A stretch of DNA of 64,000 nt from Sedimentisphaerales bacterium (GTDB taxonomy: Bacteria; Planctomycetota; Phycisphaerae; Sedimentisphaerales; UBA12454), in contig JBEKRK010000003.1 in assembly GCA_049518795.1 (NCBI GenBank), positions 99,854 to 163,853 on the forward strand. The letters are read 5' to 3'. Every line of letters starts with the position of its first letter. The first letter of the stretch is position 1. The notes beneath the pieces were generated by a model, which was not told where the DNA came from, made no database searches, and saw only the letters and a program-made list of their open reading frames with translations. Positions 1-64,000 of this stretch are shown piece after piece. A program made the translations under genes and the position numbers.

Positions 1-319
1 AGCAATAATTTTTACCTTTGTTTATATAATCAGCATCTTCATAGGGGCTGTCAATGCCGGCGGCGATGCAGCGCATCTTGCAGGTATGGCAGTCGGCGCC
101 GGATATGTATATCTTTGGCCGAGATGGAAGAACAGGCAAAAAACTGTTTCAAACAGCGACGACTGGGAGAAAAAATTCAAGGCTTACAGCGAGCTTCAAA
201 AAGAAGTTGACAGGATTTTGGAAAAAGTGAACAGAGAGGGCATTTCGAGCCTGACCAAAAAAGAAAAAAAGATACTTGCCGAGGCTACGAAATTAGAACA
301 AATGAAAAGCCGGTTATAA
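1..319 (+). CDS. Rhomboid-family intramembrane serine protease, 3' part (5' end outside window)
   Basis: Frame 2 is open from nt 2. The translation AIIFTFVYIISIFIGAVNAGGDAAHLAGMAVGAGYVYLW has the rhomboid TM6 catalytic-His pattern inside a hydrophobic helix. The listed ORF 86..319 is only the tail. A terminator hairpin follows. Confidence 0.5.
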   Translation, partial: AIIFTFVYIISIFIGAVNAGGDAAHLAGMAVGAGYVYLWPRWKNRQKTVSNSDDWEKKFKAYSELQKEVDRILEKVNREGISSLTKKEKKILAEATKLEQMKSRL

Positions 320-321
320 AA

Positions 322-344
322 GCCCCTTCGATGAAGGGGCTTTT
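322..344. terminator. Bidirectional rho-independent terminator between convergent genes
   Basis: The hairpin GCCCCTTC-gat-GAAGGGGC (322-340) is preceded by an A-run and followed by TTTT (341-344). It lies between the stop at 319 (+) and the stop at 368 (-). Confidence 0.75.
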
Positions 345-367
345 AATTTATGGTTCTGGAGTTTTTT

Positions 368-1243
368 TTAATCCCAGTCGAACTGTCCGGACTGGTTAAT
401 CAGGTCATCCAAATGCTTTTTAATAAGCTCATCTTTGTTCTTTTTGTAATTTTCAAGTTCAGCCTGGCTGCTATTGACATTCTTTTGAAGCTCTTCAAGC
501 TTCTTTTTAAGCTCTTCATATTTGAGCTGCTTTTTCTGCAAAATCAGGTCGAACCTTTCGCTTGTTACTTCCTTCAACTGTGTCATTAGTTCCTTTTTTT
601 GTTTTGCGTCTGTGGCTGCTTTATATTTTTCGAGGAGTTCATTTCGTTTCTGTTTAAGACCGAGGTCCTTTTTGAGCAGCTCGGCCAATGCCGGATTTGT
701 TTGCTCGGCGTCAATAATCTCCCTGTATTTTTTCGTCTCGATAGACAATCTTCTCATATAAGCACGAGGGTCTTTTTCCTTCAAAGCGGCAAGTTCCTTT
801 GCTGTCTGAGGTTCATTTTTTTCGAGCCAGCTTATAAGTTCAGCTTCCATATTATGAAATCTGTCGCGGAGCATTTCTCTGCCTCTCATTGGTCCGCCTT
901 CCGTATCCTGCATAGGTCCTCCGCGATGAAACGGGCCGGGCTCAAGACCTTCCCTCGGTTCTTTATATTGCCAGGCGATTTTTCTCATTTCAACCTGGAA
1001 AAGCCGGGGGTTTTCCTGCCGCAGTTTCTCAAGTTTTTGGGCCTTGTTGGGGTCATCTGCTTTGACTTTTTCAAGAAGCTCTGCAATATAAGCTTCGTCA
1101 AATATAAATCCCAGTCTTTCCGGTGGTGCCGGTGCCTCTGTTATCGCTGGTTCAGCCTGATTGGCTTCCGCTGCATAAGCGAAAGTCGCTGCCAGAAAGA
1201 GGACAAGTATCAGCGGCAATGCCATTTTTTTGGTAACTTCCAT
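368..1243 (-). CDS. Secreted K/E-rich coiled-coil protein, function unknown (third gene of the ECF sigma module)
   Basis: The N-terminal signal peptide is MALPLILVLFLAATFAYAAEA. The remainder is charged and heptad-like. It lies 4 nt downstream of the anti-sigma candidate. The start may be the internal Met at 1225. Confidence 0.5.
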   Translation of the reverse strand: MEVTKKMALPLILVLFLAATFAYAAEANQAEPAITEAPAPPERLGFIFDEAYIAELLEKVKADDPNKAQKLEKLRQENPRLFQVEMRKIAWQYKEPREGLEPGPFHRGGPMQDTEGGPMRGREMLRDRFHNMEAELISWLEKNEPQTAKELAALKEKDPRAYMRRLSIETKKYREIIDAEQTNPALAELLKKDLGLKQKRNELLEKYKAATDAKQKKELMTQLKEVTSERFDLILQKKQLKYEELKKKLEELQKNVNSSQAELENYKKNKDELIKKHLDDLINQSGQFDWD

Positions 1244-1247
1244 TTTT

Positions 1248-1754
1248 TTATCCCTTCCAAAATGTATTTTCAGCTTCAGTTACTTCAATTTCTACCTGTT
1301 CGACCTGATCGGTAAGAATACCGTTTGTGCCGTTTCCTTCGCCATAATTTATGGCTGTCAGTTCATTTTTAAGCTGTTCTATTTCCGCCTCGAAAGATGA
1401 TATACTTGTGTCAGCGTTTTGCCACGGGGATGTTTGCTGTCCATTTTGTGCAGATTGGGTTGACCTGTTTCTGTTGAAATTCGACAATATAACAGCAGAG
1501 ACAATAATGATAATTGCTGCAACAGCCGCTGTTTTTAATAAAACCGTCGGCCAGTTTATTCGTTTTTGATTTTCGAGCTGATGCGCTATTTTTTGTTTTA
1601 TGTCTGCGAGTGTCTGATTAGTGGGAGCCGGCGCAGGAGATTTTTCAAAAAGCGCGTCTGCGGATGCGAAATCTTTCTTTATCTGTTCGGCCTGGTCGGG
1701 CGAAAAGAATTTTGATAAAAGCTCATCAATATTTTTGTTTTTAAATTCAGTCAT
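1248..1754 (-). CDS. Putative single-pass anti-sigma factor
   Basis: It overlaps the 3' end of the ECF sigma gene by 8 nt. It has one central TM helix (TVLLKTAAVAAIIIIVSAVILS) between a cytoplasmic N-terminus and an extracytoplasmic C-terminus. No named family was recognised. Confidence 0.45.
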   Translation of the reverse strand: MTEFKNKNIDELLSKFFSPDQAEQIKKDFASADALFEKSPAPAPTNQTLADIKQKIAHQLENQKRINWPTVLLKTAAVAAIIIIVSAVILSNFNRNRSTQSAQNGQQTSPWQNADTSISSFEAEIEQLKNELTAINYGEGNGTNGILTDQVEQVEIEVTEAENTFWKG

Positions 1755-2301
1755 TGCTATTTTCCATTAACTCTCGCAGTCTTTTTAGTCCGCGATGTAT
1801 CTTTGAAAGGCAGGTTCCGAGCGGTTCTTTTCGGATTTTTGCCAGTTCTTCAAAGCTCAGACCTGAATAATATCGCATAACGATAATTTCGGCTGTTTCA
1901 CCGTCGAGCCTTTGAAGTTGCCGAGTCAATTTGTCAGTCAAATAGCCGTCATTTGGTGAAAACGGCGTTTCAGTTTTAATCTCTTTTGCAGCCTGATTTA
2001 GCATTTTTTCCTGTCGTTTTTTAGCCCTGATGTAGTCCGTAAAGAGATTCGAGGCCGTTTTAAAGAGCCAGGCTTCGAAGGTTTCCGGCCGGCAGGTGCT
2101 GATTTTCTCAACTATTTTTAAAAAGAGCTCACTAAGCAGTTCATTTGAGTCGTCCCTATTGCCGGTTAATCTGTAAAAATAGCCGTATAAACGACCTGAG
2201 TAGCTGTCAACTAATTGTGAAAAACCATTTTTGTCGCCTTGCTGGCATAGTTTTACAAGTTGAATAACATCATTTGAACTACTCATTTTTTGCTTTTTCA
2301 T
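1747..2301 (-). CDS. ECF-type RNA polymerase sigma-70 factor
   Basis: A region 2-like segment (LYGYFYRLTGNRDDSNELLSELFLK) and a region 4 HTH (GLSFEELAKIRKEPLGTCLSKIHRGLKRLRE) are present. The 184-aa size is typical of ECF sigmas. Confidence 0.85.
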   Translation of the reverse strand: MKKQKMSSSNDVIQLVKLCQQGDKNGFSQLVDSYSGRLYGYFYRLTGNRDDSNELLSELFLKIVEKISTCRPETFEAWLFKTASNLFTDYIRAKKRQEKMLNQAAKEIKTETPFSPNDGYLTDKLTRQLQRLDGETAEIIVMRYYSGLSFEELAKIRKEPLGTCLSKIHRGLKRLRELMENSND

Positions 2302-2425
2302 TAGTTAAGACGCCCGGCAGAAGGGCTTTATTGCATAATATTGACGAAAGTTAATTATTATTATCGACTTTTTTGATGCAGAAATATTAAGGATTTATGG
2401 ACTCTGGAATTAAAAAACAATTTTC

Positions 2426-2454
2426 TTTACTTATATTAGCTTAGTTTCTATAAT
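2426..2454 (+). promoter_or_regulatory. Candidate sigma-70 promoter of rplU
   Basis: TATAAT lies at 2449-2454, with TTTACT at 2426-2431 (17-nt spacer). An AGGAG RBS sits about 10 nt before the ATG at 2504. Confidence 0.35.
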
Positions 2455-2503
2455 ACCTCGCTTTCAAAAAGTTCATTATTTTAATTTCAGGAGTTTAAAA
2501 CAG

Positions 2504-2833
2504 ATGTATGCTGTTATAGAGCAAGGCGGTAAGCAACATAAGGTTGCACAGGGCGACCGTTTACAAATCGAATTGACTGAAGTTGCCGATGATGCAAAGA
2601 CAATAGATATGAATAAGGTTTTGTTTGTTGCCGATGGCAAAGATTATAAAATTGGCACGCCTTACCTTGAAGGGGCGAAGGTAACGGGTAAATTTGCTGG
2701 GACAGCCGCCGAATCAATAGTAAAGGGCGAGAAATTATTTCCGACTCATTTCAGACGACGCAAAAACAGCAAAAAACGCACCGGCCATCGTCAGAAATAT
2801 ATGGAATTAACCATCGAAAAGATTACCGTCTAA
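2504..2833 (+). CDS. rplU: 50S ribosomal protein L21
   Basis: MYAVIEQGGKQHKVAQGDRLQIE... is the canonical L21 N-terminus. Length is 109 aa. Confidence 0.95.
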   Translation: MYAVIEQGGKQHKVAQGDRLQIELTEVADDAKTIDMNKVLFVADGKDYKIGTPYLEGAKVTGKFAGTAAESIVKGEKLFPTHFRRRKNSKKRTGHRQKYMELTIEKITV

Positions 2834-4686
2834 TCTTTTTTGTATCCCAGGTATATTTCCATTCCGCATTTTCCGCAAAGAAAGTGAACTTCATATTTCC
2901 TGTCGTCTTCATCCTGTAAAATCAGCGGCTCTGCAGGATTTTCAGAATCTGTCTGTCGGCAAAGGTTAAGCTCTTTCCTTAGGCAATACTTTGTTTTCAT
3001 AACCACTTTTCCGGTTAAATCCAAACCTGATTCCGCCGCCGGCTCAATAGTCTCAACACCGTGCCGATGAAAAAAATCCTCTGCCTTTTTATTCAGCACA
3101 TTGCCGGTAAAACACAAATGCTTTTGCGGGTAAGCAACATTGTTTTTTGAAATTTTTAAAGTCGAACGAGGACGATTAAACTCTCGCATTTCCAGTAGTT
3201 GCTTAATAAGCTGTCTTCTGGCATCATTTAATTGAGAAGCAGGCATAAAATACATATCCTGTGTCTCAAATTTCAAATCAGAACACTGGAAAATAGTATT
3301 TCCAAGTCTCGTAAGCTGATTGTGAAAAGCTTCTTTAGCCGTTTCTTTTTTCAGAGCTGGTTTTTTGCCGCTTTTTATTTCCACTTCTGCATTGTTCCCA
3401 TCTTCATCAGTGCCTGTCAATATCAAACCATTTTCTGTTTCTTTTATTATTAAAGAAATGCTGATTTTCCGTTCAGCAGGATTATTAGTGAGCTTATGGA
3501 CGAATTGGGAATCGTAATTTCGATAAATTTTTTGGCCTGCAAAAATATCTTCAATCTTTTGCGGATAAATCTTCTGTCCCTCGACACGGTTGACGGTTGT
3601 TCCAAGCAGATTTTGCTGATGGTCGAAAAAGCAAATCCCATCGCCATTATGTAATTCCTGTCTGCTATCGATTAAAAAGAAGGATTTTTCTGCTTTTTTT
3701 ACAATTCCTATAAATTCGCCAATAGATTTTGGCGTATCAATCGAGCCGAAACCGGATAATTTTCTCATAAGGCCGTAGTCGGTAAATCCGCGATTGAAGG
3801 TTTTTCCCAGATTCGGCTCGAAATTCAATTTTATCGAGCCGGAGGAGCTTTTCTGAAGTTTTTTCTTTTCGAGAATTCTATCAAGTAACTGGCGATAATA
3901 AGCTGTAGCATTGACGACATAAGGAATATCTTTTAATCGGCCTTCAATTTTGAATGCACTAACACCCGCGTCAATCAATTCTTCAAGATATTCGGAAAGA
4001 TTAAGGTCTTTAAGCGACAGCAGGTATCTGTCTTTAACAATGGTTTTGCCGTTTTTATCTTTAAGGCTGTAGAGCCTTCTGCACGGCTGGGCGCATTGTC
4101 CGCGGTTGCCGCTTCGTCCGCCGATAGCATAACTTAATAAGCAAAGTCCGCTTGCTCCAACGCATAATGCGCCGTGAATGAAACATTCCAGTTCGATGGT
4201 AGTTCGGCTGCGGATATGCTGAATCTCTTTAAGCGAAAGTTCTCGCGCCAATATTGCCCGGCTGAAACCAACGCCCTGCAGGAATTTGACTTTTTCGAGC
4301 GTGCAGTTATCCATCTGCGTGCTGGCAATGAGCGGTATAGGCGGCAAATCCAATTCTAATAAGCCGACATCCTGAATAATCAGCCCATCGATTCCTATTT
4401 TATATAGCTGTTTAATTATCTTCTCCGCTATCGGCAGCTCGTCATCATATAACAATATATTGAGCGTAACATAAACTTTTGTGTAATATTGATGTGCGAA
4501 TTCCGTAACTTTCTGAATGTCCTCTATTGTGTTTGACGTTGCCTGGCGGGCGCCGAATCTTTCAGCGCCGATATAAACGGCATCTGCTCCGGCTTGTATT
4601 GCTGTGATTGCTGTTGAGGCGTCTTTGGCGGGCGCTAATAATTCAATCTTTCTGGTCATTGATGTTTGTTGCGGCAGGGGATTCAA
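2830..4686 (-). CDS. Peptidase U32 family protein (YdcP/RlhA-like, long form)
   Basis: The N-terminus KIELLAPAKDASTAITAIQAGADAVYIGAERFGARQ, a TIM-barrel-like core and the Cys-rich segment GNRGQCAQPCR are typical of U32. Its stop overlaps the rplU stop. Confidence 0.85.
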   Translation of the reverse strand: MNPLPQQTSMTRKIELLAPAKDASTAITAIQAGADAVYIGAERFGARQATSNTIEDIQKVTEFAHQYYTKVYVTLNILLYDDELPIAEKIIKQLYKIGIDGLIIQDVGLLELDLPPIPLIASTQMDNCTLEKVKFLQGVGFSRAILARELSLKEIQHIRSRTTIELECFIHGALCVGASGLCLLSYAIGGRSGNRGQCAQPCRRLYSLKDKNGKTIVKDRYLLSLKDLNLSEYLEELIDAGVSAFKIEGRLKDIPYVVNATAYYRQLLDRILEKKKLQKSSSGSIKLNFEPNLGKTFNRGFTDYGLMRKLSGFGSIDTPKSIGEFIGIVKKAEKSFFLIDSRQELHNGDGICFFDHQQNLLGTTVNRVEGQKIYPQKIEDIFAGQKIYRNYDSQFVHKLTNNPAERKISISLIIKETENGLILTGTDEDGNNAEVEIKSGKKPALKKETAKEAFHNQLTRLGNTIFQCSDLKFETQDMYFMPASQLNDARRQLIKQLLEMREFNRPRSTLKISKNNVAYPQKHLCFTGNVLNKKAEDFFHRHGVETIEPAAESGLDLTGKVVMKTKYCLRKELNLCRQTDSENPAEPLILQDEDDRKYEVHFLCGKCGMEIYLGYKKD

Positions 4687-5302
4687 TTATTTTCCTGGCA
4701 TATTTACGCCAGTTTGCCGAACCGTTCTGAACAAAATAATCGAATGATACATCGCCGGCAAGTTCACCCAAAAGCGTTTTGCGTTCGGTTGCGTCCGACA
4801 CTTCTTCCATAATGTATTTTCGGATTGTTTCAAGCTCAGTCAGAAATTCGCCGTGCTTTTCGGTGAAGATGCCTTCGAGTTTTTGCCTGATATGTCCCGC
4901 ATAAGCCGGGCTGTATCCTTCAGTGCCGATTGCTATCTGTAGGTCGCCGCGTTTGACAACGGCCGGAACAAAAAAATCGCAAAGCTCAGGGTCATCCGCC
5001 ACGTTGCATAGCACCTCAAGCTGCTGGCAGTCTTTGTAAATCTGCTCATTTAGTTCTTCATCATTTGTCGCGGCAAAGGCAATTGCTGCGCCGGCGAGAT
5101 AGTCTTTTGAATATTTTGCCTCGACAAATTCAGTATCCGTATTTTTACATCTGGTTTTCAGGACCTCGTCAATCTGGTCGGCGACAACAACAACACGGGC
5201 CTGTGCGTCCAGGAGGCTCAATATTTTTCTTGCGGCGACGGAGCCTCCGCCGATGACTACTGCGCGTTTTGATTTCAGATTTAAAAAGATGGGGTATTTC
5301 AT
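4643..5302 (-). CDS. Precorrin-2 dehydrogenase / sirohydrochlorin ferrochelatase (SirC / CysG N-terminal domain type)
   Basis: PIFLNLKSKRAVVIGGGSVAARKILSLL shows the Rossmann motif of siroheme synthase N-domains. I moved the start to MKYPIF (5302); the ORF track extends to 5341. Confidence 0.8.
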   Translation of the reverse strand: MKYPIFLNLKSKRAVVIGGGSVAARKILSLLDAQARVVVVADQIDEVLKTRCKNTDTEFVEAKYSKDYLAGAAIAFAATNDEELNEQIYKDCQQLEVLCNVADDPELCDFFVPAVVKRGDLQIAIGTEGYSPAYAGHIRQKLEGIFTEKHGEFLTELETIRKYIMEEVSDATERKTLLGELAGDVSFDYFVQNGSANWRKYARKIIESPAATNINDQKD

Positions 5303-5413
5303 AGCGATGTATATAATAGCACTTTTCGGGCCTTGCAGCAACCAATTTTGATGTGCAAAAGACGCTTTTTTGTGTAAAATACGCTTATTAAGTTGATTTT
5401 ACCGGAAAATATT

Positions 5414-5947
5414 ATGAAGAAAATAATAACTCCTTTGACTGATGAAGTAATTCGCTCTCTTAAAGCCGGCGACGAAGTATCCATAAGCGGCGTCGTTTAC
5501 ACGGCACGCGATGCGGCGCATAAAAGACTTTGCGAACTTATTGAAAAAAAAGAAAAATTGCCGATACCTATTGAAGGTCAGATTTTTTATTTTGTTGGTC
5601 CCACGCCTGCCCGGCCGGGAAAGGTAATTGGTTCGGCAGGACCGACGACATCGGCAAGAATGGATAATTTCTCGCCCGTTCTTTTATCCGCAGGACTGAA
5701 GGGAATGATTGGCAAAGGCTATCGCTCCGATGCTGTAAAAGATGCGCTGAAAAAATATTGTGCGGTTCATTTTGCCGCGCTCGGCGGGGCAGGGGCGCTT
5801 TTAAGCCAATATATAATATCCGCACAAGTCGTCGCGTATGAGGATTTAGGCACGGAAGCCATAAGGAAACTCCAAATCAAAGATTTCCCGGCTGTTGTAG
5901 CTTATGATTCTTTCGGAAACAGCGTTTATAAGAAAGTTGGCCAATGA
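5414..5947 (+). CDS. Fe-S hydro-lyase beta subunit (class I fumarate hydratase / tartrate dehydratase beta type)
   Basis: ISGVVYTARDAAHKRL...FYFVGPTPARPGKVIGSAGPTTSARMD matches the FumA C-terminal/TtdB family pattern. I moved the start to MKKIITPL. Confidence 0.75.
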   Translation: MKKIITPLTDEVIRSLKAGDEVSISGVVYTARDAAHKRLCELIEKKEKLPIPIEGQIFYFVGPTPARPGKVIGSAGPTTSARMDNFSPVLLSAGLKGMIGKGYRSDAVKDALKKYCAVHFAALGGAGALLSQYIISAQVVAYEDLGTEAIRKLQIKDFPAVVAYDSFGNSVYKKVGQ

Positions 5948-6999
5948 AAGCGGCATTTCTCGGAATAATCGGTTCAGGCAAAAGCACATTGCTCGCAGCA
6001 GTCAGCGGCAAAAAGCTAAGTCATACCGGAGCGGCGCAGATTGAAGAAATAATTACCCCTGTGCCGGATGAAAGACTCGACTGGCTTTTTAACCACTATA
6101 AACCAAAAAAGAAAGTCAACGCAATGATAGATTGTCTTGATTTGCCGGGTCTGTCTTTTGCAGACGACCATACCAGAACTGCTGCAAAAAGACTGCTTGA
6201 CCAGGTGCGGACAAGCGAGCTTCTTGTGCTGGTTATAAGAGCGTTCGACACTGCCGGCATGAAAGCGGAGCCTTTAAAAGAGCTTTCGGATTTAATGACC
6301 GAATTGCTTCTTGCAGACCTTGGGCTTGTTGAGACACGAATTGACAAGCTCCAGAAACAGCTTCATAAGCCGACAAAAGATGTAGCAAAACAAAAAGAAG
6401 AACTATCGCTTCATTTAAAGTTAAAACAGACTATCGAATCTGAAAAACCATTAAAGACGGCAATCACAACTCCACAGGAGCTTGAACTTATAAAGCCGCT
6501 CGGCTTTCTGACGTTAAAACCGGTAGTTGTCGTTTTTAATACTGCGGAAAGTAATCCCGCGCAAGCCTTTGATACCGCCGGCATTATTGATTCGTCGATA
6601 CCGGTAATTTCTATCTGTGCGGAGATTGAATATGAGATAAGTCAGCTTGACGAGGCGAGCAAAGCGGAGTTTATGGAGGATTTAGGTCTGACTGAATCTG
6701 CTGCGAATAAATTTGTCCGAAGCTGTTATTCTTCACTTGGCCTGATTAACTTTTTCACAGTCGGCGATGACGAGACACGGGCCTGGCCGATAAAAGTCGG
6801 CACAACAGCGGTTGAAGCGGCAGGTAAAGTTCACAGTGATATAGCGCGCGGTTTTATACGAGCCGAGACGATGCACTTTGAGGATTTGAAAAGAATAGGC
6901 GACGAAAAAGCGGTTAAGGCCGCCGGCAAAATGCACCTTGAAGGCAAAAGCTACATCGTTCAGGACGGCGACATAATATGTTTCAGGTTTAATGTTTAA
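5944..6999 (+). CDS. ychF: YchF-like ribosome-binding ATPase/GTPase
   Basis: The P-loop is GIIGSGKSTLLAAVSG. The C-terminal TGS-like end KSYIVQDGDIICFRFNV is characteristic of YchF. An ATGA overlap links it to the upstream gene. Confidence 0.7.
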   Translation: MKAAFLGIIGSGKSTLLAAVSGKKLSHTGAAQIEEIITPVPDERLDWLFNHYKPKKKVNAMIDCLDLPGLSFADDHTRTAAKRLLDQVRTSELLVLVIRAFDTAGMKAEPLKELSDLMTELLLADLGLVETRIDKLQKQLHKPTKDVAKQKEELSLHLKLKQTIESEKPLKTAITTPQELELIKPLGFLTLKPVVVVFNTAESNPAQAFDTAGIIDSSIPVISICAEIEYEISQLDEASKAEFMEDLGLTESAANKFVRSCYSSLGLINFFTVGDDETRAWPIKVGTTAVEAAGKVHSDIARGFIRAETMHFEDLKRIGDEKAVKAAGKMHLEGKSYIVQDGDIICFRFNV

Positions 7000-7011
7000 G
7001 ATTAGTTTTAT

Positions 7012-8046
7012 ATGAAAGCATTAGCTTTAACAGGATTGAACCATCTCGAATTTATCGATGTTCCGGAGCCTCAGATAAAAAACGATACGGATGTGCTGCT
7101 TAAGCTCGCCGCTGCCGGGGTATGCGGCAGCGATGTCCATTATTACCAAACCGGCAGAGTAGGCGCACAGGTTGTTACTTTCCCCTATCGTATCGGACAC
7201 GAATGTTCCGCGATAGTTGCTCAAATCGGCAAAGCCGTCAAAAATGTAAAAGTCGGCGATAAAGTCGTAGTTGAACCTGCTGTCTCCTGTCATAATTGCG
7301 ACCAGTGCAATTTGGGCAGGGAAAATACCTGCCCAAATTTGAAATTTCTCGGCACTCCCGGCCAGGCCGACGGCTGCTTTTGCCAGTATATGGTTATGCC
7401 GCAGGAAAACTGCCTTGTAGTCGGCGATAAACTTACGCTTATTCAGGCCGCATTGTGCGAGCCTTTTACCATAGGCTTATATGCCGTAAAACAGGGACAA
7501 ACCTCTCATAATGATAAAATCGCGATTCTCGGCTCAGGGTCGATAGGTTTAAGCTGTATGATTGCGGCCAGGATAAAAGGTGCCGGTAAAATTTATATGA
7601 CCGATAAACTCGATTATCGTCTTGCTGTCGCTAAAAAATACGGTGCAGACTGGACAGGCAATCCCGACAAAAACGATATTGTCAGCCAGATTTGCAAAAT
7701 TGAATCTGGCGGAGTTGATGCGGTTTACGAATGCGCAGGAAAGCAGAGCACTATTGACGAGGCAATTGAAATTTTGCGTCCCGGCGGGAAACTCGTCCTT
7801 GTCGGTATCCCGCGGGAGGATAGAATTTCTTTCAGTATTGATAAAATCCGTAGGAAGGAAATTACGATTATAAATATCCGCAGGCAAAACCGGACTACTA
7901 AAGATTCGATTGAACTCCTCACGGCAAAAAAAGTGAATATTGATTTTTTAGTTACTCACAAATTTAAGTTTGCCGATTCGATAAAAGCTTTTGAAATTGT
8001 CGCCGGCTACAAAGACGGCGTCCTAAAAGCAATGATTGAATTTTGA
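7012..8046 (+). CDS. Zinc-dependent alcohol/polyol dehydrogenase (MDR family)
   Basis: It has the catalytic Zn motif GVCGSDVHYY...GHECSA, the structural Zn Cys cluster CHNCDQCNLGRENTC and the Rossmann motif ILGSGSIG. Confidence 0.85.
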   Translation: MKALALTGLNHLEFIDVPEPQIKNDTDVLLKLAAAGVCGSDVHYYQTGRVGAQVVTFPYRIGHECSAIVAQIGKAVKNVKVGDKVVVEPAVSCHNCDQCNLGRENTCPNLKFLGTPGQADGCFCQYMVMPQENCLVVGDKLTLIQAALCEPFTIGLYAVKQGQTSHNDKIAILGSGSIGLSCMIAARIKGAGKIYMTDKLDYRLAVAKKYGADWTGNPDKNDIVSQICKIESGGVDAVYECAGKQSTIDEAIEILRPGGKLVLVGIPREDRISFSIDKIRRKEITIINIRRQNRTTKDSIELLTAKKVNIDFLVTHKFKFADSIKAFEIVAGYKDGVLKAMIEF

Positions 8047-8049
8047 TAT

Positions 8050-9291
8050 ATGTCAAATGCTGCGATAATAAGTGTTGGAAACGAGCTTTTAAACGGCAAT
8101 ACTGTTGATACAAACAGTAACTGGCTTTGCAGCAGGCTGATTTCTGAATCAATCCCTGTTGTTTACAGTTGTGCCATTACTGATGATATTGAGGAGATTA
8201 AAAACGCCATTAAATACGCATCTGCCAAAGCGGATATCATTTTAATTACCGGCGGTTTAGGCCCAACGGATGATGATCTGACGAGAGATGGAATTGCGAA
8301 ATTTCTTGGTGTTGGACTTGAATATAAGCCGGAAATTTTTGAAAAAATTAAAAAGTTCTTTGCCGTCAGAAATTATCCGATGCCGGAAAGAAACAAAATT
8401 CAGGCATATTTTCCTGTGGGCACAAGCGAAATTGAAAATGATCTCGGCACCGCGCCGGGAATATTTTACAAGGATGGCAAAAAAATAATCGCATCGTTCC
8501 CTGGCGTGCCTTCTGAAATGAAACTTATGTTTGATAAGTCTGTTTTACCGAGGCTGAAAAAATTTGCAAGGGGTGACGTTTTAGTTGCAAGAAAAGTCAG
8601 ATGTGTCGGAGCCGGCGAATCAGCGATAGCTGAAATGCTCGGCGATTTAATGAGACGCGACCGTAATCCTCTGATTAACTGCACCGTGGCCGCTGGGATT
8701 ATTACTCTGCATATTATCGCACGGGCAAAGGACAAAGAAAAAGCTGCTGCATTAGCCCAGGATGATATTCAAAGGCTTCAAGGCATTCTCGGCAAACTTG
8801 TTTATGGGCTGGACGAGCAAAGTCTGGCTGAAGTTGTCGGTCAAAAACTCATAGAGGAAAACAGAACTCTCGTTGTAGCTGAATCCTGCACCGGCGGTCT
8901 AATCTCCAAAATAATTACCGATATTGCCGGTTCGAGCAGATATTTTCTCAACGGCTGGGTTACGTATAGCAATGAGTCTAAAGTATCAGAAATTGGCGTG
9001 CAAAAAGAATTGATTGAAAAATTCGGTGCGGTCAGCGGCGAGGTTGCAAAGGCAATGGCAATGGGAGCAAAGAGAAAAAGCGGCGCAGATTTCGCAATAG
9101 CCGTTACGGGAATAGCTGGCCCCGACGGCGGAACTGAACAAAAACCTGTTGGCTTGGTATATATTTCTGTAGCATACCCGGATGGTGCAATTGCGGAGAA
9201 ATTTTTATTTGGCACAAGGGATAGAGATTTTATCAGACTTAGAGCTTCACAAAATGCCCTTAATTTGCTTAGATTAAGGTTGGGTATTTGA
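8050..9291 (+). CDS. cinA: CinA family protein (MoCF-binding domain + nicotinamide-nucleotide amidase PncC domain)
   Basis: IISVGNELLNGNTVDTNSNWL at the N-terminus and ESCTGGLISKIITDIAGSS...VTGIAGPDGG at the C-terminus are both typical CinA signatures. Confidence 0.9.
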   Translation: MSNAAIISVGNELLNGNTVDTNSNWLCSRLISESIPVVYSCAITDDIEEIKNAIKYASAKADIILITGGLGPTDDDLTRDGIAKFLGVGLEYKPEIFEKIKKFFAVRNYPMPERNKIQAYFPVGTSEIENDLGTAPGIFYKDGKKIIASFPGVPSEMKLMFDKSVLPRLKKFARGDVLVARKVRCVGAGESAIAEMLGDLMRRDRNPLINCTVAAGIITLHIIARAKDKEKAAALAQDDIQRLQGILGKLVYGLDEQSLAEVVGQKLIEENRTLVVAESCTGGLISKIITDIAGSSRYFLNGWVTYSNESKVSEIGVQKELIEKFGAVSGEVAKAMAMGAKRKSGADFAIAVTGIAGPDGGTEQKPVGLVYISVAYPDGAIAEKFLFGTRDRDFIRLRASQNALNLLRLRLGI

Positions 9292-9351
9292 TTTATTAGG
9301 CCGATATGTTATATTAGGTAAATGCGCAGAAAATCTATTTAATAAAAGATT

Positions 9352-11064
9352 ATGGCAAAAAACCGGAGAAAATTAGGCGAAATACTCTATAAAAACGGCC
9401 TCGTCAGTAAAGAAGACATTATTGAGGCAATAAAGGAATCGCAAAAAACAAACAAAAGGCTTGGCCAGACGCTCATTGAGCACGGCAAAGTAACGGAAGA
9501 TGTTATAAGCAAAGCCATTGCCGACCAATTCGGTCTTGAGTATATTGACCTCGATAAACATAACATTCCGCAAAACATTTTAAATCTCGTCCCGCAGGAG
9601 ATTGTGCAGAAATACGGCGTTTTGCCTTTGAGTAAGGAAAACGGCAGATTAAAGCTTATTATCAGCGACCCCCTTGATTTGGATATGCTGGATACTCTGC
9701 GGTTTCGACTCAACAGCGAAATTGACTGCTGTATTGCAAGCCCCACAAAGATTCGCGCATTTATCGACCGCAGTGTTGATGAAGTGAGGAGCAGTATAGA
9801 CGCCACTGCCGCCGAGCTTGCTGCGGAAGGTCATACGATTGAAGCGGAAATTCGTAAGGCTGAAGCTGCCGGCGAAAGCGATGACGGCCCGATTATTCGG
9901 CTGGTAAATCTGATTATTGACGAGGCAGTTCATTTGAAGGCAAGCGATATCCATATTGAGCCGATGACCGACAGGGTAAGAGTCCGCTATCGTGTTGACG
10001 GTGTTTGTTCGCAGCGCGACAATATTCCCAAGAATATGCAGGCCTCGGTAACGGCTCGTCTGAAAATTCTTTCAGGTATGGATATATCTGAACGGCGTAT
10101 CCCGCAGGACGGCAGAATTCAGCGTGAAATCGACGGCAGAAAAATTGATTTTCGTGTTTCGGCTCTTCCCGGCTATCACGGCGAAAGCATCGTTCTTCGT
10201 ATTTTGGAGCCGGAGTCAATCAATATTGGTATTCAGGCGCTCGGTCTCGGCGACGATGATTATCAGAAATTTATGAAGATAATCAAGAGGCCGAACGGCA
10301 TATTTCTGGTAACAGGCCCAACAGGAAGCGGTAAAAGCACGACGCTTTATTCAGCTCTTAAAGAGCTTAACCGCCCGGACAAAAAGATTATTACGGCTGA
10401 AGACCCTGTCGAATACAACGTCGCGGGAATAAATCAATGTCAGGTTAAGGAGGATATAGAGTTTACATTTGCTAAAATACTGCGTTCTATGCTTCGTCAA
10501 GCTCCGAATGTGATTCTTGTCGGTGAAATTCGTGATGGTGAAGTTGCCGATATTGCAATACAGGCTGCGCTTACAGGCCATTTGGTTTTCAGCACTCTGC
10601 ACACAAATGACGCCACAAGCGCTATTACCCGTTTGATAGATATGGGCGTTAAACCGTTTTTGGTCGCCAGTTCGATACAAGCTATTATGGCTCAAAGACT
10701 TGTGCGAAAAATATGCCCGAACTGCAAGGTTATTGATGAGCATCCCGACCCGCATTATCTTCGGCTGTTGAATATTACGCCGGAGGATATAAAAATAAAT
10801 CCGGTGTATAAAGGCACCGGCTGCAGTAAATGCCGCAATATTGGCTACAAAGGTCGGCAGGGTATTTTTGAAGTACTTGAAATGAATAGTGAATTAAGAG
10901 AGCTTGCTTTTGCCAGGTCTTCGGCGTCAGAGCTTCGCAAGGCAGCTATTGCCAGCGGAATGAAGACATTACTTGAGGATGGCAGAGATAAGGTATTTAA
11001 AGGAATAACCACCCCGGCAGAGGTGGCGCAGCACTCTCAGGCGGAAGGTCTGGTTCTTTCATAA
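9352..11064 (+). CDS. GspE/PilB-type secretion/pilus assembly ATPase with canonical MshEN-type N-terminal domain
   Basis: Walker A is GPTGSGKSTT. The Asp/His boxes and the tetracysteine CPNC...CSKC are present. The N-terminus carries a tandem RLGxxLLxxGLLxxxxLxxxLxxQ-like motif (residues 7-59). Confidence 0.9.
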   Translation: MAKNRRKLGEILYKNGLVSKEDIIEAIKESQKTNKRLGQTLIEHGKVTEDVISKAIADQFGLEYIDLDKHNIPQNILNLVPQEIVQKYGVLPLSKENGRLKLIISDPLDLDMLDTLRFRLNSEIDCCIASPTKIRAFIDRSVDEVRSSIDATAAELAAEGHTIEAEIRKAEAAGESDDGPIIRLVNLIIDEAVHLKASDIHIEPMTDRVRVRYRVDGVCSQRDNIPKNMQASVTARLKILSGMDISERRIPQDGRIQREIDGRKIDFRVSALPGYHGESIVLRILEPESINIGIQALGLGDDDYQKFMKIIKRPNGIFLVTGPTGSGKSTTLYSALKELNRPDKKIITAEDPVEYNVAGINQCQVKEDIEFTFAKILRSMLRQAPNVILVGEIRDGEVADIAIQAALTGHLVFSTLHTNDATSAITRLIDMGVKPFLVASSIQAIMAQRLVRKICPNCKVIDEHPDPHYLRLLNITPEDIKINPVYKGTGCSKCRNIGYKGRQGIFEVLEMNSELRELAFARSSASELRKAAIASGMKTLLEDGRDKVFKGITTPAEVAQHSQAEGLVLS

Positions 11065-11089
11065 TTGTTTTTTTGATAGGGTTTAAAAA

Positions 11090-12226
11090 ATGGCTACGGT
11101 TCATATAGACAGGCTTCTTGAAGCCTGTATAAAGATGGGCGCTTCCGACCTTCATCTTACGGTTGGAAGACCGCCGACATTGAGAATACACGGCAGACTA
11201 AGGTCGCTCGAAACCAAAGTGCTTGAGCCTGACGATACAATCTCGCTTATGAAAAGTATCACGCCGGAGAAAAAACAGCAGGAATTGCAGGAAAGAGGCG
11301 GAACAGATTTTGGCTTTGCGTTCGGTGAACTGGCAAGGTTTAGAACTGCTGTTTTTAAACAAAAAGGCAATGTTACTCTCGTTTTGCGACTTATTCCCTA
11401 TCAATTGCTGACATTCGAAGAAATCGGTCTGCCGAAAATTTGTGCAGCTCTTTGCCGTATGCCGAGAGGGCTTTTTCTTGTAACCGGCCCAACCGGCAGC
11501 GGCAAAACAACGACACTTGCAAGTATGATTAACTATATAAATGAAAACCTCGACCGGCACATAGTTACTGTTGAAGAGCCGATTGAGTATTATCATCAAC
11601 ATAAAAAATCGATTATAAATCAGCGAGAGGTCGGCGTTGATGTGCCGACTTTCGCTGAGGCGCTGAAAAGGGTTCTGCGGCAGGACCCTGATGTGGTTCT
11701 GGTAGGCGAGATGCGAGACCTTGAAACAATGGATAACGCAATCAGGGCGGCAGAAACCGGACACCTTGTGTTCAGTACTGTTCATACCACCGGCTGTCAG
11801 GGCACGATTAACCGTATTATCGATGCTTTTCCGGTTGACCAGCAGGAACAGATTCGTGTCCAGATGAGCACTAATCTTATCGCGGTTTTAAGCCAGGCAC
11901 TCTGTCCATTGAAGGACGGCAAGGGCCGAGTGGCAGCTTATGAATTTATGGTCGTTACGCCTGCGATTGCAAACCTTATTCGTGAAAACAAGACCTTTAG
12001 GATTGAGTCAGCCATTCAAACAGGCAAGAAGCTTGGTATGCAGCTTTTGGATGACCATTTGTGGGAACTTTACGACGCTGAAAAAATCAGCCTTGAAGAA
12101 ATGATTGAAAAGGCCAGACAGCCAAATGCTCTGCTCGAAAAGGCAGAGAAAAAATCCGGCTATAGAACTGAAGAAATTCGTAAAGAACTTGACGATTTCG
12201 GTCCGGTTCTCGGCGCATCAAGTTAA
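11090..12226 (+). CDS. pilT: PilT-type pilus retraction ATPase
   Basis: ASDLHLTVGRPPTLRIHG, Walker A GPTGSGKTTT and AIANLIRENK match the PilT pattern. It lacks a GspE-type N-domain. Confidence 0.9.
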   Translation: MATVHIDRLLEACIKMGASDLHLTVGRPPTLRIHGRLRSLETKVLEPDDTISLMKSITPEKKQQELQERGGTDFGFAFGELARFRTAVFKQKGNVTLVLRLIPYQLLTFEEIGLPKICAALCRMPRGLFLVTGPTGSGKTTTLASMINYINENLDRHIVTVEEPIEYYHQHKKSIINQREVGVDVPTFAEALKRVLRQDPDVVLVGEMRDLETMDNAIRAAETGHLVFSTVHTTGCQGTINRIIDAFPVDQQEQIRVQMSTNLIAVLSQALCPLKDGKGRVAAYEFMVVTPAIANLIRENKTFRIESAIQTGKKLGMQLLDDHLWELYDAEKISLEEMIEKARQPNALLEKAEKKSGYRTEEIRKELDDFGPVLGASS

Positions 12227-12538
12227 AATTTTTATAAAAAGTCAAGGACATTATGTATTAAGCAGATATATTAAGTCTGCAAATATAAGCTTTGTTGTTA
12301 TCTTTTTTAAACCTGCGAAAATTTGGGGTTTATATTCAAAAGTTATATAATTAAGCTTCAGTATTATTGATTTTGAAGTATTTTTTATAGTGTAATAATA
12401 TACTCTAAATATATTATTTTTATCATAAACCAAATGTCATTTCCATAATTTTCTTGCTATTATGGTTTTATAGACATATACTAATAATGGATGAAGAAAT
12501 GAAATTGATTATTGTGTTCTTAGTTTTGGAGGTCTGAT

Positions 12539-14287
12539 ATGGCTAAAGACGTTCCAATAGAACAGTTGCGGAGCCGAACATTGGGTAGAATCCTTGTTAA
12601 AATGGGCATTTTAACAAGGGAAAAAGTCCACGAGTGTCTATCTGTAGCTAAGAAAAAAGAGGGCAAAATCTTACTCGGCCAAGTAATGCTTGAGCTTGGC
12701 GTAATCAATGACAAGCAGCTTCGCAAGGCATTGTCAGCTCAGCGGGGCATGGAGTTTGTGGAGCTGTCAGGTTCGGAATTGCCTCGCGAGGTCGTCGAAC
12801 TTATACCCGCTCAAATGGCCAATGCGTATCGTGTTGTGCCTTTGGAGTATGATAAGTCACAAAACAGTATGACCGTAGCGATTGACAGTCCGGATAATTT
12901 CAAAGCTACCGATGACTTGAGCACACTGATGGGCTTTAAAGTTATGGCAAAAGTTGCTTCACCTGCCGATATTGACGAGGTTCTCAAAAAATATTATTCG
13001 AAGGATGAGGAGAGTATTAATGACCTTATTGGTAAATTAGAGCAGGATGACTTTTTGACTGAATTCCAGGGCAGGGACCAGAGTATTGACCTCAGTGAGC
13101 TTAAAGAGCTTGCGGAATCGAACCCAGTCAAGAAACTTCTTAACCTTGTTCTTCTTCAGGCTATTAAGGACAAGGCTTCGGACATTCATTTTGAGCCGTT
13201 TGAGGATGAATTCAAGATGCGATACCGTATTGACGGTGTGCTTTATGAAATGGTTCCTCCTCCCAAGCATATTGCTGTGGCCTTAAGCTCCAGAATAAAG
13301 GTTATGGCTAATCTCGATATAGCGGAAAGACGGCTGCCGCAGGACGGCAGAATTCCGCTTACCGTAGCGGGCAATCCGATTGACCTTCGTGTCAGCATTC
13401 TGCCGACGATGTTCGGCGAAAGCGTAGTGCTTCGTGTTCTCGACAGGTCTCAGCTTGATTTGAAATTAGACAAGCTCGGAATGGATGCAGACGATTTGGA
13501 TATGATACACCAGTTGATAAAGAAGCCCAACGGAATATTGATTGTAACGGGGCCGACCGGCTGCGGCAAAACAACAACGCTGTATTCTGCTCTTAAAGAG
13601 CTTAATACAATCGACAGCAAGTTGATTACAACCGAAGACCCTGTCGAATACGATATTGACGGTATTATTCAGGTGCAGATGAAGCCGGACATTGGGCTTA
13701 CGTTTGCAAGCTGTTTGAGGTCTATTTTACGTCAGGACCCGGACATTATAATGGTCGGCGAAATTCGCGACCTTGAGACGGCACAAATTTCCGCACAGGC
13801 ATCTCTTACGGGACACCTTGTTTTTACGACACTTCACACTAACGATGCTCCCAGCGCAATAGCAAGACTTATGGACCTGGGGCTTGAACCGTTTTTGATT
13901 ACAGCGACTCTCGAAGGTATTATCGCGCAGCGGCTTGTTCGCGTGATTTGTAAAAACTGCAAGGAGGCTTATGAGCCGGCCGAAGAACAGCTGATGGAGC
14001 TTGATTTGACGCCGGAAATGATACACGGCAAGACACTTTATTATGGGCGGGGCTGCGACCGGTGCAACGGAACAGGCTACAGAGGCAGAATGGGAATATT
14101 CGAAATAATGATGTTTAATGATGAGATACGCGAAATGATAATGAACCATGCTTCTACGAATGTTTTGCGCAATGCCGCCAAAAAGGTAGGAATGAGAATG
14201 CTTCGCGAAAAAGGTCTGACGGCAATATATGACGGGCTGACAACTATTGAAGAAGTCGTCAAGGAAACGGTTATGGAAGAGCAGTAA
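12539..14287 (+). CDS. Second GspE/PilB-type ATPase (degenerate MshEN-like N-terminus)
   Basis: Walker A is GPTGCGKTTT and the tetracysteine is CKNC...CDRC. It is a paralog of the 9352 gene. A GGAGG RBS lies upstream. Confidence 0.9.
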   Translation: MAKDVPIEQLRSRTLGRILVKMGILTREKVHECLSVAKKKEGKILLGQVMLELGVINDKQLRKALSAQRGMEFVELSGSELPREVVELIPAQMANAYRVVPLEYDKSQNSMTVAIDSPDNFKATDDLSTLMGFKVMAKVASPADIDEVLKKYYSKDEESINDLIGKLEQDDFLTEFQGRDQSIDLSELKELAESNPVKKLLNLVLLQAIKDKASDIHFEPFEDEFKMRYRIDGVLYEMVPPPKHIAVALSSRIKVMANLDIAERRLPQDGRIPLTVAGNPIDLRVSILPTMFGESVVLRVLDRSQLDLKLDKLGMDADDLDMIHQLIKKPNGILIVTGPTGCGKTTTLYSALKELNTIDSKLITTEDPVEYDIDGIIQVQMKPDIGLTFASCLRSILRQDPDIIMVGEIRDLETAQISAQASLTGHLVFTTLHTNDAPSAIARLMDLGLEPFLITATLEGIIAQRLVRVICKNCKEAYEPAEEQLMELDLTPEMIHGKTLYYGRGCDRCNGTGYRGRMGIFEIMMFNDEIREMIMNHASTNVLRNAAKKVGMRMLREKGLTAIYDGLTTIEEVVKETVMEEQ

Positions 14288-14290
14288 AAG

Positions 14291-14452
14291 ATTGAACATT
14301 GAAAATTTAATATTGAAGATTTTGAATTGCGGTTTTGGTGTCGGTATCGGTAACGTCGCGTGTGTCGGTGTAAGTTTGGGTAACGTTACCGATAAACGAA
14401 AACGCCAACGAGACATTACCGTTACCTAAACCGATAAACGAAATACGAAATT
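14291..14452. repeat. Composite spacer: family D (AATATTGAA/AATTTAA words) followed by family E (GGTATCGGTAAC / ACCGATAAACGAAA words)
   Basis: It contains attgaacattgaaaatttaatattgaagattttgaatt, then ggtgtcggtatcggtaacgtcgcg..ggtaacgttaccgataaacgaaa..aaccgataaacgaaatacgaaa. Related E copies lie at 31081-31106, 32340-32367 and 37814-37855. Confidence 0.75.
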
Positions 14453-14467
14453 TTTAAAAGGTGATTT

Positions 14468-15715
14468 ATGCCGGTTTTTCAATATGAAGCTTTGGATTCG
14501 AAGGGCCAGGAAGTAAAAGGCCAGATTGAAGCGTTAAGCGGCGAAGAGGCGCTAAGCAAGATACGCAATATGGGATATTTCCCGACCAAGCCTCCCAAGC
14601 CGAAGGGCGGGGTTCGCGGCGAGAAAAAGGCAGAAGCTGCCAAGCCAAGGTCGCGGCGCGGCACAGGCGGCAGGGTAAAAATTAAGCAGCTTACGCAGTT
14701 CGCCCGGCAGCTTTCGACGCTTCAGGACGCAGGTCTGCCGATACTTCGTTCGCTCAGGATTCTCGAAGAGCAGCAGAAGCCCGGCACGTTTAAGCGTGTT
14801 ATTAAAGCTGTGGGCGACGATATCGAAGGCGGGGCGACCTTATCGGAGGCGCTCGGCAAATTTCCGCGTGCGTTCAATAGATTGTTTGTCAATATGGTTG
14901 CGGCAGGCGAAGTCGGCGGCGTGCTCGATGTGATTCTGGCAAGGCTTGCGGACTTTATGGAAAAGGCCGCACGGCTCAAAGCCAAAGTCAAAGGCGCTAT
15001 GGTGTATCCGGTTGTGGTTATGACTTTTGCGTTCGGTATGGTTTTGGTCTTGATGATAAAGGTTATTCCCAAGTTTACCGAGGTTTTGCGTGATATGACT
15101 GGCGGCGATCTGCCGGCGCTCACAAAAGGCATTATGGCTGTCAGTGACTGGATCGCGTTTCGATGGGGCTGGGCGATTATGATTGCGGTTCCAATCGCGT
15201 TTGTTTTTATATTGAAGTTTATAAAACAGTTCCCGCTCGGCAGGCTGATAGTCGATACCATTAATCTCAAAATGCCCATTGTCGGCAAACTTGTTTACAA
15301 AACGGCTGTGAGCCGCTGGACCAGAACTCTGGGAACTCTTATCAGCGCAGGCGTGCCGATACTTGAAGCTATAAACATAACTGCCGATACCGTCGGAAAT
15401 GAGGTTTATGCGAATATGCTCCGCAAGGTGCACGGCGCCATTCGGCAGGGCGATACGTTCGCGAACCCGCTCAAGCAATCCAAAACCACAGACAGCATGG
15501 TAGTTAATATGGTTGACGTCGGCGAGGAAACGGGCGATATGGACAAAATGCTTGTAAAAATAGCGAACAATTTTGATGAAGAGGTGGATGTTATGGTCGG
15601 CTCCCTGATGAGCCTGCTTGAGCCGGTGATGATTGTCTGTCTCGGTGCCGTCGTCGGAACGATTGTTTTGAGCATCTTTTTACCGATGATAAAAATTATT
15701 ACGTCATTGATGTAA
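14468..15715 (+). CDS. GspF/PilC-type inner-membrane platform protein
   Basis: MPVFQYEALDSKGQEVKGQIEA is the classic GspF/PilC N-terminus. The duplicated T2SSF domains have 3 TM helices. Confidence 0.9.
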   Translation: MPVFQYEALDSKGQEVKGQIEALSGEEALSKIRNMGYFPTKPPKPKGGVRGEKKAEAAKPRSRRGTGGRVKIKQLTQFARQLSTLQDAGLPILRSLRILEEQQKPGTFKRVIKAVGDDIEGGATLSEALGKFPRAFNRLFVNMVAAGEVGGVLDVILARLADFMEKAARLKAKVKGAMVYPVVVMTFAFGMVLVLMIKVIPKFTEVLRDMTGGDLPALTKGIMAVSDWIAFRWGWAIMIAVPIAFVFILKFIKQFPLGRLIVDTINLKMPIVGKLVYKTAVSRWTRTLGTLISAGVPILEAINITADTVGNEVYANMLRKVHGAIRQGDTFANPLKQSKTTDSMVVNMVDVGEETGDMDKMLVKIANNFDEEVDVMVGSLMSLLEPVMIVCLGAVVGTIVLSIFLPMIKIITSLM

Positions 15716-15751
15716 TTTAAAATTTAATATTGAAAATTTAAGATTTTTAAG
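15713..15751. repeat. Family D repeat beginning with the gspF stop codon
   Basis: taatttaaaatttaatattgaa is identical over 22 nt to 19911-19932. Other D copies lie at 14291-14328 and 32296-32335. Confidence 0.75.
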
Positions 15752-15835
15752 AATACCTCTTAATAAATATGAAAAATCTGTGGTAAATAAGTTTTTACCG
15801 GTGAATATAAAAAATAAATATAGGAGGAATTGATT

Positions 15836-16879
15836 ATGTTTAATGTATATCGAAAAATGTGGGCAGCGGCTGGCATTGTTCTTTGCCTGTTTAGCGCGGT
15901 TTTCGCCTATTCCGATGGAAACGGAACACCGGCCGACCCGTGTCAAATTAGGAATGTTTCCGATTGGCAGCATTTGATGAACACTCCAACAGACTGGAGT
16001 AAATATTTTATTATGACAGCAGACCTGAATCTTCAAGGCGTTACATTAACGCCTGTCGGCAATTCTACTACTACTTTTACCGGTGTCTTTGACGGCGATG
16101 GTTATGTCGTTTACAACGCGATTATAAATACACCCAGCAACACTTATGTCGGCTTGTTCGGCTGTGTCGGCAACGCCGGCCGGATTTCCTATTTAGGCGT
16201 AGAGGACGTTAATATAACCGCGCTTAGTTATGCCGGCGGTCTGGCAGGACGTAATTATGGCGGCATCGCTAAATGTTATGTTACCGGCACTGTTACCACA
16301 AGTGCTACTTATTCGGGCGGCATTGCGGGAAGGAATGATGGAAACATTATTGATTGTTATGCTACAGATTCTGTCAAAGGAAGCAGCGACGTCGGCGGCC
16401 TTGTCGGCAGCAATGGTTCATCTGTCAGCGATGTTAATACCAGCTATTCTACAGGCCTGGTAACCGGTAGCGGTTCGTATGTCGGAGGCCTTGTCGGATA
16501 TAATTACGGCGATGTTATTAATTCCTTCTGGGACGTCAACACTTCCGGCAAATCGACAAGCGCCGGCGGGACTGGAAAGACAACTGCCGAAATGCATGAT
16601 ATAAATACGTTTCTAAATGCCCATTGGGATTTTACGACGCCGATATGGAAAATAAGCAATGGAAATTATCCAAAATTAGATTGGCAGGGAATAACCGGCG
16701 ACTTTGTCAGTCCGGACGGCGTTGGCCCGGAAGACCTTGCCTTTTTTGTTCAGCGCTGGCTGGATACAAACTGCGCTGTAACTAACAATTGCAATGGAAC
16801 AGATTTAAATACAGACGGCACTGTGAACTTCCTTGACTTTGCGCTCTTTGCTAATAACTGGCTTGAAGGAAAAGACTAA
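15836..16879 (+). CDS. Secreted GLUG-motif repeat protein with C-terminal dockerin/EF-hand-like module
   Basis: It has a signal peptide and repeated G-G-L-(A/V)-G-x-N motifs (GGLAGRN, GGIAGRN, GGLVGSN, GGLVGYN). The C-terminus is DLNTDGTVNFLDFALFANNW. An AGGAGG RBS lies 8 nt before the ATG at 15836. Confidence 0.7.
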   Translation: MFNVYRKMWAAAGIVLCLFSAVFAYSDGNGTPADPCQIRNVSDWQHLMNTPTDWSKYFIMTADLNLQGVTLTPVGNSTTTFTGVFDGDGYVVYNAIINTPSNTYVGLFGCVGNAGRISYLGVEDVNITALSYAGGLAGRNYGGIAKCYVTGTVTTSATYSGGIAGRNDGNIIDCYATDSVKGSSDVGGLVGSNGSSVSDVNTSYSTGLVTGSGSYVGGLVGYNYGDVINSFWDVNTSGKSTSAGGTGKTTAEMHDINTFLNAHWDFTTPIWKISNGNYPKLDWQGITGDFVSPDGVGPEDLAFFVQRWLDTNCAVTNNCNGTDLNTDGTVNFLDFALFANNWLEGKD

Positions 16880-16952
16880 AAAATAAAAGAAATAATCGGT
16901 GAAATCCGTGAAATCAGTGGTTTAAAAATAGTTATTATTGAAAGGTCATAAG

Positions 16953-17957
16953 ATGAAAACGAAAAAAAGAAAATTTGGTTTTACAATCGTTGAGCTTCTG
17001 ACAGTAATGGCAATTATAGCACTTTTACTGACTATTCTCACGCCTGCCCTTCGAATGGTGCGCAGGATTGCCAAGGATACGGCTCAAAAAGCGCAGTTTC
17101 ACAGTATCGATGTTGCGCTGGAAACCTACTCCGGCGAAATGGAACAGTATCCCACTTCTACTGTTCAACCTTGGGATTCGATAAATAACGAATTGGGCAA
17201 TGCTCCTTATACCGTAGGCGCGCATCATTTGGCCGAAGCCCTTCTTGGCAGAGATATGCTCGGTTATGACCCGTGGTCAACCTGGGACTCAGAACAAGAT
17301 GACACAACAGGCCATTATCATGATATCTATGCCAGTAAAGATAAGGGTTCAGATGATACCCAGATTTCCAAAAGTCTTGACCGCAGAAAAGGCCCTTATT
17401 TAAGTCCGGATAGTGTTGAATCATATCAGATTGCTCAATTATATACCGATACTACTCCTGGAGTCGGTGATGTTTATCCCGGCAATCTTGACAAGACCGG
17501 AAACGTTGTTTCGGGGCATTCTCCTGCCCCTGTTCTTACAGATTCCTATCTGGTTAAGACAATATCCCTGCCGAACGGCAGGCAGGTAAAGGCCGGCTCG
17601 CCGATTCTTTATTACAAGGCAAATATTAATTCGAGGATTTTTGAGAACTCCAAAAATGGAACAACTGGATCTGCTCAAACTGTATCAGATGCGTGTTCTA
17701 TACAAGGTATCTACGACAGTTTTGATAATGAGGCATTGCTCAAGCTTGGCTCTGTAGCAGACCAGAGCAAAAGGCATCTTTTTGATAAGGATGAAGGCGG
17801 AGCATTAGTAGGACGAACCAAGTTTTATGATATGATAACGAATCCTACGATTACGACTCAGGTCCGGCCTTTCAACCAGACAAGCTACATTCTTATGTCG
17901 GCAGGTTACGACGGCATTTTCGGCACGCCGGACGATATTTATAACTTTAAGAACTAA
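16953..17957 (+). CDS. Prepilin-type pseudopilin, enlarged GspG-family paralog 1
   Basis: The leader and cleavage motif is KKRKFG|FTIVELLTVMAIIALL. The C-terminal GspG-like loop is SAGYDGIFGTPDDIYNF. I moved the start to the ATG at 16953. Confidence 0.8.
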   Translation: MKTKKRKFGFTIVELLTVMAIIALLLTILTPALRMVRRIAKDTAQKAQFHSIDVALETYSGEMEQYPTSTVQPWDSINNELGNAPYTVGAHHLAEALLGRDMLGYDPWSTWDSEQDDTTGHYHDIYASKDKGSDDTQISKSLDRRKGPYLSPDSVESYQIAQLYTDTTPGVGDVYPGNLDKTGNVVSGHSPAPVLTDSYLVKTISLPNGRQVKAGSPILYYKANINSRIFENSKNGTTGSAQTVSDACSIQGIYDSFDNEALLKLGSVADQSKRHLFDKDEGGALVGRTKFYDMITNPTITTQVRPFNQTSYILMSAGYDGIFGTPDDIYNFKN

Positions 17958-18065
17958 ACCGCGGATTACGCGGATTGCGCGGATTTAAAAAGATGTAAAG
18001 AAGTAAGGATGTAAGGAAATAAGGAACTATCTGCGTTAATCTGTGAAATCTGTGGCTGAAAATCG
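17958..18065. repeat. Spacer made of three consecutive stutter arrays (CGCGGATTN x3, GTAAGGAN x4, AATCTGTGN x3)
   Basis: It contains accgcggattacgcggattgcgcggattt, gatgtaaagaagtaaggatgtaaggaaataaggaac and ctgcgttaatctgtgaaatctgtggctgaaaatcg. Confidence 0.8.
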
Positions 18066-18077
18066 AAGGGTGAAAAT

Positions 18078-19070
18078 ATGAAGACCGAAACAAATAATAG
18101 CCGCAAAGACTCTGAATCGCTAAGAACAAGAAGTAATAATTTTAAAACTTCGTGTCTTGGTGTCTTAGTGGCTAAAAAGGGGTTCACTCTCGCCGAGCTT
18201 ATTACCGTAGTCGTGATAATCGCAATTCTGCTGGGGATTTTAATGCCGGCCCTGTCGCAGGTAAAAAAAATAGCGCTTGAAGCCAAACAAAAGGCCCAGA
18301 TTACCAGCATCGAAGTCGGCATAAATATGTATAGAAACGACTTCGGTGCATACCCGCCGTCTCACGGCACGCAGACGGCTACTGAGTCGGTTTACTACTA
18401 CTGCGGCGCCCAGACCCTTACAGAAGCTATGTTCGGCTGGGATTTGCTGGGTGTTCACCAGAACTCAATCTTCAGGGCGGATGGACAAGACAACTCAGGC
18501 AATAATCTTTATCCTCCAGGCCCTAATTCGACAGAACTCAATGCCAGAAAAGAGCCTTATCTTGACAGGACGAATATCGGCGTTTTTACGCCTCGCCAGA
18601 TTTTTAATCAAACCTCTTTTCCAGCTTTTCCCGGCGGTTTGGATGCGGACAGGTATGTTATTTGTGATGTTTTTTCTGCTGCAAGCAGAGAAATCAACGG
18701 AAAATCTTATAAGGTCGGCACACCCGTCCTCTATTTTCAGGCAAACCTTGCTCCTGTAAATACACAAGGGCTTATAATTGCTTCTGCACCGCCTGATAAT
18801 AAGAACAATATTTATAACTATATGGATAATAATTTTCTTATAGAACTGGGAAAAATGACTAACACAACAACAGCTCATCCGCTTTATACGCCTCCCCCTT
18901 ATACAGGTGAACCATTTTATAAATATATTGTTGACCCAATGATTCCTGCAGCGTCCGGAACTGTCGGAATGCCTGTTCGAAAAGATACGTTTCTTTTGAT
19001 TTCAGCGGGCTTCGATGGCCTATACGGCACAAAAGATGATATATGTAATTTTAATCCGAATGTACAGTAA
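18078..19070 (+). CDS. Prepilin-type pseudopilin, enlarged GspG-family paralog 2
   Basis: It has VAKKG|FTLAELITVVVIIAILL and SAGFDGLYGTKDDICNF. The likely true start is GTG 18168 inside a repeat element, giving the short leader MAKKG. ATG 18078 would give an atypical 35-aa leader. Confidence 0.75.
   Translation: MKTETNNSRKDSESLRTRSNNFKTSCLGVLVAKKGFTLAELITVVVIIAILLGILMPALSQVKKIALEAKQKAQITSIEVGINMYRNDFGAYPPSHGTQTATESVYYYCGAQTLTEAMFGWDLLGVHQNSIFRADGQDNSGNNLYPPGPNSTELNARKEPYLDRTNIGVFTPRQIFNQTSFPAFPGGLDADRYVICDVFSAASREINGKSYKVGTPVLYFQANLAPVNTQGLIIASAPPDNKNNIYNYMDNNFLIELGKMTNTTTAHPLYTPPPYTGEPFYKYIVDPMIPAASGTVGMPVRKDTFLLISAGFDGLYGTKDDICNFNPNVQ
18148..18175. repeat. Family A right-arm half copy overlapping the 5' end of a pseudopilin gene
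   Basis: The sequence is cttcgtgtcttggtgtcttagtggctaa. GTG at 18168 is in frame with the prepilin motif. Confidence 0.8.
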
Positions 19071-19079
19071 AAAGTAAAT

Positions 19080-19328
19080 GAAAATACGAAGCACGAAATC
19101 CGAAATTCGAAACAATATCAAATGTTCAAAATACAAAGGTTCGAAACAGTTTTGAATTTTGGTAATTCGTATTTTGAATTTGCTTGCCCTGTGAGATGCC
19201 GCTTCGGCTATCTCTCTGGGGTTTCGGATTTCGATACTTGTCCGCCACAGCCTCGGCGACGGCGGATTCGAATTTCGAATTTAAAAACAAATTTGTGTTT
19301 ATCTGTGTTTATTTGTGGCTAATTTACG
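19080..19328. repeat. Composite spacer: family F + P + Q + TGTGTTTA array
   Basis: The F copy (agcacgaaatccgaaattcgaaacaa..tcaaatgttcaaaa) recurs at 49754-49815. The P copy is at 19187-19221 and the Q copy at 19237-19266. These are followed by atttgtgtttatctgtgtttatttgtggctaa. Confidence 0.75.
19187..19221. repeat. Family P bulged hairpin repeat
   Basis: The sequence is ccctgtgagatgcc-gctt-cggctatctctctgggg. Confidence 0.7.
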
Positions 19329-19336
19329 GCGGAATT

Positions 19337-19906
19337 ATGTTGAAGATGACAAACAAAAACGGCCTGACTATCGTGGAGATTCTGGTCGCTGTTACGATAA
19401 TAGCGCTCCTTGCCGCAGGACTGTATTCCGTCAGCAATTATCTTGAAAAACAAGCCAAAATAAAACTTACCGAATCGACAATCGAAGCCCTTTCTGCCGC
19501 CATCGAGCAGTATCGCGATTTTAACGGACATTTTCCTTTTGTGACTGGCACAGGTTCTTATGGTCTAAGTCAGCTTCAAACAACTCTTAATGGAACCGTC
19601 GTAAATCCCACTGATTACAATGACATATATGCTTCAAGTGATGCTTTGTATTATATTTTAAATCAAGTCCCCGCAAGCAAGAAGATTATCGATAACCTGA
19701 ACCGTTCGCTGGTTACAAATAAAGACTATAAAGGCACAGAATATTTTATTCTTATCAACGGTGTGAATTATCCATTGATACATATTATTGACCCGTGGAA
19801 GTGTCCGTTGAGATATACGTATAAAGATAGCGATAATTTTCCGTTAATAGAGTCAACCGGGCCGGACAGGGATTTTAATACGCCTGACGATATCAGCAGC
19901 AGATGA
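19337..19906 (+). CDS. gspG: GspG-like major pseudopilin
   Basis: It has MLKMTNKNG|LTIVEILVAVTIIALL, then IIDPWKCPLRYTY (the GspG DPWG-x-PY motif) and a GPDRDFNTPDDI loop. The ORF-track extension back to 19184 consists of repeats. Confidence 0.8.
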   Translation: MLKMTNKNGLTIVEILVAVTIIALLAAGLYSVSNYLEKQAKIKLTESTIEALSAAIEQYRDFNGHFPFVTGTGSYGLSQLQTTLNGTVVNPTDYNDIYASSDALYYILNQVPASKKIIDNLNRSLVTNKDYKGTEYFILINGVNYPLIHIIDPWKCPLRYTYKDSDNFPLIESTGPDRDFNTPDDISSR

Positions 19907-19910
19907 TAAA

Positions 19911-20013
19911 TAATTTAAAATTTAATATTGAAGATTGAAAATTTAAAATATTTAAAACCGTGTAAATCCGTGTTAATCCGTGTCTCAAAAAGTCAGTGTT
20001 AGTCAGTGTCGAT
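19911..20013. repeat. Composite spacer: family D + AATCCGTGT array + AGTCAGTGT array
   Basis: It contains ccgtgtaaatccgtgttaatccgtgtctc and agtcagtgttagtcagtgtc. The same composite occurs in reverse orientation at 42556-42600. Confidence 0.75.
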
Positions 20014-20895
20014 ATGAAAAGAGCTTTTTCCATTATTGAATTGCTTGTTGTGATGGCGGTAATCGCGTTGCTTGTAGTGATTGCGATACCTGCGATAAAC
20101 GCGATGCAGAAGTCTTTCGATTCGACCGGCTCAGAATCGATGATTAGCACAGCCCTTGCCACCGCAAGAACATTAGCAATAAAAAACAACCATTACACCG
20201 GCGTCAGATTCCAAAAAGCATGGTATAAACCTTCTTCTGACCCTGCTGTTCCGCCTTACGATAACCTCAGCAAGGCCGACCAGTATATGATTTTTATAAC
20301 TTACAACAGCGATAAAACAGGTCTGGATTGCGGTTTTATTGCTATGGATGGTTATAAACCTATAAAACTTCCGGAAAATATCTGTGTAATAGATAAAATT
20401 GTAAGAAATTATACTGTTAGCGTGACTCCAAGAACCTGTGGTAATCCAATAGTTGAAACAGGTTTAAGCCCAAGCGATCTTGATGATGTTACAGCAAATC
20501 TCGACCCTGCTACTGAACCCTATCTTGAACATGACAACATACACATCAGGGATACTTCAACATTTTCGATTGTTTTTTCTCCCTCGGGAAAACTTGTTAC
20601 ATTGGAAGTTAGATGCAGAAATAATGATAAACAAAGCAGGCCCGCATTAAATGCAGCTTCCGGTTCCGATGATAAGGTTTTTAATAGTTATTATGATATT
20701 GCTACCGGCAACGGTCAGTTTTTGCAGGATGATTATGACGATTTCGGAGTGGGCGTAGAGAATAGTCGAACAAATTTTGTTATATATGACCGGGGAAAAT
20801 TTGAAAAGATGACGACAAGCACGCAGAAAATGGATTATCTAACTGGACTAAAGGCAATGAATATAAATCCCTATACCGGCGAGATTATTAAATAG
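20014..20895 (+). CDS. Minor pseudopilin (GspH-like by position)
   Basis: It starts MKRA|FSIIELLVVMAVIALL with a prepilin motif. It occupies the gene-order position of GspH. I moved the start to the ATG at 20014. Confidence 0.65.
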   Translation: MKRAFSIIELLVVMAVIALLVVIAIPAINAMQKSFDSTGSESMISTALATARTLAIKNNHYTGVRFQKAWYKPSSDPAVPPYDNLSKADQYMIFITYNSDKTGLDCGFIAMDGYKPIKLPENICVIDKIVRNYTVSVTPRTCGNPIVETGLSPSDLDDVTANLDPATEPYLEHDNIHIRDTSTFSIVFSPSGKLVTLEVRCRNNDKQSRPALNAASGSDDKVFNSYYDIATGNGQFLQDDYDDFGVGVENSRTNFVIYDRGKFEKMTTSTQKMDYLTGLKAMNINPYTGEIIK

Positions 20896-20927
20896 AATGT
20901 AGAATATAGAACATAGAATTTAGAATA
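20893..20927. repeat. Five tandem heptamers TAGAAYN starting with the gspH-like stop codon
   Basis: The units are tagaatg tagaata tagaaca tagaatt tagaata. The 7-nt period places TAG in all three frames. Confidence 0.85.
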
Positions 20928-20945
20928 AATTAAAATAAAAATTTT

Positions 20946-20973
20946 CTTTGTGTCTTGGTGTCTTAGTGGCTAA
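20946..20973. repeat. Family A right-arm half copy containing the start codon of the gspI-like gene
   Basis: The sequence is ctttgtgtcttggtgtcttagtggctaa, with TTG at 20948 and GTG at 20966. Confidence 0.8.
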
Positions 20974-21667
20974 GAAATTTAAACAAAGCGGTTTTTCTCT
21001 TACCGAGGTCTTGATGGCCGCAGGCATTCTTTCTATCGGTATGATGCTGGTAGCCACGATGTTTCCGGTCGCGATTTACCTGACAAGCATATCGGTCGAA
21101 AGGACAATGGCCGCTATTGTTGCTGATGAAGCATTCGCGAAAATTCAGCTTTACGGCATTGGCACGCCTATTCTCAATATCGGCGATTATAACGATATCC
21201 CCGGCCTGACAATTGACCCCTGCGAATTTTCGTATAATCCGACACAAGCTCTAACAAATCCCCAATATTACTGGTCAGCCGTTTACAGAAAATTGAGCCC
21301 GGTGGACCCGAATTATCAGATGACGGTCTTTGTCGCCAGAAAAACAAATCCGGGACTGACGTATCCCAACCCTGGCGGTCCGTCTTATGATAGACCAAAA
21401 CTTATTATGATTCAGAGTATAGTGCAACCTGATCCGAATTTCCTGGTCGTTACGGTTTATCCGCAATATGTTAATCCGCCGACAGCGATACTCGATAATG
21501 CTACCGGTAAAATATACCGCGTTATTGACAGGCAGAATACTAAGGTGAAACTTGACAGAGGCTGGGAAGATTCGACCGGCCCAGCTAATATTTGGCTTAT
21601 TCCTCCGCCCGTAACCGGCGGACGAAATGCGGATATCGAAGTTTATCAGAGAATAATAAGATTTTAA
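20948..21667 (+). CDS. Minor pseudopilin (GspI/PilV-like by position)
   Basis: It has KQSG|FSLTEVLMAAGILSIG. There is no in-frame ATG upstream. The start must be TTG 20948 or GTG 20966, and both lie inside a repeat element. Confidence 0.65.
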   Translation: MCLGVLVAKKFKQSGFSLTEVLMAAGILSIGMMLVATMFPVAIYLTSISVERTMAAIVADEAFAKIQLYGIGTPILNIGDYNDIPGLTIDPCEFSYNPTQALTNPQYYWSAVYRKLSPVDPNYQMTVFVARKTNPGLTYPNPGGPSYDRPKLIMIQSIVQPDPNFLVVTVYPQYVNPPTAILDNATGKIYRVIDRQNTKVKLDRGWEDSTGPANIWLIPPPVTGGRNADIEVYQRIIRF

Positions 21668-21670
21668 GGA

Positions 21671-21743
21671 TAGCCACAAAGGCACAAAGACACGAATAAA
21701 AATAATATATAAAAAACTTAGTGCCTTGGTGTCTTAGTGGCTA
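21671..21743. repeat. Family A inverted stutter element (TAGCCAC...GTGGCTA), full copy
   Basis: The left arm is tagccacaaaggcacaaagacacgaa, the centre is AT-rich (20 nt) and the right arm is cttagtgccttggtgtcttagtggcta. The arms are built from the 8-nt word CTTNGTGN. Confidence 0.85.
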
Positions 21744-21749
21744 ATTGAT

Positions 21750-22496
21750 ATGAAAAAAGGCTTTACTATTATCGAATTATTAGTTGCGATGGGTTTGTTT
21801 GCGGCCGTCATCGCGGCGGCGGGTATGATTTTTAATTATTCAATCGAGTCCCAGAGAACCGCCGCGGCCACTGCCGAGATTATGCGAACCCTCCGCGCAA
21901 TTACCGACCAGATTGATATTGATTTCCAGAGTCTGCGAACAGATGGATATTTAATTTTATATTCAGAGCAGGTCGGCAGCGATAATTATGATGCCCTTTA
22001 CTATTTCAGCACAGGCGATTATCAGTCGTGGGCAGATACTTCGACAAGATCCAACATTGCCCGAATCTTTTTAGGACACAGTCAATCGACTTATACCGGC
22101 AAAATATTGCCCGGCGATTTGGCAAGAGATATTCTTCTTTTAGTTCCGGGTTATACAGGAACGGGCAATGATGTGAAAAATATAAGTTTTGCTGAGTGTC
22201 AGGCAGCTATTACTAATCTCGAAAATCCTAATACCGCGTTTTTTACTACTGGCAGGCCGCCCGCTGGCTCCACGAATATCGGAAGTCTTTTTGCTCAAAA
22301 AGTTGGCAGTTTTAGAATTGAATGGACTAATGGAATCAGCGGAAATCGAATAAATTGGTCTTCGACAGCGATTACCTGCACGCCGACAAGTTCGAACTGG
22401 CCGAAGGCTCTTAAATTTACGTTCACGCTTTATGATTCCAAAAGGATTCTCAAAGGCGGCAGAACGTTTGAACATATAGTTTATATAGGACCGTAG
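21750..22496 (+). CDS. Minor pseudopilin (GspJ/PulJ-like)
   Basis: It has MKKG|FTIIELLVAMGLFAAV followed by a long N-terminal helix. It sits before the GspK-like gene. Its stop TAG is the first triplet of a repeat element. Confidence 0.65.
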   Translation: MKKGFTIIELLVAMGLFAAVIAAAGMIFNYSIESQRTAAATAEIMRTLRAITDQIDIDFQSLRTDGYLILYSEQVGSDNYDALYYFSTGDYQSWADTSTRSNIARIFLGHSQSTYTGKILPGDLARDILLLVPGYTGTGNDVKNISFAECQAAITNLENPNTAFFTTGRPPAGSTNIGSLFAQKVGSFRIEWTNGISGNRINWSSTAITCTPTSSNWPKALKFTFTLYDSKRILKGGRTFEHIVYIGP

Positions 22497-22569
22497 CCAC
22501 AAAGACACAAAGGCACTAAGAAAAGGTGATATATATTAAAAAACTTCGTGTCTTGGTGCCTTCGTGGCG
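22494..22569. repeat. Family A element, full copy; its first TAG is the stop of the gspJ-like gene
   Basis: The sequence is tagccacaaagacacaaaggcactaag / aaaaggtgatatatattaaaaaa / cttcgtgtcttggtgccttcgtggcg. Confidence 0.85.
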
Positions 22570-22591
22570 CCCTTTAAAGGAGGGCAGAAAA

Positions 22592-25195
22592 ATGATAAAA
22601 AAGATGATAAAACAATTTGAATATGACAGGCTGGGTTCTGCGTTAATTATGACCATTGTCCTGACGATAATGCTCGCTGTAATAGCCGTGATGTTTGTGG
22701 CTATTGCAAGGATGGATAGCGCAGCCACAAGCAATATTGCCGATAATAAAACCCTCGATTTAGCTGCCAAGTCAATTATAGAGCTTATCAATGGCCAACT
22801 TGTTAGCGATACACCGCCAATTGGAGGCACTTATTATGATTATCCAGATTCTCAGCATCCCTGGCTCGCAAGCAATGAGCCGTATCAAGACCCGACAGTT
22901 CCAACTAAATATTATTGGCGGCAAATAAGCGATGTGACGAATTATCTGCATCAACACTTCTATCTTACAAATAATATAGATACTGATTATCCAGGCGTCA
23001 GAGATGTAATATTAGATTATCCAGTTATAACTCTTGATGGCAGCGGTAACTTACAGGACAATTTGGCCGATGCTGATGGCGATGGTATCCTTGATTCAAA
23101 ATGGATTGAACTTACGGATTTGCGAACTTCAAAAGGAAAGAAAATTTACGCCGCCGTCAGGGTAATTGACAATAGCGGAATGGTCAATGTCAATACCGCG
23201 TATCAGTTTGACCCTACCAGCGGCAGTCAAGCGAGAATTGACGGTTCAACCCAAATGCAGATAAATCTCAAAGGTCTCTTGAAGTCCAGCGATGATATTG
23301 GTAGCTTGCAAGCTGCTCGTTTAGGCTCTGCGACACTCCCCCAAAGCTGGGCTGATTATCAAAAAAAGATTATCTGGCAATACGGCCTGCCTGCGGACGG
23401 CAATTATCGTCCCTTTGATATTTCCGATGAGCTTGAATTAAGATACAGATATTGTATTGACAGTAAATTTGAAAGCCGCTTGGAAAAGGTGCTGCCTCAA
23501 ACTTCTGATGCAGGCATAAACGCCGGAAGCCTTTATGATGCAGCTGGTAGCGGCCGGGGACTTGAAGAATGGCAGGCCAGAATTACAGAAACCAACAGCA
23601 TAGGCATTCGCAGGCATTATTTGACAACTCTGAATCTTGACAGGATTATTGCCCCTGACGGCAATAAAATGACCAATATAAATGATGCTAATGTGAATGA
23701 ATTATACAATGCCATTCTCAATAGCGGCGTTGACGCTAATACGGCCGCCCAAATGGCGGTCAATATAATTGATTATCGGGATAGCGATTCGAATGTTACT
23801 GCTTTTAATGTGGGTTCTACCACTTATTATGGTTTCGAGACCCCCTGCATTTACATTTCCGAATTAGCTTACAATAAAAGTGGCAGCAATATGTCTTACG
23901 CAATCGAACTTTATAAGCCTTATTCCGGTGATTTAGATCCTGTTGGATGGAAACTTCATAGTGACCTCACAGGCAATTATTATAATATTAACTGGTCGGG
24001 GACAAAGCAGTTTTATGTTATAAAGTGGGAGAGCCCCGGAGTTTCATTTGTTATAGATCCTTGCGCTTCAACCCAAGATGGAGGTGCTCCGGGTTCTGGC
24101 ATTTTCAGTGCCGGCACTACGATTTCATTAATACGCACAGTTAAGGTTGGAGCTGCTGATATTGATATTACAGTTGATTCTTTTATTGTTCCTGTTGGTT
24201 GGTCGCCTTCAGGCAATGGTATTTATAGTCTTCAAAGAGATATTGCATCTGCAAAATGTATAAGGTGGTCGGGGATGGCGGGTATTCGGGGTTTGTGGGG
24301 CGGGATGGTCAGTGGTTCTCAAACTCTGGGATTGATTAATACCGCTATACCTCCTGATGATGGCAAATATATCCAAGCTCATCCAAAAAATGCCGCCTTC
24401 ACAAATATCGGTGAGATTGGAATGATTTTCCGCAAACCGGCTTATTATCCTTATATAGGTAGCAGCGCACCTGCCGGTACAATTGGTTATGATAGCACTG
24501 CTGATGAGGAATCTGAAGTTTTTGTCGATTTGTCCCAAACGACTTATCAGCAGATTTTTAAATATCTTACCGTTATCGACCCTTATAACGCTGTTGATCG
24601 GTTAAATCCAAATCCGGCTTATTTAAATGAAACAAGAATTAAAGGCAGGATAAATATCAACACCGCCCCTGCGTATGTGTTGGCTCAATTGCCGTGGGTT
24701 TCGCTAAGAAATGACCCCGTCGGCTACAACAATGCCAATCTTGCCAATGCGATAGTTGCTTATAGAGATAAACAAAACCTTTCTCCTTCCGGCCCTGATT
24801 ATAGAAGTTCAGACCCTTGTGGTTTTAGAACTATTGGCCAGCTAATGAATGTCCGTTACCCGCCTCAGGATTACCGGATTGATTATTATAGTCGTGTTTT
24901 AACTGGAGACCAGCCGGGATTTCCTGATTTAAGCGGCGGCGATGGCGCTCCGGATGATTATGAAGAGCGGGATTTAATTTTCACCCGAATCAGCGACCTT
25001 GTAACGGTTCGCAGCGATGTCTTTACCGCTTATATTTTAGTGCGTGTCTGCACAAATGTTAAAAGTGATGGGACAATTGAAGGCCCGCAGAAAAGATACA
25101 TCGCAATTCTCGACAGAAGCCAAGTGGGAGACTCTCGATTTCCGGGTAATAAGGTTATAATAAGAGCCTTTCAGGTTGTGCCGGAAGCACGTTAG
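22592..25195 (+). CDS. Giant GspK-like minor pseudopilin (about 867 aa)
   Basis: It has the non-canonical hydrophobic N-terminus LGSALIMTIVLTIMLAVIAVMFVAIA. The C-terminal motif RIKGRININTAPAYVLAQLPWVS is GspK-type. DADGDGILD is Ca-site-like. An AAAGGAGGG RBS lies before the ATG at 22592. Confidence 0.7.
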   Translation: MIKKMIKQFEYDRLGSALIMTIVLTIMLAVIAVMFVAIARMDSAATSNIADNKTLDLAAKSIIELINGQLVSDTPPIGGTYYDYPDSQHPWLASNEPYQDPTVPTKYYWRQISDVTNYLHQHFYLTNNIDTDYPGVRDVILDYPVITLDGSGNLQDNLADADGDGILDSKWIELTDLRTSKGKKIYAAVRVIDNSGMVNVNTAYQFDPTSGSQARIDGSTQMQINLKGLLKSSDDIGSLQAARLGSATLPQSWADYQKKIIWQYGLPADGNYRPFDISDELELRYRYCIDSKFESRLEKVLPQTSDAGINAGSLYDAAGSGRGLEEWQARITETNSIGIRRHYLTTLNLDRIIAPDGNKMTNINDANVNELYNAILNSGVDANTAAQMAVNIIDYRDSDSNVTAFNVGSTTYYGFETPCIYISELAYNKSGSNMSYAIELYKPYSGDLDPVGWKLHSDLTGNYYNINWSGTKQFYVIKWESPGVSFVIDPCASTQDGGAPGSGIFSAGTTISLIRTVKVGAADIDITVDSFIVPVGWSPSGNGIYSLQRDIASAKCIRWSGMAGIRGLWGGMVSGSQTLGLINTAIPPDDGKYIQAHPKNAAFTNIGEIGMIFRKPAYYPYIGSSAPAGTIGYDSTADEESEVFVDLSQTTYQQIFKYLTVIDPYNAVDRLNPNPAYLNETRIKGRININTAPAYVLAQLPWVSLRNDPVGYNNANLANAIVAYRDKQNLSPSGPDYRSSDPCGFRTIGQLMNVRYPPQDYRIDYYSRVLTGDQPGFPDLSGGDGAPDDYEERDLIFTRISDLVTVRSDVFTAYILVRVCTNVKSDGTIEGPQKRYIAILDRSQVGDSRFPGNKVIIRAFQVVPEAR

Positions 25196-25294
25196 CCACG
25201 AAGGCACAAAGACACGAAATATATAATTAAAAAACTTAGTGCCTTGGCTTGTCCCGCCATAGCCTTTTGGCGACGGCGGATGTCTTAGTGGCTA
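25193..25294. repeat. Family A element, full copy, filling the whole spacer between two convergent genes; both terminal TAGs are the stop codons
   Basis: The left arm spans 25193-25218. The right arm (25235-25247 plus 25281-25295) is interrupted by a 33-nt insert. TAG at 25193 ends the gspK-like gene. The reverse complement of CTA at 25292-25294 ends the minus-strand gene. Confidence 0.85.
25248..25280. mobile_element. 33-nt family Q mini-element precisely inserted into a family A arm
   Basis: Removing cttgtcccgccatagccttttggcgacggcgga restores cttagtgccttggtgtcttagtggctaa. That sequence is identical to the right arm at 21717-21744. Related copies lie at 19237-19266 and 41354-41386 (reverse complement), with shorter forms at 32983-33008 and 33063-33082. 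Confidence 0.6.
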
Positions 25295-25633
25295 ATTTTT
25301 GAGCAGTAGTTGATGCACTATCGCGGCTATAAGCCAGGCCGCGAATGAAAAAGCCACTGTCGGCAGGATTGAAATCTGCTTTTTAAAGCACAAAAAAGCG
25401 ACAATAAAGAAAAATACGGTGGGAATTATTCCCCATAAAACGCCTCTTGTGAAATCGGTCATCAGTTTAAAATCGCCGGGCCTGTCAGACCACAGCCAAA
25501 GAAGGACTATCAGCGTTGTTATCGGCGCTGTCGCTATCAGGCCCGCAAGAGCAGGCGCCTTTTTGCCGATTTGGGAGCAGAAAGTAATTATCGCAATCGT
25601 TATCAAAAGCTTGATAAGAAACTTTGTATCCAT
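25292..25633 (-). CDS. Small 4-TM membrane protein, unknown function
   Basis: It is 113 aa with four hydrophobic helices. Its stop codon is the terminal TAG of the repeat element at 25193-25294. Confidence 0.5.
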   Translation of the reverse strand: MDTKFLIKLLITIAIITFCSQIGKKAPALAGLIATAPITTLIVLLWLWSDRPGDFKLMTDFTRGVLWGIIPTVFFFIVAFLCFKKQISILPTVAFSFAAWLIAAIVHQLLLKN

Positions 25634-25740
25634 TCGTTTTCCCTTTAGAAAAAGAATCGCTGATTACGCTGATTTCACAGAAGTAATTTAGAAATAATAT
25701 AATCAACGAAATCCGTGTAATCTGTGATTAAAAAAAGAAT

Positions 25741-26790
25741 TTAGTTTAGCTTTGCCCTTAACGTTTCTGCCCTCAGGATATCTCTTTGTTCGGCGTCAAG
25801 GTTTTGGCCTTTGTTTATCTGCAGATGGGCCGGCTGGGTAAGCAGGAACAATTCGTTTATTGTATCGATTGAAATTTCCTTTATTCTGCCCATATTTACG
25901 CCCATTCGCAGGTTGCTCAGAAGGAACATTGCCTCGTGCGAGCTGATTAGTCTTGCACTTTTCAGAACGGCAAGTGCACGTGAAATTTTATCGTCGAGGA
26001 TATTGACGTCTTTTACTAATAATCTGTCGCGGGCGAGTCTTTCGTATTCGACGATTTTCGGGATTATAAGGGTTTGGAAATCTTCAACAGTTTTCTCTTC
26101 GCTTATGCCTAAGGTAACCTGGTTTGAAATCTGGAAGAAGTCGCCGACCGCTTCTGTCCCTTCGCCAAACAGGCCGCGGATAGCGAGGTTCATATCCTTT
26201 GCAGCCTCAAAAAGTTTTTTAAGCTGGTCGGTCAGTTTAAGGCCGGGCAGGTGGAGCATTACTGAAACCCTGATGCCGGTGCCGAGGTTTGTCGGGCAGG
26301 CAGTCAAAAACCCAAGCTTTGGATTAAAAGCATATTCGATTTTTTTGCTGATGGCGTCGTCGATGTCGTTAATTCTCTGCCAGCATTTATCCACATTAAG
26401 ACCCGCCGACAAAACAGCCAGTCTCAGATGGTCTTCTTCGTTTATCTGGGCTGCGAAAAGCTCATTTTGGGCGATTACAACGCCTCTTGGCCCTTTGCCT
26501 GCCGCCAGATGCCTGCTGATAAGCTGTCTTTCGATGAGCAAATCTCTTTCAAGTCCGCTGCCGTGTTCGATATCGATGAAGAATATATCGCCGAGCTGGT
26601 CAAGAGAAAGGATAGCCTCTTTCAGGCTCTGCAGAATCTCCTGTTTTTCTAAATTATCGCAGCGTGAAATAAATTTATGGCCGGCAAGATTACGGGCCAG
26701 TCTTATCCGTGACGATATCACAATATCAGACAGCGGTGCCTCGGAGCTGAACCATTGTGACAGTTTACTGCTTAATTCGTCTAATCTCAT
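25741..26790 (-). CDS. mcsB: Protein arginine kinase McsB (ATP:guanido phosphotransferase family)
   Basis: VISSRIRLARNLAGHKF, NEEDHLR and CPTNLGTGIRVSVMLHLPGL are signature segments of the phosphagen-kinase domain. Confidence 0.9.
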   Translation of the reverse strand: MRLDELSSKLSQWFSSEAPLSDIVISSRIRLARNLAGHKFISRCDNLEKQEILQSLKEAILSLDQLGDIFFIDIEHGSGLERDLLIERQLISRHLAAGKGPRGVVIAQNELFAAQINEEDHLRLAVLSAGLNVDKCWQRINDIDDAISKKIEYAFNPKLGFLTACPTNLGTGIRVSVMLHLPGLKLTDQLKKLFEAAKDMNLAIRGLFGEGTEAVGDFFQISNQVTLGISEEKTVEDFQTLIIPKIVEYERLARDRLLVKDVNILDDKISRALAVLKSARLISSHEAMFLLSNLRMGVNMGRIKEISIDTINELFLLTQPAHLQINKGQNLDAEQRDILRAETLRAKLN

Positions 26791-27323
26791 TGCAGCGCCT
26801 TTAACTGGTCCCGCAATTTCGCGGCAAGCTCATAATCTTCGTCCCGCACTGCCTGCTCAAGCTGCTTTTTTATATCTTCGACCCGATTTTCTTTTTCAGT
26901 TTTTATTTCTTTTACTTCTTTGGATGTCCTGCCGTCGGAAATTTTCTGCGGCACAAAACCCTGTGGAGTTTTGCCTTTATGAATCACTTTGCCGTCCTGT
27001 GCCTTTTCGATAATTGGCAGCAGGCTGTCTTCAAAAATTTCATAATCTTTCGGACAGCCCAGCAGCGCCTGTTTGCGAAACATTTCCATAGTCATACCGC
27101 AAACAGGGCAGCTTTTTTCGGTTATGTCCCGGCCTTGTTCATCTGCCTGCTGATGCGCAGCAATCAGCGAGCCTAAAAGCTCATTAAGTGAAAGCTGATT
27201 CTTTATTGTTATGCCTTCTTTTTGAGCGCAGCTTTGGCACAAATGGCTTTCTGAACGTTGCCCATCGACAATTTCTGTCAGGTGGACCGTTGCCGTCTTG
27301 ATTTTACAAATCTCACAAAGCAT
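26787..27323 (-). CDS. mcsA: McsA-like activator (zinc-finger + UVR motif protein)
   Basis: It has MLCEICKIKTATVHL...HLCQSCA and a second CPVCG...GCP pair. The C-terminal UVR-like helix is DEDYELAAKLRDQLKAL. It overlaps mcsB by 4 nt. Confidence 0.8.
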   Translation of the reverse strand: MLCEICKIKTATVHLTEIVDGQRSESHLCQSCAQKEGITIKNQLSLNELLGSLIAAHQQADEQGRDITEKSCPVCGMTMEMFRKQALLGCPKDYEIFEDSLLPIIEKAQDGKVIHKGKTPQGFVPQKISDGRTSKEVKEIKTEKENRVEDIKKQLEQAVRDEDYELAAKLRDQLKALQ

Positions 27324-27400
27324 AAGTCTTTATTTATCAATAGGTTATAATAAACTGTTTTCAGTCTGTCCTTTATTATATCGGCTATAAAATAAGTGGG

Positions 27401-27775
27401 CTAAACCGCCGGTTTTTCATCATATTTTGCCCGGCAGCCCGGCGTTTCTGTTACTTCTACGTATAGCAGGCTGATTCGTTTAGGCAATAGGGTTTTTACT
27501 CTATCATATATATATTTGGCGACATTCTCGGCTGAAGTATTTGTCCCTTCGAAGCATTTTAAATCTTCAAGTTTTCGACCGTCAAATTTGCAGACTATAT
27601 TTTCCAAAATCTTTTTTAATTTATTAAAGTCGAAAAGCAATCCATTTTCATCGAGACCTTGTCCGCTGACAGCGGCTTCAACTATCCAGTCGTGGATATG
27701 ATAGGGTTCGGTGATTGAAGCGGCTGTGATTTGATGTCCCGCTCGAAAATTTGTTGTTACGGTTATTCTATACAA
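27401..27775 (-). CDS. queD: 6-carboxy-5,6,7,8-tetrahydropterin synthase
   Basis: FRAGHQI...HIHDW matches the PTPS/QueD His pattern. Length is 124 aa. Confidence 0.85.
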   Translation of the reverse strand: MYRITVTTNFRAGHQITAASITEPYHIHDWIVEAAVSGQGLDENGLLFDFNKLKKILENIVCKFDGRKLEDLKCFEGTNTSAENVAKYIYDRVKTLLPKRISLLYVEVTETPGCRAKYDEKPAV

Positions 27776-28287
27776 TTATCTCGTTCCTGTTTTATGCCTA
27801 TTTCTGTAAGACGCTTTTGAAGTTTTTCATAAACCTCCTGTGGTATCAGATTTGATATGTTCCCTCCAAGTCTGGCAATTTCTCTAATCATCGTTGAGCT
27901 TGTGAAGCCGTATTGTTCGCTGGTCATAACGAAAACCGTCTCGATGCCCGCGACCGCGCGGTTGGTCATAGCAAGTTGGAATTCGTATTGAACGTCTGTC
28001 AGGTTTCGCAGGCCTCGCAGCATTGCTGTTGCTCCGACACTTGCCGCATATTCGACAGTCAGGCAGTCATAACTTTGAACGCTCACGCCCGGTATATCCG
28101 CAACCAGCGGCTTTATCATTTCGACTCGCTCATCGAGAGTAAAAAGCTGGTCTTTCAATGGACTTTTGCCGACGGCCACAATCAGCTCGTCGAAAAGTTT
28201 TATACCGCGATTGATTACGTCAAGATGGCCGTTGGTTATCGGGTCGAATGAGCCGGGAAAAACCGCTCGGACGAATTTCTTTGCCAT
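27763..28287 (-). CDS. coaD: Phosphopantetheine adenylyltransferase
   Basis: AVFPGSFDPITNGHLDVINRG is the canonical CoaD N-terminus. Confidence 0.95.
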   Translation of the reverse strand: MAKKFVRAVFPGSFDPITNGHLDVINRGIKLFDELIVAVGKSPLKDQLFTLDERVEMIKPLVADIPGVSVQSYDCLTVEYAASVGATAMLRGLRNLTDVQYEFQLAMTNRAVAGIETVFVMTSEQYGFTSSTMIREIARLGGNISNLIPQEVYEKLQKRLTEIGIKQERDNCIE

Positions 28288-28340
28288 ACTTTGCCTTTCA
28301 GTTAGATTTATTAGAGATTATAACCGAAACAAACCCTGCG

Positions 28341-29057
28341 TCAATTATTGGCTTCGCCGCAACGGCAGAGCGCGATTATCTTATCGTAGTTTAACAGTCG
28401 CCGCCGCGGCGACGAATCTTTAATTTTTGTTTCACACCGCTTTATTACTTTCCCGACAAGTTTAAGTGCCTCTTTGGCACTTGCTGCGGAAACAAACAAA
28501 CCATGCTTTTCTAAAAATAATATTTGCGGCAGTCGCCGGTATTTTTTTCGATATCCAATAGTCAATTTTGCAATTTTTTTCGCAAGCGCATATCCCGGAT
28601 TTGCGTAAGGAACCCACAAAGGCGCCGGCCTTTCTCTGGCAAATAATTTTTTTAATTCAGCTTTTCCGTTTTTAGTGATTAAAAATGCGCAAACCATAAT
28701 CGGATGAAGATGAATAACGTATTTGTCAAGAAAGGCGTGCAGGTTGCTTTCTATGGAAGGTTGATTTTTCTTGTCTTCACAGGCTGCGATTAATCGCTCG
28801 GCAATTTCTATTTCTCTTTTTTTCGGCGACAGTTTGGCAATTTTTTTATCGCCGATTTTTCGAACTTTTTGCAGACTTACTTTACACCAGCCTCTTTTTG
28901 TGTTCATATCTTTCAGGGCTGTTCCGCTTGTTTTTACGAACATAAATTTGCCGTTTTGTGTTTTTACGCTCGTATTTCCGCTGCTGCCCTGTGTCAAACA
29001 GTGGTCTTTACCCACCTTGCGGCTGATATAAATAAGTTCTGCAAGTGATTTATTCAT
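28341..29057 (-). CDS. Class II aldolase/adducin-domain protein (rhamnulose/fuculose-phosphate aldolase-like, stand-alone)
   Basis: TQGSSGNTSVKT...FMFVKTSGTALKDM resembles the N-terminal aldolase domain of bifunctional aldolase/SDR proteins. Confidence 0.55.
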   Translation of the reverse strand: MNKSLAELIYISRKVGKDHCLTQGSSGNTSVKTQNGKFMFVKTSGTALKDMNTKRGWCKVSLQKVRKIGDKKIAKLSPKKREIEIAERLIAACEDKKNQPSIESNLHAFLDKYVIHLHPIMVCAFLITKNGKAELKKLFARERPAPLWVPYANPGYALAKKIAKLTIGYRKKYRRLPQILFLEKHGLFVSAASAKEALKLVGKVIKRCETKIKDSSPRRRLLNYDKIIALCRCGEANN

Positions 29058-29173
29058 CCCGCACTTTCTTTTTATTCCATTTTTTTTAAATCTATCTTAA
29101 TTATACACCCTTTCGATTCTTAAAAAAATATATAAGATTCACTTGATATTTTAGAAGGTACGGGATTTACTTT

Positions 29174-29226
29174 ATGTTCTTTATTCGATGTTCAATGTTC
29201 GACTGTTCGATATTGGATGTTCAATT
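29174..29226. repeat. TGTTCRA stutter array
   Basis: The sequence is atgttctttattcgatgttcaatgttcgactgttcgatattggatgttcaatt. Confidence 0.7.
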
Positions 29227-29284
29227 AAATTTTTTTATGATAAATTTTTTCTCTGCATTCTCGGCATTCTCTGTGGTGAACGTC

Positions 29285-30967
29285 CTAACCTCCGATAATA
29301 CTCACTAACGGTTTTGGCCTGTCAACGCCCTCGATAAATGCCGGTCTTTTCGCCCACGGCGTCAAACCCACAACACCGGTAATATCCATCCAGTGTTCCA
29401 ATCGCGCCGCCGGCAGATTCCATATCATATGCAGATGGTTCGCCGGCGCGTATTGTTTATACTCGACCATACTCGCGTATTTCGGCACAACAAAAGTATG
29501 CGGCCAGGTTGCATCTGTAAGATTGCACATAGTTTTTTCAAGTTTCGCCGGCACTGCGACCGTTTCCGCTTCGTCCCAGATGAAGCTGAATTTATTATTT
29601 TTTGAGCAGTAAGCCATTCGTCCTGCGATGCCTTCGATGCCTGCTGGCGTCATAAATGTTATTGAATTTCCGCCGCCGGGGAAATAATCTTCGTTTGCCA
29701 ACGGCATAGAAATTCCAGCCATAATTTTCTTTATATCCGTCCCCGGCTTTGCCGCCCAATTGAACGATGCGCTGCCGCTGTTATTACCATCGACCAATCC
29801 CTTTTTAAGCCATATTGCGCCTTTCGGCAGGTTTCTTAACCCGATTTTCGCTGCCAGAGTCTTAATTTCCCACGCCTCCCATATTTTTCTTAAGTCCATA
29901 AACAGCGGGGGGTTACCGCCGCTCAGCCACGTCATAAAAAGCATTGTTAAAAGAGCTTGGCTATCTGCTTCCGTAGCGTAAGGTATAGCTTCTTTTGGCC
30001 CGTTATGGTCGAAAGTGCTATTGAAAAGCGATTCCATTACATCTGCGACCGGCAGGGGGATTCCTCGTTTATCGCTGCCCCATTCTAATTGGCTCATAAA
30101 TCCGCCGCCGACAGCGTTCAGTTCTGCCATTAAATCGCGGACTATCAAATACATAGCAAGTGATTGATTGAAACGCCTGTCGTCATCATCATTTCTCAGT
30201 TCAAGTCTTTTACCGATATGTTTATTAATCCAGTGCCGAAGTGTTTGCAGTTCAGCTTTGTTATAAGCGCCTTTTTTGAGCATATCAGCCAGCAGTTTCA
30301 TATCTAATCTTGTAATTTCAATACCGAATGTCCTTCTCGTCGGTATAATATGCACCAGTGCCGTTTCCATTCCCATCGAATCATGCCCGAACAATACAAT
30401 TCTTCTGCCGGCAAGGGCGACAGAAGTTACAGCGGCATAACACCAGTCGATTAAATTCTTTGCCGTCGCCGCACTCATTTTTGGATTAAGACCCGTATCA
30501 GCCCAGTTACCGACATTCAAAGCCGCTAATCTTCCATATTGGGCCAGCGCTCCGCTTAATGCGTGAGCGTAAACAACGCCCGGCTTTGACCCGCTGTTGC
30601 CGCAGGTGATATTTATTGGCGTTTGAACAGGAAATTGCTGCAATAATGAAATGGCCGTAAGCTGCGGAAATGCCCATGTATCAGGCGCGCAAATAAGGAT
30701 ATTAACACCTGCTTTCCTGAACTGCGCCGCTACAATATCGGCCTGCGTTTCACTGTCCACAAGCACCTGTGAATAAACGACTTGCACAGACTGGCCGTTT
30801 GGCAAAACTACCGCTCCGCTTAAACAATCGGCAACCATAGCGATAATGTTTTGTGCCCGTTTTCTGCTCACCGCGTCGATTCGCGGGTCGCAGGGAGCAA
30901 ATACGCCGATCACAGCACTTCTCGGCTCGGCTTTTTTAATGTCCTCAAGACAAATAGCTTTTTTCAT
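29285..30967 (-). CDS. L-fucose isomerase family protein
   Basis: At 560 aa it is collinear by eye with FucI. Matching segments include FMSQLEWGSD..., STFDHNGPKEAIPYATEADSQALLTM and TWPHTFVVPKY. Confidence 0.65.
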   Translation of the reverse strand: MKKAICLEDIKKAEPRSAVIGVFAPCDPRIDAVSRKRAQNIIAMVADCLSGAVVLPNGQSVQVVYSQVLVDSETQADIVAAQFRKAGVNILICAPDTWAFPQLTAISLLQQFPVQTPINITCGNSGSKPGVVYAHALSGALAQYGRLAALNVGNWADTGLNPKMSAATAKNLIDWCYAAVTSVALAGRRIVLFGHDSMGMETALVHIIPTRRTFGIEITRLDMKLLADMLKKGAYNKAELQTLRHWINKHIGKRLELRNDDDDRRFNQSLAMYLIVRDLMAELNAVGGGFMSQLEWGSDKRGIPLPVADVMESLFNSTFDHNGPKEAIPYATEADSQALLTMLFMTWLSGGNPPLFMDLRKIWEAWEIKTLAAKIGLRNLPKGAIWLKKGLVDGNNSGSASFNWAAKPGTDIKKIMAGISMPLANEDYFPGGGNSITFMTPAGIEGIAGRMAYCSKNNKFSFIWDEAETVAVPAKLEKTMCNLTDATWPHTFVVPKYASMVEYKQYAPANHLHMIWNLPAARLEHWMDITGVVGLTPWAKRPAFIEGVDRPKPLVSIIGG

Positions 30968-31110
30968 TTTAATTCCCTCCGGCTAAATTTAATTAAAGAG
31001 TTGATATAAGTTATGCCTGAAAAACTGTTTTTGCAAGAAAAATGACCTTGTTTAAACTCTCATTGGGATATTTAAAAATTGGTATGGGTGTCAGTATCGG
31101 TAAGGGTTCC

Positions 31111-31139
31111 GTCTTCGCACATTCGTGCTGCGAACAGAC
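31111..31139. repeat. Family R hairpin (shared 17-mer cttcgcacattcgtgct)
   Basis: The same 17-mer occurs at 31113-31129 and 49696-49712, each closed by a different outer stem (gtc..gac versus tccacc..ggtgga). Confidence 0.65.
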
Positions 31140-31183
31140 AAGTCGCCGCGACGCTGCGCGAAGGCAAAAGGAAAACCCCACAC

Positions 31184-31642
31184 CTATTTTCCAATTCTGA
31201 TTTGGGCGGGGGATTCGAGGACAATTTCCGGGCGGCCTTGATAGGCAGTTATAAAGCCGGTGATTTCCACGTTCTTTCCTGTGAACTGGTTCGGATTGGG
31301 GAATTTAGAAGCGTTTGAACCGAAAATTACAGCGCCAAACGGACAAGTTCTATAATCGGGGCAGAAATTTAAAAATATAGTGCCTGTTCGAGAAGTATAA
31401 GTATGGTCCACTATCCCTGTTACACAAGCGTATTTGCCGGTATAATTCGGCGCTTCAGTGAAACTTATGCGCAAGGAAGCCGGCTGCACCGGCTGGGCTG
31501 GTTTAGATGATTGTTCTCTTTCGGGGGCAGCGGGCACAGCGGCAGAAGGCGGTTTGCGGGAGAGCCAGATTGAGGCGGCAATTATTAACGCTGCAGCGAT
31601 AATGGTTATGGATGTTTTGTTTTTCTCAAGTAAATCTTTCAT
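31184..31642 (-). CDS. Membrane-anchored protein with putative OB-fold domain
   Basis: It has an N-terminal TM anchor and a Pro/Ala linker. The C-terminal segment YACVTGIVDHTYTSRTGTIFLNF...VEITGFITAYQGRPEIVL resembles OB folds found on nucleases and ComEC. Confidence 0.4.
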   Translation of the reverse strand: MKDLLEKNKTSITIIAAALIIAASIWLSRKPPSAAVPAAPEREQSSKPAQPVQPASLRISFTEAPNYTGKYACVTGIVDHTYTSRTGTIFLNFCPDYRTCPFGAVIFGSNASKFPNPNQFTGKNVEITGFITAYQGRPEIVLESPAQIRIGK

Positions 31643-31753
31643 AAAATTCTCCTTTTCTTATATGTAAGGAAATTATATGCCGGAAACGGGGCGGAAAACA
31701 ATTAAAAAATAGGGTATAGAGTTTAGGGAATAGATTATCAGCGGCGTAGCTTG

Positions 31754-31809
31754 CCCCGTTAGATGCGCAAGTTAGCTACTTGGAAATGCTGTTGGCTATC
31801 TAACTGGGG
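31754..31809. repeat. Family P hairpin repeat (long-loop variant); half copy at 31816-31838
   Basis: The sequence is ccccgttagatg...ctatctaactgggg. The G-to-T change in the left arm is matched by a C-to-A change in the right arm. Confidence 0.65.
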
Positions 31810-32049
31810 TGTTTTCCCAGAAGACTATCTCATCGGGGTGTTTTGTTTCAACAAAGGCTGATTTTCAGCCTGTGGACAAAGCAAAACGGCTGGCACAGAA
31901 ATCGCAATTTCGAGCATAGCCTTTGCTTTGAACACAAATTCCCGATTTATCGGGATTGTTGAAACAAACAGTGTTAATCCGTGTCTAAAAATAATCAATG
32001 AAATCAGCGCAATCTGCGATAAAACTTTGTGCCTTCGTGTCGAGGTTTA

Positions 32050-32092
32050 CCCCGTGAGATGTCCGCCCGCAGGCGAGACTATCTCATCGGGG
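32050..32092. repeat. Family P hairpin repeat
   Basis: The sequence is ccccgtgagatgtc-cgcccgcaggc-gagactatctcatcgggg. Confidence 0.75.
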
Positions 32093-32373
32093 TGGCTATT
32101 TTTCAAGCTGGACAAGCTGGGGGTTCAATGTCCAATATTGGTCGAAAGCGCGCAGGAAAAAACTTGCGCGCTTGAAAAAAATAATAAAATTTTTCTCCTT
32201 ATCCCGCAACGACTTACAAAATCGCATTGGTCGATTTTTGGTCGAAATTCGGCCAAAACGCGCAAGTTTTCGCCTATATATGGAGGGACATATATATTGA
32301 AAATTGAATATTTAAGATTGAAAATTTCGAGAATTATTACTGATAACCGATAACTGATAACGGAAAAATTACT

Positions 32374-32982
32374 GTGACAAAATTTTACTTACCAATTCCA
32401 ATCCCGAAAATTATCGAAACCATCTTCGTTTATTTCCTTCTGCGATACAGGAAGAAAACCCACGGCTATCCGTTCCGCAAAATTAAACTCACAAAAGGTA
32501 AGTTCGCAAAAGTTGACCCGGAAGATTATCACAAATTAGCCCAATACGATTGGCACCTTGAAGAAAGCAAAAACAGAAAAAATTGCTATGCTGTCCAATA
32601 CGAAGACAGCAGATACGTGAAAATGCACAGAGTTATTATGAACGCTCCTGCCGGCAAAATCGTTGACCATATAAACGGCGATGGCCTCGATAATACTAAA
32701 CGCAATTTGCGAATCGCTACCTATGCTCAAAACTCTTATAATAAAAGACTAAAAAAGAAAGGCACCTCAAAATACAAAGGTGTATATTTTTATAAACAAA
32801 CGAATAAATGGGCATCGCATATAAATTATAATAATAAGAGATTACATTTAGGTTATTTTGATAACGAACAAGACGCCGCAAGGGCTTACGACAATGCCGC
32901 GAAAATTTATCACGGCGACTTTGCAGTGCTTAATTTTCCCGATGACTCGCAAATCCAAAACTATTTAGCCCCTCGGCCTTAA
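32374..32982 (+). CDS. HNH endonuclease + AP2 DNA-binding domain protein (homing-endonuclease-like)
   Basis: MHRVIMNAPAGKIVDHINGDGLDNTKRNLR is the HNH_3 pattern. YKGVYFYKQTNKWASHINYNNKRLHLGYFDNEQDAARAYDNAAKIYHGDFAVLNF is AP2. It has a GTG start and a hydrophobic N-terminus. Confidence 0.7.
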   Translation: MTKFYLPIPIPKIIETIFVYFLLRYRKKTHGYPFRKIKLTKGKFAKVDPEDYHKLAQYDWHLEESKNRKNCYAVQYEDSRYVKMHRVIMNAPAGKIVDHINGDGLDNTKRNLRIATYAQNSYNKRLKKKGTSKYKGVYFYKQTNKWASHINYNNKRLHLGYFDNEQDAARAYDNAAKIYHGDFAVLNFPDDSQIQNYLAPRP

Positions 32983-33279
32983 TCCGACGAAGCTTTAGCG
33001 AAGGCGGATGCCGAGAGGTTCGTTTATTGTGCGGGGTTCGTCAAAATCCTAAAGCCCCCAAGCTTGTCCGCCTTCGGCGGATTTATATTGGGGGTTCTCT
33101 CCACTAAAAGACCGCCTTATAAGAATATCGGTTTTTTCGGAGAAAATTGGTTGAGTTTGAAAAGAAGTTTCCTTCGACCCTGCTCAGGATGAACCATTGA
33201 CAAAGAGATAAGAATGGTAGAAAATGGGGGAAATTTATCTGGAAAAAATCGCAAAAACGTTAAGAATTAATAAAGAACA

Positions 33280-34188
33280 ATGATAGCAACCAGAGAAAAG
33301 CAGATTATAGCTAAACCATTTCTCAAATGGGCTGGAGGGAAAACACAGCTTCTTGATGAAATTGAAAAACGCTTACCTAATGGTCTTTCGACAGGAGAGA
33401 TTACAACTTATATTGAACCTTTTGTTGGCGGAGGAGCTGCATTTTTTTATATTGCACAAAATTACACAAAAATAAAAAAGTTTTATCTTTACGACATTAA
33501 TAACGACCTTGTTAATTGTTATAAGACGGTTCAAACGGATGTTAACTCTCTTATCAAGTCTCTTGGGAAACTAGAAGCGGAATTTTTGCCATTAAATCAC
33601 AATGATAGAAAAAAGTTTTATTTGAAAATCCGCAAAGAATTTAATCAGGATAAATGCGAAAATCATAATCCTGAAACTATGGCTAAATTGATCTTTTTAA
33701 ATAAAACCTGTTTCAATGGGCTTTACAGGGTAAACAGCAAAAACGAGTTTAACGTTCCTTTCGGTGATTATAAAAATCCTAAAATTTGTGACGGAAAGAA
33801 TTTGTTGGCCGTTTCGGAAGTCCTGCAAAAGGCCGAAATAATTTGCGGAGATTTTACAAAAAGCAGGAAAAATATAAGTAAAAATTCTTTTATTTATTTA
33901 GACCCGCCATACAGACCACTGAATGGCACGGCGAGTTTTACCGCATATTCGAAGGACAGCTTTTCTGAAGAAGACCAGATTAGACTGGCAGAATTTTGCA
34001 AAGAAATTAAACAAATTGGAGCAAAATTTCTTTTAAGCAATTCCGATCCTAAAAATGAAAATCCAGAAGACCATTTCTTTGAAGACAATTTCAGAGGCTT
34101 CGATATTCAAAAAGTAAAGGCAAGTAGAGTTATTAACTGCAAGGCAGTTGGGCGAGGTCAAATTAGTGAACTTCTAATTACGAATTGA
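33280..34188 (+). CDS. Dam-type N6-adenine DNA methyltransferase (probable GATC)
   Basis: It has PFLKWAGGKTQLL, EPFVGGGA and the catalytic YLDPPYRP. The region is AT-rich. Confidence 0.9.
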   Translation: MIATREKQIIAKPFLKWAGGKTQLLDEIEKRLPNGLSTGEITTYIEPFVGGGAAFFYIAQNYTKIKKFYLYDINNDLVNCYKTVQTDVNSLIKSLGKLEAEFLPLNHNDRKKFYLKIRKEFNQDKCENHNPETMAKLIFLNKTCFNGLYRVNSKNEFNVPFGDYKNPKICDGKNLLAVSEVLQKAEIICGDFTKSRKNISKNSFIYLDPPYRPLNGTASFTAYSKDSFSEEDQIRLAEFCKEIKQIGAKFLLSNSDPKNENPEDHFFEDNFRGFDIQKVKASRVINCKAVGRGQISELLITN

Positions 34189-34207
34189 ACGGAGTGTTTT
34201 TGTAAGC

Positions 34208-34831
34208 ATGAAAAGACAGGAAGCAGTCAAGAGGATTCAAAAACTTATTGGGCAAGACTTGCGAAAGTTGGCAGATACATACGAAGTTACGGTTTTTCGC
34301 AATGGCAAAAAAAATAAAGGATGGGCGGGTCATGTAATAGAGAGATGTTTAGGGTTGCCGATCAATTCCTCACAATCACCCAATTTTGGGTCTTGGGAAC
34401 TAAAAACTATTCCACTAAAATACTTAAAAAATGGAGAACTAACAGTAAAAGAAACAATGGCAATCACGATGATTGACCCATACAACGTAGAGCATACTGA
34501 ATTTGAAAACAGTCATTTGTTGGCGAAACTAAAAAAGGCTGTTGTTGCGGCTCGTATCTGGATTAGTCAGAAAGAAGAAAGTTCTGTTTTATATAAAGTA
34601 ACAACATTTGATTTGGACAACAGAGAGCTCTATGAACAGATAAAAGAGGATTATAATACTGTTCGTGATGCAATAATAAATAAAGGATTTAAGTCTTTGA
34701 CCGGTAAAATGGGAGTATATGTTCAACCTCGGACAAAGGGAGCAGGTCATGGAAGCACATCTCGGGCGTTTTATGCTAGGACCGGTTTCCTTAAAAAATT
34801 TATATTTCCAGAGTTTCACATATCCAAATGA
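34208..34831 (+). CDS. MutH/Sau3AI-family restriction endonuclease (probable GATC)
   Basis: KGWAGHVIERCLGLPINSSQSPNFGSWELKTIPLK aligns by eye with E. coli MutH [36 protein letters not shown]. The C-terminal YVQPRTKGAG...FYARTGFLKKF aligns with MutH YLQIRPKAAN...FYLKKNF. Confidence 0.8.
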   Translation: MKRQEAVKRIQKLIGQDLRKLADTYEVTVFRNGKKNKGWAGHVIERCLGLPINSSQSPNFGSWELKTIPLKYLKNGELTVKETMAITMIDPYNVEHTEFENSHLLAKLKKAVVAARIWISQKEESSVLYKVTTFDLDNRELYEQIKEDYNTVRDAIINKGFKSLTGKMGVYVQPRTKGAGHGSTSRAFYARTGFLKKFIFPEFHISK

Positions 34832-35613
34832 GCAAAACTAAAAGCATAGAGTATTCACCAGAGTTTACCACAGTCTGGTCTTTCCCAGAAAGAGGAAACT
34901 GGGCGACTCATAATCCGCAGTACCGCGGGAATTTTGCACCGCAGATTGCAAGAAATATCATCGAAATGTACTCAAAAAGAGGCGAAACAGTCCTTGATCC
35001 TATGGTCGGCGGCGGAACAACCATTATCGAAGCCAAGTTGCTTGTCAGGAATGCAATAGGTCTTGATATAAACCCGAAAGCGATAGAAGTAACGAAACAG
35101 GCATTAAAATTCAATCATCATCCAGCAAGCAAACAGATTGTCAAAACTGGTGATGCAAGAGATTTATCTTTTATCAAAGGCGACAGTATCGATTTAATTC
35201 TTACACATCCACCCTATATGAATATTATCAAATATTCGGACGGTCAATTTCACGGCGACCTGTCAAATATCGGCAGTATGCCAATATTCTGCGATGAAAT
35301 CGAAAAAATAGCAAAAGAACTTCATAGAGTTCTAAAACCTGATAAATATTGTGCAATACTCATAGGTGATACACGTAAGAGCAGGCATTTTGTGCCGTTA
35401 GCATATAATGTTATGCAGCGGTTTTTAAAAGTTGGTTTTATTTTAAAAGAAGATGTAGTTAAAGTTCAGCATAATTGCTCATCTACAGGCCGATGGGCGC
35501 AAAAAGCACAGAATGATAAATTTTATCTTATTATGCACGAACATTTATTTGTTTTTCGCAAGGCGAAAAAAGATGAAAATTTAGGAAAAATAAAATATTC
35601 AAGTAAAATATAA
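34828..35613 (+). CDS. Second DNA methyltransferase (N6A/N4C class, THPPY motif)
   Basis: It has the SAM motif VLDPMVGGGTTIIEA and the catalytic LILTHPPYMN. An ATGA overlap links it to the nuclease gene. Confidence 0.75.
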   Translation: MSKTKSIEYSPEFTTVWSFPERGNWATHNPQYRGNFAPQIARNIIEMYSKRGETVLDPMVGGGTTIIEAKLLVRNAIGLDINPKAIEVTKQALKFNHHPASKQIVKTGDARDLSFIKGDSIDLILTHPPYMNIIKYSDGQFHGDLSNIGSMPIFCDEIEKIAKELHRVLKPDKYCAILIGDTRKSRHFVPLAYNVMQRFLKVGFILKEDVVKVQHNCSSTGRWAQKAQNDKFYLIMHEHLFVFRKAKKDENLGKIKYSSKI

Positions 35614-35628
35614 AATAGAAGAGGGAAA

Positions 35629-35706
35629 ATGAAAGCTTTATATAAGCATAAAAAGAGCGGGGATATATTCGCAATCGAGATAGACATTAGTAGTTCAAAT
35701 TATTAA
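35629..35706 (+). other. 25-codon orphan ORF (possible remnant at the right edge of the R-M cassette)
   Basis: A GAGGGAAA RBS-like sequence precedes the ATG at 35629. The product is MKALYKHKKSGDIFAIEIDISSSNY. It is too short to assign. Confidence 0.2.
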
Positions 35707-35722
35707 CACAAAGGAACGACTT

Positions 35723-37084
35723 ATGAGAATATCGGTTGAAGAGGTTTTTGAGACGGTAAGGATGACCATCGAACAGAATTTCGATATCAGGACTGTTACG
35801 CTCGGCGTCAATCTTAAAGACTGTGTCGACAGGAACCTTGCCGCTTTTAACAAAAGAATATTCAAACGGATTTCGGAGATGGGCAAACGTCTCAATAAAT
35901 GTGCAGACCAGCTCGAACAAAAATACGGCATACCCATTACCAACAGGCGAATAAGTGTAACGCCGGTTGCGCTGCTTATCGAGCCGCTGCCGAGAAAAAT
36001 CGCGACAGCCGTATCAGTTGCCAAAACGCTCGACAAGGCCGCGAGGTCGGCGAAAATCGACTTTATCGGCGGCTTCGGCGCGCTTGTTCATAAAGGTATG
36101 ACCGCTGCGGATGAGCTTTTGATAGATTCTATTCCGCAGGCCATATCGCAGACGCAAAGATTGTGTAGTTTTTTAAATCTCGCTTCGAGCAGGGCGGGTA
36201 TGAATATGACAGCCATTGAAAAGGTTGGTCATATCATTAAGGCTCTTGCCGCGAAAAGTAAAAATGGTATCGGCTGCGCCAAGCTTGCCGTTTTTGCCAA
36301 TGTGCCGGAGGACAATCCTTTTATGGCTGGCGCCCATCACGGGATTGGCGAGGCGGATTTTTCATTGAATATCGGAATTTCAGGCCCCGGCGTAGTCAGG
36401 AATGTGGTTGCCAATAATCCGAAATGTGATTTGACGGCTTTGTCGGAGGTCATAAAGAGGACTGTTTTTAAGATTACGCGGGCAGGCGAGCTTATTGGCA
36501 GGGAGATTGCGAAGATGATGGATGTTGATTTTGGCATTGTTGATATTTCGCTTGCTTCGACGCCGAAAAGAGGAGATTCCGTAGCTGAAATTATTGAAGC
36601 TATGGGTGTTTCGCGGATGGGCAGGCCGGGTTCTACTGCGGCTTTAGCGATGTTGATGGACGCAGTAAAAAAAGGCGGCGGTTTTGCCTCTGGCAATGTA
36701 GGCGGATTATCGGGGACGTTTATTCCGGTAAGTGAAGATGCAGGGATGATTCGTGCAGTGCGGACGGGAGCGCTTAGTCTCGAAAAGCTCGAAGCCCTGA
36801 CCAGCGTTTGCTCCGTCGGTCTTGATATGTTTGCGATTCCCGGCGACACGCCAGCAGACGTTATTAGCGCAATAATAGCAGATGAACTTGCAATCGGAGT
36901 CGTTAATAATAAGACAACCAGCGTGCGCGTTATACCAATTCCGGGCAAAAAAGCGGGGCAAATTGTCCACTTCGGAGGCCTTTTAGGGTCGGCACCAATT
37001 ATGAAAATCCCGAAAAAAGCATCACCAAATTTCGTAAAACGCAAAGGTCGAATACCAGCACAAATACAGGCATTGAGAAATTAA
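35723..37084 (+). CDS. UPF0210 (DUF711, PFL-like) family protein
   Basis: VFETVRMTIEQNFDIRTVTLGVNLKDC is the characteristic UPF0210 N-terminus. It is 453 aa with core-like GC content. Confidence 0.85.
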   Translation: MRISVEEVFETVRMTIEQNFDIRTVTLGVNLKDCVDRNLAAFNKRIFKRISEMGKRLNKCADQLEQKYGIPITNRRISVTPVALLIEPLPRKIATAVSVAKTLDKAARSAKIDFIGGFGALVHKGMTAADELLIDSIPQAISQTQRLCSFLNLASSRAGMNMTAIEKVGHIIKALAAKSKNGIGCAKLAVFANVPEDNPFMAGAHHGIGEADFSLNIGISGPGVVRNVVANNPKCDLTALSEVIKRTVFKITRAGELIGREIAKMMDVDFGIVDISLASTPKRGDSVAEIIEAMGVSRMGRPGSTAALAMLMDAVKKGGGFASGNVGGLSGTFIPVSEDAGMIRAVRTGALSLEKLEALTSVCSVGLDMFAIPGDTPADVISAIIADELAIGVVNNKTTSVRVIPIPGKKAGQIVHFGGLLGSAPIMKIPKKASPNFVKRKGRIPAQIQALRN

Positions 37085-37153
37085 ATTTTAGGGTACAGAA
37101 TGTAGGGTATAGTATGACTGTCGCAGAGGCGACTAAATAGTGACGAGTAATTT

Positions 37154-37732
37154 ATGTGGAATATTTTTGAATATCCGTTTGCCGGGATTGGGGCGGCGAT
37201 TATCGTTTTTATCGCCTTGTGGATTTTCCGAGCGGTTTGCCCCGATAAAAAACGCTGGTGGCAACTATTTATACCACTTCTAATAGTTATCGCTGCCGTC
37301 GCGGTCGCGTATTTTGTCGAAACCGATAAAGAAAAAATCCAAGGTGCAATAAACAAAGGAATCAAGGCTTTCGAACAACAAAAAATCGAGCCTATAAAAG
37401 AAATTGTCGCTGACGATTATACAGACCCATACCACAGCTCAAAAGACATAATCATCGCATACTGCCAGGCCCTCTTCCAAACGGCAACCGTCGAAAAAAT
37501 AAGCATATTCAGCCGACAAATTGAAATCCAGGACGATAAAGCGACTTTTACAGTTGAAGGACTTGTAAAATTTACCGAACAAAGCGAAATTGCAAAGATG
37601 GGCAAGCCGTTTATGATTGTCAAGGCGAGATTTTATTTCCGTAAGACCATTCAAAAAAAATGGTTAATAAACAGCAGCGAAATTCTGGAGCTTGACAGAC
37701 AAGCAGTAAACTGGGGGCAAATGCGCAATTAA
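37154..37732 (+). CDS. Two-TM membrane protein with small soluble C-terminal domain, unknown function
   Basis: It has two N-terminal hydrophobic helices. No family was recognised. Confidence 0.45.
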   Translation: MWNIFEYPFAGIGAAIIVFIALWIFRAVCPDKKRWWQLFIPLLIVIAAVAVAYFVETDKEKIQGAINKGIKAFEQQKIEPIKEIVADDYTDPYHSSKDIIIAYCQALFQTATVEKISIFSRQIEIQDDKATFTVEGLVKFTEQSEIAKMGKPFMIVKARFYFRKTIQKKWLINSSEILELDRQAVNWGQMRN

Positions 37733-37737
37733 AATTC

Positions 37738-37765
37738 TTAGCCACTAAGACACGAAGACACAAAG
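37738..37765. repeat. Family A left-arm half copy
   Basis: The sequence is ttagccactaagacacgaagacacaaag. Its TAG (37739-37741) lies in frame two codons after the TAA of the 37154 gene. Confidence 0.75.
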
Positions 37766-38076
37766 AAAAGAAGTAAGGAGATAAGGAGGCAGGGAAGTGA
37801 GGATATGTGTTATGGTGTGGGTATCGGTAACGTCACGATATCGGTAAAGGTAAAAATAGTTAAACGGTTTTAACGAACCCTGCCAAGGTATTGGCAGGGC
37901 TAACCCCCCGCCCACGGGTGGCAGGGCTAAACAGAACCATAAAATTTTATTGTTGAGTTTGAAAAGAAAAAGAGTAGAATTTTAGTAAAGCAACGAGGAG
38001 TTGCAACATAGAGACTGTAATAAAAAATAGATGATTACCTCTACCTATATTCAAAAAGAAAGAGAATAATACTGCC

Positions 38077-39690
38077 ATGATTAAAAAAATATTTATTCAA
38101 AACTATAAAATCTTTGATCGCTTCGATCTAGAGTTGAATAGTGACTTAAATATCGTTGTTGGTGATAATGAAGTTGGGAAATCAACTATTCTTGAGGCCA
38201 TCAATCTTGCCTTGACAAAAAGACTTAATGGAAAATCGATTGAGTATGAAATAACACCCTATCTGTTTAATAAAATATGTGCTAATGAATGGCTCAAGTC
38301 TATAAAAGATAGTAAGCCAATAGAATTGCCGGAAATTATTATTGAACTTTATCTAGAGGATGTCCCTAAATTGGCATCATTACGAGGAAGAATGAACTCA
38401 AAAAGGGAAGATTGTATTGGCGTGAAATTAGAAATTGTATTCGATGAAGATTATACGGAAGACTATCAAACCCTGATCGCAGACCCGTCTAAAGTACAAT
38501 TAATTCCTGCAGAATTTTATAAGGTTCAATGGTATTCTTTTGCTAATAATGCAATTTCTATAAGAGGTTTACCCATTCGCTTATCGTATATTGACGCTAC
38601 GACAATACGATTGCAAAGTGGTACGGATTATTATCTTCAAGATATTATTAAAACTGATCTCGACGCAAAAGAACGAGTGGGGCTCAACATTGCCTATAGG
38701 GAGTTGAAAGAACATTTTTCTAAGGAAGCTTCTATTAAGGGGATCAATGACAGACTACAAACCAAGAAGGGTGCTATTACAAATAAGAATCTTTCTATCT
38801 CAATTGATATCTCTCAGAGGTCAAATTGGGAGACAAACCTTGTGCCTCACCTGGATGATTTACCTTTTCAGCTTATTGGCAAAGGAGAACAAAATGCTCT
38901 TAAAATAATGCTTGCGCTAGAACGTAAAGGTGTTGAGTCAAATATCATTCTTATTGAAGAGCCAGAAAATCATTTGTCATTTTCTTCAATGAACACGCTG
39001 ATTTCAAAAATTAAAGATAAATGTGCGGGAAAGCAAATAATTATTGCGACTCACAGTACTTATGTACTTAACAAGCTAGGGCTTGAGAGTCTGATTCTAC
39101 TTCACGATAATGAAAAAGATAAAAAGATTGAGACGGCATCTTTAAGAAACCTTCCAGATGATACGCAGGATTATTTCAGAAAGTTGTCTGGTTATGATAC
39201 GTTAAGGCTTGTTCTCGCGAAAAAAGCTATTTTGGTTGAGGGGCCATCAGATGAGCTTGTTGTGCAGAAAGTATATTCACAGAAACACAAAAAGCTCCCC
39301 ATTGAAAAAGGGATAGATGTAATAAATGTCCGAGGATTATCATTTTCTAGATTTCTAGATATTGCAAAGGAATTGAAAAATAATGTGGTTGTAGTAACTG
39401 ATAACGATGGTGATTATGCAAATAAAGTTGATGCAAAATATAAGGACTATAAAAGCCTTGCGAATATCAAAATTTGTCGGTCAGAAGATAATTCGGCACC
39501 AACGCTTGAGCCGCAACTTGTAAAGTGCAACGAATTAAAGGTTTTAAATAAGATTTTAGATAAAAATTTTACGGATAAAGGAACAATAAAAGATTATATG
39601 GAAAAGAACAAAACAGAATGTGCTTTGAAAATTTTTGAAACTAAAGAAAACATTTTATTTCCTAGTTATCTCGAAGATGCAATTAAGTAA
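38077..39690 (+). CDS. OLD-family ATP-dependent nuclease (ABC-type ATPase + Toprim), GajA-like
   Basis: It has Walker A VVGDNEVGKSTILEAI, the signature-like IGKGEQNALKIMLAL and Walker B IILIEEPENHLS. The Toprim segments are AILVEGPSDELVVQ and VVVVTDNDGD. The region is AT-rich. Confidence 0.8.
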   Translation: MIKKIFIQNYKIFDRFDLELNSDLNIVVGDNEVGKSTILEAINLALTKRLNGKSIEYEITPYLFNKICANEWLKSIKDSKPIELPEIIIELYLEDVPKLASLRGRMNSKREDCIGVKLEIVFDEDYTEDYQTLIADPSKVQLIPAEFYKVQWYSFANNAISIRGLPIRLSYIDATTIRLQSGTDYYLQDIIKTDLDAKERVGLNIAYRELKEHFSKEASIKGINDRLQTKKGAITNKNLSISIDISQRSNWETNLVPHLDDLPFQLIGKGEQNALKIMLALERKGVESNIILIEEPENHLSFSSMNTLISKIKDKCAGKQIIIATHSTYVLNKLGLESLILLHDNEKDKKIETASLRNLPDDTQDYFRKLSGYDTLRLVLAKKAILVEGPSDELVVQKVYSQKHKKLPIEKGIDVINVRGLSFSRFLDIAKELKNNVVVVTDNDGDYANKVDAKYKDYKSLANIKICRSEDNSAPTLEPQLVKCNELKVLNKILDKNFTDKGTIKDYMEKNKTECALKIFETKENILFPSYLEDAIK

Positions 39691-40732
39691 AAACAAAATA
39701 ATTATAGCCTGTGCTGGTTCTGGCAAGACAACTTATATTGTTGAAGAAGCTTTAAAGTTGAAAGACAAAAAAGTTTTAGTTATAACTTATACAAATGAAA
39801 ATTTGGATCAGATTAGATCGTTTTTTATTGATAAATCTGGATACATTCCGGCAAACATAACTGTTCAGTCATGGTTTAGTTGTTTATTGCAAGAAGGCGT
39901 AAGACCATATCAAAACTACAAAACAGAAAGAAAACGGATTCGGTCAATTTACTATTTTAAAAAAGAAGATGCTGAATTAATAAAAAAATTGAGATATATA
40001 AAAGAAGAAAATGATAGTCATTATCTGACAAAGAATAATTATTTATATGAAGATAAAGTGTCTCAGTTTTTTTATAAGTGTAATGAATTATCCAAAGGTT
40101 TAGTTTTAAAAAGGTTGGGAAAAATTTATGATTATTTATTTATAGATGAGGCGCAAGATTTGGAAGGTTGGGATTATGATTTAATTGGCAATTTATTTGA
40201 TTCTTCACTATCTATTGTTTTAGTAGGTGACCCAAGACAGAAAATATTGAAAACTCATCGACATTTAAAAAACAAAGGATTTGATACGGTTTTCGATTGG
40301 TTAGATAAAAAAAAGAAGAATAATTATATTTGTGAGATAAATAATGCATCATTCAGATGCAATCAATGCATATGCGATTTTGCTGACAAGTTATTCCCTC
40401 ATTTGCCAAAAACGGTTTCTAAAAATTTGAGCATAACAGGACACGATGGGATTTTTTACATTTTAGATAATGAAATAGATATCTATATGAAAACGCACCA
40501 TCCAGTAATTCTTAGGTACAACAAAAAAGCGGACACCTTGGATTTTTCTGGAATTAATATTGGGATAGCTAAAGGAAGAACTTATGACAGAGTTTTAATT
40601 TTTCCTACAAATCCAATGCTTGAGTATTTAAAAACGAAAGATATATCAAAAGCTGGTGATAAGTTTAAGCTATATGTTGCTATTACGAGAGCAAGATATA
40701 GTGTGGCTTTTGTTGTAAGCGAAAATATCTGA
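39677..40732 (+). CDS. Compact UvrD-like SF1 helicase (351 aa), GajB-like
   Basis: It has IIIACAGSGKTT (motif I), VITYTN (Ia), FIDEAQDL (II), LVGDPRQK (III) and YVAITRARYSV (VI). The ATG at 39677 overlaps the upstream gene by 14 nt. Confidence 0.75.
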   Translation: MQLSKNKIIIACAGSGKTTYIVEEALKLKDKKVLVITYTNENLDQIRSFFIDKSGYIPANITVQSWFSCLLQEGVRPYQNYKTERKRIRSIYYFKKEDAELIKKLRYIKEENDSHYLTKNNYLYEDKVSQFFYKCNELSKGLVLKRLGKIYDYLFIDEAQDLEGWDYDLIGNLFDSSLSIVLVGDPRQKILKTHRHLKNKGFDTVFDWLDKKKKNNYICEINNASFRCNQCICDFADKLFPHLPKTVSKNLSITGHDGIFYILDNEIDIYMKTHHPVILRYNKKADTLDFSGINIGIAKGRTYDRVLIFPTNPMLEYLKTKDISKAGDKFKLYVAITRARYSVAFVVSENI

Positions 40733-40748
40733 TTAAGAGATTTTGGAT

Positions 40749-41312
40749 ATGCCAGATAGAGACGTTAAGACAATTAAGGATTTAATCTTTTATCAATACG
40801 CCAAGATTATTGCGCGCAGGGCATTTTCTGCGGCGGATGGGAAAGAGGCGAAGAAATATAATTACGGGTTTGTGAAAAATACGTTTCGGGAACTGCAAAG
40901 CGGGGTCAAACAGTGGTCGGAAATAACGCGGGAGGACTGGCAACTTGTCGAGGCAGAGAAAAAATGCGCTTACTGCGGCAGTTCGGAAAATATAGTCAAA
41001 GAACATATTGTGCCAAAGTCTTTGAGAATAAAGCCGGAGTGTGAAAGCTGCGATACGATACAGGGGATACATAATCAGGTGTGGGCGTGCGGCAACTGCA
41101 ATAGTTTGAAAAAAACAAAAGGATTATATGAGTTTTTCAAAGGGAAATACCCGAATGAAAAGAAATTCTACGATATGATACCGACATTGTTAGAGAAGAA
41201 ATACCTTAAGACGATATTTAACTGCCACCAGTGCGCTGAAACACTCGATAAAGGCAATTTGAAAGACGAGGAAATTAACGTGCTCGATATTGATTTTATT
41301 CTTCATGGTTAG
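40749..41312 (+). CDS. HNH nuclease (third gene of the OLD/UvrD module)
   Basis: It has CAYCGSSENIVKEHIVPKS and VWACGNCNSLKKTKG (HNH with Cys pairs). It starts 17 nt after the helicase gene, on the same strand and with the same AT-rich composition. Confidence 0.75.
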   Translation: MPDRDVKTIKDLIFYQYAKIIARRAFSAADGKEAKKYNYGFVKNTFRELQSGVKQWSEITREDWQLVEAEKKCAYCGSSENIVKEHIVPKSLRIKPECESCDTIQGIHNQVWACGNCNSLKKTKGLYEFFKGKYPNEKKFYDMIPTLLEKKYLKTIFNCHQCAETLDKGNLKDEEINVLDIDFILHG

Positions 41313-41400
41313 GAACCCTCAATCCCCGACCGGAGAACAATAACCCCATAACATCCGCCTTCGCCAAAAGGCTTCGTCGAGACAAGTAAAGTTAGGGGCT

Positions 41401-42108
41401 TTAGGATTTCATCAGGTTGTTGAAATAAGACGGGGTTTGGGATTCAAAGGTCATTAGTTTGCCGGTGGCTGGGTGCTTAAAAGAAATAGACCTGGCGTGA
41501 AGGGCAAGTCTTTTTAGGCCATCGTCAGCATTTCCATATTTTCTGTCGCCTGCAAGAGGATGGCATAAATCAGCAAAATGGACTCTTATCTGATTCTTCC
41601 TGCCGGTAAGAAGATTAACCTCTATCAGACTAAAATGCTTTGTCTCCTTTAGAACCTTGTAAGCGGTATGCGAGAGTTTGCCTTTGGCGGGGTCTTTCGT
41701 GGAATAAACAACAAAAGCTTTGTTCTCGGCCAAGTAAGAGGAAATAATTCCTTCTTTCTGCGATAGGCGGCCGTGGACTACAGCAATATATTTTTTTTGA
41801 ATATCCTTCCACTGCTCCTGCAGGCGCATTTTAATTTCCTCGCTTTTTGCGAAGATAAGAACGCCGGAAGTCCACTGGTCAAGCCTGTGAACTATAAAAA
41901 TTCTGTTTTTGGATTTCGGATTGCCTTTCCTGACATAATCGGTGAGGATGTAATAAGCAGTTTTTGTCTTGTTTGTTTCGGTGCCGACGGTTAATAAGCC
42001 TGCGGGTTTATCGACGACGATAATATCATCATCTTCATAAAGAATTTCCAGATTTCTGGGCAACTTGCGGTAATTTAAGTGTTTTTTATGAGCCATAATC
42101 CTATACAT
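41401..42108 (-). CDS. RluA-family pseudouridine synthase
   Basis: DDIIVVDKPAGLL and the catalytic HRLDQWTSGVLIFAKS are present. Confidence 0.9.
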   Translation of the reverse strand: MYRIMAHKKHLNYRKLPRNLEILYEDDDIIVVDKPAGLLTVGTETNKTKTAYYILTDYVRKGNPKSKNRIFIVHRLDQWTSGVLIFAKSEEIKMRLQEQWKDIQKKYIAVVHGRLSQKEGIISSYLAENKAFVVYSTKDPAKGKLSHTAYKVLKETKHFSLIEVNLLTGRKNQIRVHFADLCHPLAGDRKYGNADDGLKRLALHARSISFKHPATGKLMTFESQTPSYFNNLMKS

Positions 42109-42144
42109 TTAACCGAACATCTTCGTTATTTCACGTATAATTTA

Positions 42145-42253
42145 AAGGAAGTAAAGAGGTAAAGAGGCAAGGAAGTAAGGAAATAACTACTCCCTAATGG
42201 TCGCGGCTGGGACGTCCTTATTTCCTTAATTCTTTACTTCCTTACATCCTTTT
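42145..42253. repeat. Inverted pair of GTAAGGAA-type stutter arrays in a divergent promoter region
   Basis: The left array aaggaagtaaagaggtaaagaggcaaggaagtaaggaaataac (42145-42187) faces gtccttatttccttaattctttacttccttacatcctttt (42214-42253). Confidence 0.75.
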
Positions 42254-42255
42254 AG

Positions 42256-42283
42256 TATAATTTCTGATTATTTAAATAATCAG
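42256..42283 (+). promoter_or_regulatory. TATAAT box plus perfect 20-bp palindrome (candidate operator) upstream of the nfu-like gene
   Basis: TATAAT lies at 42256-42261. CTGATTATTTAAATAATCAG at 42264-42283 is its own reverse complement and abuts the AGGAG RBS. Confidence 0.4.
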
Positions 42284-42293
42284 GAGTAAGAAA

Positions 42294-42554
42294 ATGTGTG
42301 AAAATTGCGGATGTAACAGTGAAAAGAGCCTTAAAGACAAGGTTTCGGAAGTAATCGACGGAATCCGTCCGATGCTGCAAAATGACGGCGGCGATATAGA
42401 GCTTATAGAAATAGATGCAAATAACGCTGTAAAGGTCCGGCTTCAAGGGGCCTGCAGAGGCTGCCCGGGGGCACAAATGACGCTAAAAATGGGCGTGGAA
42501 AGACTCCTTAAGGAAAGAGTGCCGGAAGTCAAAGAAGTCATCGCTGTCAAATAA
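42294..42554 (+). CDS. NifU C-terminal-domain (Nfu-type) Fe-S cluster protein
   Basis: IRPMLQNDGGDIELIEID...VKVRLQGACRGCPGAQMTLK contains the CxxC Nfu motif. Confidence 0.85.
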   Translation: MCENCGCNSEKSLKDKVSEVIDGIRPMLQNDGGDIELIEIDANNAVKVRLQGACRGCPGAQMTLKMGVERLLKERVPEVKEVIAVK

Positions 42555-42621
42555 ACGCTGATTGACACTGACTAAAACACGGACGGACACAGACTAAAGG
42601 CTTTTTTATTTTTATCAACTC

Positions 42622-44400
42622 TTATTTCTTTTCATAGAGCAGACGATAAACATATATGTACCGTCTTTCATTAGCTTTTAACTGCGTGATAAACTGATAA
42701 GGGCCAACATCGCGACCTGCGGCAAGGGGAGCAAGATTTTGCATCTTCCAGATTTTATAATAATCATCCTGCGGCACAAGCCCTATTCTCGAATCCCAGG
42801 CAACGTAAGTAATATTTTTTCTGTAACATTCCTGGACAAATTCAGCAGGCGAGTTTACATCACGAAAGCGGTCTATCGGAATAAAATAATCGGTATATTG
42901 CGGGGCCATTGACTCAAGAAGATTGGCCATTGTGCATACGAGTTTTTCGCCACTTTTGGCGTTTTGAATATACCAATCGGCGAGAAATTTAAATTCGATA
43001 TCGCCTTGGCCGTTGCCCAATAAAGGCGCAACAACAAACTGATTGGAGACGATAATCAGAATCATCAGCATCAGAACAGTGACTTTTTTTAATACGTTGT
43101 TTTTATGCGCAAGAAAACAGGCGGTAAGAACAGCCAAAACAACCAATATCGAAACATACGGCAAGGATGTGCTTGCTTTGCTCATTGGGGCCAATCTCGA
43201 TAAGTAACCGGACAACGCAAAAGCCCATATAAAAGCTATCATCAACAGGACGGATTGCAATAAAATTATAATGCCCTGGGGGATTTTTAAATTCTCGTTT
43301 ATTAAATTCCAGAAACTCTGCAGGCCGTAAATGCAGATGAGCAAAACTATCCCAAATATCGTCGCGTAATAGCGAGGCACAAGAAACGGATATTTCGCGT
43401 GAAGCCAGAAATACGGCACAATAAACAAAAGCAGAACCAGTATCTTCCATTGGCGTTTTAAAAGGCCATATACAGAACCAAACAGGAAACTGACAAGAAC
43501 AAAGAATTTGCTTAAATTCATAAGCGATTGAGCAGTATCCTGACCTGTTCCGGGAGAGGGCAAAAATAACTGATAGAACCCGACCTGCCAGAGCAAATCG
43601 GCGTTTTTTATAAAGCCGGTCTTGGCGGCAACATCGCCGACGAACTGCTGTTTGTATTCTTTTGTAAAAAACTTAAAATAATGAGTCGTCCCCATTCCCT
43701 TTTCAAGAAAAACAGTTCCCGCAAGCCACAATAAAAGCGGCGCCGAAGCAACGGCAGCAAAAATAAAAGACTGGATTCGTTCTTTTTTATCTTTCGCTTC
43801 AATCATATCCAGAACAAAGGCGCAAAGGATAAGGGCAGCTCCCTCATAGCGAACCATCGAGGTCAGAGCGGCAAGTAAATAAGCCCATTTTGACCTTATG
43901 AAGATAAGATATAATGTAGCCCAGATGAAAAACAACAGAGTCGTTTCGGCGATGGCCTCGGTCAAAAGCTGCAGGCCCCAGGGATTGATTATCGCAATAA
44001 TGGCAAACCAGATTGCGGCGCGGCCGATGATTTTGCGGCCGACGAGCCATAATAAAACGGCAGTTAAAGAATGAGCGATCGAATTGAGCAGCCAGGCGCC
44101 TGTAAAATCGGGGTTTGGGCCGCCGGTGATTTTGCCGAGAGATATCTGCAATATTCCCAGCAGCGGCACTCTTTTAAAATCGGCAGGCATCTGGAAAGAG
44201 AGAATCTGCCTGCCAATCGCGGTAAAACCTGTAAAATCAGGATGCGGCACAACCTTATGCCCCCAATAAATAACAGCCTGATAGACGCCGAACGCCAGGA
44301 GCAGGAAGAATAAAAAAATCTCGGTCTGTTTTTGTTTTTTATCGTCCTGCGGTAAAATTTGGGCTATAACTTGTGCGTTTTTTTGTTTTTTCTGCTTCAT
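42622..44400 (-). CDS. Polytopic membrane protein, probable GT-C (ArnT/PMT-like) glycosyltransferase
   Basis: It has roughly 12 or more TM helices followed by a soluble C-terminal domain. The assignment rests on architecture only. Confidence 0.4.
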   Translation of the reverse strand: MKQKKQKNAQVIAQILPQDDKKQKQTEIFLFFLLLAFGVYQAVIYWGHKVVPHPDFTGFTAIGRQILSFQMPADFKRVPLLGILQISLGKITGGPNPDFTGAWLLNSIAHSLTAVLLWLVGRKIIGRAAIWFAIIAIINPWGLQLLTEAIAETTLLFFIWATLYLIFIRSKWAYLLAALTSMVRYEGAALILCAFVLDMIEAKDKKERIQSFIFAAVASAPLLLWLAGTVFLEKGMGTTHYFKFFTKEYKQQFVGDVAAKTGFIKNADLLWQVGFYQLFLPSPGTGQDTAQSLMNLSKFFVLVSFLFGSVYGLLKRQWKILVLLLFIVPYFWLHAKYPFLVPRYYATIFGIVLLICIYGLQSFWNLINENLKIPQGIIILLQSVLLMIAFIWAFALSGYLSRLAPMSKASTSLPYVSILVVLAVLTACFLAHKNNVLKKVTVLMLMILIIVSNQFVVAPLLGNGQGDIEFKFLADWYIQNAKSGEKLVCTMANLLESMAPQYTDYFIPIDRFRDVNSPAEFVQECYRKNITYVAWDSRIGLVPQDDYYKIWKMQNLAPLAAGRDVGPYQFITQLKANERRYIYVYRLLYEKK

Positions 44401-44403
44401 AAT

Positions 44404-45468
44404 TTATTGTCCGAAAAGTGTTCTGATTTTTTCTTCATTCGGCTGCTCAATAATACCAAATTCGGTAATAATTGCGGTTATATTTTCGGCCTCAGTTACA
44501 TCGAAAGCGGGATTATAAACATTCACATCCTTTGGGGCAGTCTGGACATTCATAAAATTGGATACTTCATCAGACTGCCTTTGTTCAATAGGGATTTGAC
44601 GGCCGGTTTTTAATTTTAAATCAAATGTGCTCGAAGGCGCAGCAACATAGAAAGGTATTTTGTGCGCTTTTGCCAGAACGCTTAAAGAATAAGTCCCGAT
44701 TTTGTTGGCGGTATCGCCATTGGCTGCGATTCTGTCTGCGCCGACAAAACAGGCATTTATTTTGCCTTCCTTCATCAAAGCTCCCGCCATATTGTCGCAG
44801 ATAAGCGTAACATCAATGCCGGCCTGCATAAGCTCCCAGGCGGTAAGTCTTGCACCCTGCAGAAGCGGCCTTGTCTCATCAACGTAAACTTTAAACTTTT
44901 TTCCTTTTCTCTGTGCTTCAAATATCGCTGCAAGAGCAGTGCCGTCCCCAGCCGTTGCCAAAGCGCCTGCATTACAATGAGTAAGAACCGCTCCATTATC
45001 AGGAATAAATATTTCGCCATTTAGACCGATTTTACGGCACATTTGGACATCCTCGTCATAAATTTTCTGCGATTCATTGAGCAGACGTTTTTTCAAATTC
45101 TCAACTGACTCGCCGGGGCTGTGCTTTGCGAAACTGCGGGCGATATTCTTCATTCTCTCTATTGCCCAGGAAAGATTGACGGCTGTTGGTCTTGATTTTG
45201 ACAGGAAATCAGCTTTTTTTTCAATAAGGCCGACCGCATCGGAAAGTTTTAAACCATCGGTCTGCTGTGCCGCGAGGCAAACACCAAACGCGGCGGCTAC
45301 GCCTATCGCAGGAGCCCCTCGGACAGCGAGAGTTTTTATTGCTTCATATAACTGTTCAACAGATTTACACTGTATTATGACAAATTCTGCAGGTAATCTC
45401 TTCTGGTCTATCAGTTCCAGATATCCATCTGCATCGCCAATCCATTGAAGTGTCTTAAAGGTCTTCAA
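44404..45468 (-). CDS. mtnA: S-methyl-5-thioribose-1-phosphate isomerase
   Basis: LELIDQKRLP...TLAVRGAPAIGVAAAFG and the GADRIAANGDTANKIGTY pattern are present. Confidence 0.9.
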   Translation of the reverse strand: MKTFKTLQWIGDADGYLELIDQKRLPAEFVIIQCKSVEQLYEAIKTLAVRGAPAIGVAAAFGVCLAAQQTDGLKLSDAVGLIEKKADFLSKSRPTAVNLSWAIERMKNIARSFAKHSPGESVENLKKRLLNESQKIYDEDVQMCRKIGLNGEIFIPDNGAVLTHCNAGALATAGDGTALAAIFEAQRKGKKFKVYVDETRPLLQGARLTAWELMQAGIDVTLICDNMAGALMKEGKINACFVGADRIAANGDTANKIGTYSLSVLAKAHKIPFYVAAPSSTFDLKLKTGRQIPIEQRQSDEVSNFMNVQTAPKDVNVYNPAFDVTEAENITAIITEFGIIEQPNEEKIRTLFGQ

Positions 45469-45470
45469 AT

Positions 45471-48323
45471 TTATTCCTTGTTCTTTTTGCCGTTCAGATA
45501 TTTTTTAAGATACCGGGCAGTGTAACTTTTTTCAACCTTAATAACTTCCTCGGGCGTTCCAGCGGCGATAATCTGCCCGCCAGCCTGGCCGCCTTCGGGG
45601 CCAAGGTCGATAATGTAATCAGCAAGCTTGATTACATCAAGATTGTGCTCAATTACAATCACGGTATTGCCTAAATCGCTCAATCTCTGCAAAACGTTGA
45701 GCAGGTTATGTATATCGGCAAAATGCAGGCCCGTAGTCGGCTCATCAAGCAGATACAGCGTATGGCCTGTCGAGCTTTTGCCGAGCTCAGCGGCAAGTTT
45801 GACTCTCTGGGCCTCGCCGCCTGACAGAGTTGTCGAAGACTGGCCAAGCTGCATATAACCAAGACCAACGTCGCTCAAAGTCTTGAGCAGTTCGACAATT
45901 TTCGGGAAGCTAGCAAAAAATTTCAATGCCTCTTCGACCCGCATATCGAGAACATCTGCAATATTTTTCCCTTTATAAGTAATCTGCAAAGTCTCTGAAT
46001 TATATCTTTTTCCCTTGCACTGCTGGCAGATGACGTAAACATCGGGCAGGAAGTGCATTTCGATTTTCTTTGTGCCCTGGCCCTGACAGTCTTCGCACCT
46101 GCCGCCTTTGATATTAAAACTGAATCTGCCGGGGCTGTAACCCCTGATTCTTGCTTCGCGGGTTTTCGCAAACAATTGCCTTATCAGGTCAAACAGGCCT
46201 GTATAAGTAACAGGATTGCTGCGAGGAGTTTTACCGATTGGCGACTGGTCGATTTCGATAACTTTGTCAATCTGACTTGTGCCGAGAATGTTTTTGTGCT
46301 TACCGGGCTTTAGACCGGCGTTATATAATCTTCTTTTCAGACCTTTTAAAAGAATTTCGGTAATAAGCGTGCTTTTCCCTGAGCCGGAAACACCCGTTAT
46401 ACAAGTAAAAGTGCCGAGCGGAAATTTAACATCTATGTTTTTTAAATTATTTTCCGCCGCTCCTTTTACTTCGAGGCAATAATTCATCCTGACTTTTCGC
46501 CTTTTAACCGGCAGCTCAATTTTTTTTCTGCCTGAAAGGTAATCGCCTGTCAGCGACTGTGGACAATTGCATATATCTTCAATACCGCCCTGCGCCACGA
46601 GACGGCCGCCGTTGTCGCCTGCGGCAGGTCCAATATCAATTATATGGTCGGCGTTTTTTATAACATCCTCATCATGCTCGACAACAATGACCGTATTGCC
46701 AATGTCGGTTAGTTTCCTTAATATGCCCAGCAGCCTTTGATTGTCCCTCCTGTGCAGGCCGATAGTCGGCTCATCAAGAACATAACAGCAGCCGACAAGG
46801 CCGCTGCCGACCTGAGTGGCAAGTCTTATTCTTTGGGCTTCGCCGCCGCTTAATGTGCCGCTCCTGCGGTCGAGGGTCAGATAACCCAGGCCGACGTCAA
46901 CAAGAAATTTCAATCTCGCTTTTATCTCCTTCAAAGGCTGAACAGCTATTAAGGTTTTTTCGCCGTCGAATTTAAGATTATCAAAAAAGACCTGCGCTTC
47001 CTCGACGCTCATTTGAGCGACATCGCTGATGTTTTTGTTTCCTATCGTTACAGCAATTGCTTCCCTGCGAAGCCTTGCACCGTTACAAGTCCTACACGGC
47101 TGTTCAGACAAATAGCTATGCAGCCTTGCCTTGACATACTCGCTTGAAGTGTTCTGCCATCTTTTATCGAGATTCGGAATAACGCCTTCAAAGTAAACAC
47201 CGAATTTTTTCTCGTCTTCCGGAGTTGTGCCGTGCATCAGGATTTTTGCTATTTGCGGCGGGATTTTTGAAAAAGGCATTGCCTTGTTTATCCCGAAATC
47301 CCTGCAGAACTGCACAATCATCCTGCTATAAAAGATATTCATTCTCTTGCCGCCCTTGCGCCAGGCATCAATGGCGCCGTTTTCAAGAGACAAATTCCTG
47401 TCAGGCACAATCAGGTCTTCATCAAATTCAAGTATCGTTCCCAGGCCGTCGCAGCTTCCGCAGGCCCCATAAGGGCTGTTAAAGCTGAATAGTCTCGGCG
47501 AAAGCTCTTCAAGAGAGGCCTGCGGATGCTCATCGCAGGCGAATTTTTCGCTGTAAATAATGTCTTTCCATTGACCATTGCCGCCGGTTTTCTTATCAAC
47601 GCCGGACTCCTGAACCATAACAAGCACAACACTATCGCCGAACTTCAGAGTAGCTTCAATTGAATCCGCAAGCCTGATTCGCACCGTGTCTTTTATGATT
47701 AATCTGTCCACAACCGCGGCAATATCGTGTTTTTTATTCTTGTCCAGCTTAGGTAAATTTTTGATGTCGTAAATCGTTCCATCGACGCGCGCCCGCACAA
47801 AACCCTGACTTTGAATTCCTGCAAAAATATCCCTGTGCTCGCCTTTCTGGCCGCGAATTAAAGGCGCACAAATCTGAATTTTCGTTTCCGCCGGCATCGA
47901 CATAATATTGTCAACAATCTGTGTGGCGTGCTGACTTGAGATTTCCTTGCCACAAATCCAGCAATGCGGTGTCCCCGCCCTTGCGAAAAGCACCCTGCAA
48001 TAATCATAAATTTCCGTCGTCGTCGCCACAGTAGAACGCGGATTGCTTGCTGCGCTTCGCTGCTCAATCGCAATTGTCGGAGGAAGACCCTCAATATTCT
48101 CCACATCGGGCTTCTGCATCTGCTCAAGAAACTGCCGGGCATACGCGCTTAGCGACTCAACATATTTTCGCTGCCCTTCGGCGTATATAGTATCAAAAGC
48201 AAGCGAACTTTTTCCTGAGCCGCTGATGCCTGTGATTACGACAAATTTGTCGCGCGGAATCTCGACGTTTATATTCTTGAGATTGTGCTGACAGGCTCCG
48301 GTTATTTTTATTGATTTTTGCAT
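45471..48323 (-). CDS. uvrA: Excinuclease ABC subunit A
   Basis: [44 protein letters not shown], the two ABC modules and the zinc fingers are present. I moved the start to the ATG at 48323. The TTG at 48344 lies inside a repeat. Confidence 0.97.
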
Positions 48324-48333
48324 TACTTTTCCC

Positions 48334-48449
48334 TTAGCCACCAAGACACCCCGATGAGATAGTCAAAGACATCTCACAGGGTAAACTCCGGCATGAAGTT
48401 TTTTAATTATATATATTATTCTTAGTGTCTTAGCGCCTTTGTGGCTATC
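48334..48449. repeat. Family A element (left arm interrupted by a family P hairpin) in the uvrA/nfi divergent spacer
   Basis: It consists of ttagccaccaagacac (48334-48349), the P copy 48349-48381, an AT-rich centre and cttagtgtcttagcgcctttgtggcta (48421-48447). Confidence 0.7.
48349..48381. repeat. Family P hairpin repeat (opposite orientation)
   Basis: The sequence is ccccgatgagatagtc-aaa-gacatctcacaggg. Confidence 0.75.
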
Positions 48450-48560
48450 AACTTACTATTTGTATCTGCTGGCCGAAAGTTCACAATAAGCCAATTTGGC
48501 TATTGTATCATAAAGGCTCAAGAAGTAAAATACATTTATTAGGGCATTTTTTATAAGTCT

Positions 48561-49253
48561 ATGAAAACAAAGAACTTGCATAGCTGGAATATTATCCCAA
48601 AACAGGCCGTTGAGCTGCAAAAAAGCCTTGCAGGACGACTGCAGGTTCGGCCATTTACTAAAAAATTAAAAACAATCGGCGGCCTTGATTGCGCATTCAC
48701 CGATGACAAGAAAAATATTATTGCCTGCGTAATAGTTATGTCGGCAAAGACTTTTGAGATTATTGAAACCTCTTATACGGTGCAGCCGGTTAATTTTCCT
48801 TACATACCCGGCCTTTTGTCATTTCGTGAAGCACCGGCCTGTCTTGCGGCTATTGAAAAATTAAAAACGACGCCTGATTGTTTTATAGTCGATGGTCAAG
48901 GAATTGCCCATCCGAGAAGGCTGGGAATCGCAAGTCATTTGGGTCTTTTTCTCGATGTCCCGACTATGGGCTGCGCTAAAAGCAGACTCATCGGAGATTT
49001 TACTCCGCCATCGTTCCGCAAAGGTTCAACAAGTCTGTTGTTGGATAAAGGAGAAATTATTGGTTCAGTTGTCCGAACCCGCAACAATGTTAAACCAGTT
49101 TTCGTTTCTGTTGGCAATAAATGCAGACTTGTGGATGCCATTAGAATTGTTCTTGACTGCTGCGTGAAATATCGACTGCCGGAGCCGAGCAGACTTGCGC
49201 ATCAAATTGTTACAAGATTGAAAGTTGACCATAGAGGAAATTATAGTATTTAA
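48561..49253 (+). CDS. nfi: Endonuclease V
   Basis: IGGLDCAF, YIPGLLSFREAP and FIVDGQGIAHPRRLGIASHLG are present. Confidence 0.9.
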   Translation: MKTKNLHSWNIIPKQAVELQKSLAGRLQVRPFTKKLKTIGGLDCAFTDDKKNIIACVIVMSAKTFEIIETSYTVQPVNFPYIPGLLSFREAPACLAAIEKLKTTPDCFIVDGQGIAHPRRLGIASHLGLFLDVPTMGCAKSRLIGDFTPPSFRKGSTSLLLDKGEIIGSVVRTRNNVKPVFVSVGNKCRLVDAIRIVLDCCVKYRLPEPSRLAHQIVTRLKVDHRGNYSI

Positions 49254-49618
49254 GATTTGGTATTCTGCAGGATTCTCAGCTCGCTCTGAAGAATAAATTT
49301 CGTTCATTGTTCTGTGATTGTCGCAAGTCCTTTATTTTGATTTTCGAAATTTGACGTAAGTCCTTATTTTCCATTTTGAATTTATTAAAAATCTGTAAGT
49401 GATGCTCAGGCAATAACTTATATAAAAAACTCAATAAAAATTTCATTTTCCGAATCTATAAAGCGAGATTTCGTATCGGGGGGTAGTTTGATACCCCCTA
49501 AATCAAAATTTCTTGCGTTTTGACCGGTCTCGGAAACATTCAAAATTTGAGTAAAAAAGAAGGTTCGGGTTTTTAGAGCATTTTTTTCCTAGCAGTGCAG
49601 CAAAAAGCAAAATTAAAT

Positions 49619-49666
49619 GCCGAGCGGGCTTGCGCATCAGATAGTAACGAAATTGAAAAATGAAAA
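49619..49666 (+). pseudogene. Degenerate second copy of the nfi 3' end
   Basis: The segment gccgagcgggcttgcgcatcagatagtaacgaaattgaaaa matches 49184-49230 of nfi at about 36 of 45 positions. It would encode PSGLAHQIVTKLK, compared with PSRLAHQIVTRLK in nfi. Confidence 0.45.
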
Positions 49667-49691
49667 TTTATTTTTTAGCCACAGAGACCAT

Positions 49692-49719
49692 CCACCTTCG
49701 CACATTCGTGCTACGGTGG
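49692..49719. repeat. Family R hairpin, second copy, sitting inside a degenerate family A arm
   Basis: ccaccttcgcacattcgtgctacggtgg is flanked by tagccacagagac and aggcagagaacacagag. Confidence 0.6.
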
Positions 49720-49964
49720 ACAGGCAGAGAACACAGAGATATATAAAAAATCCAAAGCACTAAATCCGAAATACGAAACAAATTCAAAATTACAATTTTC
49801 AAATGTTCAAAACGGATAAAATTTATGGCCAAATGTTTTTGGGGTTCCGCACAATCTGGGTCACAGATTTGACCATAAAATCGATTCCGGCTGCAAAACC
49901 GGAAAAATCCTAATGCCTGAAATCAGCAGTATTTATCGGCCATTACTGGAATTATTCGTTAGCA

Positions 49965-50564
49965 TTAAGGATACGTCGGCTCTTCATCGAATTTGTCGAT
50001 CAGCCCCTGAGCTTTCTTAATGTGCCACCAAAGTATAAATATGCCAAAGCCAACTGCAACAACTATACATATTATAGAGCGATAGCCAAGTGATACCTTT
50101 GGTAGTTTACTCGTGAGTAGTAGATACAACCCAACTCCAACTGATATAGCGAATAGTAACGAAAAGTAGCACACTGTGTAATTGTAGTGTTTAAAGCGGC
50201 GGTGTGGGTCATTTTTATCATGTATGCGACTTTCCCATTCTAGAGGTTTGTCAGCAAATTCTTCAACCGCTGCTAGTTTTTTTTCAATGTACCAATTATA
50301 GTGGCTTGCGCGGCGCACCCTATGAGTCTCCGCCAGCCAGATATTAAGCACATATAAAGCTGTGACAGGAAGAACAACGAGAAAAACTAATATTGCAAAC
50401 TCGGAATGTGAATAATTTAATGATGTGACCCCAGCACCAACAAGTACACCCACAGATGTAAGACCGTAAGAAATTATCGTAATTCGACGCTCCAAGCACA
50501 ACAATATTTCGGCTCGAATGGCTTTATATTCCTCCAAGATTATCTGTTCTCGCGATAAAGTCAT
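49965..50564 (-). CDS. Orphan 4-TM membrane protein, unknown function
   Basis: It is 199 aa, with an amphipathic N-terminal helix (EQIILEEYKAIRAEILL) and then 4 TM helices. Long repeat-filled non-coding stretches flank it. Its GC content is lower than its neighbours. Confidence 0.5.
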   Translation of the reverse strand: MTLSREQIILEEYKAIRAEILLCLERRITIISYGLTSVGVLVGAGVTSLNYSHSEFAILVFLVVLPVTALYVLNIWLAETHRVRRASHYNWYIEKKLAAVEEFADKPLEWESRIHDKNDPHRRFKHYNYTVCYFSLLFAISVGVGLYLLLTSKLPKVSLGYRSIICIVVAVGFGIFILWWHIKKAQGLIDKFDEEPTYP

Positions 50565-50711
50565 TATTTCACCTTCTTTCTAATTCGCTCTTCTTAATAC
50601 CCAAACTTATGACTATACGGTTTCAGACAAAATTGTTTTTTCAGCGGACATCCTATCCTGCCTACCGGAGCACGTCAAATGGAATCTTCGGGCTGTGGCA
50701 GGCTGAATATT

Positions 50712-50736
50712 AAAAAAACATCGGCCTTTAGCCGAT
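50712..50736 (-). terminator. Rho-independent terminator after the lpx-cluster oxidoreductase gene
   Basis: On the minus strand the hairpin ATCGGC-taaag-GCCGAT is followed by a 7-T run (plus-strand A-run 50712-50718). It lies about 40 nt after the stop at 50776. Confidence 0.7.
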
Positions 50737-50775
50737 TCCACAATTTTGACTTTTAAATTTTGATTTTTAAATTTC

Positions 50776-51792
50776 TTAATCCCATTTGTGTTCTTTGACG
50801 GATTTTAGAATTTCCTCAGCGCATTTAAGAGCGGCCAAACCTTCGGCGGCGGTTACTTCGGGACGATTATTCTTATCGGCGACGGCATTTAAAAACGCCT
50901 CCTGCTCAACTCGCAAAGGCTCCCTGTCATCTATATCAAGCTGCTCAATATGGAGCAGGTCAGGCCAGTTTATGCCGGCAAAATCAAAGTTGCCTTCCTG
51001 CTGTTTTTGCTTGACCCATTGGACAACATCTTTATTGGGGTCGGTTTTTATAACAATTCCTTCTTTTTTAAGGAAATCAAGACTTAAATATGCCTGCCTG
51101 CTGAAGACGCGGATTTTTCTTGTTGTCTTAAGGGCAAGTCTTGAGGCTGTAACATTGGCGATACAGCCATTTTCAAAGGTAATCCTTGCGTTGCAGATAT
51201 CCTCGTGGTCTGCGACGACATTTACGCCGACGGCCTCAACTTTTTTCACAGGACTTTGGGCAAGGGCCAAAATAATATCGATATCGTGAATCATCACATC
51301 AAGGACAACGCCAATATCGGTTGAGCGGAACGGATAGGGACTAATTCTGACGGCTTCGATAAATTTAGGCTCAATTTTGAGCCGTTTCATCGCCTGAACG
51401 ACAGGATTACATCTCTCCGAATGCCCGACTGCGACAACCACATTGTATTTTTGTGAAAGCGAAACTATTTTTTCGCCTTGCTCGGCGCTTGCGGCAAGAG
51501 GTTTTTCAATAAGTATAGGAATATTATTGCTTATGAAAAGCTCGGCAAGGTCAAGATGACTTTTTGTCGGGGCGGAAATAGTTACAGCATCGACTTTTCC
51601 CAATAATTCTTTTGCATCTGCGAAAGCTGCGCATTTATATTCTTTGGCAAGTTTTTTCGCTTTTTCCTGCTGAATATCGACAATGCCGACAAGGCTGCTT
51701 TGAGGCAGTTTGCTTAAGACTTTAGCGTGAATCTGTCCCATTTTGCCGGCGCCGACTACCGCGGTTCTAAGTTTGTTTGTTGGTGCGGCCAT
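50776..51792 (-). CDS. Gfo/Idh/MocA-family NAD-dependent oxidoreductase (GnnA-like by context)
   Basis: LRTAVVGAGKMGQIHAKVL is the Rossmann N-terminus. EKPLA and the VGHSERCNP pattern are present. A TAATG overlap links it to lpxA. Confidence 0.85.
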   Translation of the reverse strand: MAAPTNKLRTAVVGAGKMGQIHAKVLSKLPQSSLVGIVDIQQEKAKKLAKEYKCAAFADAKELLGKVDAVTISAPTKSHLDLAELFISNNIPILIEKPLAASAEQGEKIVSLSQKYNVVVAVGHSERCNPVVQAMKRLKIEPKFIEAVRISPYPFRSTDIGVVLDVMIHDIDIILALAQSPVKKVEAVGVNVVADHEDICNARITFENGCIANVTASRLALKTTRKIRVFSRQAYLSLDFLKKEGIVIKTDPNKDVVQWVKQKQQEGNFDFAGINWPDLLHIEQLDIDDREPLRVEQEAFLNAVADKNNRPEVTAAEGLAALKCAEEILKSVKEHKWD

Positions 51793-52607
51793 TAGCGGTC
51801 TTTTCTTCTAAGCGTTTCAAGGTATCTGCCGAATCGATGCTGGCTGCTTTTGATCAGTGAATCAACCATAGCCTGCACATTTTCATCGAGACCGCCTTTT
51901 GCGGCAAGTTCTTTAGCGTTTTCAAGAACCGGAGTTTTGCTCTTATACAAAAATTTAAAAGCGTCTAAAACCGCTTGCTGCTGCTGTTCATTGAGGCCTG
52001 CCCGTATCATTCCTCTTTCATTTACCAATCTGACTTCCGGCGGGTAATGGCCGCTTATAGTCACAAAAGGCGTTACATCGTGATTAAGGCCGGCCATTGC
52101 GGTTGCATAACTCCATCTGCCGACTGTAGTGAACTGATGAATTAAGACGGAGGCGCTTAGCCAGACTCCTGTTTCTATTTTACAGTGTCCGCTTACCTGA
52201 GTCATATTGCTGATAACAGTCTGGTCCTCAACCACACAATCGTGCCCTAGGTGTGCGCCCACCATGATCATATTATTATTTCCTATTCTTGTTGAGCTGT
52301 CCGCGTATATGCTCGGATGTATGGTTACTAATTCCCGGATAAGGTTTTCATCTCCAATTTCAAGCAAACCGGAATAGCTGTCGGGCTTTGCGCCAAGCAT
52401 CTGAGGGTTTTTCCCGATGACGCAATTGGGATAAAAGATGTTCTTTTTCCCGATTTTAATATTTTCGCCAATTACAACATTGGCATCGAGGACGGTTTCA
52501 TCGCCTATTTCTGCTCCGGCCTCGACATAGCAATGTGGCCCGATTGAAACATCTTTTCCTATTTTGGCTTTTGAATCAATTACCGCCGACGGATGTATTT
52601 TACTCAT
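51792..52607 (-). CDS. lpxA: Acyl-ACP--UDP-N-acetylglucosamine O-acyltransferase
   Basis: IHPSAVIDSKAKIGKDVSIGPHCYV hexapeptide repeats and the GHDCVVED pattern are present. Confidence 0.9.
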   Translation of the reverse strand: MSKIHPSAVIDSKAKIGKDVSIGPHCYVEAGAEIGDETVLDANVVIGENIKIGKKNIFYPNCVIGKNPQMLGAKPDSYSGLLEIGDENLIRELVTIHPSIYADSSTRIGNNNMIMVGAHLGHDCVVEDQTVISNMTQVSGHCKIETGVWLSASVLIHQFTTVGRWSYATAMAGLNHDVTPFVTISGHYPPEVRLVNERGMIRAGLNEQQQQAVLDAFKFLYKSKTPVLENAKELAAKGGLDENVQAMVDSLIKSSQHRFGRYLETLRRKDR

Positions 52608-52647
52608 TGTTTTAATTCCTGAAAATTTGTAATAAATTTATAATTAC

Positions 52648-53958
52648 CTATACCGCTTCTTCATCAACAAGCATAAATTTGATTTCAGCTTCTGCAACCT
52701 TTGCTCCTGCAACAATCGCCTCACATTTACATACGGCGATTTTACTGCGAATCTTTACAGCCTCAGCGGTAAGAATCAACTGGTCGCCGGGCACAACAGC
52801 CTTTCTCATTTTTACATCATCCATTCCCAGCATCAAAGCGAGCTTGCCGGTATGCTCCAGCTTCTGCGCGAAAAGCAAACCGCAAACCTGCGCCATCGCT
52901 TCAAGGACAAGCACACCGGGCATAATGGGCGTTCCGGGAAAATGACCCTGGAAAAATACTTCATTGAACGTTACGTTTTTGACGCCTCTGATAAATCTGT
53001 CGCCGTCAATTTCAATGACCTTGTCCACCAGCAGAAACGGATAGCGATGAGGCAGAATCTTTTGAATCCTTCGAATATCAAGCAGGGCATCCGTGCCGAC
53101 TTTCGCTATCCTGTCGAACTGCTGGGCCTGCTCAAAGAGTTTTCTGGCAAGCTGCTGATTGAGGCTGTGGCCGCTTTTGTAAGCCACTATCCTGCCAGTA
53201 AGCCTTCTGCCGACAAGTGCGATATCGCCGATTAAATCGACAATTTTATGCCTGACACATTCATCAGGAAATCGGAAACTGTTCTTAATAGGCCCATCCG
53301 AACTGATAACCAGAATATCACGCGGACTCAAATGCGTGCCTATTCCGCGGGATTGAAACTGTTTTGCTTCAGCTTCAAGCAGAAACGTCCTTGCCGGAGC
53401 AAGATTTGCTTCAAAATATTCAGTATTCAGCGTGCAGCTAAGCATTTGCCTGCCTACGCCGGTATGCTTTGTATAATCCATATCGTAAGTAATTTCGAGA
53501 GTTTCGCCGTCGCTGGGCAGAGCATAAATTGAAGCTCCGGCCTCACTAAGACTTATCTCCTGTGAAACGGCAAATTCTTTTCTCGGCTTTGACTGCTCCG
53601 CAAAGCCGCAATCTTTTAATGCTTTGAAATATTCACCGCTGCTGCCGTCGAAGCCAGGCATTTCAGGAGCGTTTACCTCGATAAAAATATTATCAATCTC
53701 CAGTGCATTTATTGCAGCCATACAATGTTCAATCATCTCAATGGAAACCTGACCTTTCCTGATTGCAGTTCTGCGGCTGCGCTCGGCTACACTGCGAACA
53801 GTAGCTTCTATTTTGACAGGCTCATCGAGGTCTGTCCTGATAAAGACAACGCCCGTATCGACATCGGCGGGAGCAAATCTCACTTTCGCTTCCGCTCCGC
53901 TGAACATACCTCTTCCGGCAAGTTTAGCTTCTTGTGCTATTGTCTTTTGCGGCTTCAA
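52648..53958 (-). CDS. lpxC: Bifunctional UDP-3-O-acyl-GlcNAc deacetylase / 3-hydroxyacyl-ACP dehydratase (LpxC-FabZ fusion)
   Basis: The N-terminal LpxC part has [18 protein letters not shown] and HKIVDLIGD. The C-terminal FabZ part has [13 protein letters not shown] and [16 protein letters not shown]. Confidence 0.9.
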
Positions 53959-54985
53959 TTTGTTCGATTCTCTTTACAAGCTGTTTTAACTGTTTATTCA
54001 TTTCAGGCAGTTTCTGTTTCAAAAGCACCTGTCGGAAGAATTCCTTGACGTCTATAGCCGGCGAACCGACAACCTGTTTATTCGGCCCGATATCGTTCAT
54101 AACGCCGGCCTGGGCGCCTATCTGAGTGCCATCGCCGATTGTTGCGTGGTCCTTGATTCCAACCTGCCCGGCAAGAACAACACCGTTGCCCAGTTTGGTG
54201 CTGCCGGAAATACCTACCTGCGCGACAATCAGACAACATTTGCCGATTATGACATTGTGGGCAATCTGGACGAGATTATCTATTTTTGTTCCGGCGCCGA
54301 TTACGGTGTTTCCGAATTTCGCCCTGTCGATGCAGCTATTTGCGCCGATTTCAACGCAATCTTCAATAATCACCCCGCCCGTATGCGGTATTTGCTGATG
54401 CTGACCATCAATAAAATAATATCCGAATCCCGTTGCTCCGATTGTGGAGTTGGCGCCGATTATACAGTTATTTCCAATACTGCAATTATGATAAATCACA
54501 ACATTGTCCTCGATTCGGCAATTTGAGCCGATTATTGAATTTTCGCCGATTTTGCAGCCTGCTCCAATAACTGTCCCTGCACTGATTTTCGCTCCTTTTC
54601 TGATACAAACAAGAGGGCCTATCGAAGCAGTTTTGTCTATCGAAGCGCCTTCGTCCACGACTGCGCTTTTATGCACACCTGCTGATGGCTTATCAAGCTG
54701 CGGCATAAATTCCCGAAGCACCTTAATCAATGCCCGTTCTACATTATCAACTACAAGCAGCGGAACTTTTGAATCAGCTTTTTTACCAACGATTACGGCA
54801 GCAGCTTTACAATCGCCCATTTTTTCGAGAAGTTTTTCCTCTGCGGCAAAGGTAACGCTGTCGGGTCCGGCGGAATCAAAAGGCGCAACCCGGCAAACCT
54901 TTACATCTCCGCTGCCGATAAGCCGGGCGTTTGCTATTTTTGCAAGTTGAGCGACAGTGAATTCTTTTTGTATTTTTTCAATCAT
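53924..54985 (-). CDS. lpxD: UDP-3-O-acylglucosamine N-acyltransferase
   Basis: It has [19 protein letters not shown] and then a long hexapeptide-repeat domain. I moved the start to the ATG at 54985; the ORF track extends to 55054. Confidence 0.9.
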
Positions 54986-55004
54986 CTTCTTAGACAACTC
55001 ATTG

Positions 55005-55628
55005 CTAATTGCTTGGTTTATTGACCTCGCTAACCACGCTTGCTGTAATATCAAAACCTGGATTATAATAAAGTAATTTATGCGTTTTAGTTGTCAAAAT
55101 GAAATCTTCAGGGCTCTGAGCGCTAACCGATGAATCGGGTGCATTAAGATAATTATCGTCCCTATTCAGAATTAAATCGAGTCCTTTTTCTTTCGCTACT
55201 GACGCGATAACTTCGAGAATTTTCCTGTAGATTTTCTCTTTTTCCTGCATTTCCTTTACAGATAATTGGCGCTGATAAAATTCCTTTTGCGTATCAAGCT
55301 GCGATTGCTTCAGCATCAAAGCCTGCAGCATTTCCATATAATCCTGACTGTATTCCTTTCGTTTGCTTAAAGCCGCCTTATCGGCATCTATGGTCTCTTC
55401 AAGTTTTTTCAGCTCGGCAAATCTCTTTTCTCCCTCGGCAGCCAGTGTTTTTTCAACATCAGCCTTCATCGGGCAATTCTCAAAGACTTCCTTGACGCTT
55501 ACAATGCCGATTTTTGGAGACGATGATGCTTTTTCCTTTGCCGCCTGGGAATATTCAAACGCGATAAATAACAAACCAATCACAGCTACAATTGTTACAG
55601 CGATAAAACTTTTTGTCTTCATAATCAT
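55005..55628 (-). CDS. skp: OmpH/Skp-family periplasmic chaperone
   Basis: It has a signal/anchor sequence and a K/E-rich coiled coil. It occupies the canonical position between bamA and lpxD. Confidence 0.7.
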
Positions 55629-55641
55629 CCTTTCCTATCAA

Positions 55642-58098
55642 CTAAAATAGTGCGCCGACAGAGAAACTGAAAATCTGTGTCTCGTCTTCGCTACTTTTAA
55701 AGAACGGAGCCGCCAGCTCAAACCTCATAGGCACCGGCCCAAACCACTGAGGTATCATAATCTGAATACCTATGCCTGCTGAAGCCCTGATGCCGCCGCT
55801 CTCAATCATACCGGTATCAACAAAGAAAAGGGCGGAAAGCGCCTCGCTCGTCAGCGGCACGGAAACCTCTCCGCTGGCGGTTGCTAACCACCTGCTTCCA
55901 ATTGGGTCACGGTCGCCGCCGCCGCGAGGACTTATGCCGCGATACTTGAAACCCCTGATGCTTCCTATGCCGCCGGCATAAAACTTTTCAAACACAGGGG
56001 CATCGCCCACAGTGCTCCCCGCAAATAATTTCGTCTCCAGCACGGTTTTTCTTCTTGCGATGTCTTCATGCAGCGTTTTATACCATCGGAATGTTCCGTC
56101 AACAATACCGAAATTATGGCTGCCGGTCACCTGTTCATAGTTCAATTCGTAATTTACGCCTTTTGTAGGTGAAAAGCGGCTGTCTGTCGTATCTCTGCCG
56201 AAACCAAGTTTAACGCCGGCCAGAAGGTTATTTCCCTTCACATCTTTAACTTCTTTCGGTGCATCATCCTTAACACTCTTTACAGCCACATTCTCGAACC
56301 GCAAGGCCAGGGTTCTATACCATCCGTTTTTCAATCTATGAATAAAACCCAGGGATGCTTTTTCTCTCTGCTCATCATAACTTTCCCGTTGCCGCTCCCA
56401 GACTGAGCCTGCAAGAGTCATAGATATGGGTTTATCTTTCAGATAAGGTTCTGTCCAGCTGATTGAAAATCTGCTCACTTGTGTGCCGGGTTCAAGCTCG
56501 ATTCTTAATCGCTGCCCGGCGCCTTTGAAGGCATCCTCCGAGAAGAATTTTCGCCAGTCTTTCGGCCATTTTTTAATATCAAAATTCCTCTGCTCATATA
56601 TAATCTGGCCTATTAAGCCATCGTTGCTGCTTACGCCGGCGCCAAACATAATCGAACCAGTTTTGCCTTCCTTAATTCTAACTTCAGCGTCTCTTTTATT
56701 TGGTTCGTTCACATCCACCGGCGTAATAGTAGCGCTTTCTGTATAAACATTGGTTTTTATATCTTTTTCAAGCTGTCCTTCGCCGGTTCCCCTCGCAATA
56801 TCGGCGTTATACCACTCGCCGGGCTTGAATTCCTTTTCGTCAAGCACGCGCCGGACAACCTTGTCCTGCACAGTTTTATTGCCGGAGATGTTGACTTTTC
56901 CTATGCTGAACCGGCCGTCTTCCTTTATATCGAAATGAGCTATTATTTTATTATTTGGCGTAAAATGCCTGACCGACTCGACATCAACATTTATAAATCC
57001 CGCCTCTTTATAAATTCTGATTATTTCGTCCCTGTCGAATTCAGCTTTTTCATTGCTGTAAAATTTGCCTACTTTTAGCCTGAATGTTCCGGTGAGATTG
57101 GCATCGCCGAAAAATTCATTTCCCGCAAGCTCTATTTTTTCAACATCATACTGCTTGCCTTCCTCTATGGCATAAACGATTTCAACGCCTTTATTGTTAT
57201 TTATATAATTTGTTTTAGCGGCGATTTTAGTATCAAGAAACCCTCGCCTGTCGTAAGCCTTTTGCAGAGCAACTATGTCGTCATCGAGGACATCCTGTTT
57301 GAAATAATTCTGAAAGACGCCGAGATTTCTCGGTTTGCTTTTGATTACATTTTTAAGCTCTCTGCTTTTAATAGCGGTATTTCCCTTGAACCCGACCTTT
57401 TTAATTTTAACTCTCTGCCCGCTACTGACCGTATAATGAAGCTGGCCTTTTTCAATGCCGGAATCGTCAAAATCGACTTTCACTAATGGGTATCCGCTTT
57501 TGTGGTAAAACTCAGTTAATTTTTCAGCGCCGGCTTTGGCCGTAAATTTATCGAGATAATCGCCTCTGCTGAAGCCTAACTGGTCGATAAGTTTTTTGTC
57601 GTCGTATTTTTTGTCGCCGCTGAAGGTTATCTGCCGAATAACGGTTTTTTCCTTTACCACAAAAATAAGCTTAACTTTTTCGCCGACCGGCTCAACGCTG
57701 TAATAAGCGAATTCAACACCTCTTAGTTCTGCAATTCTTTTTGCATCTTCCTCGGCCTCGGAGACGCTGAACAATTGTCCAGCCCTGCTCCGGGCCGTAG
57801 AAAAGATTTTTTCATTGCTGATATAGACATTGCCTCTCGTCTCTACACTATCAATTGTTTTTTCCTTTTCTGTTTCGTCAACTGCTGCGTTAACATTTGT
57901 TACGTTAACATCTGTTACATTAACGTCCGCTGCATTAACATCTGTTACGTTAGCATCTGATATATTAACGTCTATTGTATTGGTGTCCGTCATATTGATA
58001 TCACCTGTCTGTGCAAAACAGCAAAATACAAAAATCAGCAAATAAGAGAAAAATGAAATTTGCGGCCACTTCCAGTGCTTAAAACAACTAATCCGCAT
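55642..58098 (-). CDS. bamA: Outer membrane protein assembly factor BamA
   Basis: POTRA repeats are followed by a C-terminal beta-barrel ending in FSFSVGALF (terminal aromatic residue). The N-terminal region contains a pentapeptide tandem array. Confidence 0.9.
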   Translation of the reverse strand: MRISCFKHWKWPQISFFSYLLIFVFCCFAQTGDINMTDTNTIDVNISDANVTDVNAADVNVTDVNVTNVNAAVDETEKEKTIDSVETRGNVYISNEKIFSTARSRAGQLFSVSEAEEDAKRIAELRGVEFAYYSVEPVGEKVKLIFVVKEKTVIRQITFSGDKKYDDKKLIDQLGFSRGDYLDKFTAKAGAEKLTEFYHKSGYPLVKVDFDDSGIEKGQLHYTVSSGQRVKIKKVGFKGNTAIKSRELKNVIKSKPRNLGVFQNYFKQDVLDDDIVALQKAYDRRGFLDTKIAAKTNYINNNKGVEIVYAIEEGKQYDVEKIELAGNEFFGDANLTGTFRLKVGKFYSNEKAEFDRDEIIRIYKEAGFINVDVESVRHFTPNNKIIAHFDIKEDGRFSIGKVNISGNKTVQDKVVRRVLDEKEFKPGEWYNADIARGTGEGQLEKDIKTNVYTESATITPVDVNEPNKRDAEVRIKEGKTGSIMFGAGVSSNDGLIGQIIYEQRNFDIKKWPKDWRKFFSEDAFKGAGQRLRIELEPGTQVSRFSISWTEPYLKDKPISMTLAGSVWERQRESYDEQREKASLGFIHRLKNGWYRTLALRFENVAVKSVKDDAPKEVKDVKGNNLLAGVKLGFGRDTTDSRFSPTKGVNYELNYEQVTGSHNFGIVDGTFRWYKTLHEDIARRKTVLETKLFAGSTVGDAPVFEKFYAGGIGSIRGFKYRGISPRGGGDRDPIGSRWLATASGEVSVPLTSEALSALFFVDTGMIESGGIRASAGIGIQIMIPQWFGPVPMRFELAAPFFKSSEDETQIFSFSVGALF
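57889..58008 (-). repeat. Eight tandem 15-nt units inside bamA (pentapeptide repeats x-x-D-x-N)
   Basis: The units are gttaacatttgttac / gttaacatctgttac / attaacgtccgctgc / attaacatctgttac / gttagcatctgatat / attaacgtctattgt / attggtgtccgtcat / attgatatcacctgt. The encoded peptide is TDTNTIDVNISDANVTDVNAADVNVTDVNVTNVNA. Confidence 0.85.
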
Positions 58099-58149
58099 AA
58101 AATCCCTTTCCCAAAAAAATCCTTTTACATTCCCTGCAACCTGGCCGTC

Positions 58150-59550
58150 TTAGAATGGTTCCTGCGCTCTGGATAGCGTATTAAACCGTGTAAACTGACT
58201 GTTAAAGTTCAGTTTTACGGTTCCTGTCGGGCCATTTCGCTGCTTTGCGATAATTATTTCCGCAACATTATCTTCTTTGTTCTGGCCGCTTTCATCTTCA
58301 TGCCGGTAATAATCCTCACGATGAAGCAGCATTACAACATCGGCATCCTGTTCGATACTGCCGCTTTCGCGCAGGTCGCTCATTCTTGGCCGATGGTCTT
58401 CTCTTCCTTCAGGAGCGCGATTAAGCTGGCTCAAAACGACAACAGGAACTTCAAGCTCCCTTGCAAGAGCCTTTAAATACCTGCTCATTTCGCTTACTTC
58501 CTGCTGGCGGGACTCAACCCTTGTGCCAAGACTCATAAGCTGCAAATAATCTATAACGATACATCTAATGCCGGGATGAGCCCGCAGTCTTCTTGCCTTG
58601 CCGCGAAGCTCCAGCGGAGTAATCCCCGGCGTATCATCTATAAATATAGGTTTATTATTCATATCGTCTGCTGCGTCTTTAAGCGCCTGGAACTGCTCAT
58701 CGCTTAAAAAGCCTTTCCTGACGACCTGCGAATCCACCGTCGCCCTGCTGCACAGCATACGTTCAACAAGCTGCTGCTTGCTCATTTCAAGAGAAAATAT
58801 CGCGACCGGCATATCATTATCGGCGCCGATATGTTCGACGATATTCATAGCGAAACTTGTTTTGCCCATACTCGGTCTGCCTGCGATAATAATCATTTCG
58901 CCGTTTTGCAGGCCGCAAGTGTACTCATCAAGCTCTGCAAAACCTGTGGCAAGCCCCGTAACGTGATGCCCCTCTCGTTTTTCTATGCTTTCAAACGCCT
59001 GCACAAGAAGGTCTTTGATAATGACCGCTGTGCCGGTGATTTTTTTCTGTGTTACGCCGAATATTTTCTGTTCAGCCCTGTCGAGTTTGTCGCCAACGTC
59101 TCCGCCTGTGTCAAATGCATCGGTCATAACCTCGCCTGCAGCGGCGATAAGCTCTCTGAGCATCTGTTTTTCTTTTACAATCTGGACATAATGCTCAAAA
59201 TTTGCGCTTGACGGCACAGATTCAGCAATTTTTGCAAGATATTCCGGCCCGCCGACCTCTTCGAGCTGATTACGCTTTTTCAGCTCATCGCGAAGAAGCA
59301 CGATGTCGAAATTGCTGCCGTTTTTCTCCCATAAGGCGATAATCGCGTCAAACATCATCTGATGTTCGAGCCGATAAAACGCCTCCGTCCTGATTTTTTG
59401 AACAACGTCTCCTATACATTCAGGGTCAAGCATCATCGACCCGAGAACTGCCGCTTCGGCTTCGAGCGATTCAGGCATTGTTCTGCCCACAAGGTCGGCC
59501 TTATTGTTCTTTGGTTGTCTGTCCTTCTGAGCCATCGGCTGTTTGTGCAC
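58150..59550 (-). CDS. dnaB: Replicative DNA helicase
   Basis: It has SLEAEAAVLGSMM, GRPSMGKTSFAMN and the SGSIEQDADVVM pattern. The start is uncertain (59550, 59535 or 59478) because of an apparent overlap with rplI. Confidence 0.95.
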   Translation of the reverse strand: MHKQPMAQKDRQPKNNKADLVGRTMPESLEAEAAVLGSMMLDPECIGDVVQKIRTEAFYRLEHQMMFDAIIALWEKNGSNFDIVLLRDELKKRNQLEEVGGPEYLAKIAESVPSSANFEHYVQIVKEKQMLRELIAAAGEVMTDAFDTGGDVGDKLDRAEQKIFGVTQKKITGTAVIIKDLLVQAFESIEKREGHHVTGLATGFAELDEYTCGLQNGEMIIIAGRPSMGKTSFAMNIVEHIGADNDMPVAIFSLEMSKQQLVERMLCSRATVDSQVVRKGFLSDEQFQALKDAADDMNNKPIFIDDTPGITPLELRGKARRLRAHPGIRCIVIDYLQLMSLGTRVESRQQEVSEMSRYLKALARELEVPVVVLSQLNRAPEGREDHRPRMSDLRESGSIEQDADVVMLLHREDYYRHEDESGQNKEDNVAEIIIAKQRNGPTGTVKLNFNSQFTRFNTLSRAQEPF

Positions 59551-59998
59551 CTTGTCCTTCCGGTACTATCGTAACTTTTATTTTAGCAGTTACATTAGCC
59601 GTAAATTTCAATTTAACAGAGAATTGACCAACTTCCTTAATATGCTCATCAATCTGCACAACCTTATCGACTATTTCAAATCCCTGCTGTCGCAGGTTTT
59701 CAGCAATCTGGTTTTCCGTAATAGAGCCGAACAAATGTCCCTGCTCATTGGCTTTTGCCGCAAGGACAACTTCGGCGCCCTCGACTGCCTGTGCGGCCTT
59801 TTGCATTCTTTCTTCGTCAAGATTTCTCTGCACAGTCCTTTTGGCCTTTTCCTCGGCCATAGCCTTCATTTTATGCTCTGTCGGAACTGTCGCCAGTCTT
59901 TGCGGCAGCAGGAAATTTCTCGCGTAGCTTTCGTTAACTTCAACTACATCGCCATACCAGCCGAGCTTTTCAACGTCTTCACACAGTAAAACCTTCAT
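59501..59998 (-). CDS. rplI: 50S ribosomal protein L9
   Basis: It starts MKVLLCEDVEKLGWYGDVVEVNESYARNFLLPQRLA. I moved the start to the ATG at 59998. Confidence 0.9.
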   Translation of the reverse strand: MKVLLCEDVEKLGWYGDVVEVNESYARNFLLPQRLATVPTEHKMKAMAEEKAKRTVQRNLDEERMQKAAQAVEGAEVVLAAKANEQGHLFGSITENQIAENLRQQGFEIVDKVVQIDEHIKEVGQFSVKLKFTANVTAKIKVTIVPEGQGAQTADGSEGQTTKEQ

Positions 59999-60074
59999 AT
60001 CCAGTGTCTCCAATAAAATCAGCTATAGCGAACAGTTACAGTCTATAAACTGTTCACTATAAACTTTTAATTCA

Positions 60075-60347
60075 TTAACTTGTAAACGGCAGCAGCGCCA
60101 TAAAACGTGCCCGCTTTATCGCCAGTTTGACCTTTCGCTGGCAGCTTGCGCAGTTTCCGCTGCGTCTGCGGGAGAAAATCTTGCCGCGGTGAGTGAGCAG
60201 CTTGCTCAACACATCCAGGTCCTTATAGTCGATGTATTTCACTTTCGACCTGCAAAATCTGCATTGATTCTGCTCTTTGACATTATCTCTGCGTTTTCTT
60301 TTTTTTGTTTGGTCTGTCTTTTTTCTTTTAAAACCTTGAGCTCTCAC
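60075..60347 (-). CDS. rpsR: 30S ribosomal protein S18 (four-Cys form)
   Basis: It has CRFCRSKVKYIDYKDLDVLSKLLTHRGKI...CASCQRKVKLAIKRARFMALLPF. Confidence 0.9.
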   Translation of the reverse strand: MRAQGFKRKKTDQTKKRKRRDNVKEQNQCRFCRSKVKYIDYKDLDVLSKLLTHRGKIFSRRRSGNCASCQRKVKLAIKRARFMALLPFTS

Positions 60348-60388
60348 TTAAATTTACTCCTAAATATATCTTTATCTATATTTATATA

Positions 60389-60832
60389 CTAAAACGGAAT
60401 ATCGTCTTTGCTGTTATTTTGGACATCGTTCGCCGTTCCTGCGTCTTCGGCAGGCATTTGAGAACCATCATCAGCAGGGGCGCTTTGCTCGGCAGTTCTG
60501 CCGCCGGCAGGCAGGAATTGGAAAGATTCAACTGTAACTCTATGCTTACTTCGTTTCTGTCCGTCTTGTCCTGTCCATTGGTCTAAAGTCAATCTGCCTT
60601 CAATCATCAGCGGCCTTCCTTTTTTACAGTATTTATTTATTGTTTCAGCAGGCTTGCCGAACGCCCTGCAGTCAACAAAGCAGACTTCATCTCGCTGCTG
60701 ACCGTCTTGGCCTGTCCATCGGCGATTTACCGCGATTCCGAAATCCACCACGGCCGTCTGGCTTGGCAAATAAGACAACTGCGGGTCCCTGGTAAGATTG
60801 CCCATCAAAATAACCTTATTAAAATTCGCCAT
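60389..60832 (-). CDS. ssb: Single-stranded DNA-binding protein
   Basis: It has MANFNKVILMGNLTRDPQL and the acidic tail DDIPF. Confidence 0.95.
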   Translation of the reverse strand: MANFNKVILMGNLTRDPQLSYLPSQTAVVDFGIAVNRRWTGQDGQQRDEVCFVDCRAFGKPAETINKYCKKGRPLMIEGRLTLDQWTGQDGQKRSKHRVTVESFQFLPAGGRTAEQSAPADDGSQMPAEDAGTANDVQNNSKDDIPF

Positions 60833-60853
60833 ATTCGTTCCTTCCCTCTTAAC

Positions 60854-61339
60854 TTAAACCGTCTTTTCCGGCTCATCAACGTCTTCATCTTCAACTTCTA
60901 CTTCTTCCAGACTGCTTATGGGCGGCACTTCCTCCAGACTGCTTATGGGAGGCACTTCTACGACAACTTCTGCCGGCTTATGAACAGGTCGAGAGGCCAT
61001 CATAGCAGGAGTTTCCTTTTCCATATCTTCCTTTGTTACGTGGTCGGCACGAAGAATAATTTCTCTGAGAATCCTTTCTGAAAGCTGCGAATCCCTTTCG
61101 ATTGAGGAAATCTTGTCCGTCTGACTATTAAAGTAAATAAGAATATATGTGCCTCTGTTTTTACCCCTTATCATATAAGCCAAAGGCCGCTCATCCCATT
61201 TGCGCATACTGACTATTTCAGCGCCGTTGCGCTCAAAGATTTTCTTTATATGGTCATTTATGCCGTTCCAGTCGGCGGCAGCCTCTGCCGAATCTATAAG
61301 AAATAGCGCCTCATACAATCTTTTCGTTACTGTTTCCAA
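60854..61339 (-). CDS. rpsF: 30S ribosomal protein S6 (with extended acidic, internally duplicated C-terminus)
   Basis: It has YEALFLIDS and the RKWDERPLAY pattern. It sits in the canonical rpsF-ssb-rpsR-rplI order. Confidence 0.9.
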   Translation of the reverse strand: METVTKRLYEALFLIDSAEAAADWNGINDHIKKIFERNGAEIVSMRKWDERPLAYMIRGKNRGTYILIYFNSQTDKISSIERDSQLSERILREIILRADHVTKEDMEKETPAMMASRPVHKPAEVVVEVPPISSLEEVPPISSLEEVEVEDEDVDEPEKTV

Positions 61340-61378
61340 ATCTACATCTCCTTAATAAAATTCTTATTAAGCAATTTT

Positions 61379-61981
61379 TTATTTTTCTGATTCTTCATTT
61401 TTATCAGCCGGCAATTTGCGGTTAAATCTGCTCATCGCCGATTCAATTCCTTCACTTATCCAGACCATCACAGCTTCCGTTGCTTCAGCTATAGCCTTAT
61501 CTATTAACTTTCTTTCCGTCTCGTCAGGTCTTGAAAGCACATAGTCCCTGCCCGTCATTTCGTTTCTGATGCCTATGCCGACTCTAAGCCTGTTAAACTG
61601 GTCTGTGCCGAGTTTTTCGATAATATCGGCAAGTCCGTTATGCCCGCCGGCGGAGCCTGATGCCCTTAGCCGAATCATTCCCGGCTCAAGAGCCATATCA
61701 TCCGCTATAACCAGTATCTTGCCCGCGGCTATCTTGTAAAAATTCGCAGCAGTTGCAACGACCTGGCCGCTATTATTCATAAATAAAAGCGGCTTTAACA
61801 ATATTAACTTTTTATCTTCAAATTCCGCCTGGCCGAAAGCCGCTGAAAATTTTTCCTTGTTCAGCTTTATCTTCAGCCGTTTGGCCAGCAGGTCTATTGC
61901 TTCAAATCCGACATTATGCCGGGTTCCCTCGTATTCCAATCCTATATTGCCAAGACCTGCTATTAATCTTTCGTCCATCAA
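61379..61981 (-). CDS. pth: Peptidyl-tRNA hydrolase
   Basis: It has LIAGLGNIGLEYEGTRHNVGF and GSAGGHNGL. Confidence 0.95.
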   Translation of the reverse strand: MMDERLIAGLGNIGLEYEGTRHNVGFEAIDLLAKRLKIKLNKEKFSAAFGQAEFEDKKLILLKPLLFMNNSGQVVATAANFYKIAAGKILVIADDMALEPGMIRLRASGSAGGHNGLADIIEKLGTDQFNRLRVGIGIRNEMTGRDYVLSRPDETERKLIDKAIAEATEAVMVWISEGIESAMSRFNRKLPADKNEESEK

Positions 61982-62010
61982 AAAATTTCCGGAATACCGA
62001 CAGCCAAAAT

Positions 62011-62682
62011 TTACTTCTTTTCTTTTTCTTCTTCTGTTGCTTCTTCCTCACCTTCCTTAGGTTTCCGTTCTGTAATAACTTCAGGAGCGGCTGGCTCTTC
62101 AACACCGGGAACCGCTGCTTCTTCAACAGGTGCAACAGGCAGATGGCAGGCAATAAGAAGCGCATCCGGGACGGTTATAAGTTTAACTCCCGCAGGCAGG
62201 GCAACATCGCGGGCGTGAAGCGTATCGCCGACTTTAAGACCCTTAACTGAAACATCGATTGATTCCGGAATATCCGTAACCGCGCACTCAACTTCAATAT
62301 GGTCAAGATGCTCTTCCAATAGTCCGCCTTCCGTTGCTCCAACGGGTGTTCCTTTAAAGGCAAGCCGGACCTGAACCTTGACTTTCTCGCTGAGGTCAAC
62401 CCTGATTAAATCCGCATGAATTATCTTTTTGCCCAGATAATCATACTGGACATCCTTGACTAAAAGTTTTTCTCTTTTTCCATCCAGCTCAACGTCAAAA
62501 AGCCTGTGGCCGTGATGAATCCCTTCCGTAAAATCGTGTTCACCAAGCACAATAGGCTGTGGTTTTTGGCCGTGTCCGTAAATAATAGCAGGAATATTTC
62601 CTGTCAGCCGCAGTTTCGCTGCTCGTTTTGAACCAAGCTCTTTTCTCGCCTGGGCCTTGAGAACAAATTCTTTCGATGCCAT
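62011..62682 (-). CDS. rplY: 50S ribosomal protein L25 (Ctc form)
   Basis: It has RLTGNIPAIIYGHGQKPQPI and a long C-terminal domain with a charged tail. Confidence 0.9.
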   Translation of the reverse strand: MASKEFVLKAQARKELGSKRAAKLRLTGNIPAIIYGHGQKPQPIVLGEHDFTEGIHHGHRLFDVELDGKREKLLVKDVQYDYLGKKIIHADLIRVDLSEKVKVQVRLAFKGTPVGATEGGLLEEHLDHIEVECAVTDIPESIDVSVKGLKVGDTLHARDVALPAGVKLITVPDALLIACHLPVAPVEEAAVPGVEEPAAPEVITERKPKEGEEEATEEEKEKK

Positions 62683-62707
62683 ACTTTACCTCATTTAAAG
62701 ATATATT

Positions 62708-63655
62708 TTAATGAAACATTGCACTTATTGATTCGTTCCTGTGAATGCGTTTTATCGCTTCGCCAAGAATTTCACTGACCGTCAGCACTTTGAGATTTTT
62801 AAGCTTTTTCACTTCGTCCTTCAGGGCGATAGTATCTGTAACAACTATTTCGTCAATCGGCGAATCTGCGATATTTTTAACCGCTTCATCGCAGAACACG
62901 GCGTGAGTTGCGCCGATGAAAATTTTATTTGCGCCCTGTTCCTTGACTAATTTCGCAGCGGAGCACATTGTGCCAGCGGTTGAAATCATATCATCGCACA
63001 TCAGGACGTTTCTTCCCTCGACGGTGCCGATGATTTCGCCGCATTGAACGTCTCTGCCGTTTATTCGTCTTTTATGTATAATTGCCAAATCGCCGTTGAG
63101 ATGCTGGACATATCTTGCAGCCCGTTTCATATTTCCCACGTCCGGCGAAACAATCGTTAATTTTTCAATTTTTTTGCTCTGAAAATATCCGCTCAGCACC
63201 GGCTCTGCAAAAAGATGGTCAACCGGAATATCGAAAAAGCCCTGCAATTGTGCAGCGTGAAGGTCCATAGCGAGAACTCTGTCTGCCCCGGCTGTCGTAA
63301 TCAGGTTTGCGACTAATTTTGCCGTAATAGGCACTCTGCCTTCGTCTTTTCTGTCCTGCCTTGCGTAACCGAAATAAGGAATTACGGCAGTTACTCTGCT
63401 TGCACTTGCGCGTCTGAGGCAATCGAGAAAAATCAGCAATTCAATAATATTAGCATCAACCGGTTCGCTGCTGGATTGCACAATGAAACAGTCCTTGCCC
63501 CGCACATCATCCTCGCATTTTATTATTTTTTCGCCGTCCGGAAAACGTTCAATCTTGGCCCCGCCCATCGGAACTCCCAGATACTTACATATCTTTGATG
63601 TAAGTTCCGGATTGCTCGAACCGCTGAAAATCTTTATGTTTTCGCTTAGAAACAT
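62708..63655 (-). CDS. prs: Ribose-phosphate pyrophosphokinase
   Basis: It has IKIFSGSSNPELT, YARQDRK and the DLHAAQLQGFF pattern. Confidence 0.95.
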   Translation of the reverse strand: MFLSENIKIFSGSSNPELTSKICKYLGVPMGGAKIERFPDGEKIIKCEDDVRGKDCFIVQSSSEPVDANIIELLIFLDCLRRASASRVTAVIPYFGYARQDRKDEGRVPITAKLVANLITTAGADRVLAMDLHAAQLQGFFDIPVDHLFAEPVLSGYFQSKKIEKLTIVSPDVGNMKRAARYVQHLNGDLAIIHKRRINGRDVQCGEIIGTVEGRNVLMCDDMISTAGTMCSAAKLVKEQGANKIFIGATHAVFCDEAVKNIADSPIDEIVVTDTIALKDEVKKLKNLKVLTVSEILGEAIKRIHRNESISAMFH

Positions 63656-63656
63656 T

Positions 63657-64000
63657 TTAATTCCTTTTCTCTTTTTTAACCGAGTCCCTTACTTCCGTGA
63701 AAACTCCCAGAACTGTATTGTCCGCCAGAACGGCGTTGTCGCGAAGGTAAGCGAACGGTCCAATTCTGCATTTGCTTCCTATCTTTACCTGTCCGTGGAT
63801 ATATGTAAACGGCTCAATTATAGTATCCTGTCCGATTTGAGCGCGGGCGTCAATCCACGTATTCGGCGGGTCAACAATCGTTACGCCGTTCTTCATAAAT
63901 TCTTCCTGAATTCTGCGCTGCATTATTTTTCCGGTTTCGCTTAGCTGCTGTCTGCTGTTAATACTTATCGCATCTTTGGGCGATACCGCCGTTACAGCTA
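63657..64000 (-). CDS. glmU: GlmU-like UDP-GlcNAc pyrophosphorylase, 3' part (5' end outside window); acetyltransferase domain appears truncated
   Basis: The frame is open to the window edge. INSRQQLSETGKIMQRRIQEEFMKNGVTIVDP matches the GlmU linker and the start of the left-handed beta-helix (LbH). The protein ends about 75 aa later, 1 nt before prs. Confidence 0.75.
   Translation of the reverse strand, partial: AVTAVSPKDAISINSRQQLSETGKIMQRRIQEEFMKNGVTIVDPPNTWIDARAQIGQDTIIEPFTYIHGQVKIGSKCRIGPFAYLRDNAVLADNTVLGVFTEVRDSVKKEKRN

Follow-up and report, generated by a model that had tools for sequence, protein, structure and literature searches.

Judged from their sequences, the first two genes of this locus are a standard two-gene Gabija system of a compact clade, and the HNH nuclease gene directly behind them is not an obligate third subunit. 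The explanation that we favour, and hold to be probable, is that cargo swapping put the Gabija pair 5' of an HNH gene that is promiscuous and no part of Gabija. An earlier note on this DNA had read the trio as a possible distinct three-gene variant; this would have added a two-nuclease subtype to Gabija, and the evidence leads to the standard two-gene system instead. The following features make up the module in the window, i.e. the whole analysed stretch of 64 kb:

37878..37899, no strand assigned: palindromic hairpin CCCTGCCA-N6-TGGCAGGG, possible left border of the module
37952..37996, plus strand: sigma-70-like promoter element (predicted), 45 nt, 97 nt 5' of gajA
38077..39690, plus strand: gajA (gene 1), 537 aa, OLD-family nuclease with an ABC-type ATPase fused to Toprim, compact clade
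39677..40732, plus strand: gajB (gene 2), 351 aa, short SF1A UvrD-like helicase, starting at ATG 39677
40749..41312, plus strand: HNH gene (gene 3), 187 aa, starting at ATG 40749, free-standing HNH (beta-beta-alpha-Me) endonuclease

The three co-directional open reading frames described earlier hold, the GajA and GajB profile matches being far beyond chance, as does the 14-nt overlap of gajA and gajB; the gap between gajB and the HNH gene had been given as 17 nt and is actually 16 nt. The ATG of gajB is preferred to TTG 39635, where the mechanical ORF begins, since alignments with homologues and profiles start at MQLSKNK; all homologues of the HNH protein begin with MPDRDV. The AT-rich block that had been noted comprises gajA (GC 33.6%, GC3 28.6%) and gajB (GC 29.0%, GC3 23.6%) but not the HNH gene, whose composition is host-like (GC 41.0%, GC3 49.5%; whole-window GC 42.9%), and at the boundary between gajB and the HNH gene GC3 rises from 24-29% to 50%. 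A mobile-element signature was not found around the locus: the 64-kb window lacks tRNA genes, a Pfam scan of the ten flanking genes detected no integrase, and 37000-42000 gave no Rfam match. An integron gene cassette is made unlikely by the spacing, since 16 nt between gajB and the HNH gene leave no space for attC, and by the missing integrase in the ten flanking genes.

The Gabija-like core proposed in the earlier note turned out to be sounder than claimed. We followed the operational definition of Doron 2018, PADLOC and DefenseFinder. Gene 1 is an OLD-type ATPase/Toprim gene by its Pfam domains (AAA_15, AAA_21, OLD-like_TOPRIM) and motif positions, and gene 2, an adjacent and co-directional UvrD/PcrA/Rep-like SF1 helicase gene, is identified as such by the overlap, its Pfam domains (UvrD-helicase, AAA_19) and an AF2 model. 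Both match the curated PADLOC profiles significantly and over their full length (GajA, PDLC00102, E 1.6e-210, residues 1-537 on profile positions 2-530 of 532; GajB, PDLC00148, E 5.6e-113, residues 4-349 on positions 1-355 of 369). The pair is also conserved in relatives, as GajA ends at the GajB start in 72 of the 74 related loci with room upstream.

All motifs read earlier in gene 1 are in place, namely GDNEVGKST (29-37, Walker A), IILIEEPENH (290-299, Walker B/D-loop), LVEGPSDE (386-393, with the Toprim Glu at 388) and TDNDGD (441-446, with the DxD at 442-444). The best relative of GajA with a solved structure is the class 1 OLD of Thermus scotoductus (TsOLD; PDB 6p74, E 2.6e-11). With class 1 OLDs (TsOLD, P2 Old) GajA shares an approximate length (537 versus 528 aa) and a similarly short Toprim; in contrast, class 1 OLDs are single genes, whereas the window GajA has its conserved helicase partner, the defining trait of class 2/Gabija (PMC10568477). 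Class 2 OLDs (BpOLD, XccOLD, BcGajA) carry an extra helical insert in Toprim, by which they are about 50 aa longer than class 1 (PMC10568477). From E388 to D442 the window GajA counts 54 aa, as opposed to 132 aa from E379 to D511 in BcGajA (PMC8136825), and this helical insert therefore appears to be absent, judged from sequence spacing alone.

In GajB, the SF1 motifs reported before are likewise present (Walker A 12-19, DEAQD 157-161, VGDPRQ 183-188, YVAITRAR 333-340). The AF2 model (pLDDT 92) matches PcrA, UvrD and Rep (TMq 0.6-0.73) as well as BcGajB (8tk1_F), by which the helicase fold is confirmed at the level of a predicted structure. The accessory 1B and 2B inserts had both been thought to be missing, which is right for 2B and not for 1B. 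Anchored on Rep, about 200 aa are absent between motifs III and VI, the position of 2B; the stretch from motif Ia to II, corresponding to 1B, is about 50 aa shorter than in Rep, and its helices (66-150) persist in the fold. Searched as a single sequence against the PDB, GajB gave no match, and neither the gene 1 nor the gene 2 protein matched the BcGajA or BcGajB chains with phmmer at E 1e-3. The arrangement is that of the Gabija prototype from Bacillus cereus VD045, with an OLD-family ABC-ATPase/Toprim gene overlapping the SF1A UvrD-like helicase gene just 3' of it. Unlike the prototype, whose GajB is 494 aa long, the window GajB has 351 aa, no 2B region and a shortened 1B region.

The compact clade to which the pair belongs is large, with GajB proteins of about 340-380 aa. 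We found 1809 GajB homologues, of which the 120 listed span 314-379 aa, and this number suggests that a short GajB without 2B, combined with a GajA from which the class 2 Toprim insert is apparently missing, is widespread. To our knowledge, no member of the clade has been assayed for defence. By homology with Bacillus cereus GajAB, GajA and GajB would form a complex whose Toprim nuclease would cut DNA once nucleotide levels fall or DNA ends become exposed during infection. Anti-phage protection, a GajA4-GajB4 complex and nucleotide-regulated DNA cleavage are known only for Gabija of the B. cereus type (PMC10781630, PMC8136825). The compact clade, which is structurally uncharacterised, could serve as a minimal model of the Gabija mechanism, albeit of modest importance.

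Gene 3 is, as noted before, a 187-aa HNH protein with Cys pairs. There are four CxxC pairs (C73/76, C98/101, C114/117, C159/162), together with H86, N109 and N118, and across 121 family sequences C73, C76, H86, N109, C117 and N118 are invariant and C114 nearly so. In the AF2 model (pLDDT 84), two strands (82-86, 110-114) are followed by a helix (115-121); sequence and model thus point to the catalytic His, the structural Asn, the metal-binding Asn or His, the flanking CxxC zinc ligands and the beta-beta-alpha fold of the HNH superfamily. PHROG HNH endonuclease families are matched with E 9e-8 and 8e-7, Foldseek gives a probability of 0.94 to Cas9 HNH domains, yet with an E of just 0.015, and a search of the profile against the PDB returned a single marginal HNH match. 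The window protein has no Pfam match above the cutoff; PF14279 is annotated on some homologues. The family counts 763 homologues with 67-91% identity across phyla among the matches listed, often with several copies per genome. Its dN/dS of 0.07-0.14, paralogues within one genome included, marks it as a working protein. The GC content of the gene follows that of the host across 67 loci (r = 0.8), and its DNA homology to the loci L001 and L002 (91-92%) spans exactly the stretch from ATG to stop. With two weak matches each, the family is nearly absent from phage records and essentially absent from plasmid records. Most likely, the protein acts alone as a Zn-stabilised HNH DNA nuclease, and the gene could be either an independent defence nuclease or a selfish gene resembling a homing endonuclease.

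Gene neighbourhoods, sampled as the best 80 of 144 genome loci and the best 80 of 334 metagenome loci, argue against the HNH protein as the third component that had been proposed, as synteny fails in both directions. In none of the 80 species-level genomes does this GajAB stand beside an HNH homologue, nor is there an HNH gene downstream of a GajAB of the same clade in any of the 63 metagenome loci with at least 650 nt downstream; the closest GajB relatives (three contigs, 67-75% identity) are all without it. Since the 66 genes downstream of related GajB fall into 53 clusters, there is no conserved third gene. A dedicated variant, in which GajA, GajB and the HNH protein have co-evolved and the latter is an extra or alternative effector, could refer to the tight packing (14-nt overlap, 16-nt gap) and to a second mini-Gabija + HNH locus (L094). 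The GajB of L094, however, is 57% identical to that of the window, compared with 68-75% for relatives without HNH, so the two junctions are not sisters by GajB. Relatives of the window HNH also sit in other contexts: the closest one of known context (85% amino acid identity) lies behind Pkinase + SLFN_AlbA_2, and every OLD- or Gabija-linked HNH has its nearest relative in a different context. With the composition breaking at the gajB/HNH junction in addition, the dedicated variant is largely refuted already, and we consider it very improbable. The only other Gabija-HNH junction found among the sampled loci is L069, where the HNH gene behind a full-size Gabija is a pseudogene and the upstream genes are intact.

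The absent synteny would suit a chance neighbour, but the HNH gene is not simply that, as it is recurrently found behind defence operons, OLD-family ones included, and for this reason some functional link between the two is possible. The family typically forms the 3' end of a variable AT-rich defence cargo, among which are Old, Gabija, Schlafen-like, DUF4238, helicases and type I RM; the operons that it closes are numerous, unrelated to one another and mostly, though not always, devoted to defence, and some members stand alone. A co-directional upstream gene lies within 250 nt in 46 of 73 cases, often within 40 nt. OLD-family cargo precedes the HNH gene in roughly one third of the scorable Planctomycetota modules (window, L094, L069, L007, L010, L015), which at a guess exceeds what the commonness of Gabija and Old would predict; the three Old-HNH cases (L007, L010, L015) are homologous, however, and may go back to a single event. 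These observations also fit a modular HNH effector that works with any upstream sensor, notably with ABC/SMC-type ATPases such as GajA, Old or LmuB/PtuA-like proteins; by the logic of PtuA-PtuB, the trio would then be a working three-part system whose HNH protein is common to many systems. Partners of this kind are the Old and Gabija genes just named and an SMC/LmuB-like ATPase (L034), and the weak PtuB similarity of the HNH protein points the same way. So does the transcription predicted for the window: neither a promoter nor a terminator was recognised between gajB and the HNH gene, and given the 16-nt gap and the lack of a terminator the HNH gene is probably co-transcribed with gajAB, as a common promoter would also imply. 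Tight packing and an HNH gene without such elements of its own make co-expression, and hence cooperation, plausible.

On the other hand, many of the partners are either systems such as type I RM and Gabija, complete and self-sufficient in themselves, or housekeeping genes such as HGD-D and an ABC transporter, and for about one third of the HNH genes a co-directional gene upstream is missing altogether. The neighbours are highly variable, each Pfam family matching at most 4 of 85 adjacent genes, and a single conserved partner was sought among the sampled HNH loci and not found. The HNH gene has decayed behind the intact ATPase of L034 as it has in L069, and the 63 related GajAB pairs do without it. 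We therefore judge a shared effector to be unlikely, and retain cargo swapping as the favoured reading. Free-standing homing-type HNH genes and the guest genes of type I RM systems, e.g. prrC, are known types for comparison. Like these, the window HNH gene is small and encodes an autonomous nuclease; its homology does not extend past the ORF, its family has several copies per genome, and members are found inserted in the same direction as the genes that they follow or separate, for instance between hsdM and hsdS. Unlike homing-type HNH genes, its family is nearly absent from phages and very conserved, and its GC follows the host.

The Septu-like label attached to the third gene proved weak. 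In Septu (PtuA/PtuB), as in retron Ec78 PtuAB, an ABC-type ATPase gene likewise lies 5' of a small HNH gene, but the window ATPase carries a Toprim, which PtuA-type ATPases lack, and no ATPase is conserved as a partner across the HNH family. The best PtuB match (PDLC00340, E 1.2e-7, 29.5 bits) covers the HNH core alone, with residues 44-124 on profile positions 39-113 of 268, about 75 of the 268 positions. Gene 1 reaches 43 bits with the NCBIfam PtuA model (cutoff 500), over the P-loop alone. With its ATPase being GajA, membership in Septu was rejected. The recently described 'type II Gabija' (Liu-DS1) pairs GajB with a MazF-like GajC that replaces GajA (NAR 2026, PMC13069673). It resembles our locus as a non-canonical Gabija architecture with altered nuclease content, but the window retains GajA and its added gene is an HNH gene, and GajC was therefore rejected as a match. 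END nucleases, which are PLD + inactive EndoIII proteins, were set aside as unrelated (PMC12191111). Our literature search found no link of Gabija to an HNH third gene and nothing relevant on an HNH-marked defence hotspot.

Indications of an exchange of cargo come from the region 5' of gajA, among others. The promoter element reads TTGAGT-N16-TAGAAT, its spacer being conserved, and about 15 nt downstream belong to it as well; a promoter scan places it at 37953-37980, and the pattern occurs once in the window versus 0 expected. It is likely the promoter of a gajA-gajB-HNH transcript. Near-identical copies head L165/L166 (Pkinase + SLFN_AlbA_2) and L013 (a 308-aa protein), both HNH-terminated, so that with the window three HNH-terminated operons with different cargo are headed by the 45-nt element. 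In an nhmmer and Hamming scan of 1.65 Mb of loci, the full element was found only at the heads of such operons. The step from AT-rich cargo to HNH recurs in 7 of 8 other loci checked, the exception being L007, and in L015 a block of Old, an 80-aa protein and HNH is inserted between two genes that lie 3 nt apart in this window. This argues against plain coincidence within a defence island, i.e. a Gabija inserted by a resident HNH gene under a promoter that is merely typical of the lineage. Such a coincidence would agree with the correlation between HNH and host GC, and with the first 17 nt of the element recurring at 33150-33166, 5' of the RM operon of the window, which ends without HNH; we still consider it improbable. 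Under cargo swapping, gajAB would be AT-rich foreign cargo between a conserved promoter element and a host-like HNH gene, and its history a replacement of cargo inside an HNH-terminated mobile module, in which homologous recombination between shared promoter and shared HNH gene would have placed Gabija 5' of the latter.

More interesting and useful as a lead than the Gabija pair is this bookend pattern, in which small AT-rich defence modules, themselves exchangeable, end on the 3' side in a member of the HNH family; the promoter element is common to at least three of them. It raises the question of how the cargo swaps and whether a nuclease gene takes part. Should the pattern hold in a census, the HNH gene would be an anchor for the discovery of defence genes by guilt-by-association. 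A bolder and rather doubtful extension is that promoter element and HNH gene together act as a mobile frame, a docking platform for AT-rich defence cargo that is exchanged within it, with the HNH protein either promoting exchange or homing or serving as a common effector. If true, the HNH gene would serve as a marker by which to find new defence systems, both in Planctomycetota and elsewhere. Candidate cargo of such a frame comprises Gabija, Old, Schlafen-like, DUF4238, helicases and 300-aa proteins of no assigned family.

The hairpin palindrome at the left end of the module is unique in the window; shuffled sequence gives an expectation of 0. It is a candidate terminator for the gene upstream or, alternatively, a candidate border element, and further copies lie 258 nt 5' of the Old-HNH module of L007 and, in L167-L172, about 130 nt 3' of HNH.

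The three genes lie on one strand behind a predicted promoter:

37952-37996, + strand: promoter element (GTTGAGTTTGAAAAGAAAAAGAGTAGAATTTT...), 45 nt, sigma-70-like, 97 nt 5' of gajA
38077-39690, + strand: gene 1 (gajA), 537 aa
39677-40732, + strand: gene 2 (gajB), 351 aa, with ATG 39677 as the best start
40749-41312, + strand: gene 3 (HNH), 187 aa, starting with ATG 40749

All three open reading frames were present as claimed in the earlier note, including the 14-nt overlap of gajA and gajB, and the quoted motifs were all found in the expected positions, whereas the spacer between the gajB stop and the HNH gene measures 16 nt instead of 17 nt. The AT-rich block described for the whole module comprises gajA (GC 33.6%, GC3 28.6%) and gajB (GC 29.0%, GC3 23.6%) but not the HNH gene (GC 41.0%, GC3 49.5%), which resembles the flanking housekeeping genes (GC3 45-50%) and the entire window (42.9%) in composition.

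The proposed Gabija-like core holds, as the PADLOC profiles for GajA (PDLC00102, E 1.6e-210, residues 1-537) and GajB (PDLC00148, 369 positions, E 5.6e-113, residues 4-349) match both proteins, and gajAB is Gabija by every operational criterion. What is new is an example of the compact clade of this already known system, i.e. of relatives with a short GajB, on which we know of no experiment. Since this clade has its own PADLOC profile, the short helicase is no peculiarity of the window locus. GajB homologues (n=1809) are 314-379 aa long among the 120 listed, one of which, from a Sedimentisphaerales MAG, is 100% identical. Of 80 compact-clade metagenome loci with 44-65% GajB identity, 74 have room upstream of gajB, and gajA ends at the gajB start in 72 of these. 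The AF2 model of GajB (pLDDT 92) superposes on PcrA, UvrD and Rep (TMq 0.6-0.73) and also on B. cereus GajB (8tk1_F). Using alignment anchors to Rep, ~200 residues are absent between motifs III and VI, the site of the 2B domain, and only ~50 between motifs Ia and II (1B region). Therefore, the idea that both accessory inserts are missing applies to 2B, which is absent, but not to 1B, which is only shortened. GajA is likewise compact: in its Toprim domain, Glu E388 and D442 of the DxD motif are 54 residues apart, compared with 132 residues between E379 and D511 in B. cereus GajA (PMC8136825). Judged by this spacing alone, the helical insert that sets class 2 OLDs apart (PMC10568477) seems to be missing. 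Among solved structures, GajA comes closest to the Thermus OLD (6p74), a class 1 enzyme. The compact clade differs from the characterised class 2 OLD and GajB proteins. The "type II Gabija" of the literature has a MazF-like GajC in place of GajA (PMC13069673) and was rejected as the identity of the window locus.

For the HNH gene as a third component of Gabija, we surveyed the best 80 of 144 genome loci (one genome per species, HNH identity 52-93%) and the best 80 of 334 metagenome loci, calling ORFs in the fetched loci with a simple caller of our own. A homologue of the window GajA or GajB was found near the HNH gene in none of the 80 genome loci; one weak OLD-like match proved to be a solo Old. 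On the Gabija side, none of the 63 compact-clade loci with at least 650 nt of 3' sequence (best 80 of 334) has an HNH gene of this family downstream of gajB, and the sole exception in the 80 loci is the short contig L094, where it follows 56 nt after gajB. The 66 genes downstream of related gajB form 53 clusters, so a third gene is not conserved in the compact clade. On the three contigs looked up for the nearest GajB relatives (75%, 72% and 67% identity), a DUF433/DUF5615 pair, small ORFs and a DUF2779 gene take the downstream place. With no conserved trio in the survey, a dedicated three-gene Gabija variant appears highly improbable. In the searched literature, we found neither an HNH third gene in Gabija nor an HNH-marked defence module.

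The surroundings of the HNH gene are highly variable. Clustering of all ORFs gave no family in more than 9 loci, the commonest Pfam family accounts for at most 4 of the 85 adjacent co-directional genes, and about one third of the HNH genes lack a co-directional upstream gene within 250 nt. Closely coupled 5' partners include SLFN_AlbA_2 proteins, solo Old nucleases, HsdR, a SEC-C protein, a HEPN-like protein and an SMC/LmuB-like ATPase, besides ORF6N within type I RM operons, HGD-D and an ABC transporter. The HNH gene thus resembles a conserved bookend to interchangeable cargo, and several observations, taken together, make replacement of the cargo between common promoter and HNH sequences the most probable history: i) every OLD- or Gabija-linked HNH has its nearest relative in another context; of the relatives with known context, the closest to the window copy (85% identity) follows Pkinase and SLFN_AlbA_2, and the copy of L069, a Pirellulales MAG locus, shares 93% aa identity with another one from this MAG, which follows a PDC-S28 helicase (L003); ii) DNA homology among HNH copies is limited to the ORF, plus or minus a few to 156 nt; iii) of eight other loci checked, all but L007 have a cargo GC3 of 24-37% versus 50-63% for the HNH gene, so that the compositional break in the window is a recurrent property; iv) near-identical copies of the promoter element occur in similar position before Pkinase + SLFN + HNH (L165/L166) and before a 308-aa gene + HNH (L013), and a scan of 1.65 Mb of fetched loci gave no other full 45-nt element; and v) in L015 (Planctomycetes bacterium RBG_13_46_10), whose synteny with the window covers window 3.8-15 kb, a 3.7-kb block of Old, an 80-aa gene and HNH (5081-8767) lies between two genes that adjoin in the window (7012-9291, 3 nt apart). 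The window is the "empty site" for this insertion. Modules of this kind thus show the behaviour of insertions, with the HNH gene as part of the inserted block.

Alternatively, the HNH protein could be an effector that works with whichever sensor is encoded upstream. OLD-family or SMC-type ATPases indeed precede it in seven loci (the window, L094, L069, L007, L010, L015 and L034), roughly one third of the scorable Planctomycetota modules. We nevertheless consider this explanation rather unlikely: the three loci with Old share homology, the HNH gene has decayed in two of the seven, and the remaining upstream partners are in many cases housekeeping genes or systems that are complete by themselves. 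The Gabija junctions themselves are best read as independent for the window and L094, because the L094 GajB shares 57% identity with the window GajB versus 68-70% with HNH-free GajBs. The Gabija at a third junction, in L069, is of another, full-size type (PDLC00077, E 1.4e-232; PDLC00118, E 2.5e-134), and the HNH gene there is a pseudogene cut off past residue 121 by an internal deletion.

The HNH family itself is large, widespread and unusually conserved, with 763 homologues (67-91% identical among those listed) from sources named Planctomycetota, Omnitrophota, Nitrospirota, Zixibacteria and Rosettibacter and, in the genome loci, Bacteroidota, Spirochaetota, Elusimicrobiota and archaea, all labelled as in the MAG records. 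The Cys pairs noted before are four CxxC pairs, accompanied by H86, N109 and N118; across 121 homologues three of the eight cysteines are nearly invariant, and the others as well as H86, N109 and N118 are invariant. A dN/dS of 0.07-0.14, same-genome paralogues included, indicates working proteins. Pfam gave no match above cutoff for the window protein, PHROGs assigns it to HNH endonuclease (E 9e-8), and some sources label homologues McrA. PADLOC returned PtuB only, a weak and partial match (E 1.2e-7), and the suggested Septu identity was rejected. The AF2 model (pLDDT 84) has weak structural matches, restricted to Cas9 HNH domains and a Geobacter nicking HNH (probability 0.94, E 0.015), and its N-terminal helical bundle has no counterpart among solved structures. 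The family C-terminus (window 41262-41309, residues ~172-187) carries a conserved GDxDGDGEISVLDIDFILH motif, presumably similar to calcium loops of the EF-hand or dockerin type.

By homology with B. cereus Gabija, modelled as a nucleotide-restrained Toprim nuclease (PMC8136825, PMC10781630), GajA and GajB would form a complex whose Toprim nuclease is restrained by nucleotides and released by infection. Segments of both characterised proteins are missing from the compact clade. Given the 16-nt spacer and no terminator found on the + strand, the HNH gene is probably co-transcribed with gajAB from the predicted promoter. All functions given here to promoter, terminator and recombination are predicted from sequence. 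The HNH gene product is most likely an autonomous, Zn-stabilised DNA nuclease with no dependence on GajAB, acting either as an independent defence nuclease, which might resemble type IV restriction, or as a selfish, homing-type gene.

Several further observations concern the surroundings of HNH copies. L069 (3639-4506, 7923-8450) and L003 (1120-1905, 4607-5248) also share short DNA blocks 5' of the cargo with 87-90% identity, giving the impression of cargo flanked by conserved sequence on either side. Several HNH modules (L167-L172, L008 196-1242, L013 5597-6628) have a DUF4238 protein on their 5' side, with 87-88% identity across loci and varying genes in between (304 aa; 78 + 144 + 191 aa; 308 aa); it may be a second conserved bookend. 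A 38-nt block with 92% identity, comprising a ribosome-binding site and a mini-ORF of 2-3 codons, lies directly 5' of different cargo in L005 (~985-1022, SLFN_AlbA_2 protein) and L015 (~5750-5787, Old), and both operons end with HNH. In Treponema, Spirochaetota and Bacteroidota (L046 1029-4651, L048 6117-9742, L067 5511-9781), the HNH gene is located between hsdM-like and hsdS-like genes of type I RM operons, after a small protein (with an ORF6N domain in L048) and with overlapping start and stop codons. The closest relatives of the window HNH (92-93% aa) are encoded on L001 and L002 from the same Phycisphaerae MAG; both contigs open 156 nt 5' of HNH, and positions 1-156 are 98.7% identical, which suggests that the assembly was broken by repeated sequence.

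A second AT-rich block of the window (33280-35613, GC 34-37%) is a type II RM-like operon with a D12 (Dam-like) methyltransferase, a MutH/Sau3AI-like endonuclease and an N6_N4 methyltransferase, but no terminal HNH of the 187-aa family. An exact copy of GTTGAGTTTGAAAAGAA, the 17 nt that open the promoter element, lies at 33150-33166, ~115 nt 5' of this operon. This would fit a purely coincidental meeting of HNH and Gabija, to which we give little credence. Just upstream of the RM block, 32374-32982 encodes a 202-aa HNH_3 + AP2 protein, unrelated to the 187-aa family and with an architecture typical of free-standing homing endonucleases. A ~35-nt sequence right after the stop of a 192-aa gene (37735-37769) has inverted intergenic copies at 20942-20976 and 18148-18178 (97% and 90% identity) and is probably a small dispersed repeat. 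An additional 36-nt match connects 41351-41386 with 25248-25283.
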